IMG/VR virus record: IMGVR_UViG_3300025759_000004
Location: 1 to 61,509 of that record
Source of the DNA: a virus
Taxonomy: Duplodnaviria; Caudoviricetes
Strand: one strand, 5' to 3'
DNA length: 61,509 nt
Part shown: one piece after another, positions 1 to 61,509 of the stretch
How positions within the stretch are numbered: position 1 is the stretch's first letter
Layout of the letters: the number at the start of each line of letters is the position of its first letter
Program-made: the position numbers and the translations under genes
Notes under the pieces: model-generated
Database searches by the model: none
What the model was told of the DNA's origin: nothing
The model's input: the letters and a program-made list of their open reading frames with translations, nothing else

Positions 1-127
1 ACCAACGAAACTTATTAAGATCTGCAGTAGTCTTTAGATCAATAATAAGCTTTTCGTCGTGATTAACAATATCAGCTTTACCTTTCCATTTTAAACCTTC
101 AAGCTCTGTAATACCTGGTCTTTCATA
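1..127. repeat. Terminal direct repeat, copy 1 (identical to 61383-61509); circular-assembly overlap
   Basis: Exact 127-nt match between the two ends; 127 is a common assembler k-mer and the repeat lies inside a gene. Confidence 0.95.
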
Positions 128-490
128 TTCTACATTTATACCACGTATTAAATCTTTGCAAACATCGTTAGCTAAGACTTTATCAGTCATTAGATCGATT
201 TGATCAACCTCGTGTTGTAGTAGACATAATTCGCCGCCAGACATCTCTTTATACGCTTTAGTGTTTCTAGTACTAGCATCGATAATCTTATACTTTTTAA
301 GCTTATCAGGTTCTAGTATAGCCGTGTGGAAATAACCACCAACTAAAAAAGCAGAGCGAGCTTCTTGTTGCTTTCCTAAAGCTAAAGGGTTTGTAAGTAA
401 TGTAGAAATATCAGAATTACTAAGGTATTGTTTTCCAAATTCACCATAATAATGTTCATCATTTTCTAACTTTTTTAATACATCTTCCAT
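1..490 (-). CDS. RecE/exonuclease VIII-like PD-(D/E)xK exonuclease, 5' part; continues across the junction to 61147
   Basis: Manual translation from ATG at 490: MEDVLKKLENDEHYYGEFGKQYLSNSDI...FLVGGYFHTAILEP...KGKADIVN...IIDLKTT; start overlaps the ERF stop (TAATG). Confidence 0.85.
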   Translation of the reverse strand, partial: MEDVLKKLENDEHYYGEFGKQYLSNSDISTLLTNPLALGKQQEARSAFLVGGYFHTAILEPDKLKKYKIIDASTRNTKAYKEMSGGELCLLQHEVDQIDLMTDKVLANDVCKDLIRGINVEYERPGITELEGLKWKGKADIVNHDEKLIIDLKTTADLNKFRW

Positions 491-1038
491 TATAGAGTAT
501 TTAACGCACCTTCTACTTCCGCAGAAAGATTGTACTTTTGCTTAATAGCTTCTAATTTACCACCTGCTGCTATGTATTGAACCGCTTTGTCATATGCTGG
601 ATCTTTTTTTGAGGTTATGGTACTTTTAGTTTTAGCTTTTGGCGCTTTGCCGTGAGTATTTGACGCATCTGAGTCTTGCGTGTCGTCTATTAGGAATAAA
701 TTACCTAATGCATATTTCTTTCCATAGCTCGATGCCGACCCAAACTGCTGAGGTGTTTGCATACCTTTCTGATTAAGATCAACGCCAACTAACGCCGTAG
801 CGTGTATAGCATTTTCGCCATCAGAAATTGTAGCAGTCGAACAAATAATTGGTAAGCCATAGGCTTCAGTCAATTGTTCATTGATTGTTACTGATACTCC
901 TAACTCTAACAGAAAGGGTTTTGTTGCTTCGAGAATGTCTTCGGCTGATCTGAAGTAATATTTGCCGAATGAGTTAAACCTACTTTTTTTCGATTTAAAC
1001 TTTGTCTGGATCGTAGCCAGTTTTTCGTTTATGGTCAT
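490..1038 (-). CDS. erf: ERF-family ssDNA annealing protein
   Basis: N-terminal NSFGKYYFRSAEDIL and GSASSYGKKYALGNLFLIDD motifs; adjacent to the exonuclease. Confidence 0.88.
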   Translation of the reverse strand: MTINEKLATIQTKFKSKKSRFNSFGKYYFRSAEDILEATKPFLLELGVSVTINEQLTEAYGLPIICSTATISDGENAIHATALVGVDLNQKGMQTPQQFGSASSYGKKYALGNLFLIDDTQDSDASNTHGKAPKAKTKSTITSKKDPAYDKAVQYIAAGGKLEAIKQKYNLSAEVEGALNTL

Positions 1039-1101
1039 ATGGTTTATTGTTTTGGTATATTAATATAATTACACATTAGAATATTGTTTTACATATTTAA
1101 C

Positions 1102-1863
1102 TTAAAGGAAATCAATAACTTGCGAAGCGTCTACGTTTTCAATTAATTTTTCAACAGCTTGTTTTTTAAGTTCTGAAACGCGTACATAAGCACTGGTTCC
1201 TTTTATATTTAATTTATCAGCTATATAGTTGGCTGAATGCTTTTCGCAATCTAAGCCATAAGATAGTCTTAATACTTCGTATTCAATAGGTGTTAAATAT
1301 TTTTTCATTAAACCTTTTAGGTAAATATTAAGTATATGTATATTATATGGCTCTGATTTATCTGCAATTTGATAGATCATATTTTCTTCTTCATCATCAG
1401 TTTGAACAGCGTCTATACTTAAAAACATACTATTAAAAAACATTGCAACCATCTTTTTGTCTTTTGGATTTTTACGTATTTCGTTTAATTTATGTTCGGG
1501 TATACGCATGTTACCTCTAGCCATATCTATTCGTCTTCTTAAATGCCCCTTAATTCTTTTTGAAAAAAACGATTTTAATGTTTTTTCAATGTCCTCAGAT
1601 TCAATTAATTTTTCCCAATCTAATTTATCTACCGCTCTAATTAAGGCTTCAGATCCTATTTGTATTAAATCATTAATTGTTAATACGCCAGAAGCTTGTT
1701 GAGTTGTTGAAAATTTACGGGATAAGTTTTCTACAAGTGGTAAGAATTTAACTATAAGCTCATCTCGTGAGTATTCATCCCAAAACTTGCCTTCTAAATT
1801 AGATATAGAAGTCTTAAGATCTTTTTTATATCTTACGTAATTTTGTACGTTATATTTTTTCAT
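1102..1863 (-). CDS. Phage sigma70-family RNA polymerase sigma factor
   Basis: Region 2 (LPLVENLSRKF...DLIQIGSEALIRAVDK...RIKGHLRR...RIP) and region 4 (LTPIEYEVLRLSYGL...IADKLNI...VSELKKQAVEKL). Confidence 0.85.
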   Translation of the reverse strand: MKKYNVQNYVRYKKDLKTSISNLEGKFWDEYSRDELIVKFLPLVENLSRKFSTTQQASGVLTINDLIQIGSEALIRAVDKLDWEKLIESEDIEKTLKSFFSKRIKGHLRRRIDMARGNMRIPEHKLNEIRKNPKDKKMVAMFFNSMFLSIDAVQTDDEEENMIYQIADKSEPYNIHILNIYLKGLMKKYLTPIEYEVLRLSYGLDCEKHSANYIADKLNIKGTSAYVRVSELKKQAVEKLIENVDASQVIDFL

Positions 1864-2480
1864 ATTTGTTGATTAAGTAGTTCTTTTTCTTTTTTAAGTT
1901 CATTACTCATATTTCTGTATATTGTTCGTGTTGAGCATTTTAACGCATCCGCTATTCTAGCTACCGTAATTTTTATTTTATTATCATTTATTAATAACAT
2001 TGCATCATATATTTCATTTTCTGATATTTTAGATCTACCAACTAATTTGCCAACTATAGAAAGCTTTTGTCGCATATCTAATCCAGTGTTGTCTTTAAAT
2101 ATAACTTTACGCAACTTATTAGGTGGCGGTTTTTCGAGATCCATTAAAGATACATCGTAAACCATGCTTTGCAATAATTGTTCTGAAACCTTAAATGTTA
2201 CAAATCCATTTTGCTTATTACAAATATATCTAGCAAGCCCATTAAAGCCTTCTTGATCTAATTGCGGGTTAAGATACCATAATACATATAAATGCCATTT
2301 AAGACTTTTATACGTGTTTATTTTGGCGCGTGAAGCAAATAGTGTATAGCACTGATGTGTGCCGTTTTCGTAGTACCAACCCCATTTAAATTTTTCCGTT
2401 GGCTTATCCGTAATAGGATTACGTCTATATATTATACGGTGTATATTTAGGTATTTGGTATTTCTTTCGTATTGTGACAT
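1860..2480 (-). CDS. DNA-binding protein with C-terminal HTH; possible replication initiator
   Basis: ITVARIADALKCSTRTIYR HTH; central segment weakly resembles PriCT-1. Confidence 0.55.
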   Translation of the reverse strand: MSQYERNTKYLNIHRIIYRRNPITDKPTEKFKWGWYYENGTHQCYTLFASRAKINTYKSLKWHLYVLWYLNPQLDQEGFNGLARYICNKQNGFVTFKVSEQLLQSMVYDVSLMDLEKPPPNKLRKVIFKDNTGLDMRQKLSIVGKLVGRSKISENEIYDAMLLINDNKIKITVARIADALKCSTRTIYRNMSNELKKEKELLNQQI

Positions 2481-2519
2481 TAGGTTGTTACTATTTAATT
2501 ATATATTAGCTATTGTCAC
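2474..2519. promoter_or_regulatory. 46-bp inverted-repeat site (putative operator or origin), copy 1
   Basis: GTGACATTAGGTTG-N18(AT-rich)-TTAGCTATTGTCAC; covers the ATG of the HTH gene. Confidence 0.55.
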
Positions 2520-2613
2520 TATGACAAAGCGTATATTATATGGTATGAAATAATTAAAAATGCATATATAGTTATTAAGTATAATAAATAAATTAAGTTT
2601 TCTTTAAACTTTT

Positions 2614-2895
2614 TCATTCAATATTATATTTGCTTTTAAGGTGTTTGATTTTATTAGAAACTATAGCGGCCTTTTCATAATCTTCATTATCTTCAAGACT
2701 TTTTAATCTTTTACTTAAGCGGCTAATTTCTTCATTAACAATATCGATAGTTGTAGTTTCTTTTACTTCAATATCTGGGTTTTCACTTTTAAATTGTTCT
2801 AAATCAGCTTTAAATTCTTGATCGTATTTATTCTGTAGCTCTACAAGTTTGCTTACTATTTTTTCGGCTAATTGATCTATTTGTTTTTCTGTCAT
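2614..2895 (-). CDS. Coiled-coil protein with UVR (UvrB/C)-like C-terminal motif
   Basis: EDNEDYEKAAIVSNKIKHL. Confidence 0.6.
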   Translation of the reverse strand: MTEKQIDQLAEKIVSKLVELQNKYDQEFKADLEQFKSENPDIEVKETTTIDIVNEEISRLSKRLKSLEDNEDYEKAAIVSNKIKHLKSKYNIE

Positions 2896-2896
2896 A

Positions 2897-3118
2897 TTAA
2901 TATAAAATTAGTTTTAATCTTCGATTGTATTTCTTTAAAAGCTTTGCTTTGTTTTCTATATTACCGTGTAAAATAGTTATATTTTTATTAAAGCTATATT
3001 CACCTTTAAAAGATGCTTTTATTATATCACCGTGTAACTCTGCTATTATTTGATGCAGAAACTTTACGTGACCCGCTTTTCTTTTTCGCTGCTTTAATTT
3101 TGTCGTTAATGTTCGCAT
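2897..3118 (-). CDS. Hypothetical protein
   Basis: Tightly packed in the minus-strand operon. Confidence 0.6.
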   Translation of the reverse strand: MRTLTTKLKQRKRKAGHVKFLHQIIAELHGDIIKASFKGEYSFNKNITILHGNIENKAKLLKKYNRRLKLILY

Positions 3119-3606
3119 AATTCGTTGATGTTATGTGGTCGTACAATTTTTTGCTCATTTTTATTTTTTACTGTGTGTTTTTCGTTTTCATAATAATTCC
3201 AGTATGCAATTAAGCTACTGTCTGCTTTGTATTCGTCTGGCATGCATTGTGGTGGCTCAACCCAATCATTACCCTGTATATGTTTAGGAGGTATTGATAA
3301 AAAATCTCTACACTTAATAATAGTAAGGTGCTGTTTGCCGTATCTTTTAGTATATTCTTTACCCAATGCAATCATATGGTCGTATAGCCACATGTACGTT
3401 AATTTAGATCTTCTAGCCCATATTGTGGACGGGTGATTTAAATGTGCTTGCCTATAAGGTACATTAGACTTTTGTTCCGCGTCTCCATAACAATGATGCG
3501 CAGTGCATAACATTTGTGCAGACTCTAATATCATTTTTACTTTATGTTTATCGTAAAAATAACTTGCTGCTTTAGCTGGATCGGGATGTAAATAAAATAT
3601 ATTCAT
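3106..3606 (-). CDS. Pyrimidine-dimer DNA glycosylase / endonuclease V-like protein
   Basis: MNIFYL...DKHKVKMILESAQMLCTAH...HLNHPSTIWAR...EYTKRYGKQH...PPQCMPDEYK. Confidence 0.75.
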   Translation of the reverse strand: MNIFYLHPDPAKAASYFYDKHKVKMILESAQMLCTAHHCYGDAEQKSNVPYRQAHLNHPSTIWARRSKLTYMWLYDHMIALGKEYTKRYGKQHLTIIKCRDFLSIPPKHIQGNDWVEPPQCMPDEYKADSSLIAYWNYYENEKHTVKNKNEQKIVRPHNINELCEH

Positions 3607-3827
3607 TAGTTTATTTTGGTAAATTTAAATTTATTAACAACAAAGTTATTAATGAATTTACCCTTAGACGAAGATTCCGTTAATCCTCGCCAATAAAAGC
3701 GCGGTACATTTAAATATCTATATAAACCTTCGTTTTTAAAGTATATAGTTAAATATTCATCTTTGTTGTTATACTCAGCAAACTCAATAGCTGAAGAGTC
3801 TACTATAATTGTTTCTACTTTGTTCAT
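3606..3827 (-). CDS. KTSC domain protein
   Basis: VDSSAI..AEY....LTIYFKNEGLYRYLNVP......L..SSSKGKFIN. Confidence 0.88.
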   Translation of the reverse strand: MNKVETIIVDSSAIEFAEYNNKDEYLTIYFKNEGLYRYLNVPRFYWRGLTESSSKGKFINNFVVNKFKFTKIN

Positions 3828-3873
3828 AATTTATCTATTTTTATTCGTGTTAAACTTATATTTTAATGGAATG

Positions 3874-4137
3874 CTAATTCTCTTTATACATTCCGTGGTA
3901 TTGTACTTCAAACTCTTCACGTATTTCACGGCCATATGCAGTATTAAAACCATAGCTATGTGTACCTCCTAAGCTCACCTGCTCAATCATAAAATGAAAG
4001 ATTTCTTTAGGGGTATATCCATATTGTTTAGCTACAATTCTGCATGCTTTAGCCATACGTTTTACATTATGACGTAATTCGCCATAGTTTTCGGTTATAT
4101 AATCTTTTATATATTTTTGCGATATTGTTTTACTCAT
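3874..4137 (-). CDS. Hypothetical protein
   Basis: Start overlaps upstream stop (TAATG). Confidence 0.65.
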   Translation of the reverse strand: MSKTISQKYIKDYITENYGELRHNVKRMAKACRIVAKQYGYTPKEIFHFMIEQVSLGGTHSYGFNTAYGREIREEFEVQYHGMYKEN

Positions 4138-4751
4138 TAGTGAAATATTAATCCTACTTTTTTATTTTTACTAAACCATTTTGTTGCCATCAAATCAATA
4201 CTAGAAGCATCCACATAACCGTTAGATACAAGATCGCTATGACTAGAAAAGATTTTGGTGTGTCTATGTTTTCTTTCATTTATTAAATGTTTTTGTTTAC
4301 CTGAATCACTAAATATAATATCGTAATTACTTGGTAATGAAGTCTTTAAGATCATATCTACCATATTGGTATAACTGTAAAACCGTACGTTCGGATTGTG
4401 TATAGCAATCTCTATCCACTTTTTTAGATACGCGGGTGAGTAGTAATCGCCGCTATCATGGACTCTGACGTAGTCAGGTTTCTTCTTACGTATTTCAACG
4501 TTCATAGCTTCAACAAAGTCGTCTGTCTTTGTTAACTGATAACGCTTTTCAAACGCAGGTTTTACGTTAGACCAGATGTAAGCTCCTTTCTTGGCATAAC
4601 AGAATTTAACACAACCGTCAGCCATAGGGCACGTCAGTTTCCCGCTAGCAGATTTGTAGGCAGGAATACCAAAGTTAAAAACCCGGAGCCCGAGTTCTTT
4701 AGATGTTTTTTTAAGTTTACTATTCTGTGTCAGAAGATTCATAGTATTCAA
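4137..4751 (-). CDS. GP88-like, radical-SAM-related Cys-motif protein
   Basis: NSKLKK...TCPMADGCVKFCYA...VRVHDSGDYYS...FYSYT. Confidence 0.7.
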   Translation of the reverse strand: MNTMNLLTQNSKLKKTSKELGLRVFNFGIPAYKSASGKLTCPMADGCVKFCYAKKGAYIWSNVKPAFEKRYQLTKTDDFVEAMNVEIRKKKPDYVRVHDSGDYYSPAYLKKWIEIAIHNPNVRFYSYTNMVDMILKTSLPSNYDIIFSDSGKQKHLINERKHRHTKIFSSHSDLVSNGYVDASSIDLMATKWFSKNKKVGLIFH

Positions 4752-4929
4752 TTATTCGTTCAAAGTCGTCTTCCATATTTACAATGTCCCGCGCATATTC
4801 TAGCACGTCTTTAAATCCAGCTAGTTCATAACTACTGAACTCATATACATCACGCTCTTCGATAGCGTAGATGCAGTCTCTCATGTCTTTTGCCGTATTT
4901 TCGAAGCGACAGTAACTCATATTTCCCAT
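4720..4929 (-). CDS. Conserved phage hypothetical protein (NMSYCRFENT family), acidic
   Basis: N-terminus MGNMSYCRFENTAKD. Confidence 0.7.
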   Translation of the reverse strand: MGNMSYCRFENTAKDMRDCIYAIEERDVYEFSSYELAGFKDVLEYARDIVNMEDDFERIIEYYESSDTE

Positions 4930-4933
4930 AATT

Positions 4934-5200
4934 TTAATCTAATAATACCATATAGGCGGTTGGATTGTTTACTCTGAACCAAGTTAAAGCTCGGTCAAAG
5001 TCTTTAATTTGTTTTGGTGTTATAGTTTTTGGTGCGATAGCCATAACATGCTGCGATCCCATTATGAAATCGTATATAGATAACTCTACATTATTCAGTT
5101 CAAAGCTTTCGCCGCTAAATGGATTGGTTACTACTTCACCTTCGTCATAGATCATACCGTTAAACCACTTAGGTATTTTTTGTTCTTTAATCTTCGTCAT
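4934..5200 (-). CDS. Hypothetical protein (likely start MTKIKEQ)
   Basis: ORF-track start shortened to avoid a long overlap with the upstream gene. Confidence 0.6.
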   Translation of the reverse strand: MTKIKEQKIPKWFNGMIYDEGEVVTNPFSGESFELNNVELSIYDFIMGSQHVMAIAPKTITPKQIKDFDRALTWFRVNNPTAYMVLLD

Positions 5201-5543
5201 TGTCTTGTACTTTAAATACTGATTCAACGTAGTCGCATATTGCTTCTTCAAGATCATCAGTGTAGTTAAATTCTAAATTACTTAGCTCTATGCGGTTGTC
5301 ATAGTTAATTTCAAAGTCGTATTCGTAATTATCTATATTGTTAAAGTCATAATTACCTACAGCTTCATAAACCTGTTGACGTATAGCATCGCGGGTTTCT
5401 TTGGTTATTACTGGTTTGCTTACGTCTTCAAGATCCTGTTTTGCTTGATTAAGTTGCTTAGTTAACTCTTGTTGATCAGTTTCAAATTGAGCTAACGCCG
5501 CTGTTAACTCTTTTACTTTTAGTTCTAGTTGTGCTTTAGTCAT
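5187..5543 (-). CDS. Acidic coiled-coil hypothetical protein
   Basis: ORF in operon. Confidence 0.65.
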   Translation of the reverse strand: MTKAQLELKVKELTAALAQFETDQQELTKQLNQAKQDLEDVSKPVITKETRDAIRQQVYEAVGNYDFNNIDNYEYDFEINYDNRIELSNLEFNYTDDLEEAICDYVESVFKVQDNDED

Positions 5544-5551
5544 AGTTTTAA

Positions 5552-5767
5552 TTATTTATATCCGTGTTTTTCTATTAATGTTAAAATAAATTGCCATACT
5601 TGCAGGTCAGATCGGGTAGATCGTACACAATTTTTAAGTACATCAAGTGATAATCTACCGTCACCACCTTTTCGTATATCTTCATTTAGTTTGCTAATGT
5701 CACGCTGTAAAGTTAGTATTTTACTAAATGATTTGTTATGTGCGCGGTGATAAATATCTTTATTCAT
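5552..5767 (-). CDS. Hypothetical protein
   Basis: ORF in operon. Confidence 0.6.
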   Translation of the reverse strand: MNKDIYHRAHNKSFSKILTLQRDISKLNEDIRKGGDGRLSLDVLKNCVRSTRSDLQVWQFILTLIEKHGYK

Positions 5768-6014
5768 AATCTTTAGAGATTAATATGTTATCGCCGTACT
5801 TAAAATCCCACACTGAAGTTTTAATAAGTTCAAGGTGTGTAAACGTGTATAGCGAACTGATATCGCTAATGGATAGGTCACTATAAAATGTAGTGCTTGA
5901 AAGCGTTTCGACTATAGAGTCAATGACGGCTTTGTACTTTTCGTTTTCAGAAGAATGTAATGCTTCTTTGATTTCAGGTTTTAGTCTTTCGTAAACTGTT
6001 AGTCTTCTACTCAT
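5760..6014 (-). CDS. Hypothetical protein
   Basis: Directly downstream of a promoter motif copy. Confidence 0.65.
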   Translation of the reverse strand: MSRRLTVYERLKPEIKEALHSSENEKYKAVIDSIVETLSSTTFYSDLSISDISSLYTFTHLELIKTSVWDFKYGDNILISKDYE

Positions 6015-6045
6015 TTTAATTTAGTTTTAATTTATTATATTATCT

Positions 6046-6249
6046 TTAGGTGTTCGTGTTAAGCTTATGTTCTAATTCTTCTATAGCAAGCTTGTAACCA
6101 AAATTCATCGCTAATTGCATTAGTAACAGATCGGCTGATCCGCCATTTGATTGTGCAAATCTTTCTAAATAATCTCGATCGTGAGGTGTTGCTACAATAC
6201 CTCTATCCAGCATTCTATACTGGTCTTTAATAAAATTCTCAATGTTCAT
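6046..6249 (-). CDS. Hypothetical protein (start MNIENF)
   Basis: The longer ORF-track start overlaps tRNA-Gln, so the ATG at 6249 was chosen. Confidence 0.6.
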   Translation of the reverse strand: MNIENFIKDQYRMLDRGIVATPHDRDYLERFAQSNGGSADLLLMQLAMNFGYKLAIEELEHKLNTNT

Positions 6250-6269
6250 AATAATTAATTTAAAATTAG

Positions 6270-6342
6270 TTGACTCATCAGGGATCGAACCTGAACTCTT
6301 CTGGACCAAAACCAGACGTGTTACCAATTACACTATGAGTCA
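6270..6342 (-). tRNA. tRNA-Gln(UUG)
   Basis: TGACTCA acceptor stem, anticodon arm TCTGG-TT-TTG-GT-CCAGA, T loop TTCGATC, U1-A72. Confidence 0.93.
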
Positions 6343-6347
6343 TTTAG

Positions 6348-6426
6348 TGGACGTGGCAGGAATCGAACCTGCGTTACCGGCTTTAGGTGACATTCCCCCC
6401 GTTTCCGGTCAAACCATTTCACGCCC
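6348..6426 (-). ncRNA. Minimal tmRNA-like tRNA-like domain (no mRNA-like domain)
   Basis: GGGCGTG/CACGTCC-A acceptor with G3.U70, stemless D loop ending GGTTTGAC, ACCGG/CCGGT helix, AAC then GCAGG-TTCGATT-CCTGC T arm. Confidence 0.7.
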
Positions 6427-6430
6427 ATAT

Positions 6431-6734
6431 TCCCTCACTTGTTTTCAACCTAAAAGGCTTGGTGCTTTGTAGCACATGTTTCCCGCGAGGGACGGCGGCA
6501 CACCGGTATGCGCGCCGGTTTTAGGTATGCTCGTATGTTTTTCGGTCGAGTTACAGCACCACACTCGTGCCCATACCTGTATATTTGAGAAGTGGATAGA
6601 ACTGGAATGTTAGAGATGCACGTCATTTACTAGTATGTACCCTGACTTATACTCTTTTCTCTGTTTATACTATCTTTCACCTTCATCGAGCCGAACCATT
6701 ATCGCCTTTAATCTGGTTTCCAGACTTCTTCTCA
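6431..6734 (-). ncRNA. Cluster of unassigned structured RNA modules
   Basis: GC-rich ORF-free region with closing stems TCCCTCGC/GTGAGGGA, ACCGG/CCGGT, AGGTATG/CATACCT and TGAGAAG/CTTCTCA. Confidence 0.55.
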
Positions 6735-6920
6735 TTTACGTCGCCACGCCCTGTGAACACTAGCAGAGACTTCTTGGCTGACGATTTGTATTGTATTACC
6801 TGTTTTATGCTCAATGATCGGGACATACGAGTATGTTTTAGTTGTTGAGCACTTCACACACGTTTTATATCCCAAATCTAAACGGATCGGGTGTACTTTA
6901 TTTCCACATCTACAATACAT
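6732..6920 (-). CDS. TraR/DksA-like C4 zinc-finger protein
   Basis: CRCGNKVHPIRLDLGYKTCVKC. Confidence 0.6.
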   Translation of the reverse strand: MYCRCGNKVHPIRLDLGYKTCVKCSTTKTYSYVPIIEHKTGNTIQIVSQEVSASVHRAWRRK

Positions 6921-6974
6921 AGTTATTTATTTTTTTTGGTTCATATATATTATCTTTAGGTAATCGTGTCAAAC

Positions 6975-7163
6975 TTATATTTTCCTAGTTTGATGGTACA
7001 TTATTTCGATCGCTCGTTGTAGGGTTTCAGCGTGTATAGCATTGTAGGTATCGCCGTCTGCTTCATACTCAGACAATTGCCAGTCTACGCTATCATACAT
7101 TAAATCTAGTGTAACGTCAGCAACACCTTGTGCTACTTCATTTATGTTTATTTCTTTAGTCAT
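6975..7163 (-). CDS. Small acidic hypothetical protein
   Basis: ORF in early region. Confidence 0.55.
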   Translation of the reverse strand: MTKEININEVAQGVADVTLDLMYDSVDWQLSEYEADGDTYNAIHAETLQRAIEIMYHQTRKI

Positions 7164-7574
7164 AGCTTAATATTTCTTGTAGTTCGCCAAATGTCATTTC
7201 ATCTATTTGTTCCTGTGTATATCCCTCAAACGCTGGGTGATTATACGCTGTTGTCCATGGATTATTCATACTCATAAATTTCTGGGTCGGTGTGCGCCAT
7301 CCACTCGATGTCATTTAACCTAAAACCACGGTCAATAATTACTTCTTCATATCCTTCGTGACTCATACCTTCTAGTACTTCTATACGAGATACGAGGCCA
7401 CTTGCAAAATCTAATATCGTTATATACATAGTGTTCAGTTTTATAAGTTATATTCTTTTCTGTAATGCGACGTGATTTGATCGACGGCTACTACAAATTC
7501 ATCTTCAGTTAGTACACCAGATTTTATTTCTTGTAATGCACAATCTAGTTCATAAAGTAAATGTACCATAATGC

Positions 7575-7784
7575 TTAGAATAATGAGTCATATACTCTTT
7601 CGTTAACAAAATCTCGGTGTTCATCGTTGAGATAGTCGATTTGTTCTTCAGTCATTTCTACCCCGTCGTAATCTGCAGATACTAAGAATGCATCTACAAA
7701 GTCTGGATAATCTGAATGGTCAATACCTTCAAATTCCATATTGTCTATTTTTCCAAAGTCTAATTTGTCTAAATTGAATTTCAT
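7575..7784 (-). CDS. Small acidic conserved phage protein
   Basis: GIDHSDYPDFVDAFLVSADYDG.EMTEEQ motif. Confidence 0.65.
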   Translation of the reverse strand: MKFNLDKLDFGKIDNMEFEGIDHSDYPDFVDAFLVSADYDGVEMTEEQIDYLNDEHRDFVNERVYDSLF

Positions 7785-7803
7785 AATATTTAAGTTTTAA
7801 TAG

Positions 7804-8064
7804 TTAATCGCCTGTCCAGTTGTTATGGTTATTAGCATAGAATGAAGCCGCACCGGAATTGGTTAGTTTTCTTCGGTATTCATATTCAACTCTGTTATCT
7901 AATAACTCATCAATCTTATCTTTCATTTCTTGTTCAGTATCTGCTGGAAAAGAAATAAGGTGATAAGGGTAAAAGTTAAAATACTTACAGGTGTAAGCCG
8001 AGCATTCTTGACCGTTGTACGCGGTCCACTCGTGGTATTCGTATGGTATATTTCTGTGTTGCAT
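7804..8064 (-). CDS. Hypothetical protein
   Basis: ORF in early region; start at MQHRN chosen. Confidence 0.55.
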   Translation of the reverse strand: MQHRNIPYEYHEWTAYNGQECSAYTCKYFNFYPYHLISFPADTEQEMKDKIDELLDNRVEYEYRRKLTNSGAASFYANNHNNWTGD

Positions 8065-8066
8065 AG

Positions 8067-8255
8067 TTACTCCCATATATAAGTTATACCTTTATAATTA
8101 AACCATTCGGTAAGCCCGTCTTGGTCTTTGTTTTCGTCATAGATAAAACCAAAGCGTTTTGGTATAGCACCGATCAAGTAACCTTTGTAATATTTATCGG
8201 TTAGTGCACACGGTTGGCCGTCTTTGTTTTTGAAGAATTTAATGGTTTTTTTCAT
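8067..8255 (-). CDS. Hypothetical protein (start MKKTIK)
   Basis: The longer ORF-track start overlaps a promoter motif. Confidence 0.55.
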   Translation of the reverse strand: MKKTIKFFKNKDGQPCALTDKYYKGYLIGAIPKRFGFIYDENKDQDGLTEWFNYKGITYIWE

Positions 8256-8318
8256 AGTTCTAATTTTTAATTCAGTTATATTATCGTTAGGTGTTCGTGT
8301 CAAATCTATATTTTACCG

Positions 8319-8615
8319 TTAAGCAAAGTTAAATTTTTTAGTATATACTGTTTTACCTGTTACTTCTTGTACACCACCATTCACTGCTTTTACAACAGAT
8401 CGAATTAGGTGTAATGGGGTTTTATAGTCGTATATACAATCTGGTAAATTAGGCCCACGCCATCCACATTGCATGTTACTTATAGCGAAGCTTGTACCGT
8501 GGCTATTGGTGTATTGGTAACCTACCGTTCCGCTCTCGTTTTCGTACACAAATAGTGTTTTAGGGTTTTTTCCACTGCGTTGTGCAGTATTTACTTTAGC
8601 AATTAGTTTTCTCAT
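8319..8615 (-). CDS. Hypothetical protein
   Basis: ORF in early region. Confidence 0.6.
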   Translation of the reverse strand: MRKLIAKVNTAQRSGKNPKTLFVYENESGTVGYQYTNSHGTSFAISNMQCGWRGPNLPDCIYDYKTPLHLIRSVVKAVNGGVQEVTGKTVYTKKFNFA

Positions 8616-8751
8616 AATAATTCTATATTTAATTTGTTAGCAGCGAAGTTCATTAATACTTCGGTATAATATTGTGCATCACCGTGTAGGTTTTCAATAT
8701 ACCCACCTCCGTGGAAATAGTTGAGTGCTTCAATTACTTCTTCTTTCATAG

Positions 8752-9003
8752 TTATGCGGTTTTAAAAGTATTATCGTTGTACATAGTGTGTATGCGGTTA
8801 GAATATTTCTGTGATTCCCATAGTTTAGTGTGAGAATAAGTTCTACCTTTACTACTCGCTTTTTTCATAGGTGTTTTTACCTTATTATACTCTTTTTGAG
8901 TAAATTTAGTACAATAATCTCCGTTTGTTACTTCAATTTGGTGTGTTCGGTTTCGTTGTCTTCGTGAGTTCGTTAAATACTCACACGCTTCTTTCATTGT
9001 CAT
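8752..9003 (-). CDS. Basic hypothetical protein
   Basis: ORF in early region. Confidence 0.55.
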   Translation of the reverse strand: MTMKEACEYLTNSRRQRNRTHQIEVTNGDYCTKFTQKEYNKVKTPMKKASSKGRTYSHTKLWESQKYSNRIHTMYNDNTFKTA

Positions 9004-9090
9004 AATTAAAAGGTGTTACTTTGTTTGCTTATTATTTTAGTGGTACTGTTATTACAGAGTACTTCTGTACTTGTAAGTAATTTCATTACT

Positions 9091-9136
9091 GCGACAATAG
9101 GTTGTTAAGTATTATATAGTAACTAGCTTTTGTCAC
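9091..9136. promoter_or_regulatory. 46-bp inverted-repeat site, copy 2
   Basis: GCGACAATAGGTTG-N18-CTAGCTTTTGTCAC; abuts the promoter motif at 9138. Confidence 0.55.
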
Positions 9137-9187
9137 ATATATTATCGATCGGTGTTCGTATCAAACTTATATTTTTCTGCAATTATT

Positions 9188-9478
9188 CTATTTACCAACA
9201 TTTCTCTTTACCCAGTTAACTATAAACTCTAGTCTTTCTAATTCATTAGGTATAAGAATTCTAGTATAGGTATAGATAGTTACGTCGGTTCTTCCCCTAC
9301 CATGCCATACTCCCGTCCAATACTCATCTTTCGTTTTAACTTTCTTATTGATCTGGTATAATCGGTCTAGGTAGTAATTTGATATTCTAACATAACCTGA
9401 CTTGTAGGATTTTAATTGTCTTCCGTCACTTAGTTGGTATGTAGCGGTACCATTACTATTAATTTCTAATAATTCCAT
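9188..9478 (-). CDS. Hypothetical protein
   Basis: Downstream of a promoter motif copy. Confidence 0.65.
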   Translation of the reverse strand: MELLEINSNGTATYQLSDGRQLKSYKSGYVRISNYYLDRLYQINKKVKTKDEYWTGVWHGRGRTDVTIYTYTRILIPNELERLEFIVNWVKRNVGK

Positions 9479-9651
9479 AATAACTTTTATTTTAGATTCA
9501 CATATATTATCTTCACCGACTCGTGTTAAACTTATATTTTTTTTTCATTCGTATTAAACCTTGATCACCGAAATGCTATACACTTCGTAGTAAACCTTTC
9601 CCGCAGGTGCAGGTGCTATACAATGCTATACACCCTGACCGGGTGCAGCGG

Positions 9652-9741
9652 TTAGTGCCAGGTTGTTTCAGAAGGAGCTGGTCCTAAAAATTCTCTGAAT
9701 GCTCTTAGCTTAAGGATAATGTAGTGACTAAATTTTCTCAT
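9652..9741 (-). CDS. Putative 29-aa peptide MRKFSHYIILKLRAFREFLGPAPSETTWH
   Basis: Manual translation; A-rich start context. Confidence 0.35.
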   Translation of the reverse strand: MRKFSHYIILKLRAFREFLGPAPSETTWH

Positions 9742-9793
9742 TTGTTAAAGTTTTAAAGTTAATAAAGGTAGGTTAAGATTGGGGCGAAGAAGC

Positions 9794-10114
9794 CTACTTT
9801 TCAGTAGACTCTTCAAGTTCGACTCGTTCGATTACAATATCCCTAACATTTGAAGGCATATCGGTTGATTGTGACCAGTAGCCTCTTTTGATCCAGCATG
9901 GCATTATGCTTAGCTTAGGTAACATTACTTTAAGCACTTCGTCGTGATTGTAGGTGATCTTTTGGTTTTTGTTGTTAACAAAGGTGATGATTTGATTTCG
10001 GCCATACCAAGACTTTCGGACAACAAAGTTCTTGCGAGTAATTGGTGGAAAGATTTCAGATAATTGCTCTTTTGATAATTTGGAGATTGTTTGGTTTAAT
10101 AATTCAGTGTTCAT
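9794..10114 (-). CDS. Hypothetical early protein
   Basis: Downstream of two tandem promoter motifs. Confidence 0.7.
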   Translation of the reverse strand: MNTELLNQTISKLSKEQLSEIFPPITRKNFVVRKSWYGRNQIITFVNNKNQKITYNHDEVLKVMLPKLSIMPCWIKRGYWSQSTDMPSNVRDIVIERVELEESTEK

Positions 10115-10332
10115 AATTTAAAATTTAATGGTTTATATTTATTTGTTATTTATTTTCAGTTATATTATCATTTACTATTCGTATCAAACTTATATTTAGT
10201 TATTTTAATTAATTTCATTTTTATATTTCTTTTATTTTTTATTCAACTATATTATCTAAATAGATCCGTGTTAAACCTATGTGCTATACGCGTTGCTATA
10301 CACGCCTTCGGCGTGCTTGGGGCTAGCTGAGG

Positions 10333-10491
10333 TTAGAACACCTCGAGCTGTTTAAGTAAGCTTTGATATGGGCTTGGAGTTAGATTGCGCTTTAATATAT
10401 CCAAAGATTCAATTAAGCCTTCTTTAGTTACATTACCGTTTAGGTATTGATTTAGATCATCAATGGTTGAGAGAATTAGCATTTTTTCCAT
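10333..10491 (-). CDS. 52-aa hypothetical protein (MEKMLILST...QLEVF)
   Basis: Manual translation; below the ORF-track cutoff. Confidence 0.5.
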   Translation of the reverse strand: MEKMLILSTIDDLNQYLNGNVTKEGLIESLDILKRNLTPSPYQSLLKQLEVF

Positions 10492-10544
10492 GTTATTAGT
10501 TTTAATTGTTATACATTTTAAGTTGGTAGATTTGGGGGTTTAGT

Positions 10545-10715
10545 TTATTTATATTGTTGTATTAATTTGTTTATATCTTTTAGATTTGAAAAATGGTAAT
10601 GGTATATAACTTGATCATTTGTTATATTGTAGACAGTAAAGTCATACATTTTGTATTTAGGTGAATAATAGATTTTGAAATAAGTTTTTGTTAAAGGAAA
10701 ATTGTTATTAAGCAT
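10545..10715 (-). CDS. 56-aa hypothetical protein (MLNNNFPLT...)
   Basis: Manual translation; directly downstream of a promoter motif. Confidence 0.5.
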   Translation of the reverse strand: MLNNNFPLTKTYFKIYYSPKYKMYDFTVYNITNDQVIYHYHFSNLKDINKLIQQYK

Positions 10716-10839
10716 TTTAGTTTATTTTAAATTAATATTTATATTTTAAATTCAACTATATTATCTATATTTACTCGTATTAAACCTATATGCTACGAAT
10801 TTGCTATACACGCCTTCGGCGTGCTGGAGCTGGTCCAGA

Positions 10840-10998
10840 TTAGAATATCTCGGACCAATGCTGCTCTTCCTCCTCCCAAAGATCGTCCCATTCAGATTCA
10901 GGCAGAATTACTGTTATGATGCCATCTGAATCAATACGATAGTTTATTTTGTTTTTGGTTAAATGATTTAGGACTTCAGGTTTGATATAATTTTTCAT
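10840..10998 (-). CDS. 52-aa protein with acidic C-terminus (MKNYIKPE...WDDLWEEEEQHWSEIF)
   Basis: Manual translation; first gene of the minus arm, downstream of a promoter motif. Confidence 0.55.
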   Translation of the reverse strand: MKNYIKPEVLNHLTKNKINYRIDSDGIITVILPESEWDDLWEEEEQHWSEIF

Positions 10999-11337
10999 AG
11001 TATATTAATATTTATATTTTAAATTCAACTATATTATCCTGATCCACTCGTGTCAAACCTATATGCTATACAGCTTCGCTGCGCTACGCTCCGCTCCGCG
11101 CTTTAACCAGGCCACAAAAACCCCGATAGCACCAGCAAAATCCAGCAAAAAGGCAAAACCTTTTCAAAGTATCGAAAAAATGGAGGGGGACCCCTTCACG
11201 AAAAACCTATTTTCTATTTAGGACCAGCCGTTTAAAACTAGCGGTAACCCAATAACCCTCTATAAGCAACGTATTTTTAGTTACAGCAGTAAAAAATTAA
11301 AAAAATATGTGAGTATATACATTATAATACTAATCAT

Positions 11338-11595
11338 ATGGCTAAACCAAAGAAAAAGGGAGGACCTAAGCAAAAATTAAGCCCTCTAGCTGCTCGAAGA
11401 AAGGCTAGAAGAGACTATTTATACGCAATGACTCCTCGTAGAAGACGAATGAAGGCAGAAAGTCAGCGTGCAAACTGTCCAAAAGGCCAAGATTACGACC
11501 ATAACACTAAAAAATGTGTTTCTTCCTCTCATAATCGCGGTGGAACACAGGCAAAACATAAAAAAGACGGTACAAAAGCCGAAAGAAAAGCATAA
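11338..11595 (+). CDS. Small basic protein with possible HNH-like remnant
   Basis: Very K/R-rich; GQDYDH...SHNRG. Confidence 0.55.
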   Translation: MAKPKKKGGPKQKLSPLAARRKARRDYLYAMTPRRRRMKAESQRANCPKGQDYDHNTKKCVSSSHNRGGTQAKHKKDGTKAERKA

Positions 11596-12911
11596 TGGCA
11601 ATAATTAACTCATACCCAACAGTAACACCCACTGGTGATGATTTGGTATTAATAGTAGACACATCAGTAGAAGGAAATCCAACTAAAACGGCTACAGTAA
11701 GTAGTATAAGTAGTATAACATCTGGAGATTTAAATGGAACTCCTACGCAAATAGCGTTTTTTGATACTACAAAAAGCGTAACAAGTAGTAATAATTTATA
11801 TTGGGACAATGTGAATTCAAGACTTGGAGTAAATACAAGTACACCAGTTGATAGTTTGCATATTGAAGGAGGGGTTAGAATAACCAGTGAAGTAGACTTA
11901 TTTCAAGGAAATAATAATACTTTTGCAGGTACAGATGCGGGAAATCAAGGAACTATTACAGGGGGATTCAATACGGCTTTTGGAAAAAACGCAATGTCAT
12001 CTGCTACAATAGCAAATAACAATACGGCATTAGGTTATGGTGCTTTAGGTAGTATAACATCTGGTAATAGAAATATAGCGATTGGAGTTAGAGCTTTAGG
12101 CGATGCAGTTGGCAACAATGGAAACAATATAGCGATAGGTTATCAGGCGCAACAAAATAATGGCGGCGCAGATAATATAGCTATCGGATCAGACGCTTTA
12201 AATCAAAGTACTTCTGGAGGTGATAATATAGCAATAGGAAAAGAAGCATTATTTTCTCAAGGTTCAAATTCACGTTCTATAGCAATTGGTAGAGAAGCCT
12301 TGTATAGTAACACAACAGGCGCACACAACGTTGGTATAGGTTATGGTGCTCTTGTTAATTTGTCAACAGGTACAAATAGATGGAATACAGCAATTGGATA
12401 TTTAGCTGGATCTCAATTAAGCACAACTACTGGTACTGGAGGTGAAAACAATATTATAATTGGATATCAAGCGCAAGCTAGTTCACCAACAGTATCTAAT
12501 GAAATAACATTAGGCAATAATGCTATATCTGTATTAAGATGTGCTGTTACTACTATCACATCTTTATCTGATGAGAGAGATAAAACAGATATTAAGCCAT
12601 TGGATTATGGACTTAACTTTATTAACTCGTTATCACCAAAACAATTTACTTGGAATCAAAGAGATGAATATATAGATTCAAAAGATGATGAAGGAAACGC
12701 AATACAAGAATTAGTTGTAAATGCTAATAAAGGTAAAAAAGATTTTGGATTTATAGCTCAAGAAGTTCAATCAGTTGATAATGATATATTAAGACTTGTT
12801 TATGCTGAAAACCCTGAAAAACTAGAAATGAGTTACGGAAAGTTAGTTCCCATTTTAGTAAAAGCAATTCAAGAATTAAGCGCAGAAATAACAGCCTTAA
12901 AGCAAAATTAA
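11595..12911 (+). CDS. Tail fibre/spike with Gly-rich beta-roll repeats and C-terminal intramolecular chaperone (peptidase S74)
   Basis: Repeated NxA(I/L)G..AL units; SDERDKTDI...GFIAQEV...YGKLVPILVKAIQEL. Confidence 0.85.
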   Translation: MAIINSYPTVTPTGDDLVLIVDTSVEGNPTKTATVSSISSITSGDLNGTPTQIAFFDTTKSVTSSNNLYWDNVNSRLGVNTSTPVDSLHIEGGVRITSEVDLFQGNNNTFAGTDAGNQGTITGGFNTAFGKNAMSSATIANNNTALGYGALGSITSGNRNIAIGVRALGDAVGNNGNNIAIGYQAQQNNGGADNIAIGSDALNQSTSGGDNIAIGKEALFSQGSNSRSIAIGREALYSNTTGAHNVGIGYGALVNLSTGTNRWNTAIGYLAGSQLSTTTGTGGENNIIIGYQAQASSPTVSNEITLGNNAISVLRCAVTTITSLSDERDKTDIKPLDYGLNFINSLSPKQFTWNQRDEYIDSKDDEGNAIQELVVNANKGKKDFGFIAQEVQSVDNDILRLVYAENPEKLEMSYGKLVPILVKAIQELSAEITALKQN

Positions 12912-12912
12912 T

Positions 12913-15630
12913 ATGGCAATTATATATAGTTACCCAGAAAAAATAACTCCGGCAGGTGGAGACTTTTTAGTCATCACCGATTCAGAGCAACCAGCACCTA
13001 ATAAAAATCGGACGAAAAGTTTAAAAATAGATAACTTAGCAGATTATATAGTTACATCAACTAGTGGTATCACTGGATCTGGTACTTTAAACACTATTGC
13101 CATGTTTACACCTGATGGGCAAAGCATTGGTGATTCTATATTAACACAAGATGTTGGCGCTACACAATTAACGGTTAATGGCGAATTAAGAGTATCCAAA
13201 TCCATTTATGCTGTTTTAGGCCTTACAATAGATGGTGCAACTTTGTTAAATGGAAATGTTACTCTTGGTGACAATAGCGCGGATTTAATAACACAAACGG
13301 GTACATTATATTTAAACGGCCCTGTAAAAGATACATCTGATACACTGGGCGACGCTGATCAAATTTTGGTATCAGATGCTTCTGGGGAATTAACTTTTAC
13401 GGACTTAGCCAATATATCCATAGGAGCCGCGGAGGTTGTGCAGGTTCCTGTTAAAAACCTACAAGGATCAGCGCTAACAAAAGGCGATCCTGTTTATATA
13501 TCAGGTTCTGTAGGCGCATCGGGCAGACTGGAAGTGCAATTAGCGGATGCTTCTAATGCGGCTAAAATGCCTGCTGTTGGTTTATTAAAACAAGATCTAG
13601 ACATAAATGAAGAAGGTTTTGCGGTTGTAACAGGTAAGCTTAGAAACCTAGATAATAGTACAATTGACGGGCAACCACCCGCGCCTAATGACGTTGTATA
13701 TGTAAAAGCTAGTAGCACCACTGGCAATGCTCTTACTCTTGTAAAACCGGTAGGCAGTGCTCTTATCCAAAATATGGGTAAAGTTGGTAGGGTGAGCAAC
13801 GTTGGGTCAAATGATGGAACGTTTGTTGTATCATCTATACTCAGAACAAACGACATACCTAATCTTACCCCGGGTAAAATATGGGTTGGCTCAACTGGTA
13901 ATACTATTGAATCAAGCTCCATTACATTTACAGAAGCTACAGGAGCAGTCCAACTTGATGAATATGGCACAGCGACACATACTGGCACTACTGCATACAA
14001 TTTAGCAGTCGATGCGGCGGGTAATGTAATTGAAACACCTCACACGTTAGAAGATCTTTTAGACACTGAAATTGAATCCGGGCGCGTTAGGCATTCAACT
14101 CTTACAACCCCAGGCTCTGGTTATACCGTTGCTAATAATGTTCCAACCACAGGTGGAAACGGGACGGGCCTTGAAATTAATATACTTACCTTGGGGGTTG
14201 GGGATTCAATTGCAACTTATTCTATAGCTCCTATTAGAGACGGCGCTAATTATGTTGCCGGTGACGTAGTTACTGTTAATGCTGGTAATGTTGATGCTAC
14301 AATTACTATTGATGAAACTTGGCCATTAGGGGGTAATACACTTGTTTATAATACCAATGATGATGTTTGGATAAATGACGCCACTTTAACCGTTGATTAT
14401 ATTAATAAACGCGTTGGTATTGGCACTACAAATCCCATTATAGGATTTCACTGCGACCCTAAGGCAAAGTTTAGAAATGAAGTAAGAATAGATCAAAAAA
14501 ATAACAATGCAATTTTAGGTCAGGGCTCTAATTATGATAATCTAATTGGTAATGCAAATACAGCCGTTGGAACAAATGTTATGGGCGCAGCGGTAGCAGC
14601 AAGTAATAACACAGCGGTTGGTTATAATGCTTTTGCAGTGGCTACAGGTGGTAATAACAATGCCGTTTTTGGTTCTGGGGCTGGAAGTTCAATTGTAAAT
14701 GGTAGTTTTAATGTTGCATTAGGTGCATATGCATTACCTGCGGCAATTAATACGCAGGCGAATATTGCTATTGGCTACAACGCTCAGCAAAGTAATACTT
14801 CTGGAAATAATAATATTGCTATTGGAAGAAACGCACTTGGAACAATAAACGGTTACTTTTCAAATACAGTAATTGGAACAGATGCGGCAAGATTAACCTT
14901 TAATATGAATAGGGCTGTAGTTATTGGCTCGGAAGCGCTTGGAGTAGGAACAACCGGCAGTGATGTGGTGTTAGTTGGAAATCAAGCAGGGCAAAACAAT
15001 AATGCTCAATGGACTGTTGCGATTGGTTCAAGAGCTTTGCAGGCTAATACAAGAGGGTTTTTTAATACAGCCGTTGGAGGACAAGCTCTAAGTGCAGTTA
15101 CAGGCGGTATAGGTAGATACAACGCTGCTTTAGGATACCAAGCCGGAAATAATATAACAAACGGTCAAAATAATATTGTTATTGGATTTCAAGCACAGGC
15201 TAGCTCTGCAACCACAAGTAATGAAATTACATTAGGAAATAGCTCTATATCTGTATTAAGATGTGCTGTAACAACTATAACGTCACTTTCTGATGAGCGT
15301 GATAAAACCGATATAACTAATCTTGAGTATGGATTAGACTTTATAAATTCTTTATCGCCAAAACAATTTACTTGGGATCAAAGACCGGAATATGCAATTG
15401 AAATTGATGATGATGGTAATGAAACCCAAGTAGAGGTAGAGAATGCCAACAAAGGCAAAAAGGACTTTGGGTTTATAGCTCAAGATGTTCAATCAGTAGA
15501 TAACGACATATTGCGGCTTGTCTATGCAGAGAATCCTGAAAAGCTTGAAATGAGCTATGGGAAGTTAGTGCCTATATTAGTGCAAGCAATAAAAGAGCTT
15601 ACAAATAGAATAGAAGCGTTAGAAGCATAA
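12913..15630 (+). CDS. Second tail fibre/spike with S74 chaperone domain
   Basis: Same repeats and nearly identical C-terminal chaperone. Confidence 0.85.
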   Translation: MAIIYSYPEKITPAGGDFLVITDSEQPAPNKNRTKSLKIDNLADYIVTSTSGITGSGTLNTIAMFTPDGQSIGDSILTQDVGATQLTVNGELRVSKSIYAVLGLTIDGATLLNGNVTLGDNSADLITQTGTLYLNGPVKDTSDTLGDADQILVSDASGELTFTDLANISIGAAEVVQVPVKNLQGSALTKGDPVYISGSVGASGRLEVQLADASNAAKMPAVGLLKQDLDINEEGFAVVTGKLRNLDNSTIDGQPPAPNDVVYVKASSTTGNALTLVKPVGSALIQNMGKVGRVSNVGSNDGTFVVSSILRTNDIPNLTPGKIWVGSTGNTIESSSITFTEATGAVQLDEYGTATHTGTTAYNLAVDAAGNVIETPHTLEDLLDTEIESGRVRHSTLTTPGSGYTVANNVPTTGGNGTGLEINILTLGVGDSIATYSIAPIRDGANYVAGDVVTVNAGNVDATITIDETWPLGGNTLVYNTNDDVWINDATLTVDYINKRVGIGTTNPIIGFHCDPKAKFRNEVRIDQKNNNAILGQGSNYDNLIGNANTAVGTNVMGAAVAASNNTAVGYNAFAVATGGNNNAVFGSGAGSSIVNGSFNVALGAYALPAAINTQANIAIGYNAQQSNTSGNNNIAIGRNALGTINGYFSNTVIGTDAARLTFNMNRAVVIGSEALGVGTTGSDVVLVGNQAGQNNNAQWTVAIGSRALQANTRGFFNTAVGGQALSAVTGGIGRYNAALGYQAGNNITNGQNNIVIGFQAQASSATTSNEITLGNSSISVLRCAVTTITSLSDERDKTDITNLEYGLDFINSLSPKQFTWDQRPEYAIEIDDDGNETQVEVENANKGKKDFGFIAQDVQSVDNDILRLVYAENPEKLEMSYGKLVPILVQAIKELTNRIEALEA

Positions 15631-15716
15631 GGTAAAAAACAGTAAAAACCAGTAATATATAACATATACCCTGCTCGGGAAAGTGCAAACCAATTAACAA
15701 CATAAAACCAAAACCA

Positions 15717-16007
15717 ATGACATTTTATTATTCGACTAATTCGTGGTCTAGTCAATCACAACCAGATGAAAACCGTTTAAAACTTTGGAAGCATATCGCA
15801 GATAAAGCAAACTGGAGAATAGTTCAACTACCAAACGGTTATTACCAAACAGAATACCAAGATCTTCGCGACGAAGGAATCTGGAAGGATGTTACGCGGC
15901 GAGAAACATTAGAAGCCGCAGAAACTTCAATAGATAAAACTATTGAACACTACAAAAAAAAGCTTGAATTTTTAAACGGGCCAAAAGTAGTAAAGACCTT
16001 TAAATAA
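15717..16007 (+). CDS. Conserved hypothetical protein
   Basis: Clean ORF upstream of groEL with its own putative promoter. Confidence 0.7.
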   Translation: MTFYYSTNSWSSQSQPDENRLKLWKHIADKANWRIVQLPNGYYQTEYQDLRDEGIWKDVTRRETLEAAETSIDKTIEHYKKKLEFLNGPKVVKTFK

Positions 16008-16037
16008 ACCAATATTAAAATTAAATTAAATTAAATT

Positions 16038-17594
16038 ATGTCAGACGCAATTGTCAAAAACTTGAACTTTGGAACAGAAGCTAGAGATCAAGTATTTAAA
16101 GGAATAGAAAAACTCACTAAAGCTGTTAGCTCCACGTTGGGAGCTAGCGGCCGATGTGTGATGTTAGAAGATAACACTGGAAAACCCATTATTACAAAAG
16201 ACGGTGTTACTGTAGCAGATTCAATAATCTTGCTAGATCCAGTTGAAAATATGGGTGCTACACTTTTAAAAGAAGCTGCTCGCAAAACAGTGCAAGAAGC
16301 GGGTGACGGCACAACAACGGCAACGGTACTAGCTCACTCTATACTAAGTGAAGCTTATAAAGTTGCTGATAAAACAAACTCAAGAGAGTTGAAAAACGGT
16401 ATTAATAAAGCTGTTAAAAATGTAGTTAAGTTTTTACAGTTAGTATCTGTAGACGTTAAAGGCGATATGATAGATCAAATTGCTACAATATCTACAAACA
16501 ACGACGCTAAACTTGGAAAAGTTATAGCGGATGCTTTTAGAGCGGTTGATAATACAGGTGTGGTTATGATGGAAACGGCTTCAGATGGTAAAACATATGT
16601 TGAAGTTGTTGATGGTGTCCAATATGAAAAAGGACTTAAGAACTCACACTTTATAACTAACAAAGCTAATAAAACGGCTGAGTTGGACAAACCGCTAGTG
16701 CTTTTATTAGAATCCCCAGTGGACACAATAAGACAGATTCAGTCTGTGCTAGAGTACGTAATAAAAAACAACAAACCTTTGCTTATTATAGGCGATTTAG
16801 AACAAGGTGTTTTATCAGCTCTGGCAATGAATAAAATGAAAGGCGCTATTAAAGTAAATGTTATTGATGCTCCAACATACGGTATCAATAAACAACAGAT
16901 GCTTCAAGACCTTTCGCTTTTAACTGGTGCCACTATCATAAACGAAGACCTTGGAGATGATATGGATATGATACAGCCAGAACACTTAGGAACTTGCATT
17001 AAAAGTGTTACTTCTCACGAAGATACAGTTTTACAAGTTGAAGAACCTTCTGAAGAAATATTAAGTGTTATAAAAGAATTAAAACAACAAGTATTAGAAG
17101 AAAAAAATCCTAATAAAGTTGTAAAGCTGGAAAAAAGATTAGCAATGCTTTCTGCTAAAATAGCAATTGTAAAAGTGGGTGCTAATTCAGAAATAGAACT
17201 AAAAGAAAAAACAGATAGGGTAGAAGATGCTATCTGTGCTACTAAAGCTGCTATTAAAGAAGGGATTGTTCCTGGTGGTGGTATTGCTCTATTAAATGCC
17301 GCAACAAATTTAAAAGCTAAGTCTATTGGTGAAACAGTTTTGCTAGAAGCTATTAAAGCGCCTTTTAAAACTATACTTGAAAACGCAGGTGTTGATAATG
17401 TTAAAACACCAACTAGAAAAGGACAAGGTTATAACGTGGTTACGGGAAAAATGGTAAATATGACAAAGTCAGGTATTATAGATCCTCTACTTGTTACCAA
17501 GAGCGCTCTTCAAAATGCAGCTTCCGTAGCGACTACGATTTTATCTACAGATTGTGTAATTAATAATCTAAGAATTAATGAAGGCAATAGGTAG
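16038..17594 (+). CDS. groEL: Chaperonin GroEL
   Basis: ITKDGVTVA, AGDGTTTATVLA, EGIVPGGG, GIIDP motifs. Confidence 0.97.
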   Translation: MSDAIVKNLNFGTEARDQVFKGIEKLTKAVSSTLGASGRCVMLEDNTGKPIITKDGVTVADSIILLDPVENMGATLLKEAARKTVQEAGDGTTTATVLAHSILSEAYKVADKTNSRELKNGINKAVKNVVKFLQLVSVDVKGDMIDQIATISTNNDAKLGKVIADAFRAVDNTGVVMMETASDGKTYVEVVDGVQYEKGLKNSHFITNKANKTAELDKPLVLLLESPVDTIRQIQSVLEYVIKNNKPLLIIGDLEQGVLSALAMNKMKGAIKVNVIDAPTYGINKQQMLQDLSLLTGATIINEDLGDDMDMIQPEHLGTCIKSVTSHEDTVLQVEEPSEEILSVIKELKQQVLEEKNPNKVVKLEKRLAMLSAKIAIVKVGANSEIELKEKTDRVEDAICATKAAIKEGIVPGGGIALLNAATNLKAKSIGETVLLEAIKAPFKTILENAGVDNVKTPTRKGQGYNVVTGKMVNMTKSGIIDPLLVTKSALQNAASVATTILSTDCVINNLRINEGNR

Positions 17595-17838
17595 AAATAT
17601 AATAATAAAAAAAGCTAAAGAAGGTACCACTAAAACAAAAGGAGGCCTTCTTTTAGCAGAAACACATAGAGACGATATAAGATATGTAGAAGCAACAGTT
17701 ATTTCGGCTGGCGATGAAATAAACAGTTTAAAAAAAGGTAGTGTCATACTTTATGATAGACACGCTGGACATAAAATAGAAGTTGAAAAAGAAGCATATC
17801 ACGTTATTAAAGTACAAGATGTTGTAGTTGTGTTATGA
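17578..17838 (+). CDS. groES: Co-chaperonin GroES
   Basis: TKTKGGLLL mobile loop; ATVISAG...KKGSVILY. Confidence 0.85.
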   Translation: MKAIGRNIIIKKAKEGTTKTKGGLLLAETHRDDIRYVEATVISAGDEINSLKKGSVILYDRHAGHKIEVEKEAYHVIKVQDVVVVL

Positions 17839-18278
17839 GAAGATTAGAGGCGGATGATATAAAAAATCTCAACCTTATGAAACACTACAGGATTATAAGA
17901 AAGTGGGCGTGCAAAAATAATAATTTAACAGATTCTGAATTAGAGTTGTTAATATATTTGGACTGCATGGATTTTTTTTCAAAGCAAGATTATAAAACAG
18001 GCGTCTATACATACAGCTGGAATAATAGAAGATGGAATAAACTTTTAAAAAGCGGATGGGTAGTGGTATGGAGACATCGGAACAGAACAACACAAAAATA
18101 TAATTTATATAAAACTTCTGTAAAAGCGAAACAGCTTATAAAAAGAATTTATAAAATAATGCTAGGCGAAGAAGATATAAATATAGGTAGAAGAAATAAA
18201 ATAATAAATAGCGAAAAATATAGCGATAAAGTTATGACAAAAGCTATTTATAATGTTAATAATGATAATTTAAGATAA
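17835..18278 (+). CDS. Hypothetical protein, possible winged HTH
   Basis: LTDSELELLIYL...KLLKSGWV...YKTSVKAKQL pattern. Confidence 0.55.
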   Translation: MRRLEADDIKNLNLMKHYRIIRKWACKNNNLTDSELELLIYLDCMDFFSKQDYKTGVYTYSWNNRRWNKLLKSGWVVVWRHRNRTTQKYNLYKTSVKAKQLIKRIYKIMLGEEDINIGRRNKIINSEKYSDKVMTKAIYNVNNDNLR

Positions 18279-18962
18279 ATGGCGGGATATTTTGATTTAG
18301 GATCCTTGTCTGCAGGAATGCAGAGCGAATCAGGTACAAGATCAAGCTATGATAATTACCAAGGGTATAATGCGTCTACCGGATTAGAATTTGGGCCTCA
18401 AGCTATGTTTAGAGCTGGAGGTTACCAAACAGATATGACAAGAGACGGTATGGTTGATACCAAGGAAGAAGGCTGGGGATTATACAATGATATGATCAAA
18501 GCTAGCGGGCAATATGACAGGGATATAAGTCAAGGTAATCAAGAAGCTGGTAAATTAAATGCTTTTGGAATTGGAAATGCTTATAAAAGCATAGCCGATA
18601 CCTCAGGTGAAATTGGAACTTTTGGAGGCATAAGACAGTCAGGCTTTAGAACTTTAGGAGGGGATCCAAATATGAGAATGGGATTTTCTGCTCAAAGAGG
18701 TATTAACCAAGGATTGAGACAATTAACGCAAGCTGATAAATATAGAAACACTGTAGCTTTAAGTGGAGCTTTAGGTGTAGCGTCTAGAAATACAGGAGCA
18801 GGATCACTTGGCTATAATTCAAACATGAGCGCTGATTATTTAAGAAGAGCTTATTCTTTAACACGACCAGGTCAAAGTGCAACAGCTGGGGCTTCTTGGG
18901 CAAATAACGCATTAGGCGGCGGGGCAGCCGGATTAGGTAATTACCGATTTGGTTTAATGTAA
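18279..18962 (+). CDS. Gly/Ala-rich low-complexity protein, putative virion cargo
   Basis: Composition and position. Confidence 0.5.
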   Translation: MAGYFDLGSLSAGMQSESGTRSSYDNYQGYNASTGLEFGPQAMFRAGGYQTDMTRDGMVDTKEEGWGLYNDMIKASGQYDRDISQGNQEAGKLNAFGIGNAYKSIADTSGEIGTFGGIRQSGFRTLGGDPNMRMGFSAQRGINQGLRQLTQADKYRNTVALSGALGVASRNTGAGSLGYNSNMSADYLRRAYSLTRPGQSATAGASWANNALGGGAAGLGNYRFGLM

Positions 18963-18981
18963 ACAAATAAAAACAAAAATA

Positions 18982-19194
18982 ATGATTTCAAAAAATTCAA
19001 ACAAAGTTTTAACAAAAGCTGAACTAGACGGCAATGTAGGGGAAAATGCTTTATGGAGTGGGCCTCTTGATCTTAGCGGATTTCCAATGGGAAAAGGCGC
19101 CAGCAACGGCACTTATGGTTTAGAAATTTTAAAAGCTAGTTGCGGATGTGATGGACTAAAAGCCCCTATTACATCTAAAGCAAAATCTTACTAA
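18982..19194 (+). CDS. Small hypothetical protein
   Basis: ORF in late operon. Confidence 0.6.
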   Translation: MISKNSNKVLTKAELDGNVGENALWSGPLDLSGFPMGKGASNGTYGLEILKASCGCDGLKAPITSKAKSY

Positions 19195-19204
19195 AATTGT
19201 AGAA

Positions 19205-19366
19205 ATGAGACTTTCGATGGGAGATATAAAACTATATGCATTAAACGGAGGCACGCTAGCGGTTAGCATGACTGAAATAGAATTATGGCTAAAAATATTT
19301 TTGCTAGTTGTAACTATAGGTTATACCCTGTCAAAGTGGCATGAAATATATAAAAAGAAAAAATAA
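19205..19366 (+). CDS. 53-aa membrane protein (holin-like)
   Basis: Manual translation ...IELWLKIFLLVVTIGYTLSKWHEIYKKKK; TM helix plus basic tail. Confidence 0.55.
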   Translation: MRLSMGDIKLYALNGGTLAVSMTEIELWLKIFLLVVTIGYTLSKWHEIYKKKK

Positions 19367-19367
19367 T

Positions 19368-19697
19368 ATGGCTTCAAAATTTTCAGCACCGTTTATGGCA
19401 AAATCTCCTTTACTAAAAAAAGGAGACGCACCTTCTCGTAAAAAATCAAAGGGATATTATAACGAAGCTAAAGATTCTGGAACAGGTGCTGCCGCAGGAG
19501 GAGGTATGTCTGAAAAAGGCGTGGCAAAATATAGAAGAGATAATCCCGGCAGTAAATTGCAAACCGCTGTTACTAGAGACCCTAAAAAACTTAAACGTGG
19601 TAGCAAAGCATGGAAGCGTAGAAAATCATTTTGTGCTAGATCAAAAGGATGGAAATCTAAAAGAGGTTTAGCAGCAAGACGCAGATGGAATTGTTAA
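19368..19697 (+). CDS. Small basic virion-type protein
   Basis: GGMSEKGVAKYRRDNPGSKL...RRKSFCAR...ARRRWNC, a widespread phage family; start MASKF. Confidence 0.7.
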   Translation: MASKFSAPFMAKSPLLKKGDAPSRKKSKGYYNEAKDSGTGAAAGGGMSEKGVAKYRRDNPGSKLQTAVTRDPKKLKRGSKAWKRRKSFCARSKGWKSKRGLAARRRWNC

Positions 19698-19716
19698 TAT
19701 ATAAAAAATAAAAAAA

Positions 19717-20037
19717 ATGGGAAATTATAGTCCACTTTCAAAATTTATGTGCACTTCACCGCAAATGGGCGGTGGTAGAGGGCCGGCTCGTATGAATGAA
19801 GATAGCCCACTTGAAGGTAATGCTTTTGGTTACGCAATGCAAAAAACAGGCGGTGATTATGAAAAAGCAAAAGCAATGGTAGAAGGTAAAGGCTCTGCTA
19901 TGCAGATGAAGGGTAAAAAAGTAACAGTAACAACTCAAGACGGTAAAAAAGTTGAAGTTGATAGTAGATCTGCGGAAGCTGCCCACGCTAGAAGATACGG
20001 AGGCGGAAGACAAGATTCACATCAAGATGATCAATAA
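19717..20037 (+). CDS. Small hypothetical protein
   Basis: ORF in late operon; SPL motifs. Confidence 0.6.
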   Translation: MGNYSPLSKFMCTSPQMGGGRGPARMNEDSPLEGNAFGYAMQKTGGDYEKAKAMVEGKGSAMQMKGKKVTVTTQDGKKVEVDSRSAEAAHARRYGGGRQDSHQDDQ

Positions 20038-20099
20038 AATAACAGATTAAGACTGTATAAACATAGTTAAAACAATAACAATAACAAAAAACAAAAAAA

Positions 20100-20399
20100 A
20101 TGGCAATAAGATTAAAATTAACTAATACTGCTAGCGCACCAATCGTGTTAAATGCAAGTTCTATTATTACTTTGTACGCTAACAACACAGACAGTGCGTG
20201 CTACGTATTAAATTCAAATTCACAAGCTGATCAAAATTTAGGTAGTACTAAACTTGCTGGTCAGTTTACGATAACTGGCGGAAGTTACAATGATTTCGCT
20301 AAAGAAATAAACTCAGCGCTAACATCTAATCCAGGAGGTCCAGTGATAAAACTTCACACTGAGGCTCAAATAACAGACTACGTAATACTACCAGGATAA
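20100..20399 (+). CDS. Hypothetical structural protein, paralog A
   Basis: Similar to the next ORF. Confidence 0.65.
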   Translation: MAIRLKLTNTASAPIVLNASSIITLYANNTDSACYVLNSNSQADQNLGSTKLAGQFTITGGSYNDFAKEINSALTSNPGGPVIKLHTEAQITDYVILPG

Positions 20400-20424
20400 A
20401 ATAACAAAATAATAAAACAAAAAA

Positions 20425-20730
20425 ATGGGATATTTAAAATTAACAAACGTTGACTCAGGCTACAAAGGAGGTGCCCCTTTCGTATTAAACTTAGACTATA
20501 TTTTACAGTTTAAAGCAAATTCAAACTTCGGCATTGACATATTAACAACAGCATCAACAGGTCAAGGCGTAATGGAAGGTTTTATTTCAGTAGACAGTGG
20601 TAGCACCACTGCTGACGAAGTAATAGCTTTACAAAAAGAAATAGATAACGCTATAACGGCTTCACCTGGAAGTAGGGTTATAGAATTGCCTACAACAACT
20701 AAACTAACAGGCTTTAGCCTTGGGATCTAA
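20425..20730 (+). CDS. Hypothetical structural protein, paralog B
   Basis: LKLTN...AP.VLN...A.T..PG..VI.L shared with the previous ORF. Confidence 0.65.
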   Translation: MGYLKLTNVDSGYKGGAPFVLNLDYILQFKANSNFGIDILTTASTGQGVMEGFISVDSGSTTADEVIALQKEIDNAITASPGSRVIELPTTTKLTGFSLGI

Positions 20731-20742
20731 ATAAAAACTAAT

Positions 20743-21051
20743 ATGGCTTTTAAAATGAAAGGCGCTCCCTACGTGGAAGATAATACACCTATATATTATG
20801 TAAACATGCAGGACGGCGCTATTGGAAAAGCCAATAATAATGGAACTATTATCATAGCGGATGGTTGCTCCAAAGAGCAGGAAAACGATGTTATTGCTCA
20901 CGAAAAAATACACATTGAACAAATGCTAAGAGGTGATCTGAACTATGATGATGACTATGTTTACTGGAAAGGAAAAAAATATCCTAGAAGTAAAATGAAT
21001 GAGGGCGCTAAAAATTTACCCTGGGAAGCTGAAGCATATAGAAGAGCTTAA
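20743..21051 (+). CDS. Small zincin-like metalloprotease
   Basis: VIAHEKIHIEQ (HExxH) plus PWEAEAY third-ligand motif. Confidence 0.8.
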   Translation: MAFKMKGAPYVEDNTPIYYVNMQDGAIGKANNNGTIIIADGCSKEQENDVIAHEKIHIEQMLRGDLNYDDDYVYWKGKKYPRSKMNEGAKNLPWEAEAYRRA

Positions 21052-21106
21052 GGAAAAAAAGTAAATTATAAGTAATAATATTAATATAACAATTAAATTT
21101 AATATT

Positions 21107-21559
21107 ATGAAAAAATTAATCACAACATTATTTAGTTTATTTTTATTTTTTAGTGTTTATTCACAAGAACAGTTTTCAGGCAATTGGGTACCATCAAATA
21201 ATCAAAAATGGGTTAATAGCCAAGCAAACGTTAGAGCAAAATATGTTAAAAATTTTAATATAATTGCAAATGATATATTTATAGTTTCTTATTTAACAGA
21301 TAGAGATTACATAGAATATCAATATAAAAATCCGTTAACCGTATTTGATAAATCTAAATTTATAGAAAGAAAAGACTTTCACGAAGAGGTTTTAGATTAT
21401 AATGAAAAAAATATAAAAACTATTTTTTATAATTCTAATAACAATTATAGAGTTTATATAAATTACTATTTAAAAAACAAAACAAATATTATAGCTACAT
21501 ATATTGATTTTGACACCGAACAAGTTAAAGGCGTGGTAGCTTATCAAAGAAAAAAATAA
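21107..21559 (+). CDS. Secreted hypothetical protein (Sec signal peptide)
   Basis: MKKLITTLFSLFLFFSVYS|Q; very AT-rich. Confidence 0.65.
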   Translation: MKKLITTLFSLFLFFSVYSQEQFSGNWVPSNNQKWVNSQANVRAKYVKNFNIIANDIFIVSYLTDRDYIEYQYKNPLTVFDKSKFIERKDFHEEVLDYNEKNIKTIFYNSNNNYRVYINYYLKNKTNIIATYIDFDTEQVKGVVAYQRKK

Positions 21560-21565
21560 AAAATT

Positions 21566-22561
21566 ATGTACAAACAATCACCCGGCAGAATGAACATGCC
21601 AAAAACAGGACGAGGCATACCTAGCGCCTTGCCAATGAGCCCTTTAAATAAATTCCCTGTTAAGCCGGGGATGAAGCTTTCAAAATATGAAAAGTTATTA
21701 GACAAAACATCAGGCAATATTTTAACTGATGAAGAAGCTAGTAATATTTTGTCTAGTTCACCAGACACTGACTTAAGTCAATATGAGGGTGTAACAAATT
21801 TAACAGGGGTATCAAAAGACATGGAAGGTAGAGCTTCTATTTCTGAAAGAATTTCTGGCCCTCAAGGAAGAACAAGAAGCTATCAAGGCTATCAATTTCC
21901 AGAAGTTTCTAATGTTACTGGATCTAATACATCTCGAAATGAAGCTAATGAGGTTGATGGTTTTTCATTTCCTAGTGAAGCTAATTATAATCTAACTAAT
22001 AGAACTCAAAAACAAATTGGCAACTTAATACAAAGTAGCAATATTGCAAGCAATAGAAATGTAACTGAACCGGAATCAAAACGGACGACTTCTCCTAAAG
22101 GTGAAAATATTTACACCACAGCTAGAGTTACAGGTCAACAAGATGTTTCTCAATTAATACCAAATGTTAGGTATAGTGGCGGAAAAGCATTTATGACCCC
22201 AAGAGAACAAGTAACTAATTTGACTCAAATGAATAAGAATTTTCCTTCAGCTTTTACAGAAAGCCAAATACAAAGTAATATTTCACAAAATCCAAATCAA
22301 TATTATGCTACCGGGGGTAACTACCAAAGACGGGAAGGTAATATTGGCATTGGTAAAAATGTAAAAGACGCTTATGAGCATATGGACTTTACAGGCAGCA
22401 TGCAGGCTCCTACAACTGGAAGTGGCCCAGCAAGTAATATATATCAAGCAATTACTAGACGTCAGGAAAACGAAGCATTAAGAAACGCTGAAAAAAATAA
22501 ATCCGAAGACTACTACTCCACTAGTAGAAGAAAGGGAAGAAGCGTTAGAGCAAGAAGATAA
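21566..22561 (+). CDS. Polar low-complexity protein, putative virion cargo
   Basis: N-terminal SP motifs; S/T/N/Q-rich. Confidence 0.6.
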   Translation: MYKQSPGRMNMPKTGRGIPSALPMSPLNKFPVKPGMKLSKYEKLLDKTSGNILTDEEASNILSSSPDTDLSQYEGVTNLTGVSKDMEGRASISERISGPQGRTRSYQGYQFPEVSNVTGSNTSRNEANEVDGFSFPSEANYNLTNRTQKQIGNLIQSSNIASNRNVTEPESKRTTSPKGENIYTTARVTGQQDVSQLIPNVRYSGGKAFMTPREQVTNLTQMNKNFPSAFTESQIQSNISQNPNQYYATGGNYQRREGNIGIGKNVKDAYEHMDFTGSMQAPTTGSGPASNIYQAITRRQENEALRNAEKNKSEDYYSTSRRKGRSVRARR

Positions 22562-22567
22562 ATTATA

Positions 22568-22966
22568 ATGAAAAAAATTTGGCAGTGGCTAACTGGCAAT
22601 GTAATTAAAGAAGTCGGGGATGTTATTGATAAGCTTACAACTACTAAAGAAGAAAAGTTAGAGGCGCAAAGATTAATAACTGAAATTCTAGAAAAAGCTG
22701 ATAAAGAAGCTCAAGAACAAGTAACAGCAAGATGGGAATCGGATATGAAGTCTGATTCCTTCTTGTCTAAAAATATACGTCCATTAGTACTTATATACTT
22801 AACAGTTATATTTACTATATGTGCTTTTTTTGATGGCAACATTGGGGAGTTTAAAATAGCAGAAGAATACATACCTATATTTCAAACATTATTAGTTACT
22901 GTTTATGGTGCTTATTTTGTTGGTAGAACTTGGGAAAAAGCTAAAAGTATAGGTAATAATAAATAA
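22568..22966 (+). CDS. Holin (GTA 3TM-like family)
   Basis: ARWESDMKSDSFLSKNIRP, TM helices, YFVGRTWEK. Confidence 0.8.
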   Translation: MKKIWQWLTGNVIKEVGDVIDKLTTTKEEKLEAQRLITEILEKADKEAQEQVTARWESDMKSDSFLSKNIRPLVLIYLTVIFTICAFFDGNIGEFKIAEEYIPIFQTLLVTVYGAYFVGRTWEKAKSIGNNK

Positions 22967-22990
22967 AAATCAATTAAATTAAATTAAATT

Positions 22991-23233
22991 ATGGCAAAAG
23001 CAAAAAAAATTAAAAAAGAAGAATTAGAAATTATTGTTAAAACTAACACTGAAATTTCTAACGTATTAACTCAAATAGGGGGAATTGAAGCCCAAAAGCA
23101 TTCGCTATTGCACCGTATTGCAGAATTAAATCAAGTTATTGAAAATGAAAAACAAAAACTTGAAAAAGAATACGGGCAAGTTTCAATTAATTTAGAAACA
23201 GGAGAGTACGAAGAGATTAAAGCTAGTGAATAA
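22991..23233 (+). CDS. Coiled-coil hypothetical protein
   Basis: C-terminal LEKEYGQVSINLETGEY. Confidence 0.65.
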   Translation: MAKAKKIKKEELEIIVKTNTEISNVLTQIGGIEAQKHSLLHRIAELNQVIENEKQKLEKEYGQVSINLETGEYEEIKASE

Positions 23234-23460
23234 TGGATTCTGTAGTTAGAAAAATAAGCATTGGCTCAGACTACAAAAACGACGCAATGCATTATTCTGT
23301 AGGTCAGCAAGTTTATGGCGGTCATCAAATATCGCATATAATTTTTGATCAAACAGACAATTCGTATAATATACATATAAAAAAGAATAATGAAATATTG
23401 CCTTGGAAAAAATTCAATTCTAATATGGCTATTTCAGTTGAATACGATTTGGAGTACTAA
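23233..23460 (+). CDS. Conserved hypothetical protein
   Basis: RKISIGSDYKNDAMHYSVGQ; translationally coupled. Confidence 0.7.
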   Translation: MDSVVRKISIGSDYKNDAMHYSVGQQVYGGHQISHIIFDQTDNSYNIHIKKNNEILPWKKFNSNMAISVEYDLEY

Positions 23461-24065
23461 TGAATGCATTGTATGACTTTATTGTTAAACCTGTTGGTAA
23501 AAAATACAGTAATACAGTACAGGTTGGCGATAAAAAATTAGTTGTTAATACTAAAATTGAAAACTGGAAGTTTGTTAATAGATTAGCGGAGGTTATTCAA
23601 GTACCATTAGCTTTTAATACTGGTATAAAAAAAGGCGATAAAGTTATAATACATCAAAATGTATTTAGAACTTTTTATGATATGAAGGGTAAAAAGAAAA
23701 AAAGTAGATCTTTTTTAAATGAAGATCATCATCTTTGTTCTTTTGATCAAATATATTTATATAAAAATAAAAGTGGTTGGCACACTGTAGGCGAAAGATG
23801 CTTTGTCCAGCCTATAAAAGATAAGCAAGATTTAACTCTAAATAAAGAGCGAAGCCTTGTTGGTATATTAAAATACAGCAATAGCTCTTTAAAAGCGCTT
23901 AAAATTAACCCAGGGGACTTAGTTGGATTTACTCCAAATAGTGAATGGGAGTTTTTAGTTGATAATGAGCGATTGTATTGTATGAAATCAAATGATATTG
24001 TAATTAAATATGAATACCAAGGAGACGAAGAAAAATATAATCCAAGCTGGACGCAAAGCAGTTGA
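23460..24065 (+). CDS. Tandem GroES-like-domain protein
   Basis: Two GroES-like halves (FIVKP...GIKKGDKVII; CFVQP...INPGDLVGF...YCMKSNDI). Confidence 0.55.
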   Translation: MNALYDFIVKPVGKKYSNTVQVGDKKLVVNTKIENWKFVNRLAEVIQVPLAFNTGIKKGDKVIIHQNVFRTFYDMKGKKKKSRSFLNEDHHLCSFDQIYLYKNKSGWHTVGERCFVQPIKDKQDLTLNKERSLVGILKYSNSSLKALKINPGDLVGFTPNSEWEFLVDNERLYCMKSNDIVIKYEYQGDEEKYNPSWTQSS

Positions 24066-24285
24066 GGAGCTTATAAAAGTAGCTAAAGAGCCTATCGTTG
24101 ATTCTGATGATGATATTTCTGCAGATCGACTAAAAAACGCGGCTGCTACAAAAAAACTTGCTATTTTTGATGCTTTTGAAATACTTGCTAGAATTGAAAA
24201 CGAAGAAGATTTGTTGAATGAAAAACCAAAAGAAGTTAAAGAAGAAAGAACTTTTAAAGGTTTTGCAGAAGGTAGATCTAAGTAA
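24010..24285 (+). CDS. Putative terminase small subunit
   Basis: Small helical ORF coupled to the large subunit. Confidence 0.55.
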   Translation: MNTKETKKNIIQAGRKAVEELIKVAKEPIVDSDDDISADRLKNAAATKKLAIFDAFEILARIENEEDLLNEKPKEVKEERTFKGFAEGRSK

Positions 24286-26495
24286 TGTATAAGCAAACAT
24301 TATACAAAGTATTAAAAGACCATATAAGGCCTAATGTTTTAAAAAAACAAAATAGGTATAAAAAATGGGAGTATGGCTATAATAAAGATTACGATATTAT
24401 AGTTATAAGTAAAACAGGTGAGATAGGTGAAATATATGAAATACAAAATTTAAAAATAGCACTTCCTAAAGAAGCAAATGTATTTAAATTTAATTCTAAC
24501 ACCTGGGAACATACGCCATACCCAAAGGAACTTAAAAAAATAAAGTCAGTTTTTGACTGGGAAGAATACCCTAAAGACTTTAAAGAAAAGTGGTACGATT
24601 ATATAGACGACGAATTTATCAGAAGAGAAGAGGGCTTTTGGTTTTATAATAAAAACGTGCCGACTTATATTACAGGTACACATTATATGTATTTGCAGTG
24701 GTCTAAAATTGATGTAGGCCAACCTGATTTTAGAGAATCAAATAGATTGTTTTATATATTTTGGGAAGCCTGCAAAGCCGATCGAAGATCTTACGGTATG
24801 TGTTATCTTAAAAACCGCCGATCCGGATTTTCATTTATGTCATCAGCGGAAACCGTTAACATGGCAACTATATCTAGCGATTCAAGATTTGGTATATTGT
24901 CAAAGTCAGGGCCTGATGCTAAAAAAATGTTTACAGATAAAGTTGTACCGATATCGGTTAACTATCCTTTTTTCTTTAAGCCAATACAAGACGGTATGGA
25001 CCGTCCGAAAACTGAGCTTGCGTATCGCGTACCAGCTACTAAATACACAAGAAGGAAGCTTGAAACAAATGAAAAAGCTCAAGAACTTGATGGACTAGAC
25101 ACAACTATTGACTGGAAAAATACAGGTGATAATAGCTATGACGGTGAAAAATTAAAGTTATTGGTGCACGATGAAAGCGGTAAATGGGAAAGGCCTACAA
25201 ATATATTGAATAATTGGCGAGTAACAAAAACTTGTTTAAGATTGGGATCTAAAGTAATAGGCAAGTGTATGATGGGTTCAACTAGTAACTCTTTAGATAA
25301 AGGGGGAGATAACTTTAAAAAATTATACTATGACTCAGATGTTACCCAAAGAAACGCCAATGGACAGACTCGCTCAGGACTATATAGTTTGTTCATACCT
25401 ATGGAATGGAATTACGAAGGATACATTGATTCTTATGGGTTACCTGTATTCGATAAACCAAAAGGTGAGGTTAAAGGTCCCCAAGGTGAAATAATAGATC
25501 AAGGTGTAATTGAGTATTGGGAAAATGAAGTTGAAGGTTTAAAGCAAGATCAAGATGCATTAAACGAATTTTATAGACAATTCCCGCGCACTGAAAAACA
25601 TGCTTTTAGGGATGAGTCTAAAGAATCTTTATTTAATTTAACTAAAATATATCAACAGGTTGATTATAATGAAGATTTACAAAACTCTAATATAGTTTCA
25701 AAAGGAAACTTTCAGTGGGAAAATGGTATAAAAGACTCTAAAGTAATATTTGTTCCAAATCCTAATGGTAGGTTTAATATATCCTGGGTTCCTAGTGCAA
25801 ATTTACAAAATAGAGTAATAGTAAAAAACGGAATTAAGTATCCCGGCAATGAACATATGGGTGCTTTTGGATGTGATTCATATGATATATCAGGTACCGT
25901 AGGTAACAGAGGATCTAACGGAGCATTGCACGGGCTTACTAAGTTTAGTATGGAAGATGCCCCTCCAAATAGATTTTTTTTAGAATATATAGCTAGACCT
26001 CAAACTGCTGAAATATTTTTTGAAGATGTACTAATGGCTTGTGTATTTTACGGGATGCCATTATTAGCAGAAAATAATAAGCCAAGACTTTTATATCATT
26101 TTAAAAGAAGAGGCTATAGAGGGTATTCAATGAATAGACCCGATAAAAAATATAATAAGCTATCTACTACAGAAAGAGAATTAGGGGGAATACCTAACTC
26201 TAGTGAAGATATAAAACAAGCTCATGCCGCCGCTATTGAAACATATATTGAAACATTTGTTGGTTTAAATGAAACTGGCTATGGGGATATGTATTTTCAA
26301 AGAACGCTAGAGGACTGGGCTAAATTTAATATAAATAACAGAACAAAACACGATGCCTCTATTAGTAGCGGTTTAGCTATTATGGCTTGTAATAAAAATT
26401 TATATGCCCCATCAACTCCTGTAAATAGGGTTGTTTATAATTTAGGATTTAAAAAATACGACAACAAAGGTTTTGTGTCAAAAATAAAAGAATAA
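24285..26495 (+). CDS. terL: Terminase large subunit
   Basis: Walker A-like KNRRSGFS, Walker B LVHDESGK, MGST, nuclease GCDSYD...HDASIS. Confidence 0.92.
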   Translation: MYKQTLYKVLKDHIRPNVLKKQNRYKKWEYGYNKDYDIIVISKTGEIGEIYEIQNLKIALPKEANVFKFNSNTWEHTPYPKELKKIKSVFDWEEYPKDFKEKWYDYIDDEFIRREEGFWFYNKNVPTYITGTHYMYLQWSKIDVGQPDFRESNRLFYIFWEACKADRRSYGMCYLKNRRSGFSFMSSAETVNMATISSDSRFGILSKSGPDAKKMFTDKVVPISVNYPFFFKPIQDGMDRPKTELAYRVPATKYTRRKLETNEKAQELDGLDTTIDWKNTGDNSYDGEKLKLLVHDESGKWERPTNILNNWRVTKTCLRLGSKVIGKCMMGSTSNSLDKGGDNFKKLYYDSDVTQRNANGQTRSGLYSLFIPMEWNYEGYIDSYGLPVFDKPKGEVKGPQGEIIDQGVIEYWENEVEGLKQDQDALNEFYRQFPRTEKHAFRDESKESLFNLTKIYQQVDYNEDLQNSNIVSKGNFQWENGIKDSKVIFVPNPNGRFNISWVPSANLQNRVIVKNGIKYPGNEHMGAFGCDSYDISGTVGNRGSNGALHGLTKFSMEDAPPNRFFLEYIARPQTAEIFFEDVLMACVFYGMPLLAENNKPRLLYHFKRRGYRGYSMNRPDKKYNKLSTTERELGGIPNSSEDIKQAHAAAIETYIETFVGLNETGYGDMYFQRTLEDWAKFNINNRTKHDASISSGLAIMACNKNLYAPSTPVNRVVYNLGFKKYDNKGFVSKIKE

Positions 26496-28904
26496 ATGAA
26501 TATATACACGGATACTAATAGTGTTTTTCCTAGCCAAGTGGTTAGTGATGAAGAAAAAGCATCCTATGAGTACGGACTTCAGGTGTCTAGGGCTATTGAG
26601 CAAGAGTGGTTTAAACAAGGCCGTACAAACGGTAATAGATATTTAGCTAATTGGAATAACTTTCATTTATTAAGACTTTATGCTAGAGGCGAGCAGCCTA
26701 TTCAAAAATATAAAGATGAGTTAGCTATTAATGGTGATTTGTCTTATTTAAATTTAGATTGGAAACCGGTACCGGTTATTGCTAAGTTTGTCGACATTGT
26801 AACTAATGGTATTGCTCAAAAAGAATATGATATTAAAGCATACGCACAAGATCCATATTCAATAAAAAAGAGAACAGATTACGCTACAGCAGTATTAAAA
26901 GATATGTACAGCCAGCAGCAAATTGCAATGGCTAAACAAAAATTGGGTTTAGATATTTCATCGGCACCTTCTGTGCAACAAATGCCACAAACACCCGAAG
27001 AGCTTGAGCTGCATATGCAACTTACTTACAAGCAAAACGCCGAAATAGCAAACGAAGAGGCGATTAATAATGTATTAGCATTTAATAAATACAAACTAAC
27101 CAACAAAAGAATTGTTGATGATTTAGTAACTCTTGGTATAGGCGCTATAAAAACAGGCTTTAATACAGCTGAAGGTATAACCGTTGATTATGTTGACCCA
27201 GCGTATATGGTTTATTCTTATACAGAAGATCCAAACTTTGAAGATATATATTATGTTGGCGAAATAAAGTCAATAACTATTCCAGAACTTAAAAAAGAAT
27301 TTCCTAATATATCTGAAGAAGAATTAGCAAAAATTCAAAAAACGCCAGGCAATCGTCAATATATAACCGGATGGGGTAATTATGACGAAAATACAGTTCA
27401 AGTATTATATTTTGAATACAAAACGTACATGAATCAAGTATTTAAAATTAAGCAAACTGATCAAGGTTTACTTAAAGCTATTGAAAAGCCTGATACTTTT
27501 AATCCTCCACCAAATGATAATTTTGAAAGGGTTTCAAGAAGTATTGAAGTTTTATATTCAGGAGCTAAAGTTTTAGGTACAGACACAATGTTAAAATGGC
27601 AGTTAGCAGAAAATATGTCACGTCCGTTTTCTGATACTACTAAAGTTGAAATGAGCTATGCTATTTGCGCTCCTAAAATGTACAAAGGCAAAATAGAATC
27701 AATCGTGAGCAGAATAACCGGTTTTGCTGATATGATACAATTAACGCATTTAAAGCTGCAACAGGTAATGTCTAAATTAGTACCGGACGGTGTATTTTTA
27801 GATATGGACGGCTTAGCTGAAGTGGATCTTGGTAATGGTACAAATTATAATCCAGCGGAAGCATTGAATATGTATTTCCAAACTGGTTCTATTGTAGGTA
27901 GATCATTAACTCAGGATGGTGAGCTAAACAGGGGCAAAGTACCTGTACAAGAATTAACAACATCTAGTGGTGGCGCAAAAATACAAAGCTTAATAGCTAC
28001 ATACCAATATTATTTGCAAATGATCCGTGATGTTACGGGATTAAATGAAGCAAGAGATGGAAGCTTACCTAATAAAGACGCTTTAGTTGGGTTGCAAAAA
28101 ATGGCCGCTAATGCTTCTAATGTTGCTACAAAACACATACTAGATGCTAGTTTGTTTATAGCGTTAAGATGTTGTGAAAATATTTCATTAAAAATGGCTG
28201 ATGTGTTAAGCTATCCGCTTACTGCAGAAAGTTTAAAAAATAGTATATCAAATTCAAATGTAGCAATACTAAATGAATTAAGTATGCTTAATTTGCATGA
28301 TTTTGGTATATACTTAGAGCTAGAGCCTGATGATGAAGATAAAGCGCAGTTAGAGCAAAATATACAAATTGCTTTAAAATCTGGGGGTATAGCATTAAGT
28401 GATGCAATTGACATACGCCAAATAAAAAATATTAAGCTTGCTAATCAATTGCTAAAAATTAAGCAAACAGAAAAACAAAAGCAAGACCAAGCTGCAAAGC
28501 AAGCTAATATACAAGCTCAAGCGGCCGCCAACCAACAAACCGCAGAAAAAGCTGCGTTGTTTGAAGTGCAAAAAACTCAAGCCGTTACAGAAAGTAAAAT
28601 TCAAATTGAGCAAGCGAAAATTCAATTTGAAATACAGAAAATGGAGCAAGAGGCTAATTTGAAAAAATTATTAATGGCCGAAGAGTTTAATTACAATATG
28701 CAATTAGCCGATGTTCAACAATCAGCTAAAACGCGAAAAGAAAAAGAAATAGAAGATAGAAAAGATAAAAGAACTCAAATGCAGGCTACTCAGCAAAGTA
28801 AAATGATTGAGCAGCGTAAAAATAATACGCCCCCAGTTAATTTTGAATCTGCTGGGTTTGATACCATGAGCGGCTTTGGATTTGAGCAATTTGATCCTAA
28901 ATAA
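26496..28904 (+). CDS. Portal protein
   Basis: About 800 aa, follows TerL, Q/K/E-rich coiled-coil C-terminus as in crAss-related portals. Confidence 0.85.
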   Translation: MNIYTDTNSVFPSQVVSDEEKASYEYGLQVSRAIEQEWFKQGRTNGNRYLANWNNFHLLRLYARGEQPIQKYKDELAINGDLSYLNLDWKPVPVIAKFVDIVTNGIAQKEYDIKAYAQDPYSIKKRTDYATAVLKDMYSQQQIAMAKQKLGLDISSAPSVQQMPQTPEELELHMQLTYKQNAEIANEEAINNVLAFNKYKLTNKRIVDDLVTLGIGAIKTGFNTAEGITVDYVDPAYMVYSYTEDPNFEDIYYVGEIKSITIPELKKEFPNISEEELAKIQKTPGNRQYITGWGNYDENTVQVLYFEYKTYMNQVFKIKQTDQGLLKAIEKPDTFNPPPNDNFERVSRSIEVLYSGAKVLGTDTMLKWQLAENMSRPFSDTTKVEMSYAICAPKMYKGKIESIVSRITGFADMIQLTHLKLQQVMSKLVPDGVFLDMDGLAEVDLGNGTNYNPAEALNMYFQTGSIVGRSLTQDGELNRGKVPVQELTTSSGGAKIQSLIATYQYYLQMIRDVTGLNEARDGSLPNKDALVGLQKMAANASNVATKHILDASLFIALRCCENISLKMADVLSYPLTAESLKNSISNSNVAILNELSMLNLHDFGIYLELEPDDEDKAQLEQNIQIALKSGGIALSDAIDIRQIKNIKLANQLLKIKQTEKQKQDQAAKQANIQAQAAANQQTAEKAALFEVQKTQAVTESKIQIEQAKIQFEIQKMEQEANLKKLLMAEEFNYNMQLADVQQSAKTRKEKEIEDRKDKRTQMQATQQSKMIEQRKNNTPPVNFESAGFDTMSGFGFEQFDPK

Positions 28905-28937
28905 AATTACTATTTAATTATTTAATTATATTATATT

Positions 28938-30137
28938 ATGTCAGAAACAGTAAAACAAGAAGGCGATTTTAAATTAAAATCTAAACCTAAAAAATTAGTG
29001 CCAACGAATGATGAACCCATTAAAGTTAATTTAGCTGAACCAAAAGCGGCTGAAGAAACGGAAGGTGATATCGCAAAGGTGGTAATTAAAAACGAAGACA
29101 AAGATGCCGTTCAAGAACAAGGCTCAGAGGACAGCGTGTTACGCTCAAGCGAGCCGGATGAAAAAACAGGGCAAGAAACCAACGTGGAATTGCCAACAGT
29201 GGGACAAGGAGACGAAGGGCCCGTTGAAAATGTTATTCAAGAAATAACAGAAGAAAAAGTTGAAAAAATAGAGCAAGAGGTAAAAGAGGCTGTACAAAAT
29301 AAAGAAGTATTAGGCAAACCTTTACCGGAAAATATTGAAAAGCTAGTTTCATTTATGGAAGAAACAGGTGGCACAATAGAAGATTACGCTCGATTAAATA
29401 TTGATTATTCAAATGTAGATAACAATACATTGCTTAAGGAGTATTATAGTAAAACAAAACCTCATTTAGATTCAGAAGATATTTCAATATTAATGGAAGA
29501 TTTCTCCTATGATGAAGAACTAGATGAGCCAAAAGAAATACGCAAAAAGAAAATTGCGTTTAAAGAAGAAGTTGCAAAAGCCAAAAACTTTTTAGAGGAA
29601 ACTAAGAAAAAATATTACGACGAAATCAAGTTGAGACCCGGCGTAACTCAGGACCAACAAAAAGCTATGGACTTTTTCAATCGATATAATGAAGGTCAGA
29701 AAAAGGCTGCTGAAAATTATGAAAGTTTTAAACAAAAAACTGAAAATTTATTTTCTGAAGAATTCGAAGGTTTTGAATTTAATTTAGGAGAAAAGAAATT
29801 TAGGTATAATGTTTCAAACCCAAAAGAGGTGGCTTCAATTCAATCGGATATTAACAACATCGTAGGGAAGTTCCTTGCGGAAGATGGTAGTGTTGTAGAC
29901 GAGAAGGGTTATCATAAGGCCATGTTTGCAGCTTACAATGCTGATAAAATAGCAAGTCATTTTTACGAACAAGGTAAAGCTGACGCTGTTAAAGAGGTTG
30001 TAAGTAAATCTAAAAATCCAAGTATAGATACTGCCAGAGAGGCACCAAAAGATGTATTTATAGGAGGGTTAAAAGTTAGAGCAATAAGTGGTACTGATTC
30101 TTCTAAACTAAAAATTAAAACAAAACGATTTAACTAA
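28938..30137 (+). CDS. Putative capsid scaffolding protein
   Basis: Acidic; between portal and MCP; FYEQGKADA motif. Confidence 0.65.
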   Translation: MSETVKQEGDFKLKSKPKKLVPTNDEPIKVNLAEPKAAEETEGDIAKVVIKNEDKDAVQEQGSEDSVLRSSEPDEKTGQETNVELPTVGQGDEGPVENVIQEITEEKVEKIEQEVKEAVQNKEVLGKPLPENIEKLVSFMEETGGTIEDYARLNIDYSNVDNNTLLKEYYSKTKPHLDSEDISILMEDFSYDEELDEPKEIRKKKIAFKEEVAKAKNFLEETKKKYYDEIKLRPGVTQDQQKAMDFFNRYNEGQKKAAENYESFKQKTENLFSEEFEGFEFNLGEKKFRYNVSNPKEVASIQSDINNIVGKFLAEDGSVVDEKGYHKAMFAAYNADKIASHFYEQGKADAVKEVVSKSKNPSIDTAREAPKDVFIGGLKVRAISGTDSSKLKIKTKRFN

Positions 30138-30151
30138 AAAAAATTAAAATT

Positions 30152-31615
30152 ATGGCTATATCACCAGAATTTGGTTCAATTAAACCATCTCAAGCCCAAC
30201 AAACACTTAGTGACAATTATTTGTCATTCGACGGCGCTGCCGGAGGAAACTTTGCGCAACAGTATTTACCTGAGATTTACGAACAAGAAGTAGAGCGTTA
30301 CGGAAACCGTACGTTATCTGGATTCTTACGTATGGTAGGTGCTGAAATGCCAATGACATCTGATCAGGTTATCTGGTCTGAACAAAATAGACTACACGTT
30401 GCATATGATGATGTTACTGTCACAAATGGAACAACTTTAACAATTAATAATATTTCTGCGGTTGCAGGACCTAACTTTGTACAAAACTTAGTTTCAAAAA
30501 ACCAAACTTTAGTTGTAATTAATCCAGCTACTGGAAAAGAAGCTAAATGTATTGTTACAGTTACTCCTGCTTCAACAGCCACAGCTACAATTGCTGTTGC
30601 AACTTATGGATCTGCTGATTTAGTAACTGCAAATGGTGCAGATAACCCTGCTCCTTTTGCTACAAATGACGCAGTAAAAATCTTCGTATACGGTTCTGAA
30701 TATCAAAAAGGATCAACTTTAGTTGGAGATGCCTATGTAAGCATTGAACCAACTTTTACTCAATTTTCTAATTCACCAATCATCATTAGAAACCAGTATC
30801 AAGTATCTGGATCTGATATGGCTCAGATTGGATGGGTAGAAGTTGCTACTGAAGACGGAACATCTGGATACTTATGGTATTTAAAAGCTGAATCTGAAAC
30901 TCGTTTACGTTTTGCAGATTACTTAGAAATGTCTGTAGTAGAAGGTAAAAAAGTTGTTACTGGTGACGGTGTTGCAGGATATAACACTAAATTATCAGGA
31001 ACTCAAGGTCTTTTTGACGCAATTGAAGACAGAGGTAATATCCAAACTGGATTTACAGCTGCTAATGGTCTTACTGAATTTGATGCTATTTTGAAAAATC
31101 TTGATACTCAAGGGGCTATTGAAGAAAACATGCTTTTCTTAAATCGCCAAACTGCATTAGATTTTGATGACATGCTAGCTGCTTTGTCTCAAGGGCAATC
31201 AGGAGGTACTGCTTATGGTCTATTTGAGAACTCAGAGCAAATGGCTTTGAATCTTGGATTTAGCGGTTTCCGTAGAGGATCTTACGATTTTTACAAAACT
31301 GACTGGAAATACTTAAACGACGCTTCTACTCGTGGTGCACTTGATTACACTGTACAAGGAATTGAAGGTGTATTAGTACCAGCTGGAACTTCAACTGTTT
31401 ACGATCAAATCTTAGGAACTAATATCCGTCGTCCATTCTTGCACGTGCGATATAGAGCTTCTCAAGCTGATGACCGTAGAATGAAGTCTTGGTTGACTGG
31501 TTCAGCAGGAGGCGCTTTCACATCTGATCTTGATGCAATGCAAGTTAACTTCTTGTCTGAAAGATGTTTATGTGTACAGGCTGCTAATAACTTTGTAATT
31601 TTCAAAGGAGCTTAA
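30152..31615 (+). CDS. Major capsid protein
   Basis: 487 aa, strong codon bias, follows scaffold, followed by a terminator. Confidence 0.85.
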   Translation: MAISPEFGSIKPSQAQQTLSDNYLSFDGAAGGNFAQQYLPEIYEQEVERYGNRTLSGFLRMVGAEMPMTSDQVIWSEQNRLHVAYDDVTVTNGTTLTINNISAVAGPNFVQNLVSKNQTLVVINPATGKEAKCIVTVTPASTATATIAVATYGSADLVTANGADNPAPFATNDAVKIFVYGSEYQKGSTLVGDAYVSIEPTFTQFSNSPIIIRNQYQVSGSDMAQIGWVEVATEDGTSGYLWYLKAESETRLRFADYLEMSVVEGKKVVTGDGVAGYNTKLSGTQGLFDAIEDRGNIQTGFTAANGLTEFDAILKNLDTQGAIEENMLFLNRQTALDFDDMLAALSQGQSGGTAYGLFENSEQMALNLGFSGFRRGSYDFYKTDWKYLNDASTRGALDYTVQGIEGVLVPAGTSTVYDQILGTNIRRPFLHVRYRASQADDRRMKSWLTGSAGGAFTSDLDAMQVNFLSERCLCVQAANNFVIFKGA

Positions 31616-31629
31616 TCATACTTTTAAAT

Positions 31630-31662
31630 CTTAGGGTCACTTATCGTGGCCCTAGGGTTTTA
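31630..31662 (+). terminator. Rho-independent terminator after MCP
   Basis: TAGGGTCAC-TTATC-GTGGCCCTA hairpin followed by a T tract. Confidence 0.75.
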
Positions 31663-31689
31663 TTATTAACTATTTAATTTTATTATATT

Positions 31690-32514
31690 ATGGCTAAAGA
31701 AGTCAAAGCAGAAGAAACTGTTGAGGTTGCACCTCAGCCTGTTGTTAAACAAAATAAAAAAGTTGAACAACCTAAAAAACCAGAATGGGAAATTAAAGAT
31801 AGAACTTATTATATATTAGGTAAAAATCCATTAACCCATACAATACATTCAAAGCATACATCTAAGCATCCTTTACTTTATTTTGATGCAAAAAAAGGTG
31901 TACAAAGAGAACTTAGGTATGCAACAAATCAAACATCTCCATTTGTAGACGAGCAAAAGGGAGAAGTTACTCTTGGACACATCATATTTAAAAATGGTGA
32001 TTTATTTGTTCCAAAAGAAAAACAAAATTTACAAAAATTACTTTCTCTATATCATCCACTTAAGGATAAACTATATTCAGAATTTAGCCCAGTTGAGGTT
32101 GCTGAAGATGATTTAGAAATTTTAGATGTTCAAATTGATGCTTTAAACATTGCAAGAGACATGGACATTGACCAAGCTGAAGCAATTTTAAGAACAGAGA
32201 TGGGATCTAAAGTTTCAAAAATGAGTTCTAAAGAATTAAAAAGAGATTTACTTCTTTTTGCTAGACAAAAACCATATTTATTTCTTGAACTTGCAAATGA
32301 TGAAAATGTGCAGTTAAGAAATGTAGCAATTATTGCTGCTGAAAATGGTATAATTTCTTTATCTCAAGACCAAAGAACATTTACATGGGCATCTAACGGC
32401 GCTAAGCTAATGACCGTTCCATTTGATGAAAATCCATATTCAGCTATGGCTGCGTTCTTTAAAACCGATGAGGGCGTACAAGTTTTTAAATCTATAGAGA
32501 AAAAACTAAAATAA
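31690..32514 (+). CDS. Conserved head-module protein
   Basis: Position after MCP. Confidence 0.7.
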   Translation: MAKEVKAEETVEVAPQPVVKQNKKVEQPKKPEWEIKDRTYYILGKNPLTHTIHSKHTSKHPLLYFDAKKGVQRELRYATNQTSPFVDEQKGEVTLGHIIFKNGDLFVPKEKQNLQKLLSLYHPLKDKLYSEFSPVEVAEDDLEILDVQIDALNIARDMDIDQAEAILRTEMGSKVSKMSSKELKRDLLLFARQKPYLFLELANDENVQLRNVAIIAAENGIISLSQDQRTFTWASNGAKLMTVPFDENPYSAMAAFFKTDEGVQVFKSIEKKLK

Positions 32515-32531
32515 TGCGTAATAATAATATG

Positions 32532-32560
32532 TTAGGGTGTTGCTTACCGCAATGCCCTGG
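32532..32560 (+). terminator. Stem-loop (terminator-like or 5' leader)
   Basis: TTAGGGTGTTGC-TTACC-GCAATGCCCTGG; weak U tract. Confidence 0.45.
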
Positions 32561-32582
32561 TGTATTATAATAAAAATATAAG

Positions 32583-33362
32583 ATGGCGGTAAACGTAAAT
32601 TCAGTATATCAAACAGTTTTATACTTACTTAACAAAGAACAAAGAGGGTATATAACTCCAGAAGAGTTTAATAAACTTGCAACACAAGTACAACTTGAAA
32701 TATTCGAAGATTATTTTTCAGACGCCAATCAATTAGTGCGCAAAGACCAACTTAATGCACAAAATGATTCAGAATTTTTTAATCCTGTTAAAGATATAGA
32801 ATATAAGCTGTATCCATTTCAAAAAGAAGCTTTGTTTTCATATGACAATACTAATGACATATGGACAACAACAGAAAATGTTTATAAAGTTGGTGATGTA
32901 ATAGCTAATTACACAGTAGATCAAAACCCTGCTGTAAACTCAGTGGCAGAATTAACTACAATAAAAGAATATAACTTAATAACAAGATCAAAATTAACTG
33001 CTCCTACAAAAAGCTATCCGCTTTTTTACATTTCAAATCAAACAAATTCTACGACTTTAGATAAGACATCTTCTTTAAAAGTTTTTCCTAAGCCAGACTC
33101 TTTATTGTGTAACATTTTAACAACACCTTCTAATGTTTATTGGGGTTATACAATTGGGTCAGTTGGGCAATTTTCTTATAATAATAGCTTATATAGCTCT
33201 TCAAACCCTAACGGTAGTATAAATTTTGAATTAGATATTTCCGAGCAAACTAATATTATACTTAATATTCTTAAATATTGTGGTATGGTAATTAGCGATG
33301 GTAATATTATACAAGCCGCTATGAATGAAATACAACAGAATAAAGTAAATTTAAAAAGCTAA
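32583..33362 (+). CDS. Head-tail connector / ring protein
   Basis: LNKEQRGYITPEEFNKLA N-terminus; position. Confidence 0.65.
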   Translation: MAVNVNSVYQTVLYLLNKEQRGYITPEEFNKLATQVQLEIFEDYFSDANQLVRKDQLNAQNDSEFFNPVKDIEYKLYPFQKEALFSYDNTNDIWTTTENVYKVGDVIANYTVDQNPAVNSVAELTTIKEYNLITRSKLTAPTKSYPLFYISNQTNSTTLDKTSSLKVFPKPDSLLCNILTTPSNVYWGYTIGSVGQFSYNNSLYSSSNPNGSINFELDISEQTNIILNILKYCGMVISDGNIIQAAMNEIQQNKVNLKS

Positions 33363-33365
33363 TAA

Positions 33366-34592
33366 ATGTCTTTAATAACACAAACTAATCAGCAATATTA
33401 CCAGGGTGCACAGCAATTTGTATCAACAACAAACGCGCAAAATGAGACATTTCCAACTACATTTGATACTCCTTTAGTTTTTAAAGATTGGGACCCAAAC
33501 AATACAGATTACGCTTTAAACAATTTTAAAATATATACAAGCCCTACTGGATTACCCGGAAGTTGGGACGAATATGTTTCCCAATATGATGTTGAAAATA
33601 ATGTTATTACCATAAGTGCTGCTTTGCCTACCAATACTTTTGTAGTTGTACAACTTAAAACATTAACCGGCGGTAACTACGGAGATACCAACTCTGAAAA
33701 AGCATTTGGTGAAACCGTAGAAGAAGGATATGGTGATTATGAATATATAAAATTAGGTGACGCTATAGACAACTTTATGGTTGGCTATGTAGGCGATGGT
33801 AAAATTATACAAAAAGCTAAAAAATCTGATGTTGTATTTTTTGCTAAAAGAAATCTACAAGAGTTTAGTTATGATACTTTAAAAAGTATAAAATCAGCGG
33901 AGTTAACAATACCACCAAATTTAAGCGTAATTATACCGCAAGATTATGTTAATTATGTAAAAGTATCATGGATAGATAAACAAGGCGTAAAAAGGCCTAT
34001 ATATCCGGCTAATAACTTAACAATTAACCCAACGGAAACTCCATTACAAGATAATAACGGGGTGCCTATGCAGGATAATTTTGGGGAAAACGCGGAGAGT
34101 ACATCGATAACAAAAGAAAGATGGAGTGAAAACAATACAGATATATTAAACTCAGAATGGGCGGCTGATTGGGCTGAATGGGGTTATACTGCATACGGCT
34201 TTGGTCCTTACGGCTCATGGGGTACAGGTGAATTATATGGAATGGACCCTCAGTTTTCGCAAGTTAATGGATGGTTTAGTTTAGACCATAGAGATGGCAA
34301 AATGACATTTTCAAGTAATTTAGCAAACAAAATAATAGTCCTAGAATACATTTCTGATGGCCTTGCTTATGACTTAGACACAAAAGTACCAAAGCTAGCT
34401 GAGGATGCTTTATATTCAGCTATAATGTACTCTATTGTGTCCACAAGAGCTAATCAACCGGAATATATTGTACAAAGACTAAGAAGAGAGCGTAGCGCAA
34501 AATTAAGAAATGCAAAAATTAGATTATCTAACATAAAACTTGATGAAATAGTGCAAGTAATGAGAGGTAAATCTAAATGGATAAAAAGTTAA
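33366..34592 (+). CDS. Tail tubular / ring protein
   Basis: IPQDYVNYVKV and LEYISDG motifs; position. Confidence 0.6.
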   Translation: MSLITQTNQQYYQGAQQFVSTTNAQNETFPTTFDTPLVFKDWDPNNTDYALNNFKIYTSPTGLPGSWDEYVSQYDVENNVITISAALPTNTFVVVQLKTLTGGNYGDTNSEKAFGETVEEGYGDYEYIKLGDAIDNFMVGYVGDGKIIQKAKKSDVVFFAKRNLQEFSYDTLKSIKSAELTIPPNLSVIIPQDYVNYVKVSWIDKQGVKRPIYPANNLTINPTETPLQDNNGVPMQDNFGENAESTSITKERWSENNTDILNSEWAADWAEWGYTAYGFGPYGSWGTGELYGMDPQFSQVNGWFSLDHRDGKMTFSSNLANKIIVLEYISDGLAYDLDTKVPKLAEDALYSAIMYSIVSTRANQPEYIVQRLRRERSAKLRNAKIRLSNIKLDEIVQVMRGKSKWIKS

Positions 34593-34595
34593 TAT

Positions 34596-37500
34596 ATGGC
34601 TAAAATAACCAATGCTTTTATAAAGTCCAAAATGAATAAGGACTTAGATGCTCGCCTATTACCGCAAGGAGAATATAGAGACGCTCAGAATATACAAATT
34701 AGCCAATCCGAAAACTCAGATGTTGGTAGTGTGCAAAATGTGCTTGGTAATGTTCAAGTTTTTAGTTTTGAAGGTCAGCTAGGTGTATCTGGGTTAGTAT
34801 CTATAGGAATACTTGCTGATCAAGACAAAAGTGATATATATTTATTTTTAACAAATGACACCGATCATTTTATAATAAAATATAATAATCAAAGCAGTGC
34901 TTTAAACATATTAACACAAGGATCCTATCTTAATTTTAATAAAAACACAAGAGTTAACGGCATAACATTAATAGAAGATTTGCTTTTTTGGACCGATAAT
35001 AATAATCAGCCAAGAAAACTAAATGTACAAACAGCCGTAGGAAATCCTAATTATTACACAAATGAACAGCATATATCTGTAGCTAAATTTGCACCCTATA
35101 AAGCTCCCAGGCTTGTAGACCTATCTTCAACGGCAGATATAAAACCTTCCACAATGTCTAATGCCGCGGATTTACCCACTGTATTAATAGGTACATTGCA
35201 ATGGACAACAGTTAATTTAAATGTTGATAAATTAAACGACGGAACCGCTATTGTAGAAGCTACTGATTTAAGCGAGTGGCAGAATTTTGATGCAAACAAC
35301 CAACCAGCTTGGTGCTACTACGATTTTAACCCTGCTAATGGGGAGGTTTACGGTAAGCTTTATAATAAACACGCTGCTGAGCACCCTAAAATTGCTCCTA
35401 ATGGATATAGGGTTGCTAAAAAAAATGATTGGACAACATTAATTAACGGAGTTGGTGGCGTAGCAAACGCTAATAGAATTAAAAACACTAATTCTAGTCC
35501 AATTGTGGATCAACAAGGAAATAACAATTGGCCTGCTTTTTATGTAGCCGGTACTTGGGCTGCTGGTCAGCAAGGCGACTTTGATACAAACGTATTTTTT
35601 AATTCTAGACCGGGAGGTTATGCTGATGGCATAGGAGGCCCTGGGCTTACCGGGTTTTTAAAAATAGGAGGAAGCGGAGCGCCATTGTCTTCAAACCCTG
35701 ACGAAGCGGTTAAATACTGGGCAATTCAAGTTGGTAACCCCGCGGAAGAAGTTTTAGTGTCAGGCACAAATAATAATATTGTTAAACAAGCAATACCAGC
35801 TACAGGTACTCCTGGATATTACATAAGATGTATAAGAGATGACAACTATGAGGGGTGGAATGGAGATCCCGCGTATATGCAAGATAAATTTTTAACTTTT
35901 AGTTACAGATTTAAATTTGATGATAACGAATATTCTTTAATTGCCCCATTTACACAAGCAGCATTTGTGCCTAATCAAAATGGTTATTTTTACGATGGAG
36001 ATGAAGATGCAACATTTAGATCTACAATTGTAGAATTTATGCAAAACAATATTAATAATCTTGTTTTAAATATTGAATTACCATCAGGCAGCCCGTATAA
36101 AGATTATAAAATAACCGAAATAGATATAATAGTAAAAGAATCAGACGGTGTAGTTTATAAAGTTGTAGAAAGTATACCAGTTGATGATTCTTTTGATGTA
36201 TTATATACAGACAGAATAACTACAACAACCGCAATTGGCACATATACGGCTACCAAAATTGTTACTACAGATTTATTAAATGGTATAATTCCAGGCTATT
36301 ATTTAGAAGAAATAAACGGAGTGGCTCTTCCTGCGCCTGTTTTAGTGGTAGCGGTTGAATACAATCCAACAACAACACCTCCTCAGTATGAAATTACAAT
36401 GGAAGGAGCTGTAACATATTCTGACGGTGATACTTTTTCTTGGGATTATTCACCTACCCCAGTTTATCAATACGAATATGAATCTACTAAACCTTATAAA
36501 ACTTTGCCCGAAAGAGAGGTGGTTAGAGTTTATGATGAAGTGCCAATCAGAGCAAAAGCTCAAGAAACGGCCGGCAATAGAATAATGTATGCAAATTTTG
36601 TTGCAAATCATGCTAGTCTAAATAGTTTAGATTATGAAATTTCTGCTGATGAAAAAAATTTACAAGAAACAACAGAATATCCAAATCACAATATAAAACA
36701 AAATAGGAATTACAAGGTAGGAATAGTTTTAGCTGATAAATGGGGCAGACAGTCAGATGTTATATTGTCTAAATATGATAATCTTTTAAATGAATTTGGT
36801 GAATTCCAAAAAGGGTCAAATTTATTTCACAATTTTAAATCTCCAAATTTTTTACCTCTTCTAAACGCTTGGGATGGCGACCAGCTGAAAATAAAAATGA
36901 ATGATATTATACCTGAAGAGCAAAACTTTTCAGGAATTGCAGGCTACCCAGGCACTTATGCAATAGGAAAGTATTGGTTAACAGAATTTCCTGATATAAT
37001 TAATTTTCAACCTCCTGAAAAATATTTTAGATTTGACAGCATAAATGCTAATGGCACTTATGTATACAAGCTAGACAAGCTTTTTGATAATTGGGCTACT
37101 ACGTATTCTGAGTATTTTAATTCTAGTAAATATTTAAGAGGATATTACAATGATTATATAGGAATTGTATCAGCAACTATAGACGGAGCGGGTGTTGTTA
37201 CGTTAACTACATTAGAAAAAATTTCTAACGAGTATTTATTTGAATACACTAGCACTGATATTGATGTATCCGGAAGTAAAGGAAATGCAGTTTATGACAT
37301 AAACGAGCTAGGATATTATTCTTATAGAATAGTTGTTCAACAAAAACAGCAAGATTACTATAATGTTTATTTGCCAGGCATTGTAAATGGCTATCCAATA
37401 AATGACTTTAATGACGAAAGAAATCAGACGGCTCACATAGTATTAATTAATGATAATATAAATAAAATACCTAGAGATTTAAAAGAAGTTGGGCCTGTTC

Positions 37501-39563
37501 AAACAGAGTTTAATAGTAGCGTTAAACTATATGGTAGAGTAACAAATTTAACCGGAACTCAGTCTACTTCAATAATAAATCAACAATATTTTCCAGCTCC
37601 AATTCCTGATACAGTAACCTTAATAGGTTCTCAAAGGGAGCTTTTTGGGCCTGCTGATTATACAACAACTGACTCTGGGTTTTTAAATGGATTATGTTTA
37701 TATCCCGGTTTTGCAGTTCAATATAACGAAGAAAGTCTTGATCCCAGTGGTAATGTTTCTGGATCTTTAAGAAAATATACAAATATAAATCCTTTAGTAG
37801 CTAGAATAAATACTATTAACCCTATAGGGGAAACAGAAAATGAATTTACAACAAATGCAAATAGAACATATCCTAACTCTATGTATTTGGCTGTTTATGA
37901 AACTGCACCTACAGAATCAGTATTAGATATATATTGGGAAACATCCACGTCAGGTTTAATTTCTGATTTAAACAATGCCGTATTAAGCTCATCAACATCT
38001 GAGCTGCCTACAGGATTATCTACTTTTACCTTTGCTATTGAAGAAGACGATGCCGCAGGAACTCCCGTTACCTCTGCATTTTTTCCAACAAATTCAAATG
38101 GCGACATTGCTAATACAACAGGAGAATTAATACAGGTTTTTTCTAAAGATATATATGGAAATTTAAACTATTCAGTTAATAGAGCTACAGTACCCGGGGG
38201 TACAAATGAATTTTCTTTAATTCAACAGAGTAATGGCTCCTATAAAATACAAGTAAATATTCCTCAAGCTTATTTAGAAAATTCTGAATTATTAGACTAT
38301 TATTTATTTGTAATGGAATTTACATCTGAGACCGGTGAATCAGTAACTTTAAACGCGGAATCTACTCTTGTAAATAAACCACCAGGGTTTTTACCTAATA
38401 TACATAGTTCGCAAACTGACCCCACTGAGTTGTTCATATTGACGGATGTAAGCGCAGAAGAAATTTTTATTATGGGAAATACTGCGCAAGGTGCTGTTAC
38501 GAACAATAGATTGGTAGCTACTAACGGAAGTGTTAATAACGAAAAAAGACATATAGGGAATACTGTAGAAATTATAGCCGGGACTAAAGTATTCAACAGT
38601 GTAGCCACAGAACTAATACTTAATGATCCAACTCAAGATGATGAGTTTTATATTCCTTTTACATATTCTACGGCTTACACAACACAAAATTTAAATGGTG
38701 CACCCACATATCCTATAATGAGAAGATCAGAATACGGGCCAATGACTGCGGGCGCATTTTATGAATTAACTATACAAGTTACGGATCCTGGAGGGCTTTC
38801 TAATACTTGTAAAGTACAATGGGTAGCAGGGTTAAAAAGATATGACGGATTTGTTACTTGGTCTCCCTATGTTAATCAAAGTTCTTGGTCTGGTAATGAT
38901 GTTCCTAATGACCTTCCATATCTGCAAAAATTAAATAATCGGGTTGTAGGGGGTTATGATCAAAACACTGTTGCTTTTGATGGAAATTTTTGGAGCTTGA
39001 CCGCGCCAGGGGTGTCAAACCCTGGGCATTTTCAAGGCGCTATAAAAAGAGGACTTGTTTGCAACTGGACAGATCAAATTAAAGTAGTAGCAGCAATAGC
39101 ATATAAAGGGTCTCACACTGGTGCGGATCCTGGGACCAAAATAGAAGGAAGAGCAGCGGCTACAGACGGTAATATTCCTCCCAGTAATACATTTTTTGAC
39201 TCCGCATTAGCGGCAGGAGGTCAAACATATAGAGTGTTGGGTACTTTAGAGCCTTTTAATCCAACTTCGGAAGAGTTAGCAGAAGGTGTTGTACCTGGAA
39301 TGGTTGGAACAACAACATCTGGGCAATCTTATGATTATGAAGGATGTATTCTGCCTAATGTTCAAATTGAAATAACGGAAAACACACTTACAGGAGGAGC
39401 TGGAGAAAGCGGAGAAGTAATATTTATGGCGCATGCGCAAAACAGCGCGGCTAATTTGCCTATAGCCCCTACCGCTGCGAACGAATTAAAGTACGCGGCT
39501 TACACTGTACCACCATTTATAAATGGACAAGATGGTGCGGATTTCCCGTATTATCCTCAGTAA
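34596..39563 (+). CDS. Tail stabilisation/nozzle protein, N-terminal part, with inserted FISUMP-like domain
   Basis: MNKDLDARLLPQGEYRDAQN, LFWTDNNNQPRKLN, GNRIMYANF motifs. Confidence 0.75.
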   Translation: MAKITNAFIKSKMNKDLDARLLPQGEYRDAQNIQISQSENSDVGSVQNVLGNVQVFSFEGQLGVSGLVSIGILADQDKSDIYLFLTNDTDHFIIKYNNQSSALNILTQGSYLNFNKNTRVNGITLIEDLLFWTDNNNQPRKLNVQTAVGNPNYYTNEQHISVAKFAPYKAPRLVDLSSTADIKPSTMSNAADLPTVLIGTLQWTTVNLNVDKLNDGTAIVEATDLSEWQNFDANNQPAWCYYDFNPANGEVYGKLYNKHAAEHPKIAPNGYRVAKKNDWTTLINGVGGVANANRIKNTNSSPIVDQQGNNNWPAFYVAGTWAAGQQGDFDTNVFFNSRPGGYADGIGGPGLTGFLKIGGSGAPLSSNPDEAVKYWAIQVGNPAEEVLVSGTNNNIVKQAIPATGTPGYYIRCIRDDNYEGWNGDPAYMQDKFLTFSYRFKFDDNEYSLIAPFTQAAFVPNQNGYFYDGDEDATFRSTIVEFMQNNINNLVLNIELPSGSPYKDYKITEIDIIVKESDGVVYKVVESIPVDDSFDVLYTDRITTTTAIGTYTATKIVTTDLLNGIIPGYYLEEINGVALPAPVLVVAVEYNPTTTPPQYEITMEGAVTYSDGDTFSWDYSPTPVYQYEYESTKPYKTLPEREVVRVYDEVPIRAKAQETAGNRIMYANFVANHASLNSLDYEISADEKNLQETTEYPNHNIKQNRNYKVGIVLADKWGRQSDVILSKYDNLLNEFGEFQKGSNLFHNFKSPNFLPLLNAWDGDQLKIKMNDIIPEEQNFSGIAGYPGTYAIGKYWLTEFPDIINFQPPEKYFRFDSINANGTYVYKLDKLFDNWATTYSEYFNSSKYLRGYYNDYIGIVSATIDGAGVVTLTTLEKISNEYLFEYTSTDIDVSGSKGNAVYDINELGYYSYRIVVQQKQQDYYNVYLPGIVNGYPINDFNDERNQTAHIVLINDNINKIPRDLKEVGPVQTEFNSSVKLYGRVTNLTGTQSTSIINQQYFPAPIPDTVTLIGSQRELFGPADYTTTDSGFLNGLCLYPGFAVQYNEESLDPSGNVSGSLRKYTNINPLVARINTINPIGETENEFTTNANRTYPNSMYLAVYETAPTESVLDIYWETSTSGLISDLNNAVLSSSTSELPTGLSTFTFAIEEDDAAGTPVTSAFFPTNSNGDIANTTGELIQVFSKDIYGNLNYSVNRATVPGGTNEFSLIQQSNGSYKIQVNIPQAYLENSELLDYYLFVMEFTSETGESVTLNAESTLVNKPPGFLPNIHSSQTDPTELFILTDVSAEEIFIMGNTAQGAVTNNRLVATNGSVNNEKRHIGNTVEIIAGTKVFNSVATELILNDPTQDDEFYIPFTYSTAYTTQNLNGAPTYPIMRRSEYGPMTAGAFYELTIQVTDPGGLSNTCKVQWVAGLKRYDGFVTWSPYVNQSSWSGNDVPNDLPYLQKLNNRVVGGYDQNTVAFDGNFWSLTAPGVSNPGHFQGAIKRGLVCNWTDQIKVVAAIAYKGSHTGADPGTKIEGRAAATDGNIPPSNTFFDSALAAGGQTYRVLGTLEPFNPTSEELAEGVVPGMVGTTTSGQSYDYEGCILPNVQIEITENTLTGGAGESGEVIFMAHAQNSAANLPIAPTAANELKYAAYTVPPFINGQDGADFPYYPQ

Positions 39564-39592
39564 TTAATTAATTTTATAAGTAATAATTAAAT

Positions 39593-40987
39593 ATGGCAAC
39601 TACATTAGGTATACAATACTATAATTCCTTTTGGCTCAAAAAGAAAGATTTTAGCGATCCCACAAATTTTGCTAAAAGTTGGTATATTGAAGAGTCTAGA
39701 ATTAAGGGAGGATTTAACAATGTAGGTGTTGGTAATGGTTCTAGAGCGTATACAACTTTAAAAGACAACTCGCAAAGATTTTTACCAAGCTCTATAATAT
39801 ATTCCGGGATTTACAATTCAAGAACTACAATAAATCAAACTAATGTATTTTCTGTAGCGGAAGATATAACAAAAGCTGTTGATCCTGAATATGGAAGCAT
39901 TCAAAAACTATATGCAGAAGATACAAATTTAACAATATTTCAAGAAAGTAAAATACATAGAGCGTTAATAGATAAAGATGCGGTTTATACTGCTGAAGGA
40001 AGCGCTATGACCACTACTAGTAATGTTGTAATTGGACAAATTCAAGCTTATGCTGGCGAATATGGCATATCACAAAATCCAGAAAGCTTTGCTGTATATG
40101 GCTATAGAAAATATTTTGCTGACAAAGATAGATCTGCTATATTAAGATTGTCACAAGACGGTATTACAGAAATATCATCATATGGTATGAAGGATTGGTT
40201 TAGAGATGCTTTAGGTCAAAATACATTAAATAATCTTATTGTTGGTGGTTGGGATATACATAATAAAAACTATACTTTATCAATACAGAATTTAACAAAT
40301 AATTACACATTAGTTTACGACGAATCAGTGCAGGGTTGGGTTAGCTTTCATAGCTATGTACCTGAATTTATTTTTAGTTTAAAAAATAGATTCTTTTCAA
40401 CAGGAGGTAGTGGTACAAATGCTGGATTATGGCAACATTATGCAGACTCTACATCAAGAGGAAGCTATTATGGAGAATCCATTCAAAGGTCATCAATTAC
40501 TTTTATATTTAATCCTGTACCATCAGCTCAGAAAACTTTTAAAACAATTGCGTACGAAGGATCTAATGGGTGGGAGATGTTAAACGCATTTAGTGGTAGT
40601 CAGGGAGCTCAAGCAATTATTCCAGGGCAATCAAATATTTCAACATTTGCAGACAGGTCTAATAAAATTAGAAGTTATTTAGAAGGTTCTTATGATTCAG
40701 CTACACCGCCTAATACTGGTTCAGCGGCATCGCAGTATCCAATATATCATTCAGGCTTTGATATTAAAGAAAATAAATATGTGGGTGCTTTACAGAAAAG
40801 CTCTAAAACATCGGTAATGCCGGGACAGGTGTTATTTAATTTAAATCCGGCGTTTGCGCAGCCAACATTAGGAATAAAAGGTTATTTTATGACTGTAACC
40901 ATGAGCACTGATAACTCAACTGATGTAGGAGGTGGTAAAGAATTATTTGCTGTATCCTCAGAATATAACCCACTTAATGGATATTAA
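39593..40987 (+). CDS. Tail stabilisation protein, C-terminal-like part
   Basis: YGSIQKL, YAGEYGISQNPESFA, GWVSFHSYVPE, KTFKTIAYEG motifs. Confidence 0.7.
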   Translation: MATTLGIQYYNSFWLKKKDFSDPTNFAKSWYIEESRIKGGFNNVGVGNGSRAYTTLKDNSQRFLPSSIIYSGIYNSRTTINQTNVFSVAEDITKAVDPEYGSIQKLYAEDTNLTIFQESKIHRALIDKDAVYTAEGSAMTTTSNVVIGQIQAYAGEYGISQNPESFAVYGYRKYFADKDRSAILRLSQDGITEISSYGMKDWFRDALGQNTLNNLIVGGWDIHNKNYTLSIQNLTNNYTLVYDESVQGWVSFHSYVPEFIFSLKNRFFSTGGSGTNAGLWQHYADSTSRGSYYGESIQRSSITFIFNPVPSAQKTFKTIAYEGSNGWEMLNAFSGSQGAQAIIPGQSNISTFADRSNKIRSYLEGSYDSATPPNTGSAASQYPIYHSGFDIKENKYVGALQKSSKTSVMPGQVLFNLNPAFAQPTLGIKGYFMTVTMSTDNSTDVGGGKELFAVSSEYNPLNGY

Positions 40988-41472
40988 TGGAATCAAATTT
41001 AATTAAATTAGAAAAAGAATTTACTTTACAATTAGAAAAACTACAAGAATATATTATATCATTAAATTCTGATCAAATTTTAGTTGGTAAAGAAAGCGAA
41101 AAAATTGCGCCAATAAAGCATACTTTTTCCGAGGGCATTTTAACAAGAGAAATGCATGCTCAAAAAGGCAATGTTTTAATTGGTAAAATACATAAGTACG
41201 ACCATGCGTGGTTTTTAATGAAAGGAAAACTATTAATGGGAACTCCAGAAGGCAATAAAGAAATTAAAGCTCCAGCATGGGGCACATCACCTGCTGGAAC
41301 AAAAAGAATTGCATATGTTATGGAAGACAGCGTTTTTATAAATGTTTTTCCAGATTTAAATAATACAAAAGATATTGAGCAAATTGTTAATAATGTTACT
41401 TTTGATAAATATGAAAGTTTTGAAAAATTTGCATTAAAACAAAATGAAATTAAAAAAATAGATAAAAAATGA
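40987..41472 (+). CDS. Cupin-like conserved phage protein
   Basis: HTFSEGILTREM...GKIHKYDH...AP...SPAGTKR. Confidence 0.65.
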   Translation: MESNLIKLEKEFTLQLEKLQEYIISLNSDQILVGKESEKIAPIKHTFSEGILTREMHAQKGNVLIGKIHKYDHAWFLMKGKLLMGTPEGNKEIKAPAWGTSPAGTKRIAYVMEDSVFINVFPDLNNTKDIEQIVNNVTFDKYESFEKFALKQNEIKKIDKK

Positions 41473-42200
41473 GTGTAATAGGTGTTGCCGTAATTGGTAC
41501 TGTTGGTTCTTCTGTGTATGGAGCATATTCAGCTAACCAACAAGCTAAAGATGCTAAAGGCCAGATGAACAACGCAAATCGGGCTATTGCTGAGCTAGAG
41601 GCTAATAGACAAGATATTATAGATCCTTATGCAGGATTTCAAAACGTTAGTAACATTGCTCAAGATCTAAGCGATATGATGAGTAATGCTTATGCAAATC
41701 TTGGAGTCTCAACAAAAGCCGCAGAAATTCAAATGGAAGAAACTGATATAGCGCTAGCTAATACATTAGATACTTTAAGAGCTAGCGGATCAAGTGCTGG
41801 AGGCGCTACAGCTTTAGCTCAAGCAGCGGCAAGATCTAAAAAAGGTGTTTCTGCTACTATTGAAAAACAAGAAGCTGATAATGAAAAATTAAGAGCACAA
41901 GGTGAAATGCAATTACAAGACAGAAGAATTGCTGAACAACAAAGGTTGCAAGGTATACAGATGTCAGAAGAAATTAGGATGCAGGACGCCGAAGCTCAAG
42001 GTAAGGTATTTGAATTTAATGCACAAGAACAAAGAGACGTAATGAAACTTAATAGACTTTCAGGTTTATCACAGCAATATCAAGCGCAACAAGCGGCCGC
42101 GTTAGGAGCAAGATCTTCTGCCATAGCTGGTGGCATATCAGGTTTAACATCTATAGCAACTTCAGGGATGGGTGGCCAACCTTGGTTTACAACAACATAA
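41469..42200 (+). CDS. Putative internal virion/ejection protein
   Basis: Hydrophobic Gly/Ala termini, Q/A-rich coiled coil. Confidence 0.65.
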   Translation: MSVIGVAVIGTVGSSVYGAYSANQQAKDAKGQMNNANRAIAELEANRQDIIDPYAGFQNVSNIAQDLSDMMSNAYANLGVSTKAAEIQMEETDIALANTLDTLRASGSSAGGATALAQAAARSKKGVSATIEKQEADNEKLRAQGEMQLQDRRIAEQQRLQGIQMSEEIRMQDAEAQGKVFEFNAQEQRDVMKLNRLSGLSQQYQAQQAAALGARSSAIAGGISGLTSIATSGMGGQPWFTTT

Positions 42201-42205
42201 TAAAT

Positions 42206-43873
42206 ATGGGAGCATACGATAATCCACAAATAATAATAGACCGTTCAGCCGAGGTTTGGGGTAAACTAGCGTCAGACATTGGCGAAAAATTTAGCCAATA
42301 TGCTAAATACAAAGCAGAAAAAGAAGAAAAAGACAAGCTTAGAAGAGAACGCGATGCTCAACTTGAAGTCGAGGTAAATTTAGCTACTTTACAATCTCAA
42401 AAAGAAGGTTTTAAAAAGGTTACACCTTTATTAAAGCAAGGCGACGTTAATGACGAATTAATGGCGGCAAGTGAGCGTATGAAAAATGCGCAACTACAAT
42501 TACGTACAAATGCTGTAAATTTAACGCCTGAAGAAAAAAAACAATATTATGCAGATATAGATAATTTTGATTCCGAGGTTAATAAGTACTCATCTATAGG
42601 GGAATATGTGCAAGGTGTAATTACTTATATAGACACAGATACTAACGGAACGTTTGGTAGCGACTGGACTTTTACATCGGCTTCACCAGATAAGGCCGGA
42701 GAAGACTATATATGGTGGACCGCTATGTCTGGCACAAATAATAAGTATACCCGTGAAACAAAAAAAGATAAAAACGGTAATATACAAATTAACTTTAAAG
42801 ATGAAAGTGGTACAGTTGTAGCTAGCAAAAGTGTTAATGAGTTATACTCTATGGCTACAAATAAAACTAGAGCCACTGCAAAGATACCAAAACAAAATGT
42901 GCTTGCTTCAAACATGTTAAATGACATCAATATAACGGTTGATGGAGTATTTAATACTTCTCTGCTTGATGCTTCATTGCAAACTAGAACTAAAATGGCT
43001 GATGGTAAGCGAACTTTTGAAACCCAGTATTTATCAAAAGAAGCACAAGCTAAAATTAACGCTAAAATTGAAGCTCAAGCTGCTGCAGATTTAAGCGGTA
43101 CGCCTGATGAAATTCAACATAATTTAAAAACATTATGGAACTATACATTTAAAAACGGGTCAACTCAACCTTTTAATGAATGGTACGCGGACAAAAGCAT
43201 TGACCACAAAGCAGAACTTGTTAGAGAATACAAAGAGGCGGCTGCTGGTGTTATGAAATTAGCTATTGATGAAAATGGTAATTTTTATAAATCTGGAGGC
43301 GTTAGAGATATACCTAAGCCATCTTCCAAGTCTAATCAAAATGTATTACCTAACGAAATAACATCTTTAAAAAGAGAGTTTGGATATGGACAGGCTACAG
43401 CAGAAAACATTGTGCAGGGAACCGTTCCTTATAATGACACTATAGCTGAAATGGAGGGTATATCCACCGCAGAAGATTTATTAAGTTTATTAAATTCTAA
43501 AGATACTAAAAATAGTTACGTTAATGGTAAAGATCTTTTAATATTAGCAGGAGAATTAAGCGAAGGCGACACAATGGAAGCAGCACAAAAAGTGGCTAAT
43601 GAAAAGAAAATAGACCTTAACGCTGTTTATAATACCAAAAACCCGCGTAAGCCTTATACAATAAATGATTTTGGACTTATTCAATCATTGCTATTTGATT
43701 TAAATGGAGGTACACCTGCACAATTAAAAGCAATAAAAGGTCATCAAAATACTGTAAAGCAGCGTGAAGAAAGAAAAAAGCAAGATTGGATAGATAATTA
43801 CAAAGCTAATAACCCAGACGTAACAGATACAGATGCTTTAATAGCGTATAAACTAGAAATGGCTAATAAATAA
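42206..43873 (+). CDS. Putative internal virion/ejection protein
   Basis: Second of three increasing-size genes after the tail module; ATG start at 42206. Confidence 0.6.
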   Translation: MGAYDNPQIIIDRSAEVWGKLASDIGEKFSQYAKYKAEKEEKDKLRRERDAQLEVEVNLATLQSQKEGFKKVTPLLKQGDVNDELMAASERMKNAQLQLRTNAVNLTPEEKKQYYADIDNFDSEVNKYSSIGEYVQGVITYIDTDTNGTFGSDWTFTSASPDKAGEDYIWWTAMSGTNNKYTRETKKDKNGNIQINFKDESGTVVASKSVNELYSMATNKTRATAKIPKQNVLASNMLNDINITVDGVFNTSLLDASLQTRTKMADGKRTFETQYLSKEAQAKINAKIEAQAAADLSGTPDEIQHNLKTLWNYTFKNGSTQPFNEWYADKSIDHKAELVREYKEAAAGVMKLAIDENGNFYKSGGVRDIPKPSSKSNQNVLPNEITSLKREFGYGQATAENIVQGTVPYNDTIAEMEGISTAEDLLSLLNSKDTKNSYVNGKDLLILAGELSEGDTMEAAQKVANEKKIDLNAVYNTKNPRKPYTINDFGLIQSLLFDLNGGTPAQLKAIKGHQNTVKQREERKKQDWIDNYKANNPDVTDTDALIAYKLEMANK

Positions 43874-43883
43874 ATTAAATTTT

Positions 43884-46800
43884 ATGGAGTTAGAAGAGTA
43901 CATTGACAGCCTTGTGGCTCAAGGTTTGTCTCAAGAAGAAATAAAAAAATTAGTAGACGAGTTTATTGCTAATGGTAATCAAGTTCCTGAAGCTAATATA
44001 GAATTTAAACAAGCGGTAGGGCAAAAGCCTTTAGAAATAGCAAAGATAAATGTCGGTGTGCCGGGTGCAGTTGCATCGACGGAAATACTAGCACCAAAGT
44101 CGGAATCATTATTGGAAGATGGTTTTGTGGAATCAGTATTGGCTCCAGATACACCGGAAAATAATTTAGAAAGACGAGCACAAGGATTTATACCCCCTAA
44201 TCATTACTTAATTAAGCAAGGAGACAAAACCCATTTAGATTTTTACGAAGGCATTGATTTTATGGGGCAAACCCCAGAGGATTTTAAGCAAATGGAAATA
44301 AAGCCATGGGATAATTTTTCATTAGAAGATAAAACTAAAGCTAAATTAAAATATAAAGATTTAGATATTGAATTTCCTTATTATTATTTTGGTGACGACA
44401 ATAGTTCTTTTGTAGAAAATAATTATGGTACAGAAGAATTAAAAGCGCTTAATATAGATATAAAAGATTTTGATGGGTTTTTAAAAGAAAGAGGTCTTTC
44501 TGACGACTTTATTAAAAAACAAAACACTGGTTTTTATAAAGCTGAAGTTAGTGATAATCCTTTTAATTTAGACTCATCTGTACAAGCTGAAAACCAAAAT
44601 AAGCTAGACATTGCAAAAGAGAGACAGCTTAGAAAAATGCTTAATCTTTATGTTGAAGACAGAAACAAAAGATCTAGAGAAAAACAGGCTGCTGAATATA
44701 TTTTTTCTAACCCTGAAAATTTAGAAGAACAAGAGCTTATAAAAGCCGCAAAGAAAATAGAAAATGGCCAGCAGGGCTTATTAGACCCTTCATCTTTCAG
44801 CGCTTATTATGAATATCAATTTCCAACATCTACAGCAAAAGATAGAGAATATTTAGCTGCTAAAATTGACGAAGTATCCAGGCTTGAAAGCCAAGGCAAA
44901 GTTAAAGCAGGCTTAATGGGGCTTTTAGATTTTGGATCAAATTTTGTAAGTGGGTTTCAAAATGAAGTGGCAGGTACGGTTGCTACTATAAGTGATGTAT
45001 TAGGATTTGAAAATGCTGCAGATGAAATACGTGTGCAGGAAGAAGAAGAAATGTTAGCGGACCCTAGTATGTCTTATGCTCGCGTTCAAGGTAAAAAAGT
45101 AACTATTGACGATATTGAATACATTAAGAATGAAGACGACGGTCAAATATATAATACCACTGTAGGCTATAATATAGGGTATACAACGTCTCCAATTGAA
45201 TACAAAAGAATTAGCGATGCTTTAGATAAAAGCGAAGAAGAGGGATCGGATTGGGATGCTAGAGGAATGGCTATTCAGGCTGGGCAAGTTACAGGCGGTA
45301 TTACCTTTCAGGTTATTGGAACGAAAGGGTTAGGTGGCATTACCAGCGCTGCAGCAACAAGAGCAGCAGCATATGCTAATGGATTCAAAACAGTTGCTGA
45401 ATATAAAAAGGTTAGAGATTTAGCTCAAGCTATAGGTGGTGCTAAAGTTCCAAATTTTAGGGTTCCTATTAAAAAGTCTACTGTTGACTTAATTACATTT
45501 CAATCAATGTATGGAGCATCCTTGGGTTATGAAGAAACACTAAAGCAAGCTAGAGCTGCTGGATTAGGTGATGATAAATCCTATGAATTAGCAACTAGTG
45601 CTGCAGGGCAAATGTCTGTTTTATTTGCTTTAACCGCTAGATTAAACCCAAGAACAAAAGCAACTGAAGCTTTATTTGGGAAAACAGGTATTAGAAGCCA
45701 AATAACAAAAGCAATTAATTCTTACAAAACAGAAGGGCAAAAAGGGTTTTTAAATAGTCTTACTAATGGTATTAAAAACACAGTGGCTAACCTACCAAAA
45801 ACAGCAACTGTATTTGCAGAAGAAGGTACTAAAGAAGTATTTCAAGAAAATGTTCAGCAGTTTGGTGAATATACAATTATAAATGAAAATATTAATCAAG
45901 AAGTTGGCTTTGATCTTTTAAAAGATACATATACAATTAATGATATTAAAGTTACAACTGCATTATCATTTTTAACAGCAGGAGGTCTTGCAAATGTTAG
46001 AACGCCTAATTTTAAGCCAGATCCATTAAACCAACTTAGAACATTTTATAGTATTGGTTCAGATTTAAATTTGTTAAAAACTAATTTAGATAAAATGGTT
46101 TTAAATGGCGATATTACGCAAGATGAATCTAAAAAGGTTTTTAGAGATGCTAAAGCTGTTTATACACAATTGGATAAGATGCCTTCTAATATTGATCCGT
46201 CAATTACATTAGAAGTTGCTAATGCTTTACAAAATATTCAAGACTTAGAAGTTGAAAAGAAAAATACAGATCCAGCATTTCACGGGCCTATAAACGAAAG
46301 ACTGGAACAAGCTAGACAAGAGCTTGGAGATATTTATATAAACCAAGATGTTACAAAAGCTCAAAGAGCTATGAAAGCTTTAGGCTTAAAAGGCGAAACA
46401 AAAGCGGCAAACACCGATAATGAATTCCAAGGTTATTTAAGAACTTTGGTAGATTCCGATGGCAAACAAATATACACGGAGGAACAAATACAAGATATTA
46501 ATAGAATTGGTGTTTTTGTAGACAATACAGGGGATATATTAATAAATAAGGCAGCGGCTAGAAGATTAGGCGTAACAGAAACAGGTAGACATGAGTTTTT
46601 ACATAGGTTAATTTATACAACTGTAAAAGGAAAGCCAGAACTTATATCTAAAATAGGTAAAGATTTAGATGCATATGTTACTGAATTAATTGCAAAAGGC
46701 GATTTAAAAGGAGGCAAAAACTTTAAAGTAGATTTACAAGGCTATAAAGATAGAGCTTCTGCTAAAATTGATAGAATAAACGAACTAAGACAAAAAGCTA

Positions 46801-49800
46801 AACAATACTTGGATCAAGGCGCTTTAACGCAAGAAAAGTATGATGCTTACATGGAGGGCTACAATAAAACAGAACTTCAAATAGAAGCAAATACGTTTGA
46901 AGAAGTACTCACCTTGTTATCTGAAAGTATTGCTACAGGTGATTTAGTTTATGAAAAAGATCAAGATTTATTTGTTAAAATAACAGATTACATAAGAAAT
47001 TTTTTACAATCAATTGGTGTTACCGATATAAATCTAAAAGATGGTAAAGCTACATTTAATTTTATAAGAGACTATAATAAAGCTTTTGATAAAACCGAAT
47101 TTAATAAAGCATTTCAAAAATTAGCTGACACAGTTGCCGATCCTAATGTTGAAGATTCTATATTTATTAAAGAATCTACAAAAATTAATGAAGATCGTAA
47201 TAAAAAAGTTGACGACTTTGTAGGTCCTAAAGATGCTGATGGTAATTATATTATGACAAAAAAAGAGTGGGATTCCGGAGGAATTGCCACTGCTTATATG
47301 GAAATTATTGGAGGTACGGCTTTAGACGGTTTGATTAGAAGAGGTATAGAAGGTAACTCTGTATACGGAAAACCTATTGAAACATTTTTAGAAGACGTTA
47401 AGCAAGGTTTAACTGGAACTTTAATGAGATTTAACCCTGAAGAAAACAATAGCTTAATGGGTTGGATTAATGGCCAAATGGCGGCCCGTAAAGGTGATGT
47501 GCTTAATAAATACAAAAAAGAACAACCGTTAGGAAGTAAGTCATTAGATGTTGAAGCCGGGGAGGTTGGTTCAGTAAGAGAAGCTGTTGCTGAAGAAACC
47601 GCTGAAGACTTTATAACTACAGAAGAAAGATTAGCAGAGCAAGAAGCCTCACTTAAAAGAGGACCCTCATTTTTAGAGGCATTACCTGTTGACCAAAAAA
47701 CAGGGGAAAAATCTTTTAAAGATGAAATTAGAGAAGAGGTAGATAAAAGAATTAAAAGGAATATACAATTTTTTGATGCTGCTACATCTGCTAATAGAAC
47801 TGTAAAGCCTTTTATTGCAGAAATTAAAAAAGATTTAAGTGATAATTTTTACAAGCAAACTAGAAAATGGTTTAATAATTACGAGGGTGGATATGAAGGT
47901 TTTTTAAGAGATTTTAGAGTAGATTTGCTAAATAACTACACAACAACATATTTATCTAAACATCCTATTTTTAGAAAAGGCATATTAAAAAGAATTAATG
48001 GTAAATGGACAGCGCCTAAAAAAGTTAGAAGTTCATACGGAGGGTTTAAGTATGACTGGGTAGACGACAATGGCAAAAAATTAAAGATAGACAGGGATGA
48101 TGCAGCTGGAAGAGGTTTAACTTCTGGGCCTGAATTTATAAAAAGAAACCCCAACATTACTAAACTCATCGGGGAAAATGAATTTATTGATTACCATTTT
48201 GAAGATGGTGCTTTACGTAAAAAACGTAAACAAAATCCAGAAAAAGCTTTAGCTATTCAGCTTGCTAGCGAAATTGGATTAGAAATATTACAAAATGATT
48301 TATTAACAACTGATGAAAGCGGTAATATTATTGGCGGCCCATTAACAGAAGCTATTATTGACAGAGCGGGTTTATTAGAAATGGTTTTAGCAGATAACGC
48401 CATGATAACATTAGCGAGCGATATTGATAGAGGTAATGTTAAAGAGTCATTAAAAAAGAGTGTTGTTAAACCAATATATGAAAAAGGATTAGATATTTTA
48501 GCTCAGCAAGGAGAAACAGCTTTTAATGAATATATTGATGGCTTACCTGATCAAGAAGCGGCTCAATATGTTAAACGCTATTTTGATGACAAATATTGGC
48601 AAGTAGGTTTGTATCAAAGCGCTAAAGCTAAAAATAGAGGTTTAGCTTATGAAAAACTTGTAAAAAGAGTTTTAAGTTCAAGCGGAAACAGAGATATTAA
48701 AGTTGAATTAATTGGTAAAAACCCTAAAATGGGTGGTGATATTTTATTAAAATTTAAAAATACCAATATAGCCATAGAATTAAAACTTAATGAATTTGCT
48801 CAAATGGGTAGTTTTACTATAAAAAATGTAGACGGAAAACCTGTGTTTACTTTAAGGAACATGAGCCCCGAGTTAGAAAATTCAATAAAAGAAGCTTTAG
48901 AAAAAAGACAGCCAGCTTTAGATAGATATTTTGAAGAAGCTAAAAAATATGCAGAACAAAATGGTTATGCTATACTAATTGAAAATAACGAAATTCGCGC
49001 CCCAAAACCAGTATTTGAATACTTAAGAGCTGAAGGCTTTTTAGAAAAAACAAATGTAACAGTAAAAGCGGATCAAAGGATTATAAATGCATTATACCGA
49101 GCTAAAGAGGTTTATTACATGAATATCGGGGACAAAGGGCTATTTGCTCTTGGTAAAGATATATATAACTTAGGTGTACCTGTTCTTTATTCTGATGTTG
49201 ATTTGGTTATAAGACTAACAAGAACTTACGATGCTAAATATGGAAGAATTGCTACAACTAGAGCCTTCCCTGTTCTTAATGGTAATTTAATAACACCATC
49301 TAAATCTTTAGATAATGCTTCTAGCGTAACAGAATTGCTAGATAACTTTCAAAATTCAATTAAAGAATCTACTAAAAAAGAAGAGCAAAAACCTGAACAA
49401 GAAAAAATAACTAGTGATATAAGTTCAGAGTTTAATAAAATGATGGAAGAAATATCCGGAATTCCTAAAGATGAAGTAATATCGCAAGCTAGGGGTAAGG
49501 TACTAGGTAAAAATAAAAGCGGAACTTGGTTTATACCATATAGTCATGAGGATTTTGTTGGACTTATGTACCCATTGCTAGCCAAAGGCAAAAAGGGTGA
49601 GCAGCAATATGAATATATTAAAAATAATATAATACAACCTTACGCTGAAGCTGAGTACAAAATAAATCAAGAAAGGCTTAGAACCGCCGCTGATTTTAAA
49701 GCACTTAAGGCGCAAATAGAAGAGCAATTAGGCAAATCAAAAAATACATTTACAAGATCGCCTTTAAGTAAACTTTTAAACAAAGAAGCTTGGTCCGGAT

Positions 49801-51521
49801 TTAAAAATGAGGATGCGGTAAGAGTATTTTTATGGAATTTACAAGGAATGGATATTCCTGGATTAGATGCTAAAGATATAAAAAAGTTAGTTAGTATAGT
49901 TAATACTAATGCAGAGTTGCTTAAATACGCCTTTGGTATAAAAAGTTTAATGAAAGGTATGGAATACCCCGCCGCTAAAAAAGGTTGGGAGACAAGCAAT
50001 ATTTCTTATGACATCCAGCAAAATTTAGAAACAACACGAAGAAAAGAATTTTTAGCTAATTGGCAAGAAAATGTTGATCAAGCTTTTTCTAAAGAAAATA
50101 TGGCAAAACTTGAAGCTATATTTGGCCCTAAATATGTTGAGGCTTTAAGAAATATATTAGAAAGAATGCGTACGGGCAAAAATAGGAAAGCAAATAATAG
50201 TAGATTAGAAAATGCCTTACTGGATTATTTTAATGGATCTGTGAGTGCTATTATGGCTTTAAACACAAAATCAGCAGTGTTACAGCAGCTTTCAAATATA
50301 AACTTTTTAAATTGGACAGATAATAACCCAATAGCGGCCGCGAAAGCTTTTGGCAATCAAAAACAATACTGGAGAGATGTTATTGATATTTTAAATTCAG
50401 ACTATCTTGTTAATAGACGAGCTGGATTAAAAATAAATGTAACAGAATCAGAGCTTGCTGCAATGGCTAATTCTAAAAATAAGGTAAGAGCTTTTATTGG
50501 TTTGATTGGTGAAAAAGGTTTTATACTTACAAAGTACGGAGATAGTTTTGCAATTGCAACCGGAGGAGCAACTTTTTATAGAAATAGGTTTAATACTTAT
50601 TTAAATCAAACAGATGCTGATGGTAATAAAATCTATACAGAAGAAGAAGCTAATAAAAAGGCTATGGTTGATTTTATCGAAATATCGGAAGATACTCAGC
50701 AATCATCTAGACCTGATAAAATTAGCATGCAACAAGCGGGTAACCTGGGTAGGTTAATATTAGCGTTTGCTAATACACCCTCTCAGTATGCGAGGCTTAC
50801 TAAAAAAGCATTGTTAGATTTAAAAAACGGTAGAGGAAGTAAACGTGAGAATATAATGAAAATAACATATTATGGCTTTGTGCAAAATTTAATATTTTCA
50901 TTTATGCAGCAAGGATTGTTTTCAATATTCTTTGGAGATGATGACGATGAAGAAATTAAAACAATTAAAGAAGCAGAAGAAAAGGCTCAAAGAAAACAAA
51001 AGCAAGCTTTTAAAGCGGCTAATGGTGCATTTGATGGATTTTTAAGAGGGCTTGGCGTTATGGGAGGTTTAGCAAGTACTTTAAAAAATATGGGTATTAA
51101 AGTGTACGAAAAGTCAAAAAGAAAAAGACCTGATTATGCAAGCACAGCTTATGAATTACTAAATATTTCTCCGCCTATTGATTCTAAGCTTTCAAAAATT
51201 AGAAGTGGGTTTGCTGCTCTTGATTTTGATTTAGAAGAAATAAAGAAAAAAGGATTTAAGGATATTTCAAATCCAGGATACATGGCTGGAGCAAGGGTAA
51301 TAGCGGGAACTACAAATGTAGGGATAGATAGAATTTTTACAAAAGGAAGAAACATAGCTAATGCTTTTGATTCTGAGTTAGCAACTTGGCAAAGAATATT
51401 TTCTTTAGGTGGATGGCAAGGATATGAGTTAGGTATTGAAGACGAGGAAGATGATGATCCAAAAAAGTTTTTAGATTTAAACATTAATATAGATTTAGAA
51501 TTGCCAAAAATAAAATTATAA
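43884..51521 (+). CDS. Giant multidomain (polyvalent) virion ejection protein, 2545 aa
   Basis: HEFLH zincin motif, sigma-region-2-like segment, PD-(D/E)xK-like motif, hydrophobic segments. Confidence 0.75.
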   Translation: MELEEYIDSLVAQGLSQEEIKKLVDEFIANGNQVPEANIEFKQAVGQKPLEIAKINVGVPGAVASTEILAPKSESLLEDGFVESVLAPDTPENNLERRAQGFIPPNHYLIKQGDKTHLDFYEGIDFMGQTPEDFKQMEIKPWDNFSLEDKTKAKLKYKDLDIEFPYYYFGDDNSSFVENNYGTEELKALNIDIKDFDGFLKERGLSDDFIKKQNTGFYKAEVSDNPFNLDSSVQAENQNKLDIAKERQLRKMLNLYVEDRNKRSREKQAAEYIFSNPENLEEQELIKAAKKIENGQQGLLDPSSFSAYYEYQFPTSTAKDREYLAAKIDEVSRLESQGKVKAGLMGLLDFGSNFVSGFQNEVAGTVATISDVLGFENAADEIRVQEEEEMLADPSMSYARVQGKKVTIDDIEYIKNEDDGQIYNTTVGYNIGYTTSPIEYKRISDALDKSEEEGSDWDARGMAIQAGQVTGGITFQVIGTKGLGGITSAAATRAAAYANGFKTVAEYKKVRDLAQAIGGAKVPNFRVPIKKSTVDLITFQSMYGASLGYEETLKQARAAGLGDDKSYELATSAAGQMSVLFALTARLNPRTKATEALFGKTGIRSQITKAINSYKTEGQKGFLNSLTNGIKNTVANLPKTATVFAEEGTKEVFQENVQQFGEYTIINENINQEVGFDLLKDTYTINDIKVTTALSFLTAGGLANVRTPNFKPDPLNQLRTFYSIGSDLNLLKTNLDKMVLNGDITQDESKKVFRDAKAVYTQLDKMPSNIDPSITLEVANALQNIQDLEVEKKNTDPAFHGPINERLEQARQELGDIYINQDVTKAQRAMKALGLKGETKAANTDNEFQGYLRTLVDSDGKQIYTEEQIQDINRIGVFVDNTGDILINKAAARRLGVTETGRHEFLHRLIYTTVKGKPELISKIGKDLDAYVTELIAKGDLKGGKNFKVDLQGYKDRASAKIDRINELRQKAKQYLDQGALTQEKYDAYMEGYNKTELQIEANTFEEVLTLLSESIATGDLVYEKDQDLFVKITDYIRNFLQSIGVTDINLKDGKATFNFIRDYNKAFDKTEFNKAFQKLADTVADPNVEDSIFIKESTKINEDRNKKVDDFVGPKDADGNYIMTKKEWDSGGIATAYMEIIGGTALDGLIRRGIEGNSVYGKPIETFLEDVKQGLTGTLMRFNPEENNSLMGWINGQMAARKGDVLNKYKKEQPLGSKSLDVEAGEVGSVREAVAEETAEDFITTEERLAEQEASLKRGPSFLEALPVDQKTGEKSFKDEIREEVDKRIKRNIQFFDAATSANRTVKPFIAEIKKDLSDNFYKQTRKWFNNYEGGYEGFLRDFRVDLLNNYTTTYLSKHPIFRKGILKRINGKWTAPKKVRSSYGGFKYDWVDDNGKKLKIDRDDAAGRGLTSGPEFIKRNPNITKLIGENEFIDYHFEDGALRKKRKQNPEKALAIQLASEIGLEILQNDLLTTDESGNIIGGPLTEAIIDRAGLLEMVLADNAMITLASDIDRGNVKESLKKSVVKPIYEKGLDILAQQGETAFNEYIDGLPDQEAAQYVKRYFDDKYWQVGLYQSAKAKNRGLAYEKLVKRVLSSSGNRDIKVELIGKNPKMGGDILLKFKNTNIAIELKLNEFAQMGSFTIKNVDGKPVFTLRNMSPELENSIKEALEKRQPALDRYFEEAKKYAEQNGYAILIENNEIRAPKPVFEYLRAEGFLEKTNVTVKADQRIINALYRAKEVYYMNIGDKGLFALGKDIYNLGVPVLYSDVDLVIRLTRTYDAKYGRIATTRAFPVLNGNLITPSKSLDNASSVTELLDNFQNSIKESTKKEEQKPEQEKITSDISSEFNKMMEEISGIPKDEVISQARGKVLGKNKSGTWFIPYSHEDFVGLMYPLLAKGKKGEQQYEYIKNNIIQPYAEAEYKINQERLRTAADFKALKAQIEEQLGKSKNTFTRSPLSKLLNKEAWSGFKNEDAVRVFLWNLQGMDIPGLDAKDIKKLVSIVNTNAELLKYAFGIKSLMKGMEYPAAKKGWETSNISYDIQQNLETTRRKEFLANWQENVDQAFSKENMAKLEAIFGPKYVEALRNILERMRTGKNRKANNSRLENALLDYFNGSVSAIMALNTKSAVLQQLSNINFLNWTDNNPIAAAKAFGNQKQYWRDVIDILNSDYLVNRRAGLKINVTESELAAMANSKNKVRAFIGLIGEKGFILTKYGDSFAIATGGATFYRNRFNTYLNQTDADGNKIYTEEEANKKAMVDFIEISEDTQQSSRPDKISMQQAGNLGRLILAFANTPSQYARLTKKALLDLKNGRGSKRENIMKITYYGFVQNLIFSFMQQGLFSIFFGDDDDEEIKTIKEAEEKAQRKQKQAFKAANGAFDGFLRGLGVMGGLASTLKNMGIKVYEKSKRKRPDYASTAYELLNISPPIDSKLSKIRSGFAALDFDLEEIKKKGFKDISNPGYMAGARVIAGTTNVGIDRIFTKGRNIANAFDSELATWQRIFSLGGWQGYELGIEDEEDDDPKKFLDLNINIDLELPKIKL

Positions 51522-51524
51522 ATT

Positions 51525-51683
51525 ATGGAACAAAAAGATATTACAAAAATAGTAGGTTCCCCGTTTGCGTTGAAAGATGCGTGCTATTATAAAGTGAAAG
51601 CTCAATATGATGTTTTTCCTTCTGCTTATGCAAGCGGAGCTATAGCAAAGTGTCGTAAAAATAAAGGTAAAAAGAAAAAGTAA
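51525..51683 (+). CDS. 52-aa basic protein (KDACYYKVK...PSAYASGAIAKCRK family)
   Basis: Manual translation; stop overlaps the next start. Confidence 0.7.
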   Translation: MEQKDITKIVGSPFALKDACYYKVKAQYDVFPSAYASGAIAKCRKNKGKKKK

Positions 51684-51958
51684 TGGCTTATCAATCTCCA
51701 TTTAATAAAGTTAGAAAAACTGAAAAAGGGTTGGCTCTTAAACGATGGTTTAAAGAAGAATGGACAGATGAAAAAGGAAACCCTTGCGGATCTACAAAAA
51801 ATAAAAACACTAAAAAATGTAGACCTAGCAAAAGAGTAAACAGTAAGACTGTAAAAACCTGGAGCGAAATGTCATCCACTGAAAAGAAAAAAGCTATTGC
51901 TGAAAAGAAAAGAGTTGGAATGGGTAAAAGAGCATCTAATATAAAAAGAAATGCGTAA
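51683..51958 (+). CDS. Small basic protein (LKRWFKEEW...PCG...KCRP family)
   Basis: Recognisable widespread phage motif. Confidence 0.7.
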   Translation: MAYQSPFNKVRKTEKGLALKRWFKEEWTDEKGNPCGSTKNKNTKKCRPSKRVNSKTVKTWSEMSSTEKKKAIAEKKRVGMGKRASNIKRNA

Positions 51959-52358
51959 TATAGATAAAATAATTATACATTGCTCCGCTACAAAAGAAGG
52001 TAATAATGTTGCTGCATCAACAATTGATCAGTGGCATAAAGATCGTGGCTGGCGAGGTATAGGTTATCATTATGTTGTAGCGCTTGACGGTACTATAGAA
52101 TATGGCCGTAGTATATATGAGACAGGGGCACATGTAAAGAACTATAACGAAGGCTCTATAGGTATTTGTTATATTGGAGGATTAGGATCGTCTATGGAAG
52201 CCAAAGACACTAGAACTATAGAACAAAAAGAAAGCTTATTGTTATTGCTTAAAACATTGAAAAAAATGCATCCAAAAGCAACAATTCATGGTCATAATGA
52301 ATTTTCATCAAAGGCTTGTCCTTGCTTTAATGCTAACGAAGAATATTGTAATTTATAA
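51951..52358 (+). CDS. Endolysin, N-acetylmuramoyl-L-alanine amidase (T7 lysozyme-like)
   Basis: IIIHCSAT, IGYHY, GAHV..YN..SIGICY, GHNE...KACPCF. Confidence 0.93.
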   Translation: MRNIDKIIIHCSATKEGNNVAASTIDQWHKDRGWRGIGYHYVVALDGTIEYGRSIYETGAHVKNYNEGSIGICYIGGLGSSMEAKDTRTIEQKESLLLLLKTLKKMHPKATIHGHNEFSSKACPCFNANEEYCNL

Positions 52359-52368
52359 ATTAAAAAAA

Positions 52369-52482
52369 ATGGGAAAATTTTTTATTAAACTAGGGAAAAA
52401 AATAATTGAATTTAATGAATTCTTAAAAAGTAAATGGAATTCATTAATGTACAGATTAATGTTTAAAAAGGAACAAAAATAA
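52369..52482 (+). CDS. 37-aa cationic amphipathic peptide
   Basis: MGKFFIKLGKKIIEFNEFLKSKWNSLMYRLMFKKEQK; A-rich start context. Confidence 0.5.
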   Translation: MGKFFIKLGKKIIEFNEFLKSKWNSLMYRLMFKKEQK

Positions 52483-52515
52483 ATGGGCGTACCATACCCA
52501 AAAGTTCCTGTAACC

Positions 52516-52548
52516 AAGAAAGGGCCCTCATTACGAGAGCCCTTTTTT
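52516..52548. terminator. Probable bidirectional terminator between the converging arms
   Basis: AAGAAAGGGC-CCTC-ATTAC-GAGA-GCCCTTTTTT. Confidence 0.75.
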
Positions 52549-52621
52549 AATATGTATAGATTATTCAATTTTTTATACACATTAGTTATTGTATGTATAA
52601 AAAAGTCATAACTTTTAGCCT

Positions 52622-54343
52622 TTAGCCATCACACGCTAAACAATCTTCACTCATTGCTTGTTGTGCTATATCTCCACGAAGCACCGACTCTGTCCTCGTA
52701 TAATATAAAGTCTTAATACCATTTTTCCAAGCTTGCATATGGACTTGGTTAATCCATTTAGGCGTTGCTACACTAGGAAAAGCAAGATTTAAACTAACTG
52801 CTTGATCAATGTATTGCTGCCGTATACCAGCTTGATTAACTAACTCTAGTTGATTAATCTCCTTAAACGTCTTAAATACTTCTTTCGCAGGGATTTCGTG
52901 CGGGCCAACAACAACCCCATCAAGCTCAGATAAATCTTGAACGCTACCACCATCTGCAAGTATTTTATCCCAAGTTTCATTTGTGTTAATTTTAAGTTTT
53001 CTTAATAACTTTAGTAGCGTAGGATTTTTTCTTATAAACGTTCCTTTAGCAGATTGCTCAGTGAATACGTTTGCCGCCCACGGTTCAATACCAGGAGATA
53101 CATTTCCCGAAAGCTTGCTATTAGAAACAGTGGGAGCAATAGCACGAAGGTGAGTATTACGCATGCCAGTATTAGCACACCACAAAGGCTCGCCGTAAAT
53201 TTCAGCAAGATCCCTGGAAGCTCTTTCACTTTCAATTTTAATTTGCGAAAATATTTTTCTAGTTTCAAACTGAGCAAGTAAACCTTCAAACGGAATGCCA
53301 AGCTCTTGGAGATACGTGTGCCATCCGAGTACACCCAACCCAAGCGCTCGTCCTTTAACAGCAGAACGAACGGCATTTTCAAAACCTCTAAGTCCTTTTG
53401 CTCTTTGTATAAATTCCTCCATAACGCCATCAAGAAACCAAGTGGCGTCGTATATAAGGTTAGTGTCTTTCCATTCATCATATTTAGCTAAGTTTAGTGA
53501 CGATAAACAACAAACAAAACTGTGGTTTTCATCGGTGTGTAATGTAATTTCAGAACATATGTTAGTCATATGTACTTTTAAACCGTTGTCTTTGTATGAT
53601 TTAGGATTTGCTTTGTTAGTATTTCCTTTAAACAATATATACGGCTCGCCAGTGGCCTTTCGTTTTCTAAGAAGTTTACTCCATCTATCCCTAGCTTGCG
53701 CATCTCCTTGTTCAAGTTTACGCATAAATTTATCACCAACAACTGCGCATTGGTGTAGATTAAGCGATTGTCTATTGACGTCTCCTTTTGGTTCACGGAT
53801 TTCAAGCCACTCTTCGAAATCGTCGTGCTCAATATTAATATTAACTGAAGCAGCTCCTCTTCTGACAGATCCTTGATTAGTTGCAAGAATCGTTGAGTCG
53901 TAGATTTTGCAGAACGGTACGACTCCATCTGATGTTCCATTTCCTGTAATTTTAGCGCCGGCGGGTCTAATCATGTTAACTCCGATACCAACTCCACCGC
54001 CATGCTTAGCGAGTAGCATCATCTCTAAATTCTTTTGTCCTATATCCTGTATACTATCAGCTACATCGATCCCAAAGCAGCTAATAGGCAAGCCGCGGTC
54101 AGTACCGGTGTTAGATAATACAGGACTAGCAAGACAAAGCCAACCGTTCCAGATATACTCGAAGAATGTTTCTGCCATTTCTGGTTTGAATAATCTACGA
54201 GCAACTGTTTTACTGACGCGCGTGTATGCTTCTTTAGGTGACTCTCCGTCGAGTAAATATCCCCCGGATATAGTCTTCTTGTATACGTCGTTATTACCCC
54301 ACGCAGGGTAATCTTCACCTTTTTTCCAGTTTTCATTCCACAT
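52622..54343 (-). CDS. nrdA: Class I ribonucleotide reductase alpha subunit (compact, no ATP cone)
   Basis: PISCF, GGGVG, TNICSEI, AIAPTVS, KTLYY, C-terminal CLAC. Confidence 0.95.
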   Translation of the reverse strand: MWNENWKKGEDYPAWGNNDVYKKTISGGYLLDGESPKEAYTRVSKTVARRLFKPEMAETFFEYIWNGWLCLASPVLSNTGTDRGLPISCFGIDVADSIQDIGQKNLEMMLLAKHGGGVGIGVNMIRPAGAKITGNGTSDGVVPFCKIYDSTILATNQGSVRRGAASVNINIEHDDFEEWLEIREPKGDVNRQSLNLHQCAVVGDKFMRKLEQGDAQARDRWSKLLRKRKATGEPYILFKGNTNKANPKSYKDNGLKVHMTNICSEITLHTDENHSFVCCLSSLNLAKYDEWKDTNLIYDATWFLDGVMEEFIQRAKGLRGFENAVRSAVKGRALGLGVLGWHTYLQELGIPFEGLLAQFETRKIFSQIKIESERASRDLAEIYGEPLWCANTGMRNTHLRAIAPTVSNSKLSGNVSPGIEPWAANVFTEQSAKGTFIRKNPTLLKLLRKLKINTNETWDKILADGGSVQDLSELDGVVVGPHEIPAKEVFKTFKEINQLELVNQAGIRQQYIDQAVSLNLAFPSVATPKWINQVHMQAWKNGIKTLYYTRTESVLRGDIAQQAMSEDCLACDG

Positions 54344-54609
54344 TATGTTAGTAAGTGTGTTATCCAGGCAATAAGCCCATTAATATTAAGTGCTACAAGG
54401 TTCCATTGTTTTCTATATGACGTTTGAACCACAACGCATATAAAGCCTACAACATAAAGTTCTGGCTGTATGGTCCATTGAGCAGCGATTAAAAAACCAC
54501 TGCCCATATAACCTATTCTAATTGCTAGGCGTTCTTCAGCCTTCAGCTTCCTTCGATGCACTAGCTTTTTCAGCAACTTGCGCTTTAAGCTTTTCGATGG
54601 CTTCATCAT
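54343..54609 (-). CDS. Small membrane protein (start uncertain)
   Basis: Hydrophobic C-terminal segments. Confidence 0.5.
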   Translation of the reverse strand: MMKPSKSLKRKLLKKLVHRRKLKAEERLAIRIGYMGSGFLIAAQWTIQPELYVVGFICVVVQTSYRKQWNLVALNINGLIAWITHLLT

Positions 54610-54757
54610 AATCTGGCATTTGTTTAATTGTTTCTAATGTTCCTACTGCCAAATCTTTTAAATAAGCATTTTCATCTAACAGTTGTTGTACAACACCAAT
54701 CAAGGCTTGTATTTTTTTTTCAAGTAAATCTACTCTACTACTTTTTTGACTCTTCAT
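54536..54757 (-). CDS. Coiled-coil hypothetical protein
   Basis: ORF in operon. Confidence 0.6.
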   Translation of the reverse strand: MKSQKSSRVDLLEKKIQALIGVVQQLLDENAYLKDLAVGTLETIKQMPDYDEAIEKLKAQVAEKASASKEAEG

Positions 54758-54944
54758 CTAATTTTGTTGTTTTATAATCTATTATAAATCCTATTAAAAC
54801 TATTATATTCATACCTAAACTAGACAGTAGTTCATACGCATCATGAAAGCTATGTATTGATAGATGTATATGTCCTACTATCCAGAAAGGTATTGCTAAA
54901 TTTTGACTAATCCATATAATAGTATATTTTATGAAGTCTTTCAT
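54738..54944 (-). CDS. Small two-TM membrane protein
   Basis: Two hydrophobic segments. Confidence 0.55.
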   Translation of the reverse strand: MKDFIKYTIIWISQNLAIPFWIVGHIHLSIHSFHDAYELLSSLGMNIIVLIGFIIDYKTTKLDEESKK

Positions 54945-54983
54945 TTGTAAAGTTCTTCAAATATTTCTTGTTCGCTAATTAGT

Positions 54984-55952
54984 TTACCAAATGTCGTCGA
55001 AGTCTTCGCCTTCGTTAGCTTTCGAATAATCCGTCGGCCGTATTGCGAAAAAATCAGTATGAGTGACCCCGCCGGTAAGATGATAGAACCAATCAAGATT
55101 AGACGCTGCATTCTTGTCATACGCGAAGTACGAGCCAAGGTCAACGTAACCAAGTTCAACCAGTTTTTCATTTGCTCTCTTTTTTATAAAATGTTTAAGA
55201 TCATTGGCTTTTATACCTTCTACATCACCAGCTTCAAACATTTTCTCTATATATTTAGTTTCAAGCTTTATCATCGTTTCTGCAGCTTTTATTATATCTT
55301 CTCTACATAAATGCAGTAATTGATCATTTTCGCTGCACATATCGCGGAAAAGTTTACAACCCATTTTACTGTGTAATGATTCGTCTCTTACGGACCATTT
55401 CATTTGTTGTCCAATACCCTTGAGTAAATTACGTAGCTGGAAGCTGTATAAAACAGCAAAAGCTGAATACAAACTAACGCCTTCTGCGAAAGCAGAAAAT
55501 ACGGCAAGTGACTTACCAATACCAATAGGATTTGTACCGTCATAAGCAACCAGATTATCAAATCTCTGTGCTGTAGCAGGTTCGTGCAAAAACGCTTCAT
55601 AATCTTCTAAGTTTAATGTTTCATTTAAATAACTATAAGCAACCGCATGCACTGTCTCTTGTGATCCAAACATCATTGCCATTTGTTGTATTTCGTGCTT
55701 CGGAAACCAACTAACTACCTTTTGGGTCCAGTAATCAGAAACCGCGCATTCCGTCTGTGCAAAGCCGAGTAATATATTACCGACCAAGTTCTTTTCTTTA
55801 TCATTTAATTTTTCTTTCCAATCTTTAATATCGCTTTGCATTGAGATTTCGGTATGTAACCAAAATGCTTGTGCTTGTTTTAACCAGCCTTCTGTGTAAT
55901 ACTCTGGATACTCAAAAGGTTTATATGCTATGCGTTCATCAAATAATCCCAT
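54984..55952 (-). CDS. nrdB: Class I ribonucleotide reductase beta subunit
   Basis: QTEC, QETVHAVAY (radical Tyr), AEGV, RDESLH, DFF...DY tail. Confidence 0.95.
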   Translation of the reverse strand: MGLFDERIAYKPFEYPEYYTEGWLKQAQAFWLHTEISMQSDIKDWKEKLNDKEKNLVGNILLGFAQTECAVSDYWTQKVVSWFPKHEIQQMAMMFGSQETVHAVAYSYLNETLNLEDYEAFLHEPATAQRFDNLVAYDGTNPIGIGKSLAVFSAFAEGVSLYSAFAVLYSFQLRNLLKGIGQQMKWSVRDESLHSKMGCKLFRDMCSENDQLLHLCREDIIKAAETMIKLETKYIEKMFEAGDVEGIKANDLKHFIKKRANEKLVELGYVDLGSYFAYDKNAASNLDWFYHLTGGVTHTDFFAIRPTDYSKANEGEDFDDIW

Positions 55953-56116
55953 TATTTATATATTTCTATTGCTAAATCTATAAAAGGTAAATAAAATACG
56001 TGTGTTGTTTGCTCTTCTTCATGGTATGTTCTCATTCCAAATAAAATTCCAGGATAAAAACCTAAAGATAAAGACCAAACAGGGTTATTTCCCTTGTCCT
56101 TTATATTTTTTGACAT
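55952..56116 (-). CDS. Small hypothetical protein (start MSKNIK)
   Basis: Coupled to the nrdB start. Confidence 0.55.
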   Translation of the reverse strand: MSKNIKDKGNNPVWSLSLGFYPGILFGMRTYHEEEQTTHVFYLPFIDLAIEIYK

Positions 56117-56199
56117 AATTTTTACTATTTTTATTATTACTAGTTTTGCTCTTTGCATGAACGCCTTTGCGTTTTACTTTTTTCTTTTCTCTATAATTA

Positions 56200-56385
56200 T
56201 TAAGTGTTAGCTTTGCCATAACATTTTATTCCATATTTATCTTGTAATTCCACTAATTCTTTGTACTTAACTTTATTACGCATTTCCCAGCTCCATTTAA
56301 CCCACTTGTTAATCTGGCGTTCAGCGTATTTTTGCCTAGCTACTTCTTTTGTTTTTCTAGGATCAATCTTACTGTCTCGTCGCAT
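56200..56385 (-). CDS. Small basic hypothetical protein
   Basis: ORF in operon. Confidence 0.5.
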   Translation of the reverse strand: MRRDSKIDPRKTKEVARQKYAERQINKWVKWSWEMRNKVKYKELVELQDKYGIKCYGKANT

Positions 56386-56801
56386 TCTTTTTGATTTTGT
56401 GGTTTATACAATGTTACGTTTGGAAACTGGCGCATAACTAATTGCTTAAATAGCTTCCAGCGCATTGGAAAAGATTCATTAGCTCTCCCTTTACATTCAA
56501 TTATAAAATCATCACCAATAAAATCTGGTGTGTATTTTATAGGTAATATACGTTTACAACCTCTGTTTTTGTAATCACCTTTTCCATTCGTTTGTCTTTC
56601 ATATACTTCGTTTTCAAAATGAAAACCATTTAATAATACAAACGTTTCACCTTCGTATTTACATTTTATTTTAGCTTTACGTAAAGCCATATACATATAA
56701 CGCTCAAGACCAGAAGCAAAGTTAATACCGTCATACGTTACTTTCTTTGCTTGAACTGGACCTCTTTTGCGTCGCTTTCTTTTATAAGGTATCTTCTTCA
56801 T
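56340..56801 (-). CDS. T7 endonuclease I / DUF1064-like PD-(D/E)xK nuclease (possible resolvase)
   Basis: FASGLE...YE...YTPDF...IIECKG. Confidence 0.8.
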   Translation of the reverse strand: MKKIPYKRKRRKRGPVQAKKVTYDGINFASGLERYMYMALRKAKIKCKYEGETFVLLNGFHFENEVYERQTNGKGDYKNRGCKRILPIKYTPDFIGDDFIIECKGRANESFPMRWKLFKQLVMRQFPNVTLYKPQNQKECDETVRLILEKQKK

Positions 56802-57045
56802 AAACTTCGTAAGAATTTATTAATGCTTGCTGAAGCTCTTCTGTTGATTCTTCTTTAAGCTTTTGTAGATACAACACAGCATCCATTAGCTCTTCTTGCA
56901 AATGATTAATCCATTGGAATATATTAGATTTGTCATTGTCAAGAGTAACACCATACTTTGCAAAGCCTACATCAGATCTTGATACAAACTTATCAACAAC
57001 ACGTTCAACAACTGGATCTCTAAATTCTATTTGTTTTTTATTCAT
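56782..57045 (-). CDS. Small all-alpha NTP-pyrophosphatase-like protein
   Basis: GFAKYGVTL...HLQEELMDAVLY. Confidence 0.55.
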   Translation of the reverse strand: MNKKQIEFRDPVVERVVDKFVSRSDVGFAKYGVTLDNDKSNIFQWINHLQEELMDAVLYLQKLKEESTEELQQALINSYEVYEEDTL

Positions 57046-57824
57046 AGTGTTTCTTTTATTCCTGTTTTAACAAATGTTCCATTGTGCATTACACCAGTTC
57101 TATTAGCTATTTCATTGTATGCTGAATCAATACAGTTTTCAATTTGCATATCCTCTAATGCGGCTAGGTTTGTTAAAACTACAACCATATCTCCAATAGC
57201 GTCTTTAATAAAGTAAGAATCTTTGTTTAATAAAGCGGCTGCTAGTTCTCCAGCTTCTTCCATAAGCTTAACATATTGTGTATGTGAATTGCCTTTATCA
57301 TATATGCCTCGCTCAGTTGCCCATTTTCTTATAAGCTCAAATCTTTCATTTTGATTCCAAGATACCTCTTGAGGATTATGCTTTGGATTAAAAAAGGCTT
57401 CATAAAAAGCCTTGTTGTAAATGTAGCTTCGATTATCGTTATACATCGAGGTTTTAACATTAGCCATAATCCATGGAATGTTTTCTTTTGTTATTTTAAA
57501 TTCACCAAAACTTGTTTCCCAAGTTAAGCCTACATTATCCGAAAGCCTACCTTTAAGTTTATTAACAGGTAGCGGAAATGTAGATGTCTGCTCTGTAGCG
57601 TTTATTTTCATTTTATTAAATAATTGTTTATATAATTTTCTGTCTTTTTTATAGCCATAAGACTTTTGAAGTTCTATTTCGCGGTCGGAGATATAGTTTA
57701 TATCTTCACTTTGATCAAGAACTTCGTATTCGCCTGCTGCATAACCCTGTTGCAACGTAACTCTATTATTAAGATTACGTGTAACTCCGATTTTTTTACC
57801 AGGAATGTGATATAAATAATACAT
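57042..57824 (-). CDS. MazG-like nucleotide pyrophosphohydrolase with N-terminal GIY-YIG-like domain
   Basis: C-terminal KLMEEAGEL...DAIGDMVVVL; N-terminal YYLYH...KIGVT.NL..R. Confidence 0.75.
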   Translation of the reverse strand: MYYLYHIPGKKIGVTRNLNNRVTLQQGYAAGEYEVLDQSEDINYISDREIELQKSYGYKKDRKLYKQLFNKMKINATEQTSTFPLPVNKLKGRLSDNVGLTWETSFGEFKITKENIPWIMANVKTSMYNDNRSYIYNKAFYEAFFNPKHNPQEVSWNQNERFELIRKWATERGIYDKGNSHTQYVKLMEEAGELAAALLNKDSYFIKDAIGDMVVVLTNLAALEDMQIENCIDSAYNEIANRTGVMHNGTFVKTGIKETL

Positions 57825-57832
57825 ATTTATTT

Positions 57833-58672
57833 TTATTTACCAACACTCAGCTCTGCTTTAATTGCAGGATAAGGATTGTATTTTAATAATTTAATTTTAT
57901 CAGCCGCAGGTATATTAACTTTATTTGTTAGCTTACCTAACTCTGAATACATATATATACCTTCGTCTAATTGTAATTTAGGCAGTATTCTTTTTGGTCT
58001 ATCTAAATATACTTGAGCTTGTTCTAAATGATTGTTGTACAAATGACAATCACCAAGCTGACCTATAAGCTGCCCTGCTTTTAATCCAGCACCTTTAGCT
58101 AACATTTCTAATAATAAACCATACATTGCAATATCGTAAGGCAATCCTAAAAATACATCAGCTGAACGTTGCTGCCACATTAAATCCATAACACCATTAT
58201 TAATATAAACTTGAAATCCATAATGACACGGCGGCAAAGCCATATCAGGCATATCAGCCGGGTTCCAAGCGCTGATCATAAGGCGTCTAGAATTTGGATT
58301 AGTACTTATGCTATACACAAGCTTTTCAAGCTGATCTACGCCGTTAAAATCGCGCCATTGCTTGCCATATACAGGACCAAGCGTTTCATCTGTTCTGCCT
58401 GAACGTTCATAATCTGGTCTCCAATACTTAACACCGTTGTCTTCTAAATATTTAAGATCAGTTCTACCGTTTAATATCCAAATTAATTCAGTTCTTGCGG
58501 CATTAAAGCTTATCTTCTTTCCTGTAAGTATAGGGAAGCCAAGTGACATATCATGCCTAATCGTTCTTCCGAAGACAGACTTCGTCCCAGTCCCTGTTCT
58601 GTCCGCCTTATCAGATCCTCCGTGGAGTATTTCTCCCATAAGTCTTCTATATTCATCTTCTATGCTTATCAT
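57833..58672 (-). CDS. thyA: Thymidylate synthase
   Basis: DRTGTGT, LPPCH, QRSADVFLGLPYDIA, HLYNNH. Confidence 0.96.
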   Translation of the reverse strand: MISIEDEYRRLMGEILHGGSDKADRTGTGTKSVFGRTIRHDMSLGFPILTGKKISFNAARTELIWILNGRTDLKYLEDNGVKYWRPDYERSGRTDETLGPVYGKQWRDFNGVDQLEKLVYSISTNPNSRRLMISAWNPADMPDMALPPCHYGFQVYINNGVMDLMWQQRSADVFLGLPYDIAMYGLLLEMLAKGAGLKAGQLIGQLGDCHLYNNHLEQAQVYLDRPKRILPKLQLDEGIYMYSELGKLTNKVNIPAADKIKLLKYNPYPAIKAELSVGK

Positions 58673-58940
58673 AATAATATTTCATTGCTTTATACATTTG
58701 CTCTACAATTTCATCTTTGCCATATGTTTGAGGCGAAAGGTTAGGTTTTTCATATTTCTGGTATGCTCCTAAACAAACTGTTAGCTTAAAGTTTTCAGGC
58801 GACATACCCTGCTCCAAAGGTTTAAATGATATTCTTATATTATTTTTTACGCAATACCTATATGCTTCCCAATCTTCTTTACTTGGTTTATAATATTCAA
58901 ATTCATTTTTGCCTTTCTTTTTTCTAAAACCACTACCCAT
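58653..58940 (-). CDS. Hypothetical protein
   Basis: Coupled to the primase-helicase stop. Confidence 0.6.
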   Translation of the reverse strand: MGSGFRKKKGKNEFEYYKPSKEDWEAYRYCVKNNIRISFKPLEQGMSPENFKLTVCLGAYQKYEKPNLSPQTYGKDEIVEQMYKAMKYYYDKHRR

Positions 58941-60649
58941 TATTCCCAAGGCATTGGCTCAGCCGTTAGATCAATAGGTTGATGAGGAATAAAACAACCA
59001 GACTTAGGTTCCCATTTAAAATGAGCTTCAGCGCCATTTTCCCCAAGGTTTTGAAACTTTACTTTAAGCACCTTAGCTTTGACTGTTTTTTCTTCATAAT
59101 TCCTATGCACCAATAAGCCATGATAACTAGCGTCATACCATTCACCACCGCCTTTGATATTGTACATCGTAGGTTCCTCAATCTTTCCATCTGATCCTTT
59201 ATACATTTTAGTTGGATGTGCTACTATAAAAACTAACACATCATACTTCTTAGCAAAGATTTCAATCTTTTGCAAGTATTCCATTGTGTAGCGATTAACA
59301 TCTTCTGTTTTTGCATCTACGTCACGAACTTTATTAAACGGATCAATAACCAAACATTTAATACCCTTACGCTTTACTAGCTCAGCGCCTTTTCTTAATA
59401 CGGCTTCAAGAGTATATCGCTCCATATCAATATGAAAAAAGTTACTGTTGCAATGATCAGCAACCTGATTCCATTTGTCACCGCCAATATCATCTCTGCT
59501 TGGCATGCCTTGCCAAACTTTACGCATTAACTTGTGTGCGTGAAGGTATGTCGGTACATTTTCCGGACTAGCGAACGCCGTTTTCCAGCCATAGTTTTGG
59601 TTATATCCAACAACCATTTGGTCGACGAAATCTGACTTCCCGCTACTTGGAATACCAGTAACAGTAATGAACTGACCAGTATAAGTTGAAAAGATGTCAT
59701 CAAAATTTTGCAAACCAATTTGATATCCAGGCTTAAACCCGTTACGAACAAAGTCCGTGACTTCGTCCTCAATGTCCCTAAATGTCGTGACATTTTCGAG
59801 CGGCACTGGTCTCGCTGCGGTAATACGCTGTACCAATTTTTTTGTTCCATACTTTATTAAATATTCGTTAGCGTCTTTGCAATCATCAAATGATGCTAAA
59901 TAACAAACTTCAGATCCTAACCGTCTTACAAGTTCAGCTTGCAATGCTTGACCAGCTTCGTCAGTATCAACTGCTAATATTATTTTTTCTTTATCATCAA
60001 AATAATCAATACAGTTGTCTAAGTATTCTAAGTTGTTTGTATTAAGTGTTGCACCATTGGGTACAGATATTGCATTTGTTATACCAGCTTCATGTAACGC
60101 CAACACGTCCATTTCACCTTCAACAATTATACAATACTCATAACCAATGATACTGTCTATGTTATAAAATACTTTTTCAGCACCCTTATATAATTTAAAG
60201 TTCTTTCTTCCATCGCGGTATTTAATATTAATTAAATCACCACCCATAAAATAATTGAACTTTATTGTGTTCTCGGATTTACCGGTTTGTGGCATATATT
60301 CAGCACCCTCACCGACTTTTAGATCAGTGAGAGTTTGCTGAGATATACCTCTTGATTTAAACCATTCAACAACTTTGCTATCAGGTGGTTTAACAACCGT
60401 TTCATTAGGTCGTTCATACACCCTTTCAGTTTCACCTTTACGTTTGTACGTATGAAGTTGAAAAGTTGAATTACAGTTGTGACAAGTACCGAGACCCCGT
60501 TCCCAATCATAAGACGCGCATTTTGCCTTTTGATTTTTAGGTTTTCTATCAGCTGAACACAAAGGACAGGTTCCTTGCTTTTTGCCAGCTTCAAGCTTAT
60601 GTATATTGAATTCATCAATTACAAATCCATTGATCTCTGTTGTCTGCAT
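58940..60649 (-). CDS. T7 gp4/Twinkle-like primase-helicase
   Basis: Zn finger CPLC...CHNC, TOPRIM EGEMD and DTDEAG, KDANE, Walker A GIPSSGKS, LVIDP. Confidence 0.93.
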   Translation of the reverse strand: MQTTEINGFVIDEFNIHKLEAGKKQGTCPLCSADRKPKNQKAKCASYDWERGLGTCHNCNSTFQLHTYKRKGETERVYERPNETVVKPPDSKVVEWFKSRGISQQTLTDLKVGEGAEYMPQTGKSENTIKFNYFMGGDLINIKYRDGRKNFKLYKGAEKVFYNIDSIIGYEYCIIVEGEMDVLALHEAGITNAISVPNGATLNTNNLEYLDNCIDYFDDKEKIILAVDTDEAGQALQAELVRRLGSEVCYLASFDDCKDANEYLIKYGTKKLVQRITAARPVPLENVTTFRDIEDEVTDFVRNGFKPGYQIGLQNFDDIFSTYTGQFITVTGIPSSGKSDFVDQMVVGYNQNYGWKTAFASPENVPTYLHAHKLMRKVWQGMPSRDDIGGDKWNQVADHCNSNFFHIDMERYTLEAVLRKGAELVKRKGIKCLVIDPFNKVRDVDAKTEDVNRYTMEYLQKIEIFAKKYDVLVFIVAHPTKMYKGSDGKIEEPTMYNIKGGGEWYDASYHGLLVHRNYEEKTVKAKVLKVKFQNLGENGAEAHFKWEPKSGCFIPHQPIDLTAEPMPWE

Positions 60650-60659
60650 TTAATTTAAT

Positions 60660-60965
60660 TTAAAATGGTAAATCATCTGCGGGTTGTGCCGCTACTGCTT
60701 GTTGGGGTTGGTCTTGTCTAGGTGCGGCAGCTACATTATCACCGTTTGTCCACACTACTTGAACGTTACCTAAATAAGTTTTAGCTTGCTTAGATTCACG
60801 CTCTTCTTTTGTTTGAGCTACTACAATCGGTCCTTGATTACCAAATTGATCAACCTCATCATTCAAAGTAATTGTAATAGGTAAATATTTACCTTTTTTA
60901 CCAACAATAACTTTATCTTTTGGTATTTCAGACAGATTGATACTTGCTTTAATTATACTAGCCAT
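60660..60965 (-). CDS. Putative single-stranded DNA-binding protein
   Basis: GKKGKYL...DQFGN; C-terminal DDLPF tail. Confidence 0.75.
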   Translation of the reverse strand: MASIIKASINLSEIPKDKVIVGKKGKYLPITITLNDEVDQFGNQGPIVVAQTKEERESKQAKTYLGNVQVVWTNGDNVAAAPRQDQPQQAVAAQPADDLPF

Positions 60966-61144
60966 TATACGTAAGCATTTAATTGATTAAACATTCTTTG
61001 TAACTGTGACTTTGTAGCGCTACTGTTACGTCTTAAATTATCTACAGCTTTCACATGGTTTTGATTAGCATAAAAATTATCTACGCTAGTTTCTAATCCT
61101 GTTACTGTACAAACTTTGGTTTGGGTTTTTCTGGTTCTTGCCAT
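60965..61144 (-). CDS. 59-aa hypothetical protein (MARTRKTQTKVCTVTG...)
   Basis: Manual translation; fills the gap and is coupled to the SSB start. Confidence 0.65.
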   Translation of the reverse strand: MARTRKTQTKVCTVTGLETSVDNFYANQNHVKAVDNLRRNSSATKSQLQRMFNQLNAYV

Positions 61145-61146
61145 AA

Positions 61147-61382
61147 TTAAAGTGTTTGATTAATAAAAAATTGTTGAGGATCAAAATCCTCTGATTGATA
61201 AAACAATTTATATTGTTCTGCTGCTCTTTTTACTTTGTCTTGACCACGTTCATAAAACTCAGGCGAGCAGTCGAATATGCCTAGTTGATGAGTGGTTTTG
61301 TCGATAACTATAAATACAAATTCATAGCCAAACAACTTACTATAAATATAAGCTTGACTGTCGTAATTGTACTTAGAAGCTG
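61147..61382 (-). CDS. RecE-like exonuclease, 3' part
   Basis: In-frame continuation ...KFRWSASKYNYDSQAYIYSKLFGYEFVFIVIDK... with the YxxQxxxY motif of this family. Confidence 0.85.
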
Positions 61383-61509
61383 ACCAACGAAACTTATTAA
61401 GATCTGCAGTAGTCTTTAGATCAATAATAAGCTTTTCGTCGTGATTAACAATATCAGCTTTACCTTTCCATTTTAAACCTTCAAGCTCTGTAATACCTGG
61501 TCTTTCATA
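61383..61509. repeat. Terminal direct repeat, copy 2
   Basis: Identical to 1-127. Confidence 0.95.

Follow-up and report, generated by a model that had tools for sequence, protein, structure and literature searches.

Can a phage carry a transfer-messenger RNA (tmRNA) that has kept its tRNA-like domain (TLD) and has no mRNA-like domain at all, and if so, what might such an RNA do during infection? The question is raised by a 79-nt element in the early region of the virus record IMGVR_UViG_3300025759_000004, the whole of which was analysed and is called the window here. The record is complete at 61,509 bp, with direct terminal repeats, and searches with PHROGs and Pfam point to a podophage-like, virulent-type genome that includes a terminase, a portal, a 2,545-aa virion protein, a primase-helicase, ribonucleotide reductase, thymidylate synthase, MazG, Erf, and a sigma-factor-like protein. 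The phage also encodes a GroEL (16038-17594, plus strand, 518 aa; PHROG 5725, E 8e-134) and a GroES-like Cpn10 (17578-17835, plus strand, 86 aa; Pfam PF00166). The terminase is 65% identical to that of an assembled freshwater-spring podovirus, 44% identical to those of the Flavobacterium Elemovirus phages, and 37-39% identical to those of Cellulophaga podophages. Because these terminase kin are phages of Flavobacterium and Cellulophaga, the host is likely a member of the Flavobacteriia. In a 3'-end pattern scan of genome contigs, the matches listed span many phyla and indicate no host.

The element had been read from its letters alone as an alanine-identity TLD, and the layout claimed for it on the minus strand agrees exactly with the sequence, as does the 5-nt distance claimed between its end and a neighboring tRNA-Gln gene. 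Its parts are as follows, in window coordinates.

6348..6426, minus strand: gene for a TLD-only tmRNA-like RNA, 79 nt with discriminator A73 as its last base
6420-6426 with 6349-6355, minus strand: acceptor stem of 7 bp, GGGCGTG with CACGTCC, with G3 opposite T70 (G3:U70)
6410-6419, minus strand: stemless D loop of ten unpaired bases (GG within it, TTTG at the end, then AC)
6405-6409 with 6376-6380, minus strand: helix 2 of 5 bp, ACCGG/CCGGT
6381-6404, minus strand: 24-nt loop closing helix 2
6373-6375, minus strand: 3-nt linker, AAC
6356-6372, minus strand: perfect T arm, GCAGG TTCGATT CCTGC
6348, minus strand: discriminator A73
6343..6347, minus strand: 5-nt spacer, CTAAA, between A73 and tRNA-Gln

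The minimum free energy (MFE) fold of the element recovers the acceptor, the helix, and the T arm, and its folding energy is unremarkable when taken alone (z -1.72; 15 of 200 shuffles fold equally well). The sequence has neither a D stem nor a 7-nt anticodon loop. The mRNA-like domain, with its resume codon, tag frame, stop, and pseudoknots, is also absent, and only 35 nt lie between the two halves of the TLD. A tiny tag frame within the 24-nt loop was considered and rejected, since the middle-domain frames of relatives and of the forms found in the wider census described below have no common start or stop when compared by eye.

Existing RNA models recognize the element in part. The Rfam tmRNA model (RF00023) matches it with 40.7 bits and an E value of 1.8e-16 across the whole genome; both ends of the model are matched (positions 1-374), and 35 nt of the element stand for 326 model positions. 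The score lies below the curated gathering cut-off of 47 bits and was obtained with permissive thresholds. The Rfam tRNA model (RF00005) gives 26.7 bits, short of its cut-off of 29, and ARAGORN reports no tRNA and no tmRNA there, a silence that fits the missing D stem and the missing 7-nt anticodon loop. The initial annotation had named these programs as its check, and the outcome is mixed: the preference for tmRNA over tRNA stands at 40.7 versus 26.7 bits, so that the better tRNA score that would have spoken against a TLD was not seen, while support from either cut-off or from ARAGORN did not materialize. A control shows how far the tmRNA score may be trusted. RF00023 was run over 101 Bacteroidota genomes and found a full tmRNA above the cut-off in 97 of them, and the same run lists many 76-77-nt matches at 31-43 bits; the six of these that were fetched are all tRNA-Ala according to ARAGORN. 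Since tRNA-Ala reaches such scores, a sub-threshold tmRNA score alone is not diagnostic of a TLD, and the case therefore rests on anatomy and on homologues. That the match is beyond chance follows from its E value together with conservation in related phages.

Relatives were collected by using a DNA-binding-protein gene at 3106-3606, 2.7 kb downstream of the element, as a handle, and 80 related viral loci were fetched. A covariance model, R1, was built from 44 copies that a simple descriptor script had found first. This model scores the window's element at 65.3 bits and tRNA-Ala at 21-29 bits. Strong matches (at least 47 bits; range 47-74) occur in 42 of the 80 loci; if only loci with 5.2 kb or more of sequence upstream of the handle gene are counted, the figure is 36 of 55. 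They are always on the gene strand and 1.3-4.8 kb upstream of that gene, and three loci carry two copies, which brings the number of copies to 46 with the window's own. The remaining 19 of the 55 loci with enough upstream DNA have no strong copy, so the element is an accessory gene.

What these copies hold constant is the alanine identity set. Of the 46 copies, 45 have G3:U70 and every one has A73, to be read with the fact that the descriptor pre-filter required pairing and fixed G2, G3, C71, and C72, so that the percentage paired is inflated by selection; position 70 was free to be C or T in that filter and is T throughout. The trinucleotide CTA immediately 3' of the discriminator is common to the element and its homologues, following A73 directly in 43 of 46 copies. 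Exceptions with A3:U70 came from the R1 search at two loci, L056 (50 bits) and L083 (31 bits), and charging is thus not universal. The initial annotation had staked its reading on the retention of G3:U70 and on covariation across related phages, and both were found. Pair 4:69 takes all four Watson-Crick forms (CG 23, GC 9, AU 8, and UA 1 among 41 distinct rows), and four of the five T-stem pairs show double changes, with a covariation score reached by none of 500 shuffles. Shifting the pairing partners along the alignment abolishes the pairing. The middle domain, by comparison, is hypervariable: total lengths run from 65 to 175 nt, and one copy has a hairpin of about 96 nt inserted in its tetraloop. 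In the window's subfamily, AAAC or TAAC precedes the T arm in 26 of 41 copies.

Outside this set of relatives, simple similarity searches reach little. When 50,697 phage records were searched with the element by blastn, no match exceeded 42% coverage and only tRNA T arms and attP cores were hit, and in a megablast of positions 5500-7500 only the tRNA-Gln of Cellulophaga phages matched. No strong copy was found by R1 in five terminase relatives, cultured or assembled (MW202828, Elemovirus elemoE, phi46:3, Calle_3, and Gundel_1). Weak matches were returned for MW202828 (32.8 bits), for Gundel_1 (31 bits, with G3:C70), and for the 3' end of the full tmRNA of Calle_3 (25.6 bits), and nothing was returned for elemoE and phi46:3. 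ARAGORN called no tmRNA in the 80 related loci. At one of them (L069, 2069-2165) it calls a 97-nt tRNA-Gln(CTG). The alignment shows a mini-tmRNA copy there whose middle domain is long, so that the tRNA call is probably false and of a kind that could enter annotations.

Does the family descend from tmRNA or from tRNA-Ala? The first 22 nt of the element are on average 74% identical (maximum 87%) to the 5' ends of 31 Bacteroidota tmRNAs and on average 54% identical (maximum 59%) to six tRNA-Ala genes; the measure is a coarse one, and the 3' halves fail to tell the two apart. The 31 tmRNAs start with GGGG(G/A)TG, a few bases, and TGG.TTCGAC, and they end with GGAC, the T arm, and CA(C/T)CTCC A. 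In one subgroup of the phage family the acceptor, GGGGGTG/CACCTCC, is exactly of the host type, and the D loop is only a few changes away from those of host tmRNAs. From these comparisons we conclude that the family derives from tmRNA and that the window's subfamily, with its GGGCGTG acceptor and AAC-type linker, is the more diverged branch. The claim of a tmRNA TLD without an mRNA-like domain is thereby upheld by the tmRNA-over-tRNA score, by the nearer 5' end, and by the retained G3:U70, and we are highly confident that the element is a TLD-only tmRNA homologue and a real phage gene. The further suggestion that it might be one half of a trans-acting system found no support. A two-piece arrangement was tried and rejected, as the permuted-tmRNA model gives 15.1 bits (E 0.66), the halves stand in normal order, and a whole-genome Rfam search found no other tmRNA part elsewhere.

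The architecture is also not confined to these phages. A first pattern scan of a viral collection found two further mini forms among 15 loci, on contigs unrelated by name. A second scan, for a tmRNA-type 5' end with a T loop within 45 nt of it, returned at least 120 viral loci; acceptor and T stem are well paired in at least 112 of these, and at least 85 of the well-paired loci are distinct. Among the 85 distinct matches listed, G3:U70 and A73 are each present in 84, and lengths run from 59 to 85 nt. Some of these census loci lie on the same contigs as the related set (e.g., L301, L341, and L359). The census includes acceptor types that are probably typical of several host phyla, the attribution being made by sequence comparison for Bacteroidota and DS6A (discussed below). 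Among the 120 matches listed, ARAGORN makes no call in 116, calls two D-armless tRNA-Ala, and calls two poorly paired loci tRNA-Cys. Two census contigs (L302 and L325) hold 68-71-nt units with a tmRNA-type stemless D loop and a 7-nt loop that bears the alanine anticodon TGC according to ARAGORN; these D-armless tRNA-Ala look-alikes are intermediate between a TLD and a tRNA.

Alignment of the matches listed yields what we call the common form, a description of this census and not a published definition. It has a 7-bp helix 2 with strong covariation (one pair is GC 31, AU 24, UA 21, and CG 3 times), and an inner motif that recurs and is also found in DS6A, namely a bulge rich in A and, after it, a small GCC...GG hairpin. 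Directly before the T stem, 52 of the 85 distinct forms listed have GGAC, as do 31 of 31 host-phylum tmRNAs. A sister subgroup in the same phage clade has the common form, with its 7-bp helix 2, inner hairpin, and GGAC. The window's copy departs from the common form: its helix 2 is 5 bp long instead of 7 bp and is closed by a 24-nt loop, AAC stands in place of GGAC, and the inner AAAGCC-loop-GG hairpin of DS6A and most listed census forms is missing. With no inner hairpin, and with AAC for GGAC, its contacts to SmpB may differ.

A TLD-only tmRNA has been described in one phage before. Mycobacterium phage DS6A is listed as 'TLD only' among phages with ssrA (Hudson, Lau and Williams, PMC4131195), its sequence being described there as little more than a TLD, and the RNA is named Phage__Mycobacterium.9 in the 2025 tmRNA database paper (PMC11915505). 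The initial annotation knew such forms mainly from mitochondria, a picture that the published DS6A case (PMC4131195, PMC11915505) corrects. We located the gene, which is unannotated in its record, at 28478-28560, where RF00023 gives 43.2 bits, close to the 40.7 bits of the window's element, and R1, which was built without DS6A, finds it with 32.1 bits (E 8e-4). Both RNAs are phage-encoded, about 80 nt long, and without a tag frame; both combine a 7-bp acceptor that bears G3:U70 with a D loop lacking a stem, a short helix 2 capped by a small loop, and a T arm, and in both A73 is followed by CTA. The window's element thus shows the DS6A-type layout, in which both tmRNA ends stand in normal order with a stem-loop of less than about 100 nt between them. 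The two differ in that DS6A is an actinophage, whereas the window is a Flavobacteriia-type podophage of unrelated lineage and host phylum. DS6A also has an inner AAAACC-loop-GG hairpin where the window's copy has only its 5-bp helix 2 and 24-nt loop, and its gene lies between protein genes, whereas the window's element lies 5 nt before a tRNA gene.

Other relations are more distant. Bacterial one-piece tmRNA (RF00023) has the same acceptor, D-loop, and T-arm layout and the same alanine identity, but carries pseudoknots, a resume codon, a tag frame, and a stop where the element has about 35 nt in place of 326 model positions. Cellulophaga phage Calle_3, a distant relative by its terminase (36.6% identity), has an annotated full-length tmRNA of 360 nt (PMC8776804). 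The element has G3:U70, A73, and the T arm in common with tRNA-Ala, but not the D stem and anticodon loop. Organellar tmRNAs without a coding sequence (CDS), namely the jakobid-type mitochondrial forms and the plastid tmRNAs of about 65 bp in Mallomonadaceae, are TLDs without a tag frame as well, and differ, by the description given in PMC11915505, in being cellular genes with a dedicated SmpB and, in mitochondria, in being usually permuted. The kind is therefore already in print for one phage, and what is added here is its occurrence in another phage lineage, in a divergent subfamily whose middle domain is hypervariable. In literature searches, from which subscription journals were largely absent, no report was found of a wide phage family of tag-less mini-tmRNAs, nor any of this kind linking tmRNA with Cellulophaga or Flavobacterium phages.

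If the element is a gene, its surroundings may indicate how it is expressed. The neighboring features are these.

6269..6342, minus strand: tRNA-Gln(UUG) (ARAGORN; Rfam tRNA 66.8 bits)
6427..6500, minus strand: module B, a structured leader directly upstream of the element (MFE fold with an 8-bp closing stem and two small hairpins)
6931..6994, minus strand: promoter-like repeat of direct-repeat family D1, the nearest copy upstream of the element
6021-6084, minus strand: next D1 copy, downstream of the element, which also matches TTAACA-17-TATAAT

Family D1 is a 64-nt sigma-70-like repeat with nine copies (3812-11078, within an early region of 1-11,400) that stand before small early ORFs. Its minus strand shows a TTGACA-like box set at a fixed distance from an A/T-rich -10-like box, and these sequence features suggest that the repeats are probably early promoters. 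Between the two copies listed lie a 62-codon ORF (6732-6920), about 300 nt of leader, the element, tRNA-Gln, and a small ORF, and no minus-strand terminator-like site was found between them. The copy at 6931-6994 may thus be the early promoter of a unit that comprises the 62-codon ORF (orf62), the leader RNAs, the TLD, and tRNA-Gln, and the tRNA-Gln(UUG) is probably co-transcribed with the element. The window's tRNA-Gln also has CTA at its 3' side, and tight spacing to a tRNA recurs in relatives, with 5 nt between the element and a tRNA-Met in L067, L077, and L091 and 3 nt to a tRNA-Gln in L065. From the promoter-like repeats, the lack of a terminator, the tRNA spacing, and the CTA trailers, we infer early co-transcription and release by tRNA-processing enzymes.

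Metatranscriptome contigs assembled from relatives (four runs, 90-99% alike) place most cover on 6585-7100, with high depth over the ORF and leader. In one of them, 800 nt long, the last 40 nt at the 3' end of a relative's element are joined to the upstream block, which is no proof of transcription of the element or of its ends. At 6903 and 6935, a short way downstream of the 6931-6994 repeat, contigs from relatives run into sequencing adapter, and these ends give a weak hint of transcript 5' ends.

The roughly 300 nt upstream of the element (6427-6700, minus strand) are non-coding, conserved, and mosaic, being made up of blocks with closing stems of 6-8 bp that are shuffled between relatives. 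The blocks include module B, a GGTATG...CATACC block, and a block with the TAAATGAC motif. Mosaic leaders also precede the elements in L025, L026, L028, L031, L033, L036, L046, L060, and L073, and different modules directly abut the element in different relatives. Module B itself stands upstream of the element in L028, L060, L036, L046, and L033, and its consensus fold from six sequences is a three-way junction of 19 pairs, one of them compensatory.

Two further kinds of tRNA-like unit were seen in the relatives. A second class of smaller units, about 40-76 nt long (L056 3925-3963, L024 3574-3638, L066 3715-3790, L068 111-186, and L058 1688-1757), shows an acceptor-like stem of 6-7 bp that lacks G3:U70, a bulge resembling a D loop (ATGGTT), a T arm of the GAGTTCGATTCTCAC type, and discriminator A followed by CTA. 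These units give weak R1 matches of 22-26 bits, all on the gene strand, and none was found by R1 in the window at E values up to 1. A third unit ends in TGAGG TTCGA(A/T)T CCTCA CTAGTTA C, that is, a T arm, an acceptor 3' strand, and discriminator C. It occurs at L024 6172-6266, L027 6024-6133, and L082 7241-7295, and just upstream of the mini-tmRNA in L029, L036, L037, L046, L056, L065, and L068.

What, then, might a tmRNA without a message do? On the sequence evidence we favour a charged, ribosome-entering competitor of host tmRNA over a passive sponge, because G3:U70 and A73 are under clear selection. In this RNA, all that lies past the base of helix 2 in bacterial tmRNA, including the pseudoknots, resume codon, and tag frame, is replaced by a short stem-loop. 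The RNA would be transcribed early in one unit with tRNA-Gln, as its position suggests; a tRNA-gene-like context and the common CTA trailer point to excision by host tRNA-processing enzymes and the addition of CCA, and the near-invariant G3:U70 and A73 point to charging with alanine by the host alanyl-tRNA synthetase (AlaRS). Host SmpB and EF-Tu would then bind it. Host SmpB is proposed because the phage encodes none: Pfam searches of 72 ORFs and PHROGs searches of 27 ORFs turned up no SmpB, no integrase, and no enzyme of tRNA modification or repair. The charged RNA would enter stalled ribosomes in competition with host tmRNA and accept the nascent chain, and having no template, it would leave no degradation tag. 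Published work in favour of this reading includes peptidyl transfer to a TLD-only tmRNA in vitro (Shimizu and Ueda 2006, cited in PMC3895274) and the inhibition of tmRNA by a TLD-like molecule (Mao et al. 2009, cited in PMC4131195 and PMC11915505). The net effect would be that host trans-translation tagging is short-circuited or inhibited during infection, and the phage may gain through protection of truncated products, faster ribosome recycling while host mRNA decays, or a blunted host response. Confidence in identity and mechanism taken jointly, that is, in a phage-encoded, tag-less, alanine-charged mini-tmRNA that competes with host tmRNA, is evenly balanced.

A bolder variant, which we consider unlikely, is that the mini-tmRNA is a working minimal rescue RNA, charged with alanine, escorted by host SmpB and EF-Tu, and able to take the chain off stalled ribosomes. 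The chain would be released untagged through drop-off with peptidyl-tRNA hydrolase or through an alternative rescue factor, ribosomes would be recycled fast during host-mRNA breakdown, and the phage's own truncated products would be spared. The hypervariable middle domain, which gives elements of 65-175 nt in the window's subfamily, would on this view be an adjustable module rather than ballast.

Alternatively, the RNA may be a pure sponge that draws host SmpB, and possibly also EF-Tu or RNase R, away from tmRNA, with no need for charging or ribosome entry. The idea of an SmpB decoy is already in print for TLD-only RNA (PMC4131195, PMC11915505): a TLD-like molecule strongly inhibits tmRNA in Escherichia coli, perhaps via SmpB titration (Mao et al. 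2009, cited in both), and it is effective whether or not it can be charged (PMC4131195). A phage without an SmpB of its own, as judged with Pfam and PHROGs, and two relatives with A3:U70 (L056 and L083) are in keeping with this reading. A sponge, however, needs no AlaRS identity set, yet G3:U70 and A73 are almost invariant both in the family and among the census forms listed, while the pairs next to G3:U70 vary freely. We therefore regard titration alone as doubtful.

The tRNA-like shape may instead serve as punctuation that marks cuts by RNase P and RNase Z in an early transcript, the excised RNA having no job of its own. In plant mitochondria, t-elements are tRNA-like processing signals of this sort. 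The element does lie between structured leader modules and tRNA-Gln in an apparent early transcription unit, other odd acceptor-plus-T-arm units occur in the same region of relatives, and a middle domain of such variable length would suit an RNA without a task. These enzymes, however, need neither G3:U70, nor A73, nor a tmRNA-type D loop, all of which are conserved, and the same architecture is present in unrelated phages, including DS6A, in other contexts. Punctuation is accordingly an improbable account. A tRNA look-alike, charged with alanine or uncharged, that works outside trans-translation, for instance as a decoy for a host defence nuclease or toxin directed at the acceptor ends of tRNAs or as an alanine donor kept from decoding, is more improbable still. 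It would make sense of an alanine identity without an anticodon and of the several kinds of tRNA-like unit clustered in these phages, but no linked defence or cell-wall gene was found with Pfam or PHROGs, and the D loop and 5' end are nearer to tmRNA than to tRNA-Ala. Phage att sites often contain tmRNA 3' ends, and the blastn matches to attP cores and scores below both Rfam cut-offs could suggest a functionless leftover of ssrA integration or a decaying tRNA-Ala or tmRNA pseudogene, but this reading is highly improbable and close to refuted, given that both halves are present with perfect pairing and compensatory stem changes, that the same genomic position is occupied in 42 of 80 related loci, and that no integrase was found (Pfam, PHROGs) in a genome with direct terminal repeats.

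A single case of a TLD-only tmRNA would not surprise a tmRNA specialist; breadth, missing annotation, and an invariant alanine identity give the finding its weight. In the related phages the mini-tmRNA is common, conserved, and unannotated. Its near-invariant alanine identity argues that charging matters, something that the plain idea of an SmpB sponge does not require. Because phage-host pairs in the Flavobacteriia are culturable, the function of a TLD-only tmRNA is directly testable there, and the same functional question applies to the CDS-less organellar forms. Should the rescue-RNA variant be true, it would be in vivo proof that a TLD alone rescues ribosomes, and would explain the existence of CDS-less organellar tmRNAs. 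Full-size tmRNA genes are counted by ARAGORN in about 2% of phage genomes (402 of 18,146; PMC9004378). The tag-less mini form escapes this program, which is silent on it in the window, calls no tmRNA in the 80 related loci, and makes no call in 116 of the 120 census loci listed, and phage interference with trans-translation may thus be much commoner than annotation shows.

Follow-up and report, generated by a model that had tools for sequence, protein, structure and literature searches.

Within a single 2545-residue protein, an uncultured phage encodes a zincin-like protease signature and three nearly identical hexapeptides of the form [IV]KES[TL]K, and this raises the question of whether the hexapeptides mark sites at which the protein would be cut by its own protease. 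The window, that is, the whole stretch of 61,509 nucleotides analysed (IMG/VR record IMGVR_UViG_3300025759_000004), is a complete, podovirus-like genome of 61.5 kb. The giant open reading frame (ORF) is flanked by tail/muzzle-like genes and an amidase lysis gene and has no Pfam or PHROG family match; it has 141 relatives of 1399-4454 residues, and every named one is annotated as 'hypothetical protein'. The HEFLH and EE motifs and the three hexamers, all noted in the original prediction, were confirmed to lie in this one ORF. The features are as follows.

28938-30137: 399-residue ORF between the portal and capsid genes, without family match
30152-31615: capsid-like gene, weak Crass_capsid match
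39593-40987: muzzle-like gene, crAss_MUZ match (E 2e-9), a few genes before the giant ORF
43884-51521, + strand: giant ORF, 2545 aa, a single ORF by translation
46068..47138, + strand: zincin-like protease domain, aa 729-1085, from the AlphaFold model, lethal-factor matches and family profile
46590..46604, + strand: HEFLH (H903, E904, H907), aa 903-907, on model helix 172-186
46899..46904, + strand: EE, aa 1006-1007, on model helix 255-290
47166..47183, + strand: site 1, IKESTK, aa 1095-1100, about 10 residues past the last confident protease-domain helix
47193..47537, + strand: sigma-region-2-like helical domain, aa 1104-1218, from structure matches to sigma factors
47661..48437, + strand: conserved domain, aa 1260-1518, many invariant residues (alignment A1), ending D-x-D/E-R-G-N
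48438..48455, + strand: site 2, VKESLK, aa 1519-1524, K in 26 and S in 24 of 26 dereplicated sequences
48456..49358, + strand: PD-(D/E)xK nuclease-like module, aa 1525-1825, from an E...D...(D/E)xK signature
49359..49376, + strand: site 3, IKESTK, aa 1826-1831, motif 6-10 residues ahead of the C-terminal module in relatives
49416..51455, + strand: universally conserved C-terminal module, aa 1845-2524, common to nearly all 120 relatives listed

The protease domain and the downstream modules

The protease domain was modelled by AlphaFold from alignment A3 with a mean pLDDT of 88.8 and a pTM of 0.86. In the predicted structure, a small beta sheet (strands 111-114, 146-151, and 156-160) precedes helices 161-167 and 172-186, and the HExxH and E1007 are positioned on two helices behind this sheet. 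HExxH was carried by 110 of the 121 proteins of the first set. The residues found to be invariant in the domain were the H, E, and H of HExxH (H903, E904, and H907 being the criterion by which the sequences were selected) and E1007, which was kept in 121 of 121 dereplicated sequences and in all of alignment A3; position 1006 was E or D in 110 of the 121. The zincin-like domain called in the original prediction is upheld by this invariant glutamate and by the confident fold, with E1007 as the candidate third ligand of a presumed zinc ion and the domain as a putative active peptidase.

Searches for known counterparts of the domain gave the following. Among the best 50 solved-structure matches listed, 13 were to lethal factor and 1 to Certhrax (Z 5.9-6.5); no match reached Z 8, Foldseek returned none at E ≤ 0.001, and a wide fold search had only helical-hairpin matches among those listed. 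Judged from the model, the anthrax lethal factor zincin appears to be the only consistent solved look-alike among the matches listed (Z about 6). At the sequence level, MPTase-PolyVal (PF18818) had no match at E ≤ 10 anywhere in the genome, the Pfam peptidase families had none for the giant protein or its pieces, and 52 protease-domain sequences compared with Pfam yielded no family at threshold, the sub-threshold matches being to SprT-like (2/52, best E 0.0096) and Peptidase_M78 (2/52, best E 0.046). A profile built from the domain matched 2018 cluster representatives at E ≤ 0.001, and the language-model look-alikes of the region were clusters with LPD23, LPD1/LPD5, ART-PolyVal, or MuF_C.

Downstream of the protease, the 'sigma-like' and 'nuclease-like' labels of the original prediction held as resemblances. 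In a fold search, sigma factors or holoenzymes aligned on aa 1104-1218 made up 20 of the best 50 matches listed (Z 4.9-6.8, all below 8; rmsd 2.2-4.0 for compact alignments); the match to 5h6x_A had a Z of 6.1 and an rmsd of 2.9 over 85 of 94 residues, and at least five sigma matches were listed in a second search. Sigma70_r2 had no match to aa 1095-1518 at E ≤ 10, and its only match in the genome was in another gene (1609-1758, - strand). The conserved domain that follows was modelled with pLDDT mostly of 72-90. In the nuclease-like module, for which no Pfam match was found, residues E1590, D1619, E1632, and K1634 were conserved in 85% or more of 14 diverged sequences, and the model had the expected order of helix-strand-strand-strand-helix-strand, but with a core pLDDT of 28-57. 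In the relatives P0086, P0092, and P0099, its place is taken by a P-loop kinase (AAA_33/Zeta_toxin) module, in agreement with the proposal that modules between the sites may be exchangeable among relatives. The C-terminal module was matched by 767 proteins at E ≤ 1e-10; its nearest Atlas clusters were unnamed viral ones, and the nearest named clusters were LPD38 and LPD39 (scores 0.93 and 0.95, to be taken as leads only). Thus, several unrelated domains (zincin-like, sigma-2-like, and PD-(D/E)xK-like) occur in one phage ORF, as is the case for polyvalent proteins.

A junction motif in the giant protein and its relatives

The tripeptide KES was found exactly three times in the giant protein, each time within a hexamer, with 1.0 expected from composition. 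The pattern aliphatic-K-x-S-x-K was seen three times against 0.47 expected in the giant protein; the remaining 31 + strand ORFs, which total 10,514 aa and include portal and capsid-like genes, had none (1.7 expected). In the giant protein by itself, the looser aliphatic-K-x-S was no more frequent than expected (5 seen, 5.0 expected). Among the real genes of the window, that of a 1655-residue protein has one further [IVLM]K[EF]S match, at 36132. When the giant protein was compared with relatives of less than 80% identity, 222 of 415 BLASTP end-points, which are not independent of one another, fell within 30 residues of a site (31 expected if uniform); the hexamers thus mark real module borders, as had been claimed. 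In the AlphaFold models, (i) site 1 had a pLDDT of less than 50 in model 1 and of about 51-53 in model 2, and its IKEST was drawn as a beta strand with a pLDDT of only about 51-53; (ii) site 2 formed a coil between two helices (pLDDT 60-64); and (iii) site 3 was in a stretch with a pLDDT of less than 50. The three hexamers are therefore located at points where homology to relatives breaks and, as modelled, in coil or low-confidence segments.

Across relatives, the motif retained its position at each of the three joints in sequences with as little as about 25-40% identity. At site 1 (117 of 121 sequences), position -3 was aliphatic or T in 91, -2 was K in 60, the serine was S in 89 (A in 13), and +1 was K in 52; at site 2 (26 dereplicated sequences), R, G, the aliphatic residue, and K were present in all 26, x was variable, and S was present in 24, after which conservation stopped, with column conservation in these logos possibly inflated since they derive from MAFFT alignments of variable linkers. 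With 123 sequences right-justified at the beginning of the C-terminal module, site 3 had S in 59 and A in 14, with K two residues earlier in 44, and it took the form aliphatic-K-(F/K/E)-S-K behind several unrelated upstream modules. Constraint was seen on the aliphatic residue, on K and S, and in many cases on the K that follows. The glutamate was the variable position: at site 1 it was present in 20 of 117 sequences and at site 2 in 2 of 26, and most relatives have F instead. The original prediction that the motif is conserved at module borders therefore stands for distant relatives in the form aliphatic-K-x-S-(K), and its naming of KES as the signal does not. From these alignments, aliphatic-K-x-S-(K) appears to be a general junction motif placed at the same three joints in hundreds of related giant proteins, the joints themselves being apparently non-homologous.

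The motif was also counted without alignment in 148 cluster representatives, an independent set collected by means of the protease profile. As these and the other sequences are related by descent, the counts that follow are not independent events. The pattern aliphatic-K-x-S-K was seen 10 times against 13.8 expected upstream of the protease, 56 times against 5.3 expected at +120 to +215 after the HExxH (10.6-fold), and 155 times against 43.4 expected further downstream (3.6-fold); aliphatic-K-F-S was absent upstream (6.1 expected) and seen 96 times downstream (17.8 expected). Control patterns (T for S, R for K, or reversed order) were at most 1.4-fold enriched in the same proteins. In the first set, 70 dereplicated proteins had 52 aliphatic-K-F-S matches against 18.2 expected, with at least two in 13 of the 70 (2.0 expected). 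Enrichment of the motif was 3.9-fold in 113 dereplicated proteins with HExxH (123 versus 31.7 expected) compared with 1.8-fold in 21 proteins without it (13 versus 7.2 expected), a difference with a binomial p of 0.003. Only 53 of 102 proteins with HExxH had a strict aliphatic-K-x-S in the 30 residues that precede the C-terminal module, compared with 4 of 15 without HExxH (Fisher p = 0.096). The restriction of the motif to the region downstream of the protease would fit the sites of a cis-acting protease.

Proposed self-processing and competing explanations

We propose, with a probability of roughly 0.55 for the reading as a whole, that the giant ORF encodes a phage 'polyvalent' cargo protein and that the embedded zincin recognises the aliphatic-K-x-S-(K) sites and processes its own polypeptide there. 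The protein would consist of an N-terminal region, the embedded zincin-like metallopeptidase, two payload modules, and the conserved C-terminal module. Its location among structural genes, together with the parallels to phi24B gp47 and the cargo proteins of crAss001, suggests that it is probably a virion component that is carried into the host. The embedded peptidase would make its first cut in cis, at site 1 immediately after its own fold, with sites 2 and 3 following. On the assumption that the cut falls just before the conserved serine, four pieces would result: (i) aa 1-1097, the N-terminal region and protease; (ii) aa 1098-1521, the sigma-2-like and conserved domains; (iii) aa 1522-1828, the PD-(D/E)xK-like nuclease; and (iv) aa 1829-2545, the conserved C-terminal module. 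The cleavage, its scissile bond, the responsible enzyme, and the timing are all putative in this scheme. Self-processing of polyvalent proteins by their own peptidase is itself a published hypothesis (PMC5512222).

The strongest competing explanation regards the motif as a conserved but uncut element of the joints, such as a hinge, a docking or threading signal for packing or extrusion through portal and tail, or a domain cap, with the zincin directed at another target, such as host proteins or the cell wall, or needed for encapsidation alone. According to the accessible part of PMC5512222, the N4 virion RNA polymerase, ArdC, and TraC1 are packed or transferred without being cut, although they have such peptidase domains, and in N4 the peptidase-bearing region is needed for encapsidation; a peptidase domain alone does not, therefore, imply processing. 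The phi24B gp47 metallopeptidase is likewise proposed to degrade peptidoglycan (accessible part of bioRxiv 10.64898/2026.04.10.717836). Site 2 is welded to the invariant R-G at the end of the conserved domain, so the motif could be structural there, and some enrichment remains in the 21 relatives without HExxH. However, that the same four positions recur after domains unrelated to one another speaks against a domain cap; upstream of the protease the motif is depleted, its enrichment being confined to the downstream region; and it sits in linkers, with similarity ending right after the serine. We consider an uncut joint unlikely on balance, if far from negligible.

A cleavage site read by another protease, either a host enzyme or an unrecognised phage maturation protease, is distinctly improbable. 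The T4 prohead protease cuts at Leu/Ile-x-Glu sites, a rule that the I/V-K-E-S of this phage fits, and the 399-residue ORF between the portal and capsid genes could be called upon as a candidate enzyme, having no family match. Against this, the glutamate is variable in the family, none of the other 31 + strand ORFs contains the strict pattern, and motif enrichment tracks the presence of HExxH. Moreover, Peptidase_S78, Peptidase_S77, and CLP_protease (ClpP) profiles had no match at E ≤ 1 anywhere in the complete genome, and the embedded zincin-like domain is the only recognisable protease there. The sites were rejected as T4-type prohead protease substrates, as the glutamate is not conserved and no prohead protease gene was found. 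Lastly, chance or composition, with similar hexamers arising three times in 2545 residues rich in Lys, Glu, and Ser, would accommodate the looser pattern at expectation and one exact hexamer repeat, which is not rare at such length (about 0.2 pairs expected by a rough estimate), but is contradicted by the positional conservation at three joints, the enrichment in two separate sets with flat controls, and the coincidence with homology breakpoints, and its probability is close to negligible.

Self-processing by the embedded zincin, as proposed above, comes with exact candidate sites (K1096/S1098, K1520/S1522, and K1827/S1829) and a single predicted catalytic residue (E904), so that the idea is testable by one expression experiment. 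In the literature searched, no defined cleavage sites were found for zincin self-processing of polyvalent proteins, an idea proposed in 2017 (PMC5512222). The family is large and environmental, with thousands of members that lack annotation; if self-cleavage is true, many giant 'dark' phage genes would be annotated and the start and end of each payload given. A far bolder version is a long shot: aliphatic-K-x-S-K would be a private cleavage code of this family, read by a novel zincin, and a sigma-region-2-like payload found in many members would be among the products. The phage would then inject a sigma-like factor that is ready for use once freed by self-cleavage and that captures host RNA polymerase for early transcription, a third strategy beside injection of a whole polymerase (N4, crassviruses) and reliance on host sigma.

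Comparison with known systems

The closest parallels are the phage polyvalent proteins with a zincin-like MPTase (Iyer, Burroughs, Anand, de Souza, Aravind 2017, PMC5512222), in which unrelated enzyme-like domains and an HExxH...E peptidase are likewise joined in one giant phage polypeptide. PDB 4dv8 (anthrax lethal factor) is quoted there as the nearest solved fold of the N4 domain, and the protease domain described here also matches 4dv8 (Z 6.5, 195 aligned). Unlike those proteins, the giant protein is matched by no Pfam model of that set, and whereas no recognition motif is named in the accessible part of that work, an explicit junction motif placed relative to the peptidase is found here. 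The phi24B gp47 protein (bioRxiv 10.64898/2026.04.10.717836, accessible part) is a large polyvalent protein of 2811 residues from a short-tailed phage, detected in virions by mass spectrometry, with a metallopeptidase and LPD domains, and is proposed to be capsid-packed and ejected. It resembles our protein in architecture (giant, short-tailed phage, metallopeptidase domain), the C-terminal module here being possibly akin to LPD38/LPD39; it differs in that its peptidase is assigned to peptidoglycan degradation and that the accessible text reports no processing of gp47. The crassvirus cargo/RNA-polymerase block (crAss001 gp45, gp46, gp47, gp49, and gp50; PMC10172136, accessible part) is alike in gene position, with ejected cargo near the muzzle gene, but no two-barrel RNA polymerase motif was identified in the giant ORF; the main text of PMC10172136 does not contain 'protease', 'proteoly-', or 'cleav-'.

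The likeness to the anthrax lethal factor catalytic domain is one of fold only: aa ~818-1080 are matched (4wf6, chain residues 600-776; Z 6.1, rmsd 4.2, 146 aligned, 16% identity) at a middling Z and without sequence relation, about 100 residues separate HExxH from the conserved Glu here, and nothing points to a toxin role. RNA-virus polyproteins carry an embedded serine or cysteine protease and short conserved sites at domain joints, with the site depleted elsewhere. The giant protein shares with them an embedded protease domain, joint sites, and depletion of the site elsewhere; they are translation products, whereas the protein described here would belong to the virion cargo of a DNA phage, with a zincin as the cutting enzyme.

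Genome setting and relatives of the giant protein

The virus record is complete at 61,509 bases; it carried direct terminal repeats, and its completeness was estimated at 100. Terminases of Flavobacterium, Cellulophaga, Tenacibaculum, and Maribacter phages shared about 44% identity with the one encoded here, which matched 87 records in all. A giant ORF, followed by an amidase gene, was positioned downstream of the muzzle-like gene in the plus-strand block.

Features of the genome referred to in the text
1102-1863, minus strand: 253-aa ORF; Sigma70_r2 match at 1609-1758 (E 4e-5; 19.6 bits, below the 24-bit cut-off)
11595-52358, plus strand: block of tail-fibre-like, GroEL/GroES-like, terminase, portal, capsid-like, and muzzle-like genes
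16038-17594, plus strand: GroEL-like chaperonin (PHROG E 8e-134)
17578-17838, plus strand: Cpn10 gene (Pfam E 9e-13)
23460-24065, plus strand: second GroES-like gene (PHROG E 4e-24)
24285-26495, plus strand: terminase (65% identity to the uncultured podovirus record MW202828)
28938-30137, plus strand: 399-aa ORF flanked by the portal gene and the capsid-like genes
30152-31615, plus strand: capsid-like gene (weak Crass_capsid match, E 0.0011)
39593-40987, plus strand: muzzle-like gene (crAss_MUZ E 2e-9; crAss_MUZ_C E 2e-8)
43884-51521, plus strand: giant ORF (2545 aa)

The muzzle match and the weak capsid match suggest a structural kinship with the crassviruses at the level of sequence profiles, with the genome examined here being much smaller. 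The 399-aa ORF was without a Pfam or PHROG match, and its gene position suggests a scaffold protein. The 253-aa ORF was the sole Sigma70_r2 match in the genome by profile search; in addition to the giant protein's sigma-2-like domain, this phage apparently has a separate gene for a sigma-like protein. The GroEL-like, Cpn10, and second GroES-like genes were all present in this 61-kb podovirus-like genome.

No matches to Pfam or PHROGs were found for the whole giant protein or five pieces of it, and the giant ORF had no match among 50,697 phage records by tblastn and megablast. Profile searches of PDB sequences with two family alignments (A1 and A3, the latter of the protease domain) returned rows at chance level only, and a cluster look-up provided no names for the family clusters. 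None of the 19-residue windows of the giant protein exceeded 1.3 in a hydrophobic-window scan; thus, no transmembrane claim is made. MW202828, the closest record by terminase, was found to encode a 3860-aa giant protein (741-12320, minus strand) with two HEFGH motifs, which by BLASTP was not significantly similar to the giant protein (best E 0.05); the giant-protein slot of this record is at the same position with a different occupant. Relatives of the giant protein numbered 141 (1399-4454 aa), of which 120 were listed; none of the relatives found came from a cultured phage. An N-terminal peptide, E-Y-I-x-S-L-x-x-Q-G-L-S-x-E-E-I (43896-43980; aa 5-32), was detected in 20 of 290 giant proteins with differing sequence after it, located at residue 5 in all of these but one, where it is at residue 8. 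It was also present in two related loci (L002 and L040), and may serve as a packaging or targeting signal.

An embedded zincin-like domain and the modules behind it

The zincin-like protease domain (aa 729-1085) was examined by alignment and structure prediction. All five elements of the original prediction were at their predicted positions: HEFLH (aa 903-907), EE (1006-1007), IKESTK (1095-1100, site 1), VKESLK (1519-1524, site 2), and IKESTK (1826-1831, site 3). When aa 729-1113 were aligned with 51 IMG/VR domain segments (A3), four columns were invariant: H903, E904, H907, and E1007. AlphaFold predicted a confident fold for the domain (mean pLDDT 88.8, pTM 0.86). An extended helical part at the N terminus is followed by a small sheet and the HExxH helix, then by an insert and the long helix on which E1007 lies. 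This fold ended near aa 1085, with site 1 about 10 residues beyond and modelled as a short beta strand with a pLDDT of about 51-53. The domain matched no Pfam family, and Foldseek identified nothing at E<=0.001 in the PDB (this model and a second model of aa 851-1850) or in BFVD (protease model), although the weak BFVD rows were thematically consistent (a Flavobacterium phage elemoC structural protein, LPD proteins, and MuF_C proteins). In a wide VIA structure search with the protease model, the rows were taken up by a single long helical hairpin of the model (residues 40-95). Upon re-comparison of the 1000 best Foldseek chains, 13 of 50 rows were anthrax lethal factor and one was Certhrax (Z 5.9-6.5; 146-195 residues aligned), a consistent but middling resemblance of the predicted model; among these rows was 4dv8, the entry cited for the N4 domain by Iyer et al. 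(PMC5512222). Language-model neighbours of aa 860-1094 included clusters with LPD23, LPD1/LPD5, ART-PolyVal, and MuF_C (scores 0.83-0.95), which serve as leads only. No prohead-protease families were detected in the complete genome by profile search.

Behind the protease, aa 1104-1218 resembled sigma region 2, with sigma factors accounting for 20 of 50 rows and five rows of another search (Z 4.9-6.8); the clearest likeness was to an RpoS region 1.2-2 fragment (5h6x_A; 85 of 94 residues aligned, rmsd 2.9), and the Sigma70_r2 profile had no match in this domain. The strongly conserved domain that follows (aa 1260-1518) terminated in the context of site 2, and aa 1525-1825 included a PD-(D/E)xK signature (E1590, D1619, E1632, and K1634) kept in 14 diverged relatives. 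The C-terminal module (aa 1845-2524), which is without a name, was common to nearly all relatives. Scanning of 15 proteins revealed a P-loop kinase (AAA_33/Zeta_toxin) in the slot before this module in three (P0086, P0092, and P0099) and a weak RecU match in P0119. In P0099, the kinase (aa 1822-1964), as in many relatives, was followed by a stretch ending 'FYFADD...DVKSKVQQAK', and from sequence we read the two together as resembling a polynucleotide kinase-phosphatase, in which the phosphatase portion is presumed from HAD motifs.

The borders between these modules were found near the three sites. By BLASTP, similarity to the listed relatives was in blocks that ended at about 1081-1100 and 1522-1531 and started at about 1808-1850. 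With more relatives included, 222 of the 415 points at which alignments ended were within 30 aa of a site compared with 31 expected, where the sequences are related and the events non-independent. In the model of aa 851-1850 (45 sequences, mean pLDDT 63.8), sites 1 and 3 were within stretches of pLDDT <50, while site 2 was a nine-residue coil (pLDDT 60-64) joining two helices. No natural gene splits were found at the sites among relatives. The giant gene of L002 (5908-12103) was in two overlapping frames (1337 aa and 737 aa), and the change of frame, some 30 codons ahead of the C-terminal module, was not at a site; this is probably an assembly frameshift. Short proteins that seemed to be stand-alone C-terminal modules are apparently fragments produced by contig ends or by the gene caller.

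A K-x-S motif at the module joints

The three hexamers accounted for all KES tripeptides of the giant protein (1.0 expected). The pattern aliphatic-K-x-S-x-K was detected three times (0.47 expected) and was absent from the other 31 plus-strand ORFs (10,514 aa; 1.7 expected). The looser aliphatic-K-x-S was at expectation (5 seen, 5.0 expected), such that the case from this sequence alone would be modest. A fourth loose match, PIKKST, was in the N-terminal region (aa 529-533; 45468-45482).

Among relatives, [IV]KESxK was kept at site 1 in the 26 closest proteins (P0001-P0026) and all three hexamers in P0001-P0005. More distant proteins had aliphatic-K-F-S at the same joints, as in P0099 (HExxH at 852; KFS at 1004, 1369, 1752, and 2156), and KES and KFS were mixed within one protein at two loci (L005 and L010); thus, E is not the specific letter. 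Sequence logos were consistent with this finding, with the caveat that MAFFT can sharpen columns within variable linkers. At site 1 (117 of 121 dereplicated sequences), I/V/T/A/L occupied -3 in 91 sequences and K occupied -2 in 60; S was present in 89, with A instead in 13, and K followed at +1 in 52. Position -1 was variable (K in 24, E in 20, F in 14, A in 13). At site 2 (26 sequences), R, G, the aliphatic residue, and K were present in all 26 and S in 24, the variable residue was F in 9, L in 6, R in 4, and E in 2, and conservation stopped after S. For site 3, 123 sequences were lined up backwards from where the C-terminal module begins, revealing an aliphatic residue at -10 and, in 44 sequences, K at -9; position -8 was K in 33 and F in 25, position -7 was S in 59 and A in 14, and K occupied -6 in 43. 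Among 120 additional proteins identified by the C-terminal module alone, the motif was also found to follow several unrelated sequences lying upstream. Alignment of the homologous giant proteins agreed with the original prediction in that a motif is kept at joints bounding differing modules, but KES itself varied and was not borne out as the signal, the candidate signal being K-x-S instead.

Motif counts were also compared with analytic expectations, independent of alignment. In 70 dereplicated proteins, aliphatic-K-F-S was seen 52 times (18.2 expected), with at least two copies in 13 proteins (2.0 expected), while controls (T replacing S, R replacing K, a different middle residue, or reversed order) were at or below expectation. 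Family-wide tripeptide over-representation was uninformative, as it was dominated by conserved domain positions. The A3 profile was used to search 1.84 billion representatives, with 2018 matches at E<=0.001, of which 1346 reached 1e-10 and 706 reached 1e-30. Among the 2018, the 150 best-scoring proteins were almost all giant proteins or their fragments; 148 of these 150 were new, all of them with HExxH, and served as an independent set.

Motif counts (seen/expected) by region in the 148 proteins
Aliphatic-K-x-S-K: upstream 10/13.8; +120 to +215 after HExxH 56/5.3; further downstream 155/43.4
Aliphatic-K-F-S: upstream 0/6.1; +120 to +215 after HExxH 4/1.1; further downstream 96/17.8

Controls in this set were 0.44 to 1.37 of expectation. 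Based on these regional counts, the enrichment was confined to the polypeptide behind the protease, and the motif was depleted ahead of it. Enrichment also followed the presence of HExxH: the motif was seen 123 times (31.7 expected) in 113 dereplicated HExxH-bearing proteins compared with 13 (7.2 expected) in 21 proteins without HExxH (binomial p 0.003). In a cruder test restricted to site 3, the motif was present in 53 of 102 and 4 of 15 such proteins, respectively (p 0.096).

Self-processing as a candidate reading

Overall, the best-supported explanation, which we place slightly above even odds (roughly 0.55), is that the giant protein is a virion cargo polyprotein that processes itself: the embedded zincin would cut its own polypeptide at aliphatic-K-x-S-(K), either in the capsid or after delivery. 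The cut would be placed before the conserved Ser, since a conserved Ser and a free preceding residue fit a metalloprotease whose main pocket is for the post-cut residue; cleavage following Ser or preceding Lys would be just as plausible. Of the original prediction, the modules, their borders, and the protease were upheld, the KES signal was not, and self-cleavage stands as a candidate. Counted against self-processing are (i) the site 3 motif, which was incomplete or absent in about half of the relatives; and (ii) the N4 virion RNA polymerase, ArdC, and TraC1, which according to PMC5512222 have such peptidase domains and are uncut. These results turn a general self-processing hypothesis into a one-experiment test within a very large unannotated family. 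Packing of the giant protein in the virion may be inferred from its gene position and by analogy to phi24B gp47 (bioRxiv 10.64898/2026.04.10.717836) and the crAss001 cargo block (PMC10172136).

What the first reader, a model, noticed from the sequence alone, without database searches (positions are those of the whole stretch)
47166..48455. Sigma-factor-like domain embedded in the giant virion ejection protein: possible injected sigma factor
Seen: nt ~47320-47550 (about aa 1146-1222) read ALDGLIRRGIEGNSVYGKPIETFLEDVKQGLTGTLMRFNPEENNSLMGWINGQMAARKGDVLNKYKKE...SLD. Knowledge: sigma70 region 2 has the pattern DL.Q.G.IGL..AVERFDP.....F.TYA...IRG...D.LR followed by SLD. In crAss-like and N4 phages the equivalent largest ejected protein is a virion RNA polymerase, but no DxDxD polymerase motif was seen here. 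Inference: this phage may inject a sigma-like module that redirects host core RNAP to its own early promoters (the 10-copy motif), with the stand-alone sigma at 1102-1863 acting later. That would be an unusual transcription-takeover strategy.
Basis: partly seen in the sequence, partly recalled or inferred. Interest (0 to 1): 0.9.

Follow-up and report, generated by a model that had tools for sequence, protein, structure and literature searches.

The report
Sigma-like domain inside giant phage protein
A 2,545-residue protein encoded at the end of the virion-gene block of a marine Flavobacteriia-type phage contains a stretch predicted to fold like the core-binding, promoter-opening domain of bacterial sigma factors, so the phage may carry its own promoter-recognition module into the cell, although neither packaging nor binding to RNA polymerase has been shown.

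Summary
The quoted peptide is at the stated place: aa 1146 onward of a 2,545-aa ORF, 43884-51521 +. An AlphaFold2 model of aa 1000-1560 places aa 1101-1213 in a sigma-factor domain-2 fold. In a search of 48,161 PDB chains, rows 1-30 are sigma chains, led by T4 gp55 (Z 5.2-7.5). A second look gave the same ranking.

Sequence support is weak. Pfam and NCBIfam find nothing. Profile-profile comparison gives P = 0.0066 in the correct register.

An acidic disordered linker follows, then a basic, confidently modelled domain B (aa 1262-1515) with no known fold. A near-invariant HExxH motif lies upstream. The module defines at least 873 sequence clusters, almost all giant proteins.

No polymerase motif or fold was found. 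The gene sits where related phages encode large proteins annotated as structural. The early region carries nine strong copies of a 27-nt promoter-like motif, and a separate sigma gene also exists.

The injected-sigma reading is plausible but untested; I put the full mechanism at about 0.35.

The parts
43884..51521 (+). Giant ORF, 2,545 aa (P0001), last large gene of the rightward virion-gene block, followed by small ORFs and an amidase/endolysin gene (51951-52358)
   Evidence: full-length homologs of 88-96% identity are also 2,545 aa
46590..46604 (+). HEFLH (HExxH, aa 903-907): zincin-like metal-binding motif, nearly invariant in the family
   Evidence: HE..H lies upstream of domain B in 155 of 156 family proteins of 2,000 aa or more that have domain B. 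No Pfam peptidase family hit.
47184..47522 (+). Sigma-factor domain-2-like fold, aa 1101-1213. Conserved core: [FY][ND]P..N.[SD]L.G[FYW][IV]NSQL..R.
   Evidence: model; fold searches; atlas; hhalign. Among 129 homologs, aa 1183 and aa 1194 are aromatic in 129 of 129 and aa 1202 is R or K in 127 of 129.
47523..47666 (+). Acidic, predicted-disordered linker, aa 1214-1261 (S.D ... ETAED conserved)
   Evidence: pLDDT below 50 for model residues 218-251 and 253-257; conserved D and E.AE columns
47667..48428 (+). Domain B, aa 1262-1515: the most conserved part of the region (TTTYLSKHP.FRKGI.K, KIDRD, RGLTSGPE.I.RNP, KQNP). It is basic (aa 1301-1400 net charge +11) and has no known fold.
   Evidence: model with pLDDT 88.8 and pTM 0.80; best Z 4.0, with 0 of 48,161 chains at Z>=5; Foldseek found 0 at E<=1e-3
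49431..50933 (+). C-terminal conserved region, aa 1850-2350; not folded here, function unknown
   Evidence: conservation profile and near-invariant columns
6036..11056 (-). Nine strong copies of a 27-nt promoter-like motif, TTKAYACGR-N9-GATAATATA (preceded by ATATAAG/GT), each a few tens of nt (20-50 in eight of the nine copies) upstream of the ATG of a small leftward ORF. Copies lie at 11056-11030, 10783-10757, 10274-10248, 10187-10161, 9529-9503, 9164-9138, 8303-8277, 6972-6946 and 6062-6036.
3812..3875 (-). Weaker tenth copy of the motif, directly upstream of ORF 3606-3827
1102..1863 (-). Stand-alone sigma-70-family sigma factor, 253 aa, covering regions 2 and 4
   Evidence: PHROG_351 E 2.4e-18; TIGR02937 E 9e-11, 41.7 bits against a cut-off of 42.9, spanning aa 33-239; PF04542 at 19.6 bits, below cut-off; sources name homologs as sigma-70 family

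Best explanation
The 2,545-aa protein is a virion-associated, multi-domain ejection or cargo protein of a podovirus-like Flavobacteriia phage. In order it carries a zincin-like HExxH region, a sigma domain-2-like module (aa 1101-1213), an acidic flexible linker, a basic domain B of novel fold (aa 1262-1515) and a conserved C-terminal part.

Proposed mechanism, all inferred:
1. The protein is made late, packaged, and enters the cell with the DNA.
2. The sigma-2-like module, possibly freed by the protein's own metalloprotease, docks on the beta-prime clamp helices of host core RNA polymerase, as sigma domain 2 and T4 gp55 do.
3. Together with domain B, which stands in for sigma domain 4, it brings the enzyme to the nine or ten copies of the early motif before any phage gene has been expressed.
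4. The separately encoded sigma (1102-1863), which lies downstream in the same leftward transcription direction, then serves later classes.

Shown here: the fold likeness, the domain order, the family-wide conservation, the gene position and the promoter-like motif. Inferred: packaging, ejection, processing, core binding and promoter reading.
For: - Fold. Rows 1-30 of 50 in an all-against-all search of 48,161 PDB representatives are sigma domain 2, led by T4 gp55 (7d7d_F: Z 7.5, rmsd 3.3 A, 95 aa). The second look agrees, with sigma70 376-447 at rmsd 1.9-2.1 A.
- Look-alikes. In the ESM Atlas, 4 of 30 look-alike clusters (score 0.95) belong to a set whose listed cluster is viral, with PF04542 on 41% of members.
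- Sequence. hhalign gave P 0.0066 in the expected register, better than the reversed control and six other regions.
- Selection. The module is found in 873 clusters at E<=1e-3, and almost all of the 150 listed are 2,000-3,300 aa. Positions matching the sigma 2.2/2.3 aromatic and basic residues are invariant by class.
- Layout. The order of sigma-2 fold, disordered acidic linker, then basic domain parallels the sigma2-linker-sigma4 layout of group-4 sigmas (the parallel itself is established knowledge of ECF sigma architecture).
- Gene position. It is the last large gene of the rightward block that holds terminase, portal, structural-protein PHROGs and a crAss muzzle-like gene.
- Relatives. The syntenic large proteins of Elemovirus (gp18) and Cellulophaga phage phi38:1 (gp101) are annotated as structural proteins. 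They share profile similarity with the N-terminal and HExxH regions of this protein (phi38:1: E 9.1e-11 and 6.8e-10; Elemovirus: domain E 1.6e-10).
- No polymerase. No polymerase motif, family or fold was found in the protein.
- Promoters. The early region has a strongly conserved two-block motif, and the strict host-type pattern does not occur in front of those genes (the consensus is recalled).
Against: - All structural Z values are under 8. The tool notes that for helical domains this range can reflect a common arrangement, so only the uniform ranking argues for specificity.
- Sequence evidence is weak. No curated sigma model matches, even at E<=10. hhalign probability is only 5.8%, and against the phage's own sigma family it is 0.2%.
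- Nothing resembling sigma domain 4 was found.
- Polar residues that contact core in region 2.2 of canonical sigmas are not conserved here. The position aligned with the region-2.2 glutamine is D39/G22/A17/S11/Q9 of 129.
- The sigma-2-like region was detected in only 107 of 174 family proteins of 2,000 aa or more, against 156 for domain B. The profile came from close relatives, so this may partly be a sensitivity limit.
- Virion association is inferred only from position and from annotations of distant relatives. Those relatives lack the sigma-like, B and C modules.
- The early motif contains TTTG and a TAnn..TG 20 nt downstream. It could therefore be a strong host-sigma promoter needing no phage factor (consensus recalled).
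Confidence: 0.35

Rival explanations
1. The sigma-2-like domain does bind host RNA polymerase, but not as a promoter-specificity factor. It would act as a decoy that displaces host sigma (host shut-off), or as a tether that hands the entering DNA end to RNA polymerase so that transcription pulls the genome in.
For: The fold evidence is the same as for the main reading. No sigma-4-like domain was found, and the polar residues of region 2.2 and of the DNA-reading positions are poorly conserved, which fits binding without sequence reading. Packaged proteins that act on host RNA polymerase at time zero are known: T4 Alt is discussed in PMC5512222 (passages read). Transcription-driven genome entry in T7 is established knowledge.
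Against: Positions 1183 and 1194 stay aromatic in 129 of 129 homologs and 1202 basic in 127 of 129. That would be unnecessary for a pure clamp-helix binder if they correspond to the melting residues of region 2.3. The conserved basic domain B next to the module suggests nucleic-acid contact. The early region has its own strongly conserved motif, which calls for a reader.
Confidence: 0.2
2. The sigma-2-like fold has no link to RNA polymerase. It is a helical bundle re-used inside an ejection protein, for example for contacts within the ejection complex or for holding DNA. Host sigma-A holoenzyme reads the early promoters.
For: Z values are at most 7.7. No curated sigma model matches. The domain was not detected in 67 of 174 long family members. 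The early motif can be read as a host-like -33/-7 promoter with a 20-nt gap (consensus recalled).
Against: Thirty consecutive top rows being sigma domain 2 out of 48,161 chains is hard to get from a generic bundle. Language-model features independently point to viral Sigma70_r2 clusters. The profile-profile alignment falls in the right register.
Confidence: 0.25
3. The giant protein is itself a new kind of virion RNA polymerase, as in N4 or crAss-like phages. The sigma-like domain would be its built-in promoter reader, and domain B or the C-terminal region would be the catalytic part.
For: It sits in the gene position that crAss-like phages use for the virion polymerase; a muzzle-like gene lies upstream, and the gp66 role is described in 10.1101/2020.03.07.982082 (passages read). 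Domain B has invariant D1403, R1404, K1369 and K1449 and a DxxGR-like string. Its fold is unknown.
Against: There is no DxDxD motif, and no polymerase family, PDB sequence or fold match. Domain B has only one invariant acidic residue. QDE-1 and mitochondrial RNA polymerase appear only as noise rows (Z 2.9; E 1.3 or higher). The C-terminal region was not folded, so this rival is not excluded.
Confidence: 0.07
4. The protein is not packaged. It acts inside the infected cell late in infection, for example as a late transcription or assembly factor.
For: Packaging has not been observed. The gene is in the late block, so the protein is present late in any case.
Against: The phage already has a conventional sigma gene. 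The size, the position after the tail genes, and the similarity of the N-terminal part to proteins annotated as structural in phi38:1 and Elemovirus all fit a virion protein.
Confidence: 0.1

Closest known systems
T4 gp55 (late sigma factor consisting of a sigma-2-like domain only)
   Same: It is the best structural match (7d7d_F: Z 7.5, rmsd 3.3 A, 95 of 137 residues). It shows that a sigma-2-only module can direct host core polymerase to a short -10-type element (established knowledge).
   Different: gp55 is a small free protein made during infection, and it needs gp33 and the sliding clamp. Here the domain is internal to a 2,545-aa protein of the virion-gene block, followed by a linker and a novel domain. 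No sequence similarity was tested, because no gp55 sequence was at hand.
Group-4 (ECF) and other sigma-70-family sigma factors
   Same: They share the domain-2 fold. The profile alignment register is D/E-rich helix ... F..(N/G).. aromatic-hydrophobic .. basic. They also share the layout of sigma-2, then acidic flexible linker, then a second domain.
   Different: No Pfam or NCBIfam sigma model matches. No sigma-4 helix-turn-helix was found. The domain is embedded in a giant protein.
Virion RNA polymerases of N4 (gp50) and crAss-like phages (phi14:2 gp66)
   Same: Each is a giant protein encoded with the virion genes and thought to solve transcription at time zero. A crAss muzzle-like gene lies upstream here.
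   Different: No DxDxD motif and no polymerase family or fold was found. The passages of the gp66 preprint that I read mention no sigma-like domain. The module here would borrow the host's catalytic core instead.
Polyvalent proteins of phages and conjugative elements (Iyer et al. 2017, PMC5512222)
   Same: They are very large multi-domain proteins proposed to be delivered with the DNA, and often carry a zincin-like metallopeptidase proposed to cut the polypeptide (abstract and passages read). A near-invariant HExxH is present here.
   Different: The word 'sigma' occurs 0 times in that paper's main text. None of its Pfam LPD or enzyme domains matched this protein.
T4 Alt (packaged ADP-ribosyltransferase)
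   Same: It is a head-packaged protein that re-directs host RNA polymerase to phage early promoters on entry (as described in PMC5512222; passages read).
   Different: Alt is an enzymatic modifier of the alpha subunit, not a sigma-like specificity module.

Membership tests
Sigma-70 family | Domain 2 fold (regions 2.1-2.4) | tested here: met
   On a predicted model, rows 1-30 of 50 are sigma domain 2 (Z 5.2-7.5). 29 of the top 30 rows in the second look are sigma-containing entries.
Sigma-70 family | Match to the curated sequence models (Pfam Sigma70_r2 PF04542; NCBIfam TIGR02937) | tested here: not met
   No hit at E<=10. The six-frame PF04542 scan hit only the gene at 1102-1863. NCBIfam found none at E<=1. 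hhalign gave only P 0.0066 and probability 5.8%.
Sigma-70 family | Domain 4 (helix-turn-helix reading the -35 element, binding the beta flap) | tested here: inconclusive
   Domain B against full-length sigma alignments gave P 0.51. No sigma-4 row appeared in the fold searches of domain B. Some family members, such as T4 gp55, lack domain 4.
Sigma-70 family | Binds core RNA polymerase (beta-prime clamp helices) | not testable with these tools
   This needs a pull-down or a structure.
Sigma-70 family | Confers promoter-specific initiation | not testable with these tools
   A candidate target motif exists, but no transcription data. The RNA runs found hold only contigs with small shares.
Two-barrel virion RNA polymerase (crAss-like gp66 / QDE-1-like) | DxDxD metal-binding loop in a double-psi beta-barrel | tested here: not met
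   The regular expression D.D.D gave 0 matches in 2,545 aa. There was no PDB sequence match for the protein or the family profile.
N4/T7-like single-subunit RNA polymerase | Match to the polymerase family or fold (palm with motifs A-C) | tested here: inconclusive
   There was no Pfam hit at E<=1 and no fold match for aa 1000-1560. Residues 1-999 and 1561-2545 were not folded.
Polyvalent proteins (Iyer et al. 2017) | Giant multi-domain protein of a phage carrying a zincin-like metallopeptidase motif | tested here: met
   The protein is 2,545 aa with at least four conserved regions. HExxH is nearly invariant. This is at motif level only, with no peptidase family hit.
Polyvalent proteins (Iyer et al. 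2017) | Packaged in the virion and delivered with the DNA | not testable with these tools
   Only synteny and relatives' 'structural protein' annotations are available.

The most novel reading that the evidence does not exclude
A large, previously undescribed family of marine Flavobacteriia phages injects its own sigma. The module is a sigma-2-like domain joined by an acidic finger-like linker to a DNA-binding domain of new fold that replaces sigma-4. It is carried inside a giant ejection protein and perhaps released by the protein's own zincin protease. It would capture host core RNA polymerase at time zero and start transcription from a dedicated set of early promoters. This would be a third solution, beside virion RNA polymerases and reliance on host sigma, to the problem of the first transcript.
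Probability: 0.3. Interest if true: 0.9.

Novelty: new variant of a known kind. Interest (0 to 1): 0.7.

Why it matters
Phages are known to start transcription in one of two ways. They use the host holoenzyme on host-like promoters, or they bring a complete RNA polymerase in the virion (N4, crAss-like and phiKZ-like phages). A virion-borne sigma-like module that borrows only the host's catalytic core would be a new take-over strategy.

The claim is directly testable, by binding of a roughly 430-aa fragment to core polymerase and by in vitro initiation at a defined 27-nt motif. Independently of function, domain B is a confidently modelled, strongly conserved domain without a known fold.

In four full-text searches and the passages read I found no description of a sigma-like domain in a virion or polyvalent protein. 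Subscription-only papers and supplements were not searched.

Tried and rejected
- Complex prediction. I sent the sigma-2-like domain (alignment A1, residues 96-223) with the first 420 residues of beta-prime from a Flavobacteriaceae MAG. The result was no verdict (score 0.23, 0.21; mark 0.32; controls not run). This is not evidence either way.
- Whole-protein searches. Pfam, PHROGs, phmmer against PDB and tblastn against 50,697 phage records all gave nothing. The family profile against PDB sequences gave only coiled-coil noise.
- hhalign against the phage's own sigma family gave probability 0.2%.
- ESM Atlas on domain B gave no usable hit.
- Foldseek against BFVD with the 561-aa model gave nothing at E<=1e-3. 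The best row was an uncultured-virus protein at E 4.5e-3.
- Pfam on 16 divergent family members gave one sub-threshold DUF hit and nothing else.
- Stand-alone versions of the module. The eight short hits I looked up are mostly on contigs barely longer than the gene, so they are fragments. No free form was shown.
- Co-variation of the early motif with the module. Four related viral contigs are fragments. The exact motif is absent from them, and the 54-kb one ends at the sigma gene, before the early region would begin.
- Strict host-type promoter pattern (recalled consensus). It gave 11 matches against 4.3 expected, none in front of early genes.
- Transcription start mapping. The RNA runs found are stored as contigs with shares of 0.05-0.11, which cannot show starts, so I did not lay them.
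- BLASTP of P0001 against the syntenic 3,859-aa protein of MW202828.1 gave only E 0.05-0.07 patches.
- A tblastn with the 3,694-aa Elemovirus protein was over the size limit and I dropped it.
- Kyte-Doolittle scan found no membrane-span-like segment at mean 1.3 or more over 19 aa.
Full report
**The window**

The window is a complete virus record of 61,509 bp. Its two ends repeat 127 bp (family D5), which I read as a circular assembly. Two gene blocks diverge near position 11,100.

- The leftward block has many small ORFs, then a GP88-like gene, a DNA-binding protein, a helix-turn-helix protein and a sigma factor (1102-1863). It continues with Erf and an exonuclease and, across the record junction, a primase-helicase, thymidylate synthase, MazG, a resolvase and ribonucleotide reductase.
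- The rightward block holds two tail-fibre genes, GroEL, a holin, a GroES-like gene, terminase and portal. These are followed by proteins matching "virion structural protein" PHROGs, a 1,655-aa protein, a gene with crAss muzzle Pfam domains, a short tail-fibre-like gene and two unassigned genes. The 2,545-aa ORF (43884-51521) and an amidase come last.

By terminase and portal, the nearest deposited phages are an uncultured podovirus (MW202828.1; 65% and 50% identity) and Flavobacterium elemoviruses (44% and 42%). More distant are Cellulophaga phages including phi38:1 (34%), plus Tenacibaculum and Maribacter phages. Both searches matched 87 records, and every one with a recorded host infects Flavobacteriia. 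Four bacterial-genome contigs encoding relatives of the giant protein are binned with Flavobacteriaceae or Bacteroidia MAGs.

**The observation**

No D.D.D motif exists in the protein.

The protein has no hit in Pfam (E<=1), PHROGs, PDB sequences or the 50,697 phage records. It is nonetheless not an orphan. A word-seeded search found 77 relatives among 7,995 scored candidates, all unnamed and 1,431-3,099 aa long. A five-sequence profile of aa 1000-1560, read against 1.84 billion cluster representatives, found 873 clusters at E<=1e-3, 696 at E<=1e-10 and 229 at E<=1e-30. Almost all of the 150 listed are 2,000-3,300 aa. Of eight short hits I looked up, several lie on contigs barely longer than the gene, so they are fragments.

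**Anatomy of the region**

Conservation across 78 aligned relatives is low in the first 550 residues. It rises around a nearly invariant HExxH (aa 903-907), is high from aa 1000 to 1550 with a peak at aa 1300-1480, dips, and is high again at aa 1850-2350.

A template-free AlphaFold2 model of aa 1000-1560 (37-row alignment; mean pLDDT 76.5) resolves four parts:
- a helical part, aa 1000-1083;
- a helical domain, aa 1103-1213 (pLDDT 80-87);
- an unstructured acidic stretch, aa 1217-1256 (pLDDT below 50);
- a mixed alpha/beta domain, aa 1262-1515 (pLDDT about 90).

**The helical domain is sigma domain 2-like**

VIA-align compared the model with 48,161 PDB representatives without any Foldseek pre-filter. 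Rows 1-30 of the 50 listed are sigma factors or chains of initiation complexes whose titles name a sigma. They include T4 gp55, SigI6, SigB, sigma-32, pro-sigma-K, SigC, sigma-28, SigE, RpoS, CnrH, sigma-70, SigK, SigA, ShbA, SigH, SigW, AlgU, SigR, RpoE and BldN. For a few chain-F/C rows I did not verify chain identity.

These rows have Z 5.2-7.5, rmsd 2.1-4.5 A (except two multi-domain alignments) and 71-100 aligned residues. All fall on model residues 95-224. Row 31 is an epitope scaffold, and unrelated helical proteins follow from Z 4.9.

Re-aligning Foldseek's own 357 candidates gave sigma-containing entries in 29 of the top 30 rows, followed by a drop from Z 4.5 to 3.7 within three rows. 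The tightest fits were to E. coli sigma-70 residues 376-447 (rmsd 1.9-2.1 A over 71-73 residues), which are regions 2.1-2.4. Foldseek alone found nothing at E<=1e-3; its best sigma rows were RpoS 5h6x_B (probability 0.75, TM 0.58 on the target) and sigma-32.

The tool warns that Z below 8 can be a common helical arrangement. I therefore rest the claim on the uniform ranking, not on the scores.

**Independent leads and sequence tests**

Language-model features of aa 1095-1222 put 4 of 30 nearest Atlas clusters (score 0.95) in a set whose listed cluster is viral and has PF04542 on 41% of members. The other 25 of 30 fall in unnamed clusters of 103-134-aa proteins.

Curated models fail on this stretch:
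- Pfam at E<=10;
- a six-frame PF04542 scan of the whole record, which finds only the separate sigma gene;
- NCBIfam at E<=1.

I then built a profile of 129 family members for this stretch and a profile of 30 sigma region-2 stretches taken from four Flavobacteriaceae or Bacteroidia MAGs. The reversed control gave P 0.42 and six other regions of the giant protein gave P 0.06-0.96. Against the phage's own, low-diversity sigma family there was no signal.

Within the family, aa 1183 and aa 1194 are aromatic in 129 of 129 sequences, aa 1185 is P in 120, aa 1191 is L or I in 127 and aa 1202 is R or K in 127. The position aligned with the core-contacting glutamine of region 2.2 is not conserved.

**What follows the sigma-like domain**

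The linker (aa 1214-1261) is acidic, with conserved S.D and ETAED strings.

Domain B, folded alone with 46 rows, gave pLDDT 88.8 and pTM 0.80. None of 48,161 chains reached Z 5. The best Z was 4.0, with several low-scoring winged-helix DNA-binding domains among the rows, such as DpnI at Z 3.8 with rmsd 2.7 A over 69 residues. Foldseek found nothing, hhalign against full-length sigmas gave P 0.51, and the Atlas gave no hit.

Domain B is the most conserved part of the region, with invariant N1304, T1354, K1369, D1403, R1404, T1413-S-G1415, R1421 and K1449 in 37 sequences. Residues 1301-1400 have net charge +11. I read it as a nucleic-acid-binding domain of unknown fold. That is an inference.

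The gap between the two is 13-67 residues (median 31.5). HE..H lies upstream of domain B in 155 of 156. The sigma-2 profile came from the closer relatives, so some misses are probably a sensitivity limit. In one subgroup the alignment shows a shortened version that keeps the second half of the domain.

**Is it a virion protein?**

This was not shown directly. The case has three parts:
- Position. It is the last large gene of the virion block, after the muzzle-like and fibre-like genes.
- Relatives' annotations. The syntenic large proteins are annotated "structural protein" in Elemovirus (gp18, 3,694 aa) and in Cellulophaga phage phi38:1 (gp101, 1,691 aa). I read only the record annotations, not the proteomics behind them.
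- Profile similarity. With HMMER filters off, the N-terminal profile of this family matches phi38:1 gp101 colinearly (profile 54-412 on residues 51-426, E 9.1e-11), and the HExxH-region profile matches gp101 (E 6.8e-10) and Elemovirus gp18 (domain E 1.6e-10 and 3.7e-9). These regions are compositionally biased, so the E-values may flatter.

The same relatives lack the sigma-like, B and C-terminal modules. The slot therefore holds a modular, fast-changing giant protein.

**Promoter-like motif**

Nine strong copies of TTKAYACGR-N9-GATAATATA, preceded by ATATAAG/GT, lie on the minus strand between 6036 and 11056. Each lies a few tens of nt upstream of the ATG of a small ORF (20-50 nt in eight of the nine copies). 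A weaker tenth copy lies at 3812-3875. One further loose match at 41076-41050 lies antisense inside a gene and is probably chance.

The motif contains TTTG and, 20 nt on, TA..(nn)TG, so it partly overlaps the Bacteroidetes -33/-7 consensus as I recall it. Its best-conserved block, GATAATATA, is shifted upstream of that -7 element. The strict recalled pattern finds no site in front of these genes. Who reads the motif is open. The stand-alone sigma cannot be present at time zero, because its gene lies downstream in the same leftward direction (inference from the gene order).

**Interpretation**

The reading that fits most observations is a packaged, multi-domain ejection protein that brings a sigma-2-like module plus a DNA-binding partner domain into the cell to engage host core polymerase at the early motif. 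The HExxH region possibly frees the module, as proposed for polyvalent proteins (PMC5512222; abstract and passages read). I put this at about 0.35.

Rivals:
- the domain binds RNA polymerase but acts as a decoy or tether (0.2);
- the fold has been re-used with no polymerase link, and host sigma-A reads the promoters (0.25);
- the protein is an unrecognised polymerase (0.07);
- the protein is not packaged (0.1).

The co-fold of the domain with beta-prime gave no verdict and is listed only under attempts.

**Novelty**

Four full-text searches were run, and targeted passages were read in three works: the polyvalent-protein paper (0 occurrences of "sigma"), the jumbo-phage comparative paper and the gp66 preprint. 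None gave a description of a sigma-like domain in a virion or polyvalent protein. Supplements and subscription journals were not covered.

I class the finding as a new variant of a known kind: a phage sigma-like factor in a new carrier and context. It also defines a large uncharacterised protein family and a probable new fold.

Noticed in passing
window 6269-6342 (-): A tRNA-Gln (anticodon TTG) gene sits inside the early region among the promoter-like motifs.
   Followed up: no
window 47667-48428 (+), aa 1262-1515 of the giant protein: Domain B is confidently modelled (pLDDT 88.8, pTM 0.80) and strongly conserved, yet matches no solved chain at Z>=5 among 48,161. It is a candidate new fold.
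   Followed up: partly
window 46590-46604 (+): An HExxH motif is conserved in nearly every family member (155 of 156). This suggests a zincin-like protease inside the giant protein, but no peptidase family matches.
   Followed up: partly
window 34596-39563 and 39593-40987 (+): One 1,474-position PHROG (14478, 'virion structural protein') is matched by two adjacent ORFs: positions 2-183 by the first and 913-1221 by the second. The first ORF also carries a Fib_succ_major domain and the second the crAss muzzle C-terminal domains. The muzzle-like protein therefore looks split or rearranged.
   Followed up: no
window 11595-12911 and 12913-15630 (+): Two adjacent tail-fibre or spike genes share a 300-nt repeat (75% identity) and the same C-terminal intramolecular chaperone domain, Peptidase_S74.
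   Followed up: no
window 16038-17594 and 23460-24065 (+): The phage encodes its own GroEL-type chaperonin and a GroES-like protein, as the related elemoviruses do.
   Followed up: no
L006:741-12320 (MW202828.1), L007:28852-39936 (NC_055854.1), L048:17423-22498 (KC821614.1): The syntenic giant genes of related phages encode 3,859, 3,694 and 1,691 aa. Profile similarity to the window's protein is limited to its N-terminal and HExxH regions: both for phi38:1 (KC821614.1), the HExxH region only for Elemovirus and, weakly (domain E 3.5e-5), for MW202828.1. The central and C-terminal modules are exchanged between lineages.
   Followed up: partly
window 1102-1863 (-) and relatives L043, L044: The stand-alone sigma is far better conserved between related contigs (65-69% identity) than the giant protein's module (28-36%). 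It is very common in metagenomes, with 8,000 of 8,000 scored candidates at E<=1e-3.
   Followed up: no
window 1-127 and 61383-61509: An exact 127-bp terminal repeat, most simply an assembly overlap of a circular or circularly permuted genome.
   Followed up: no
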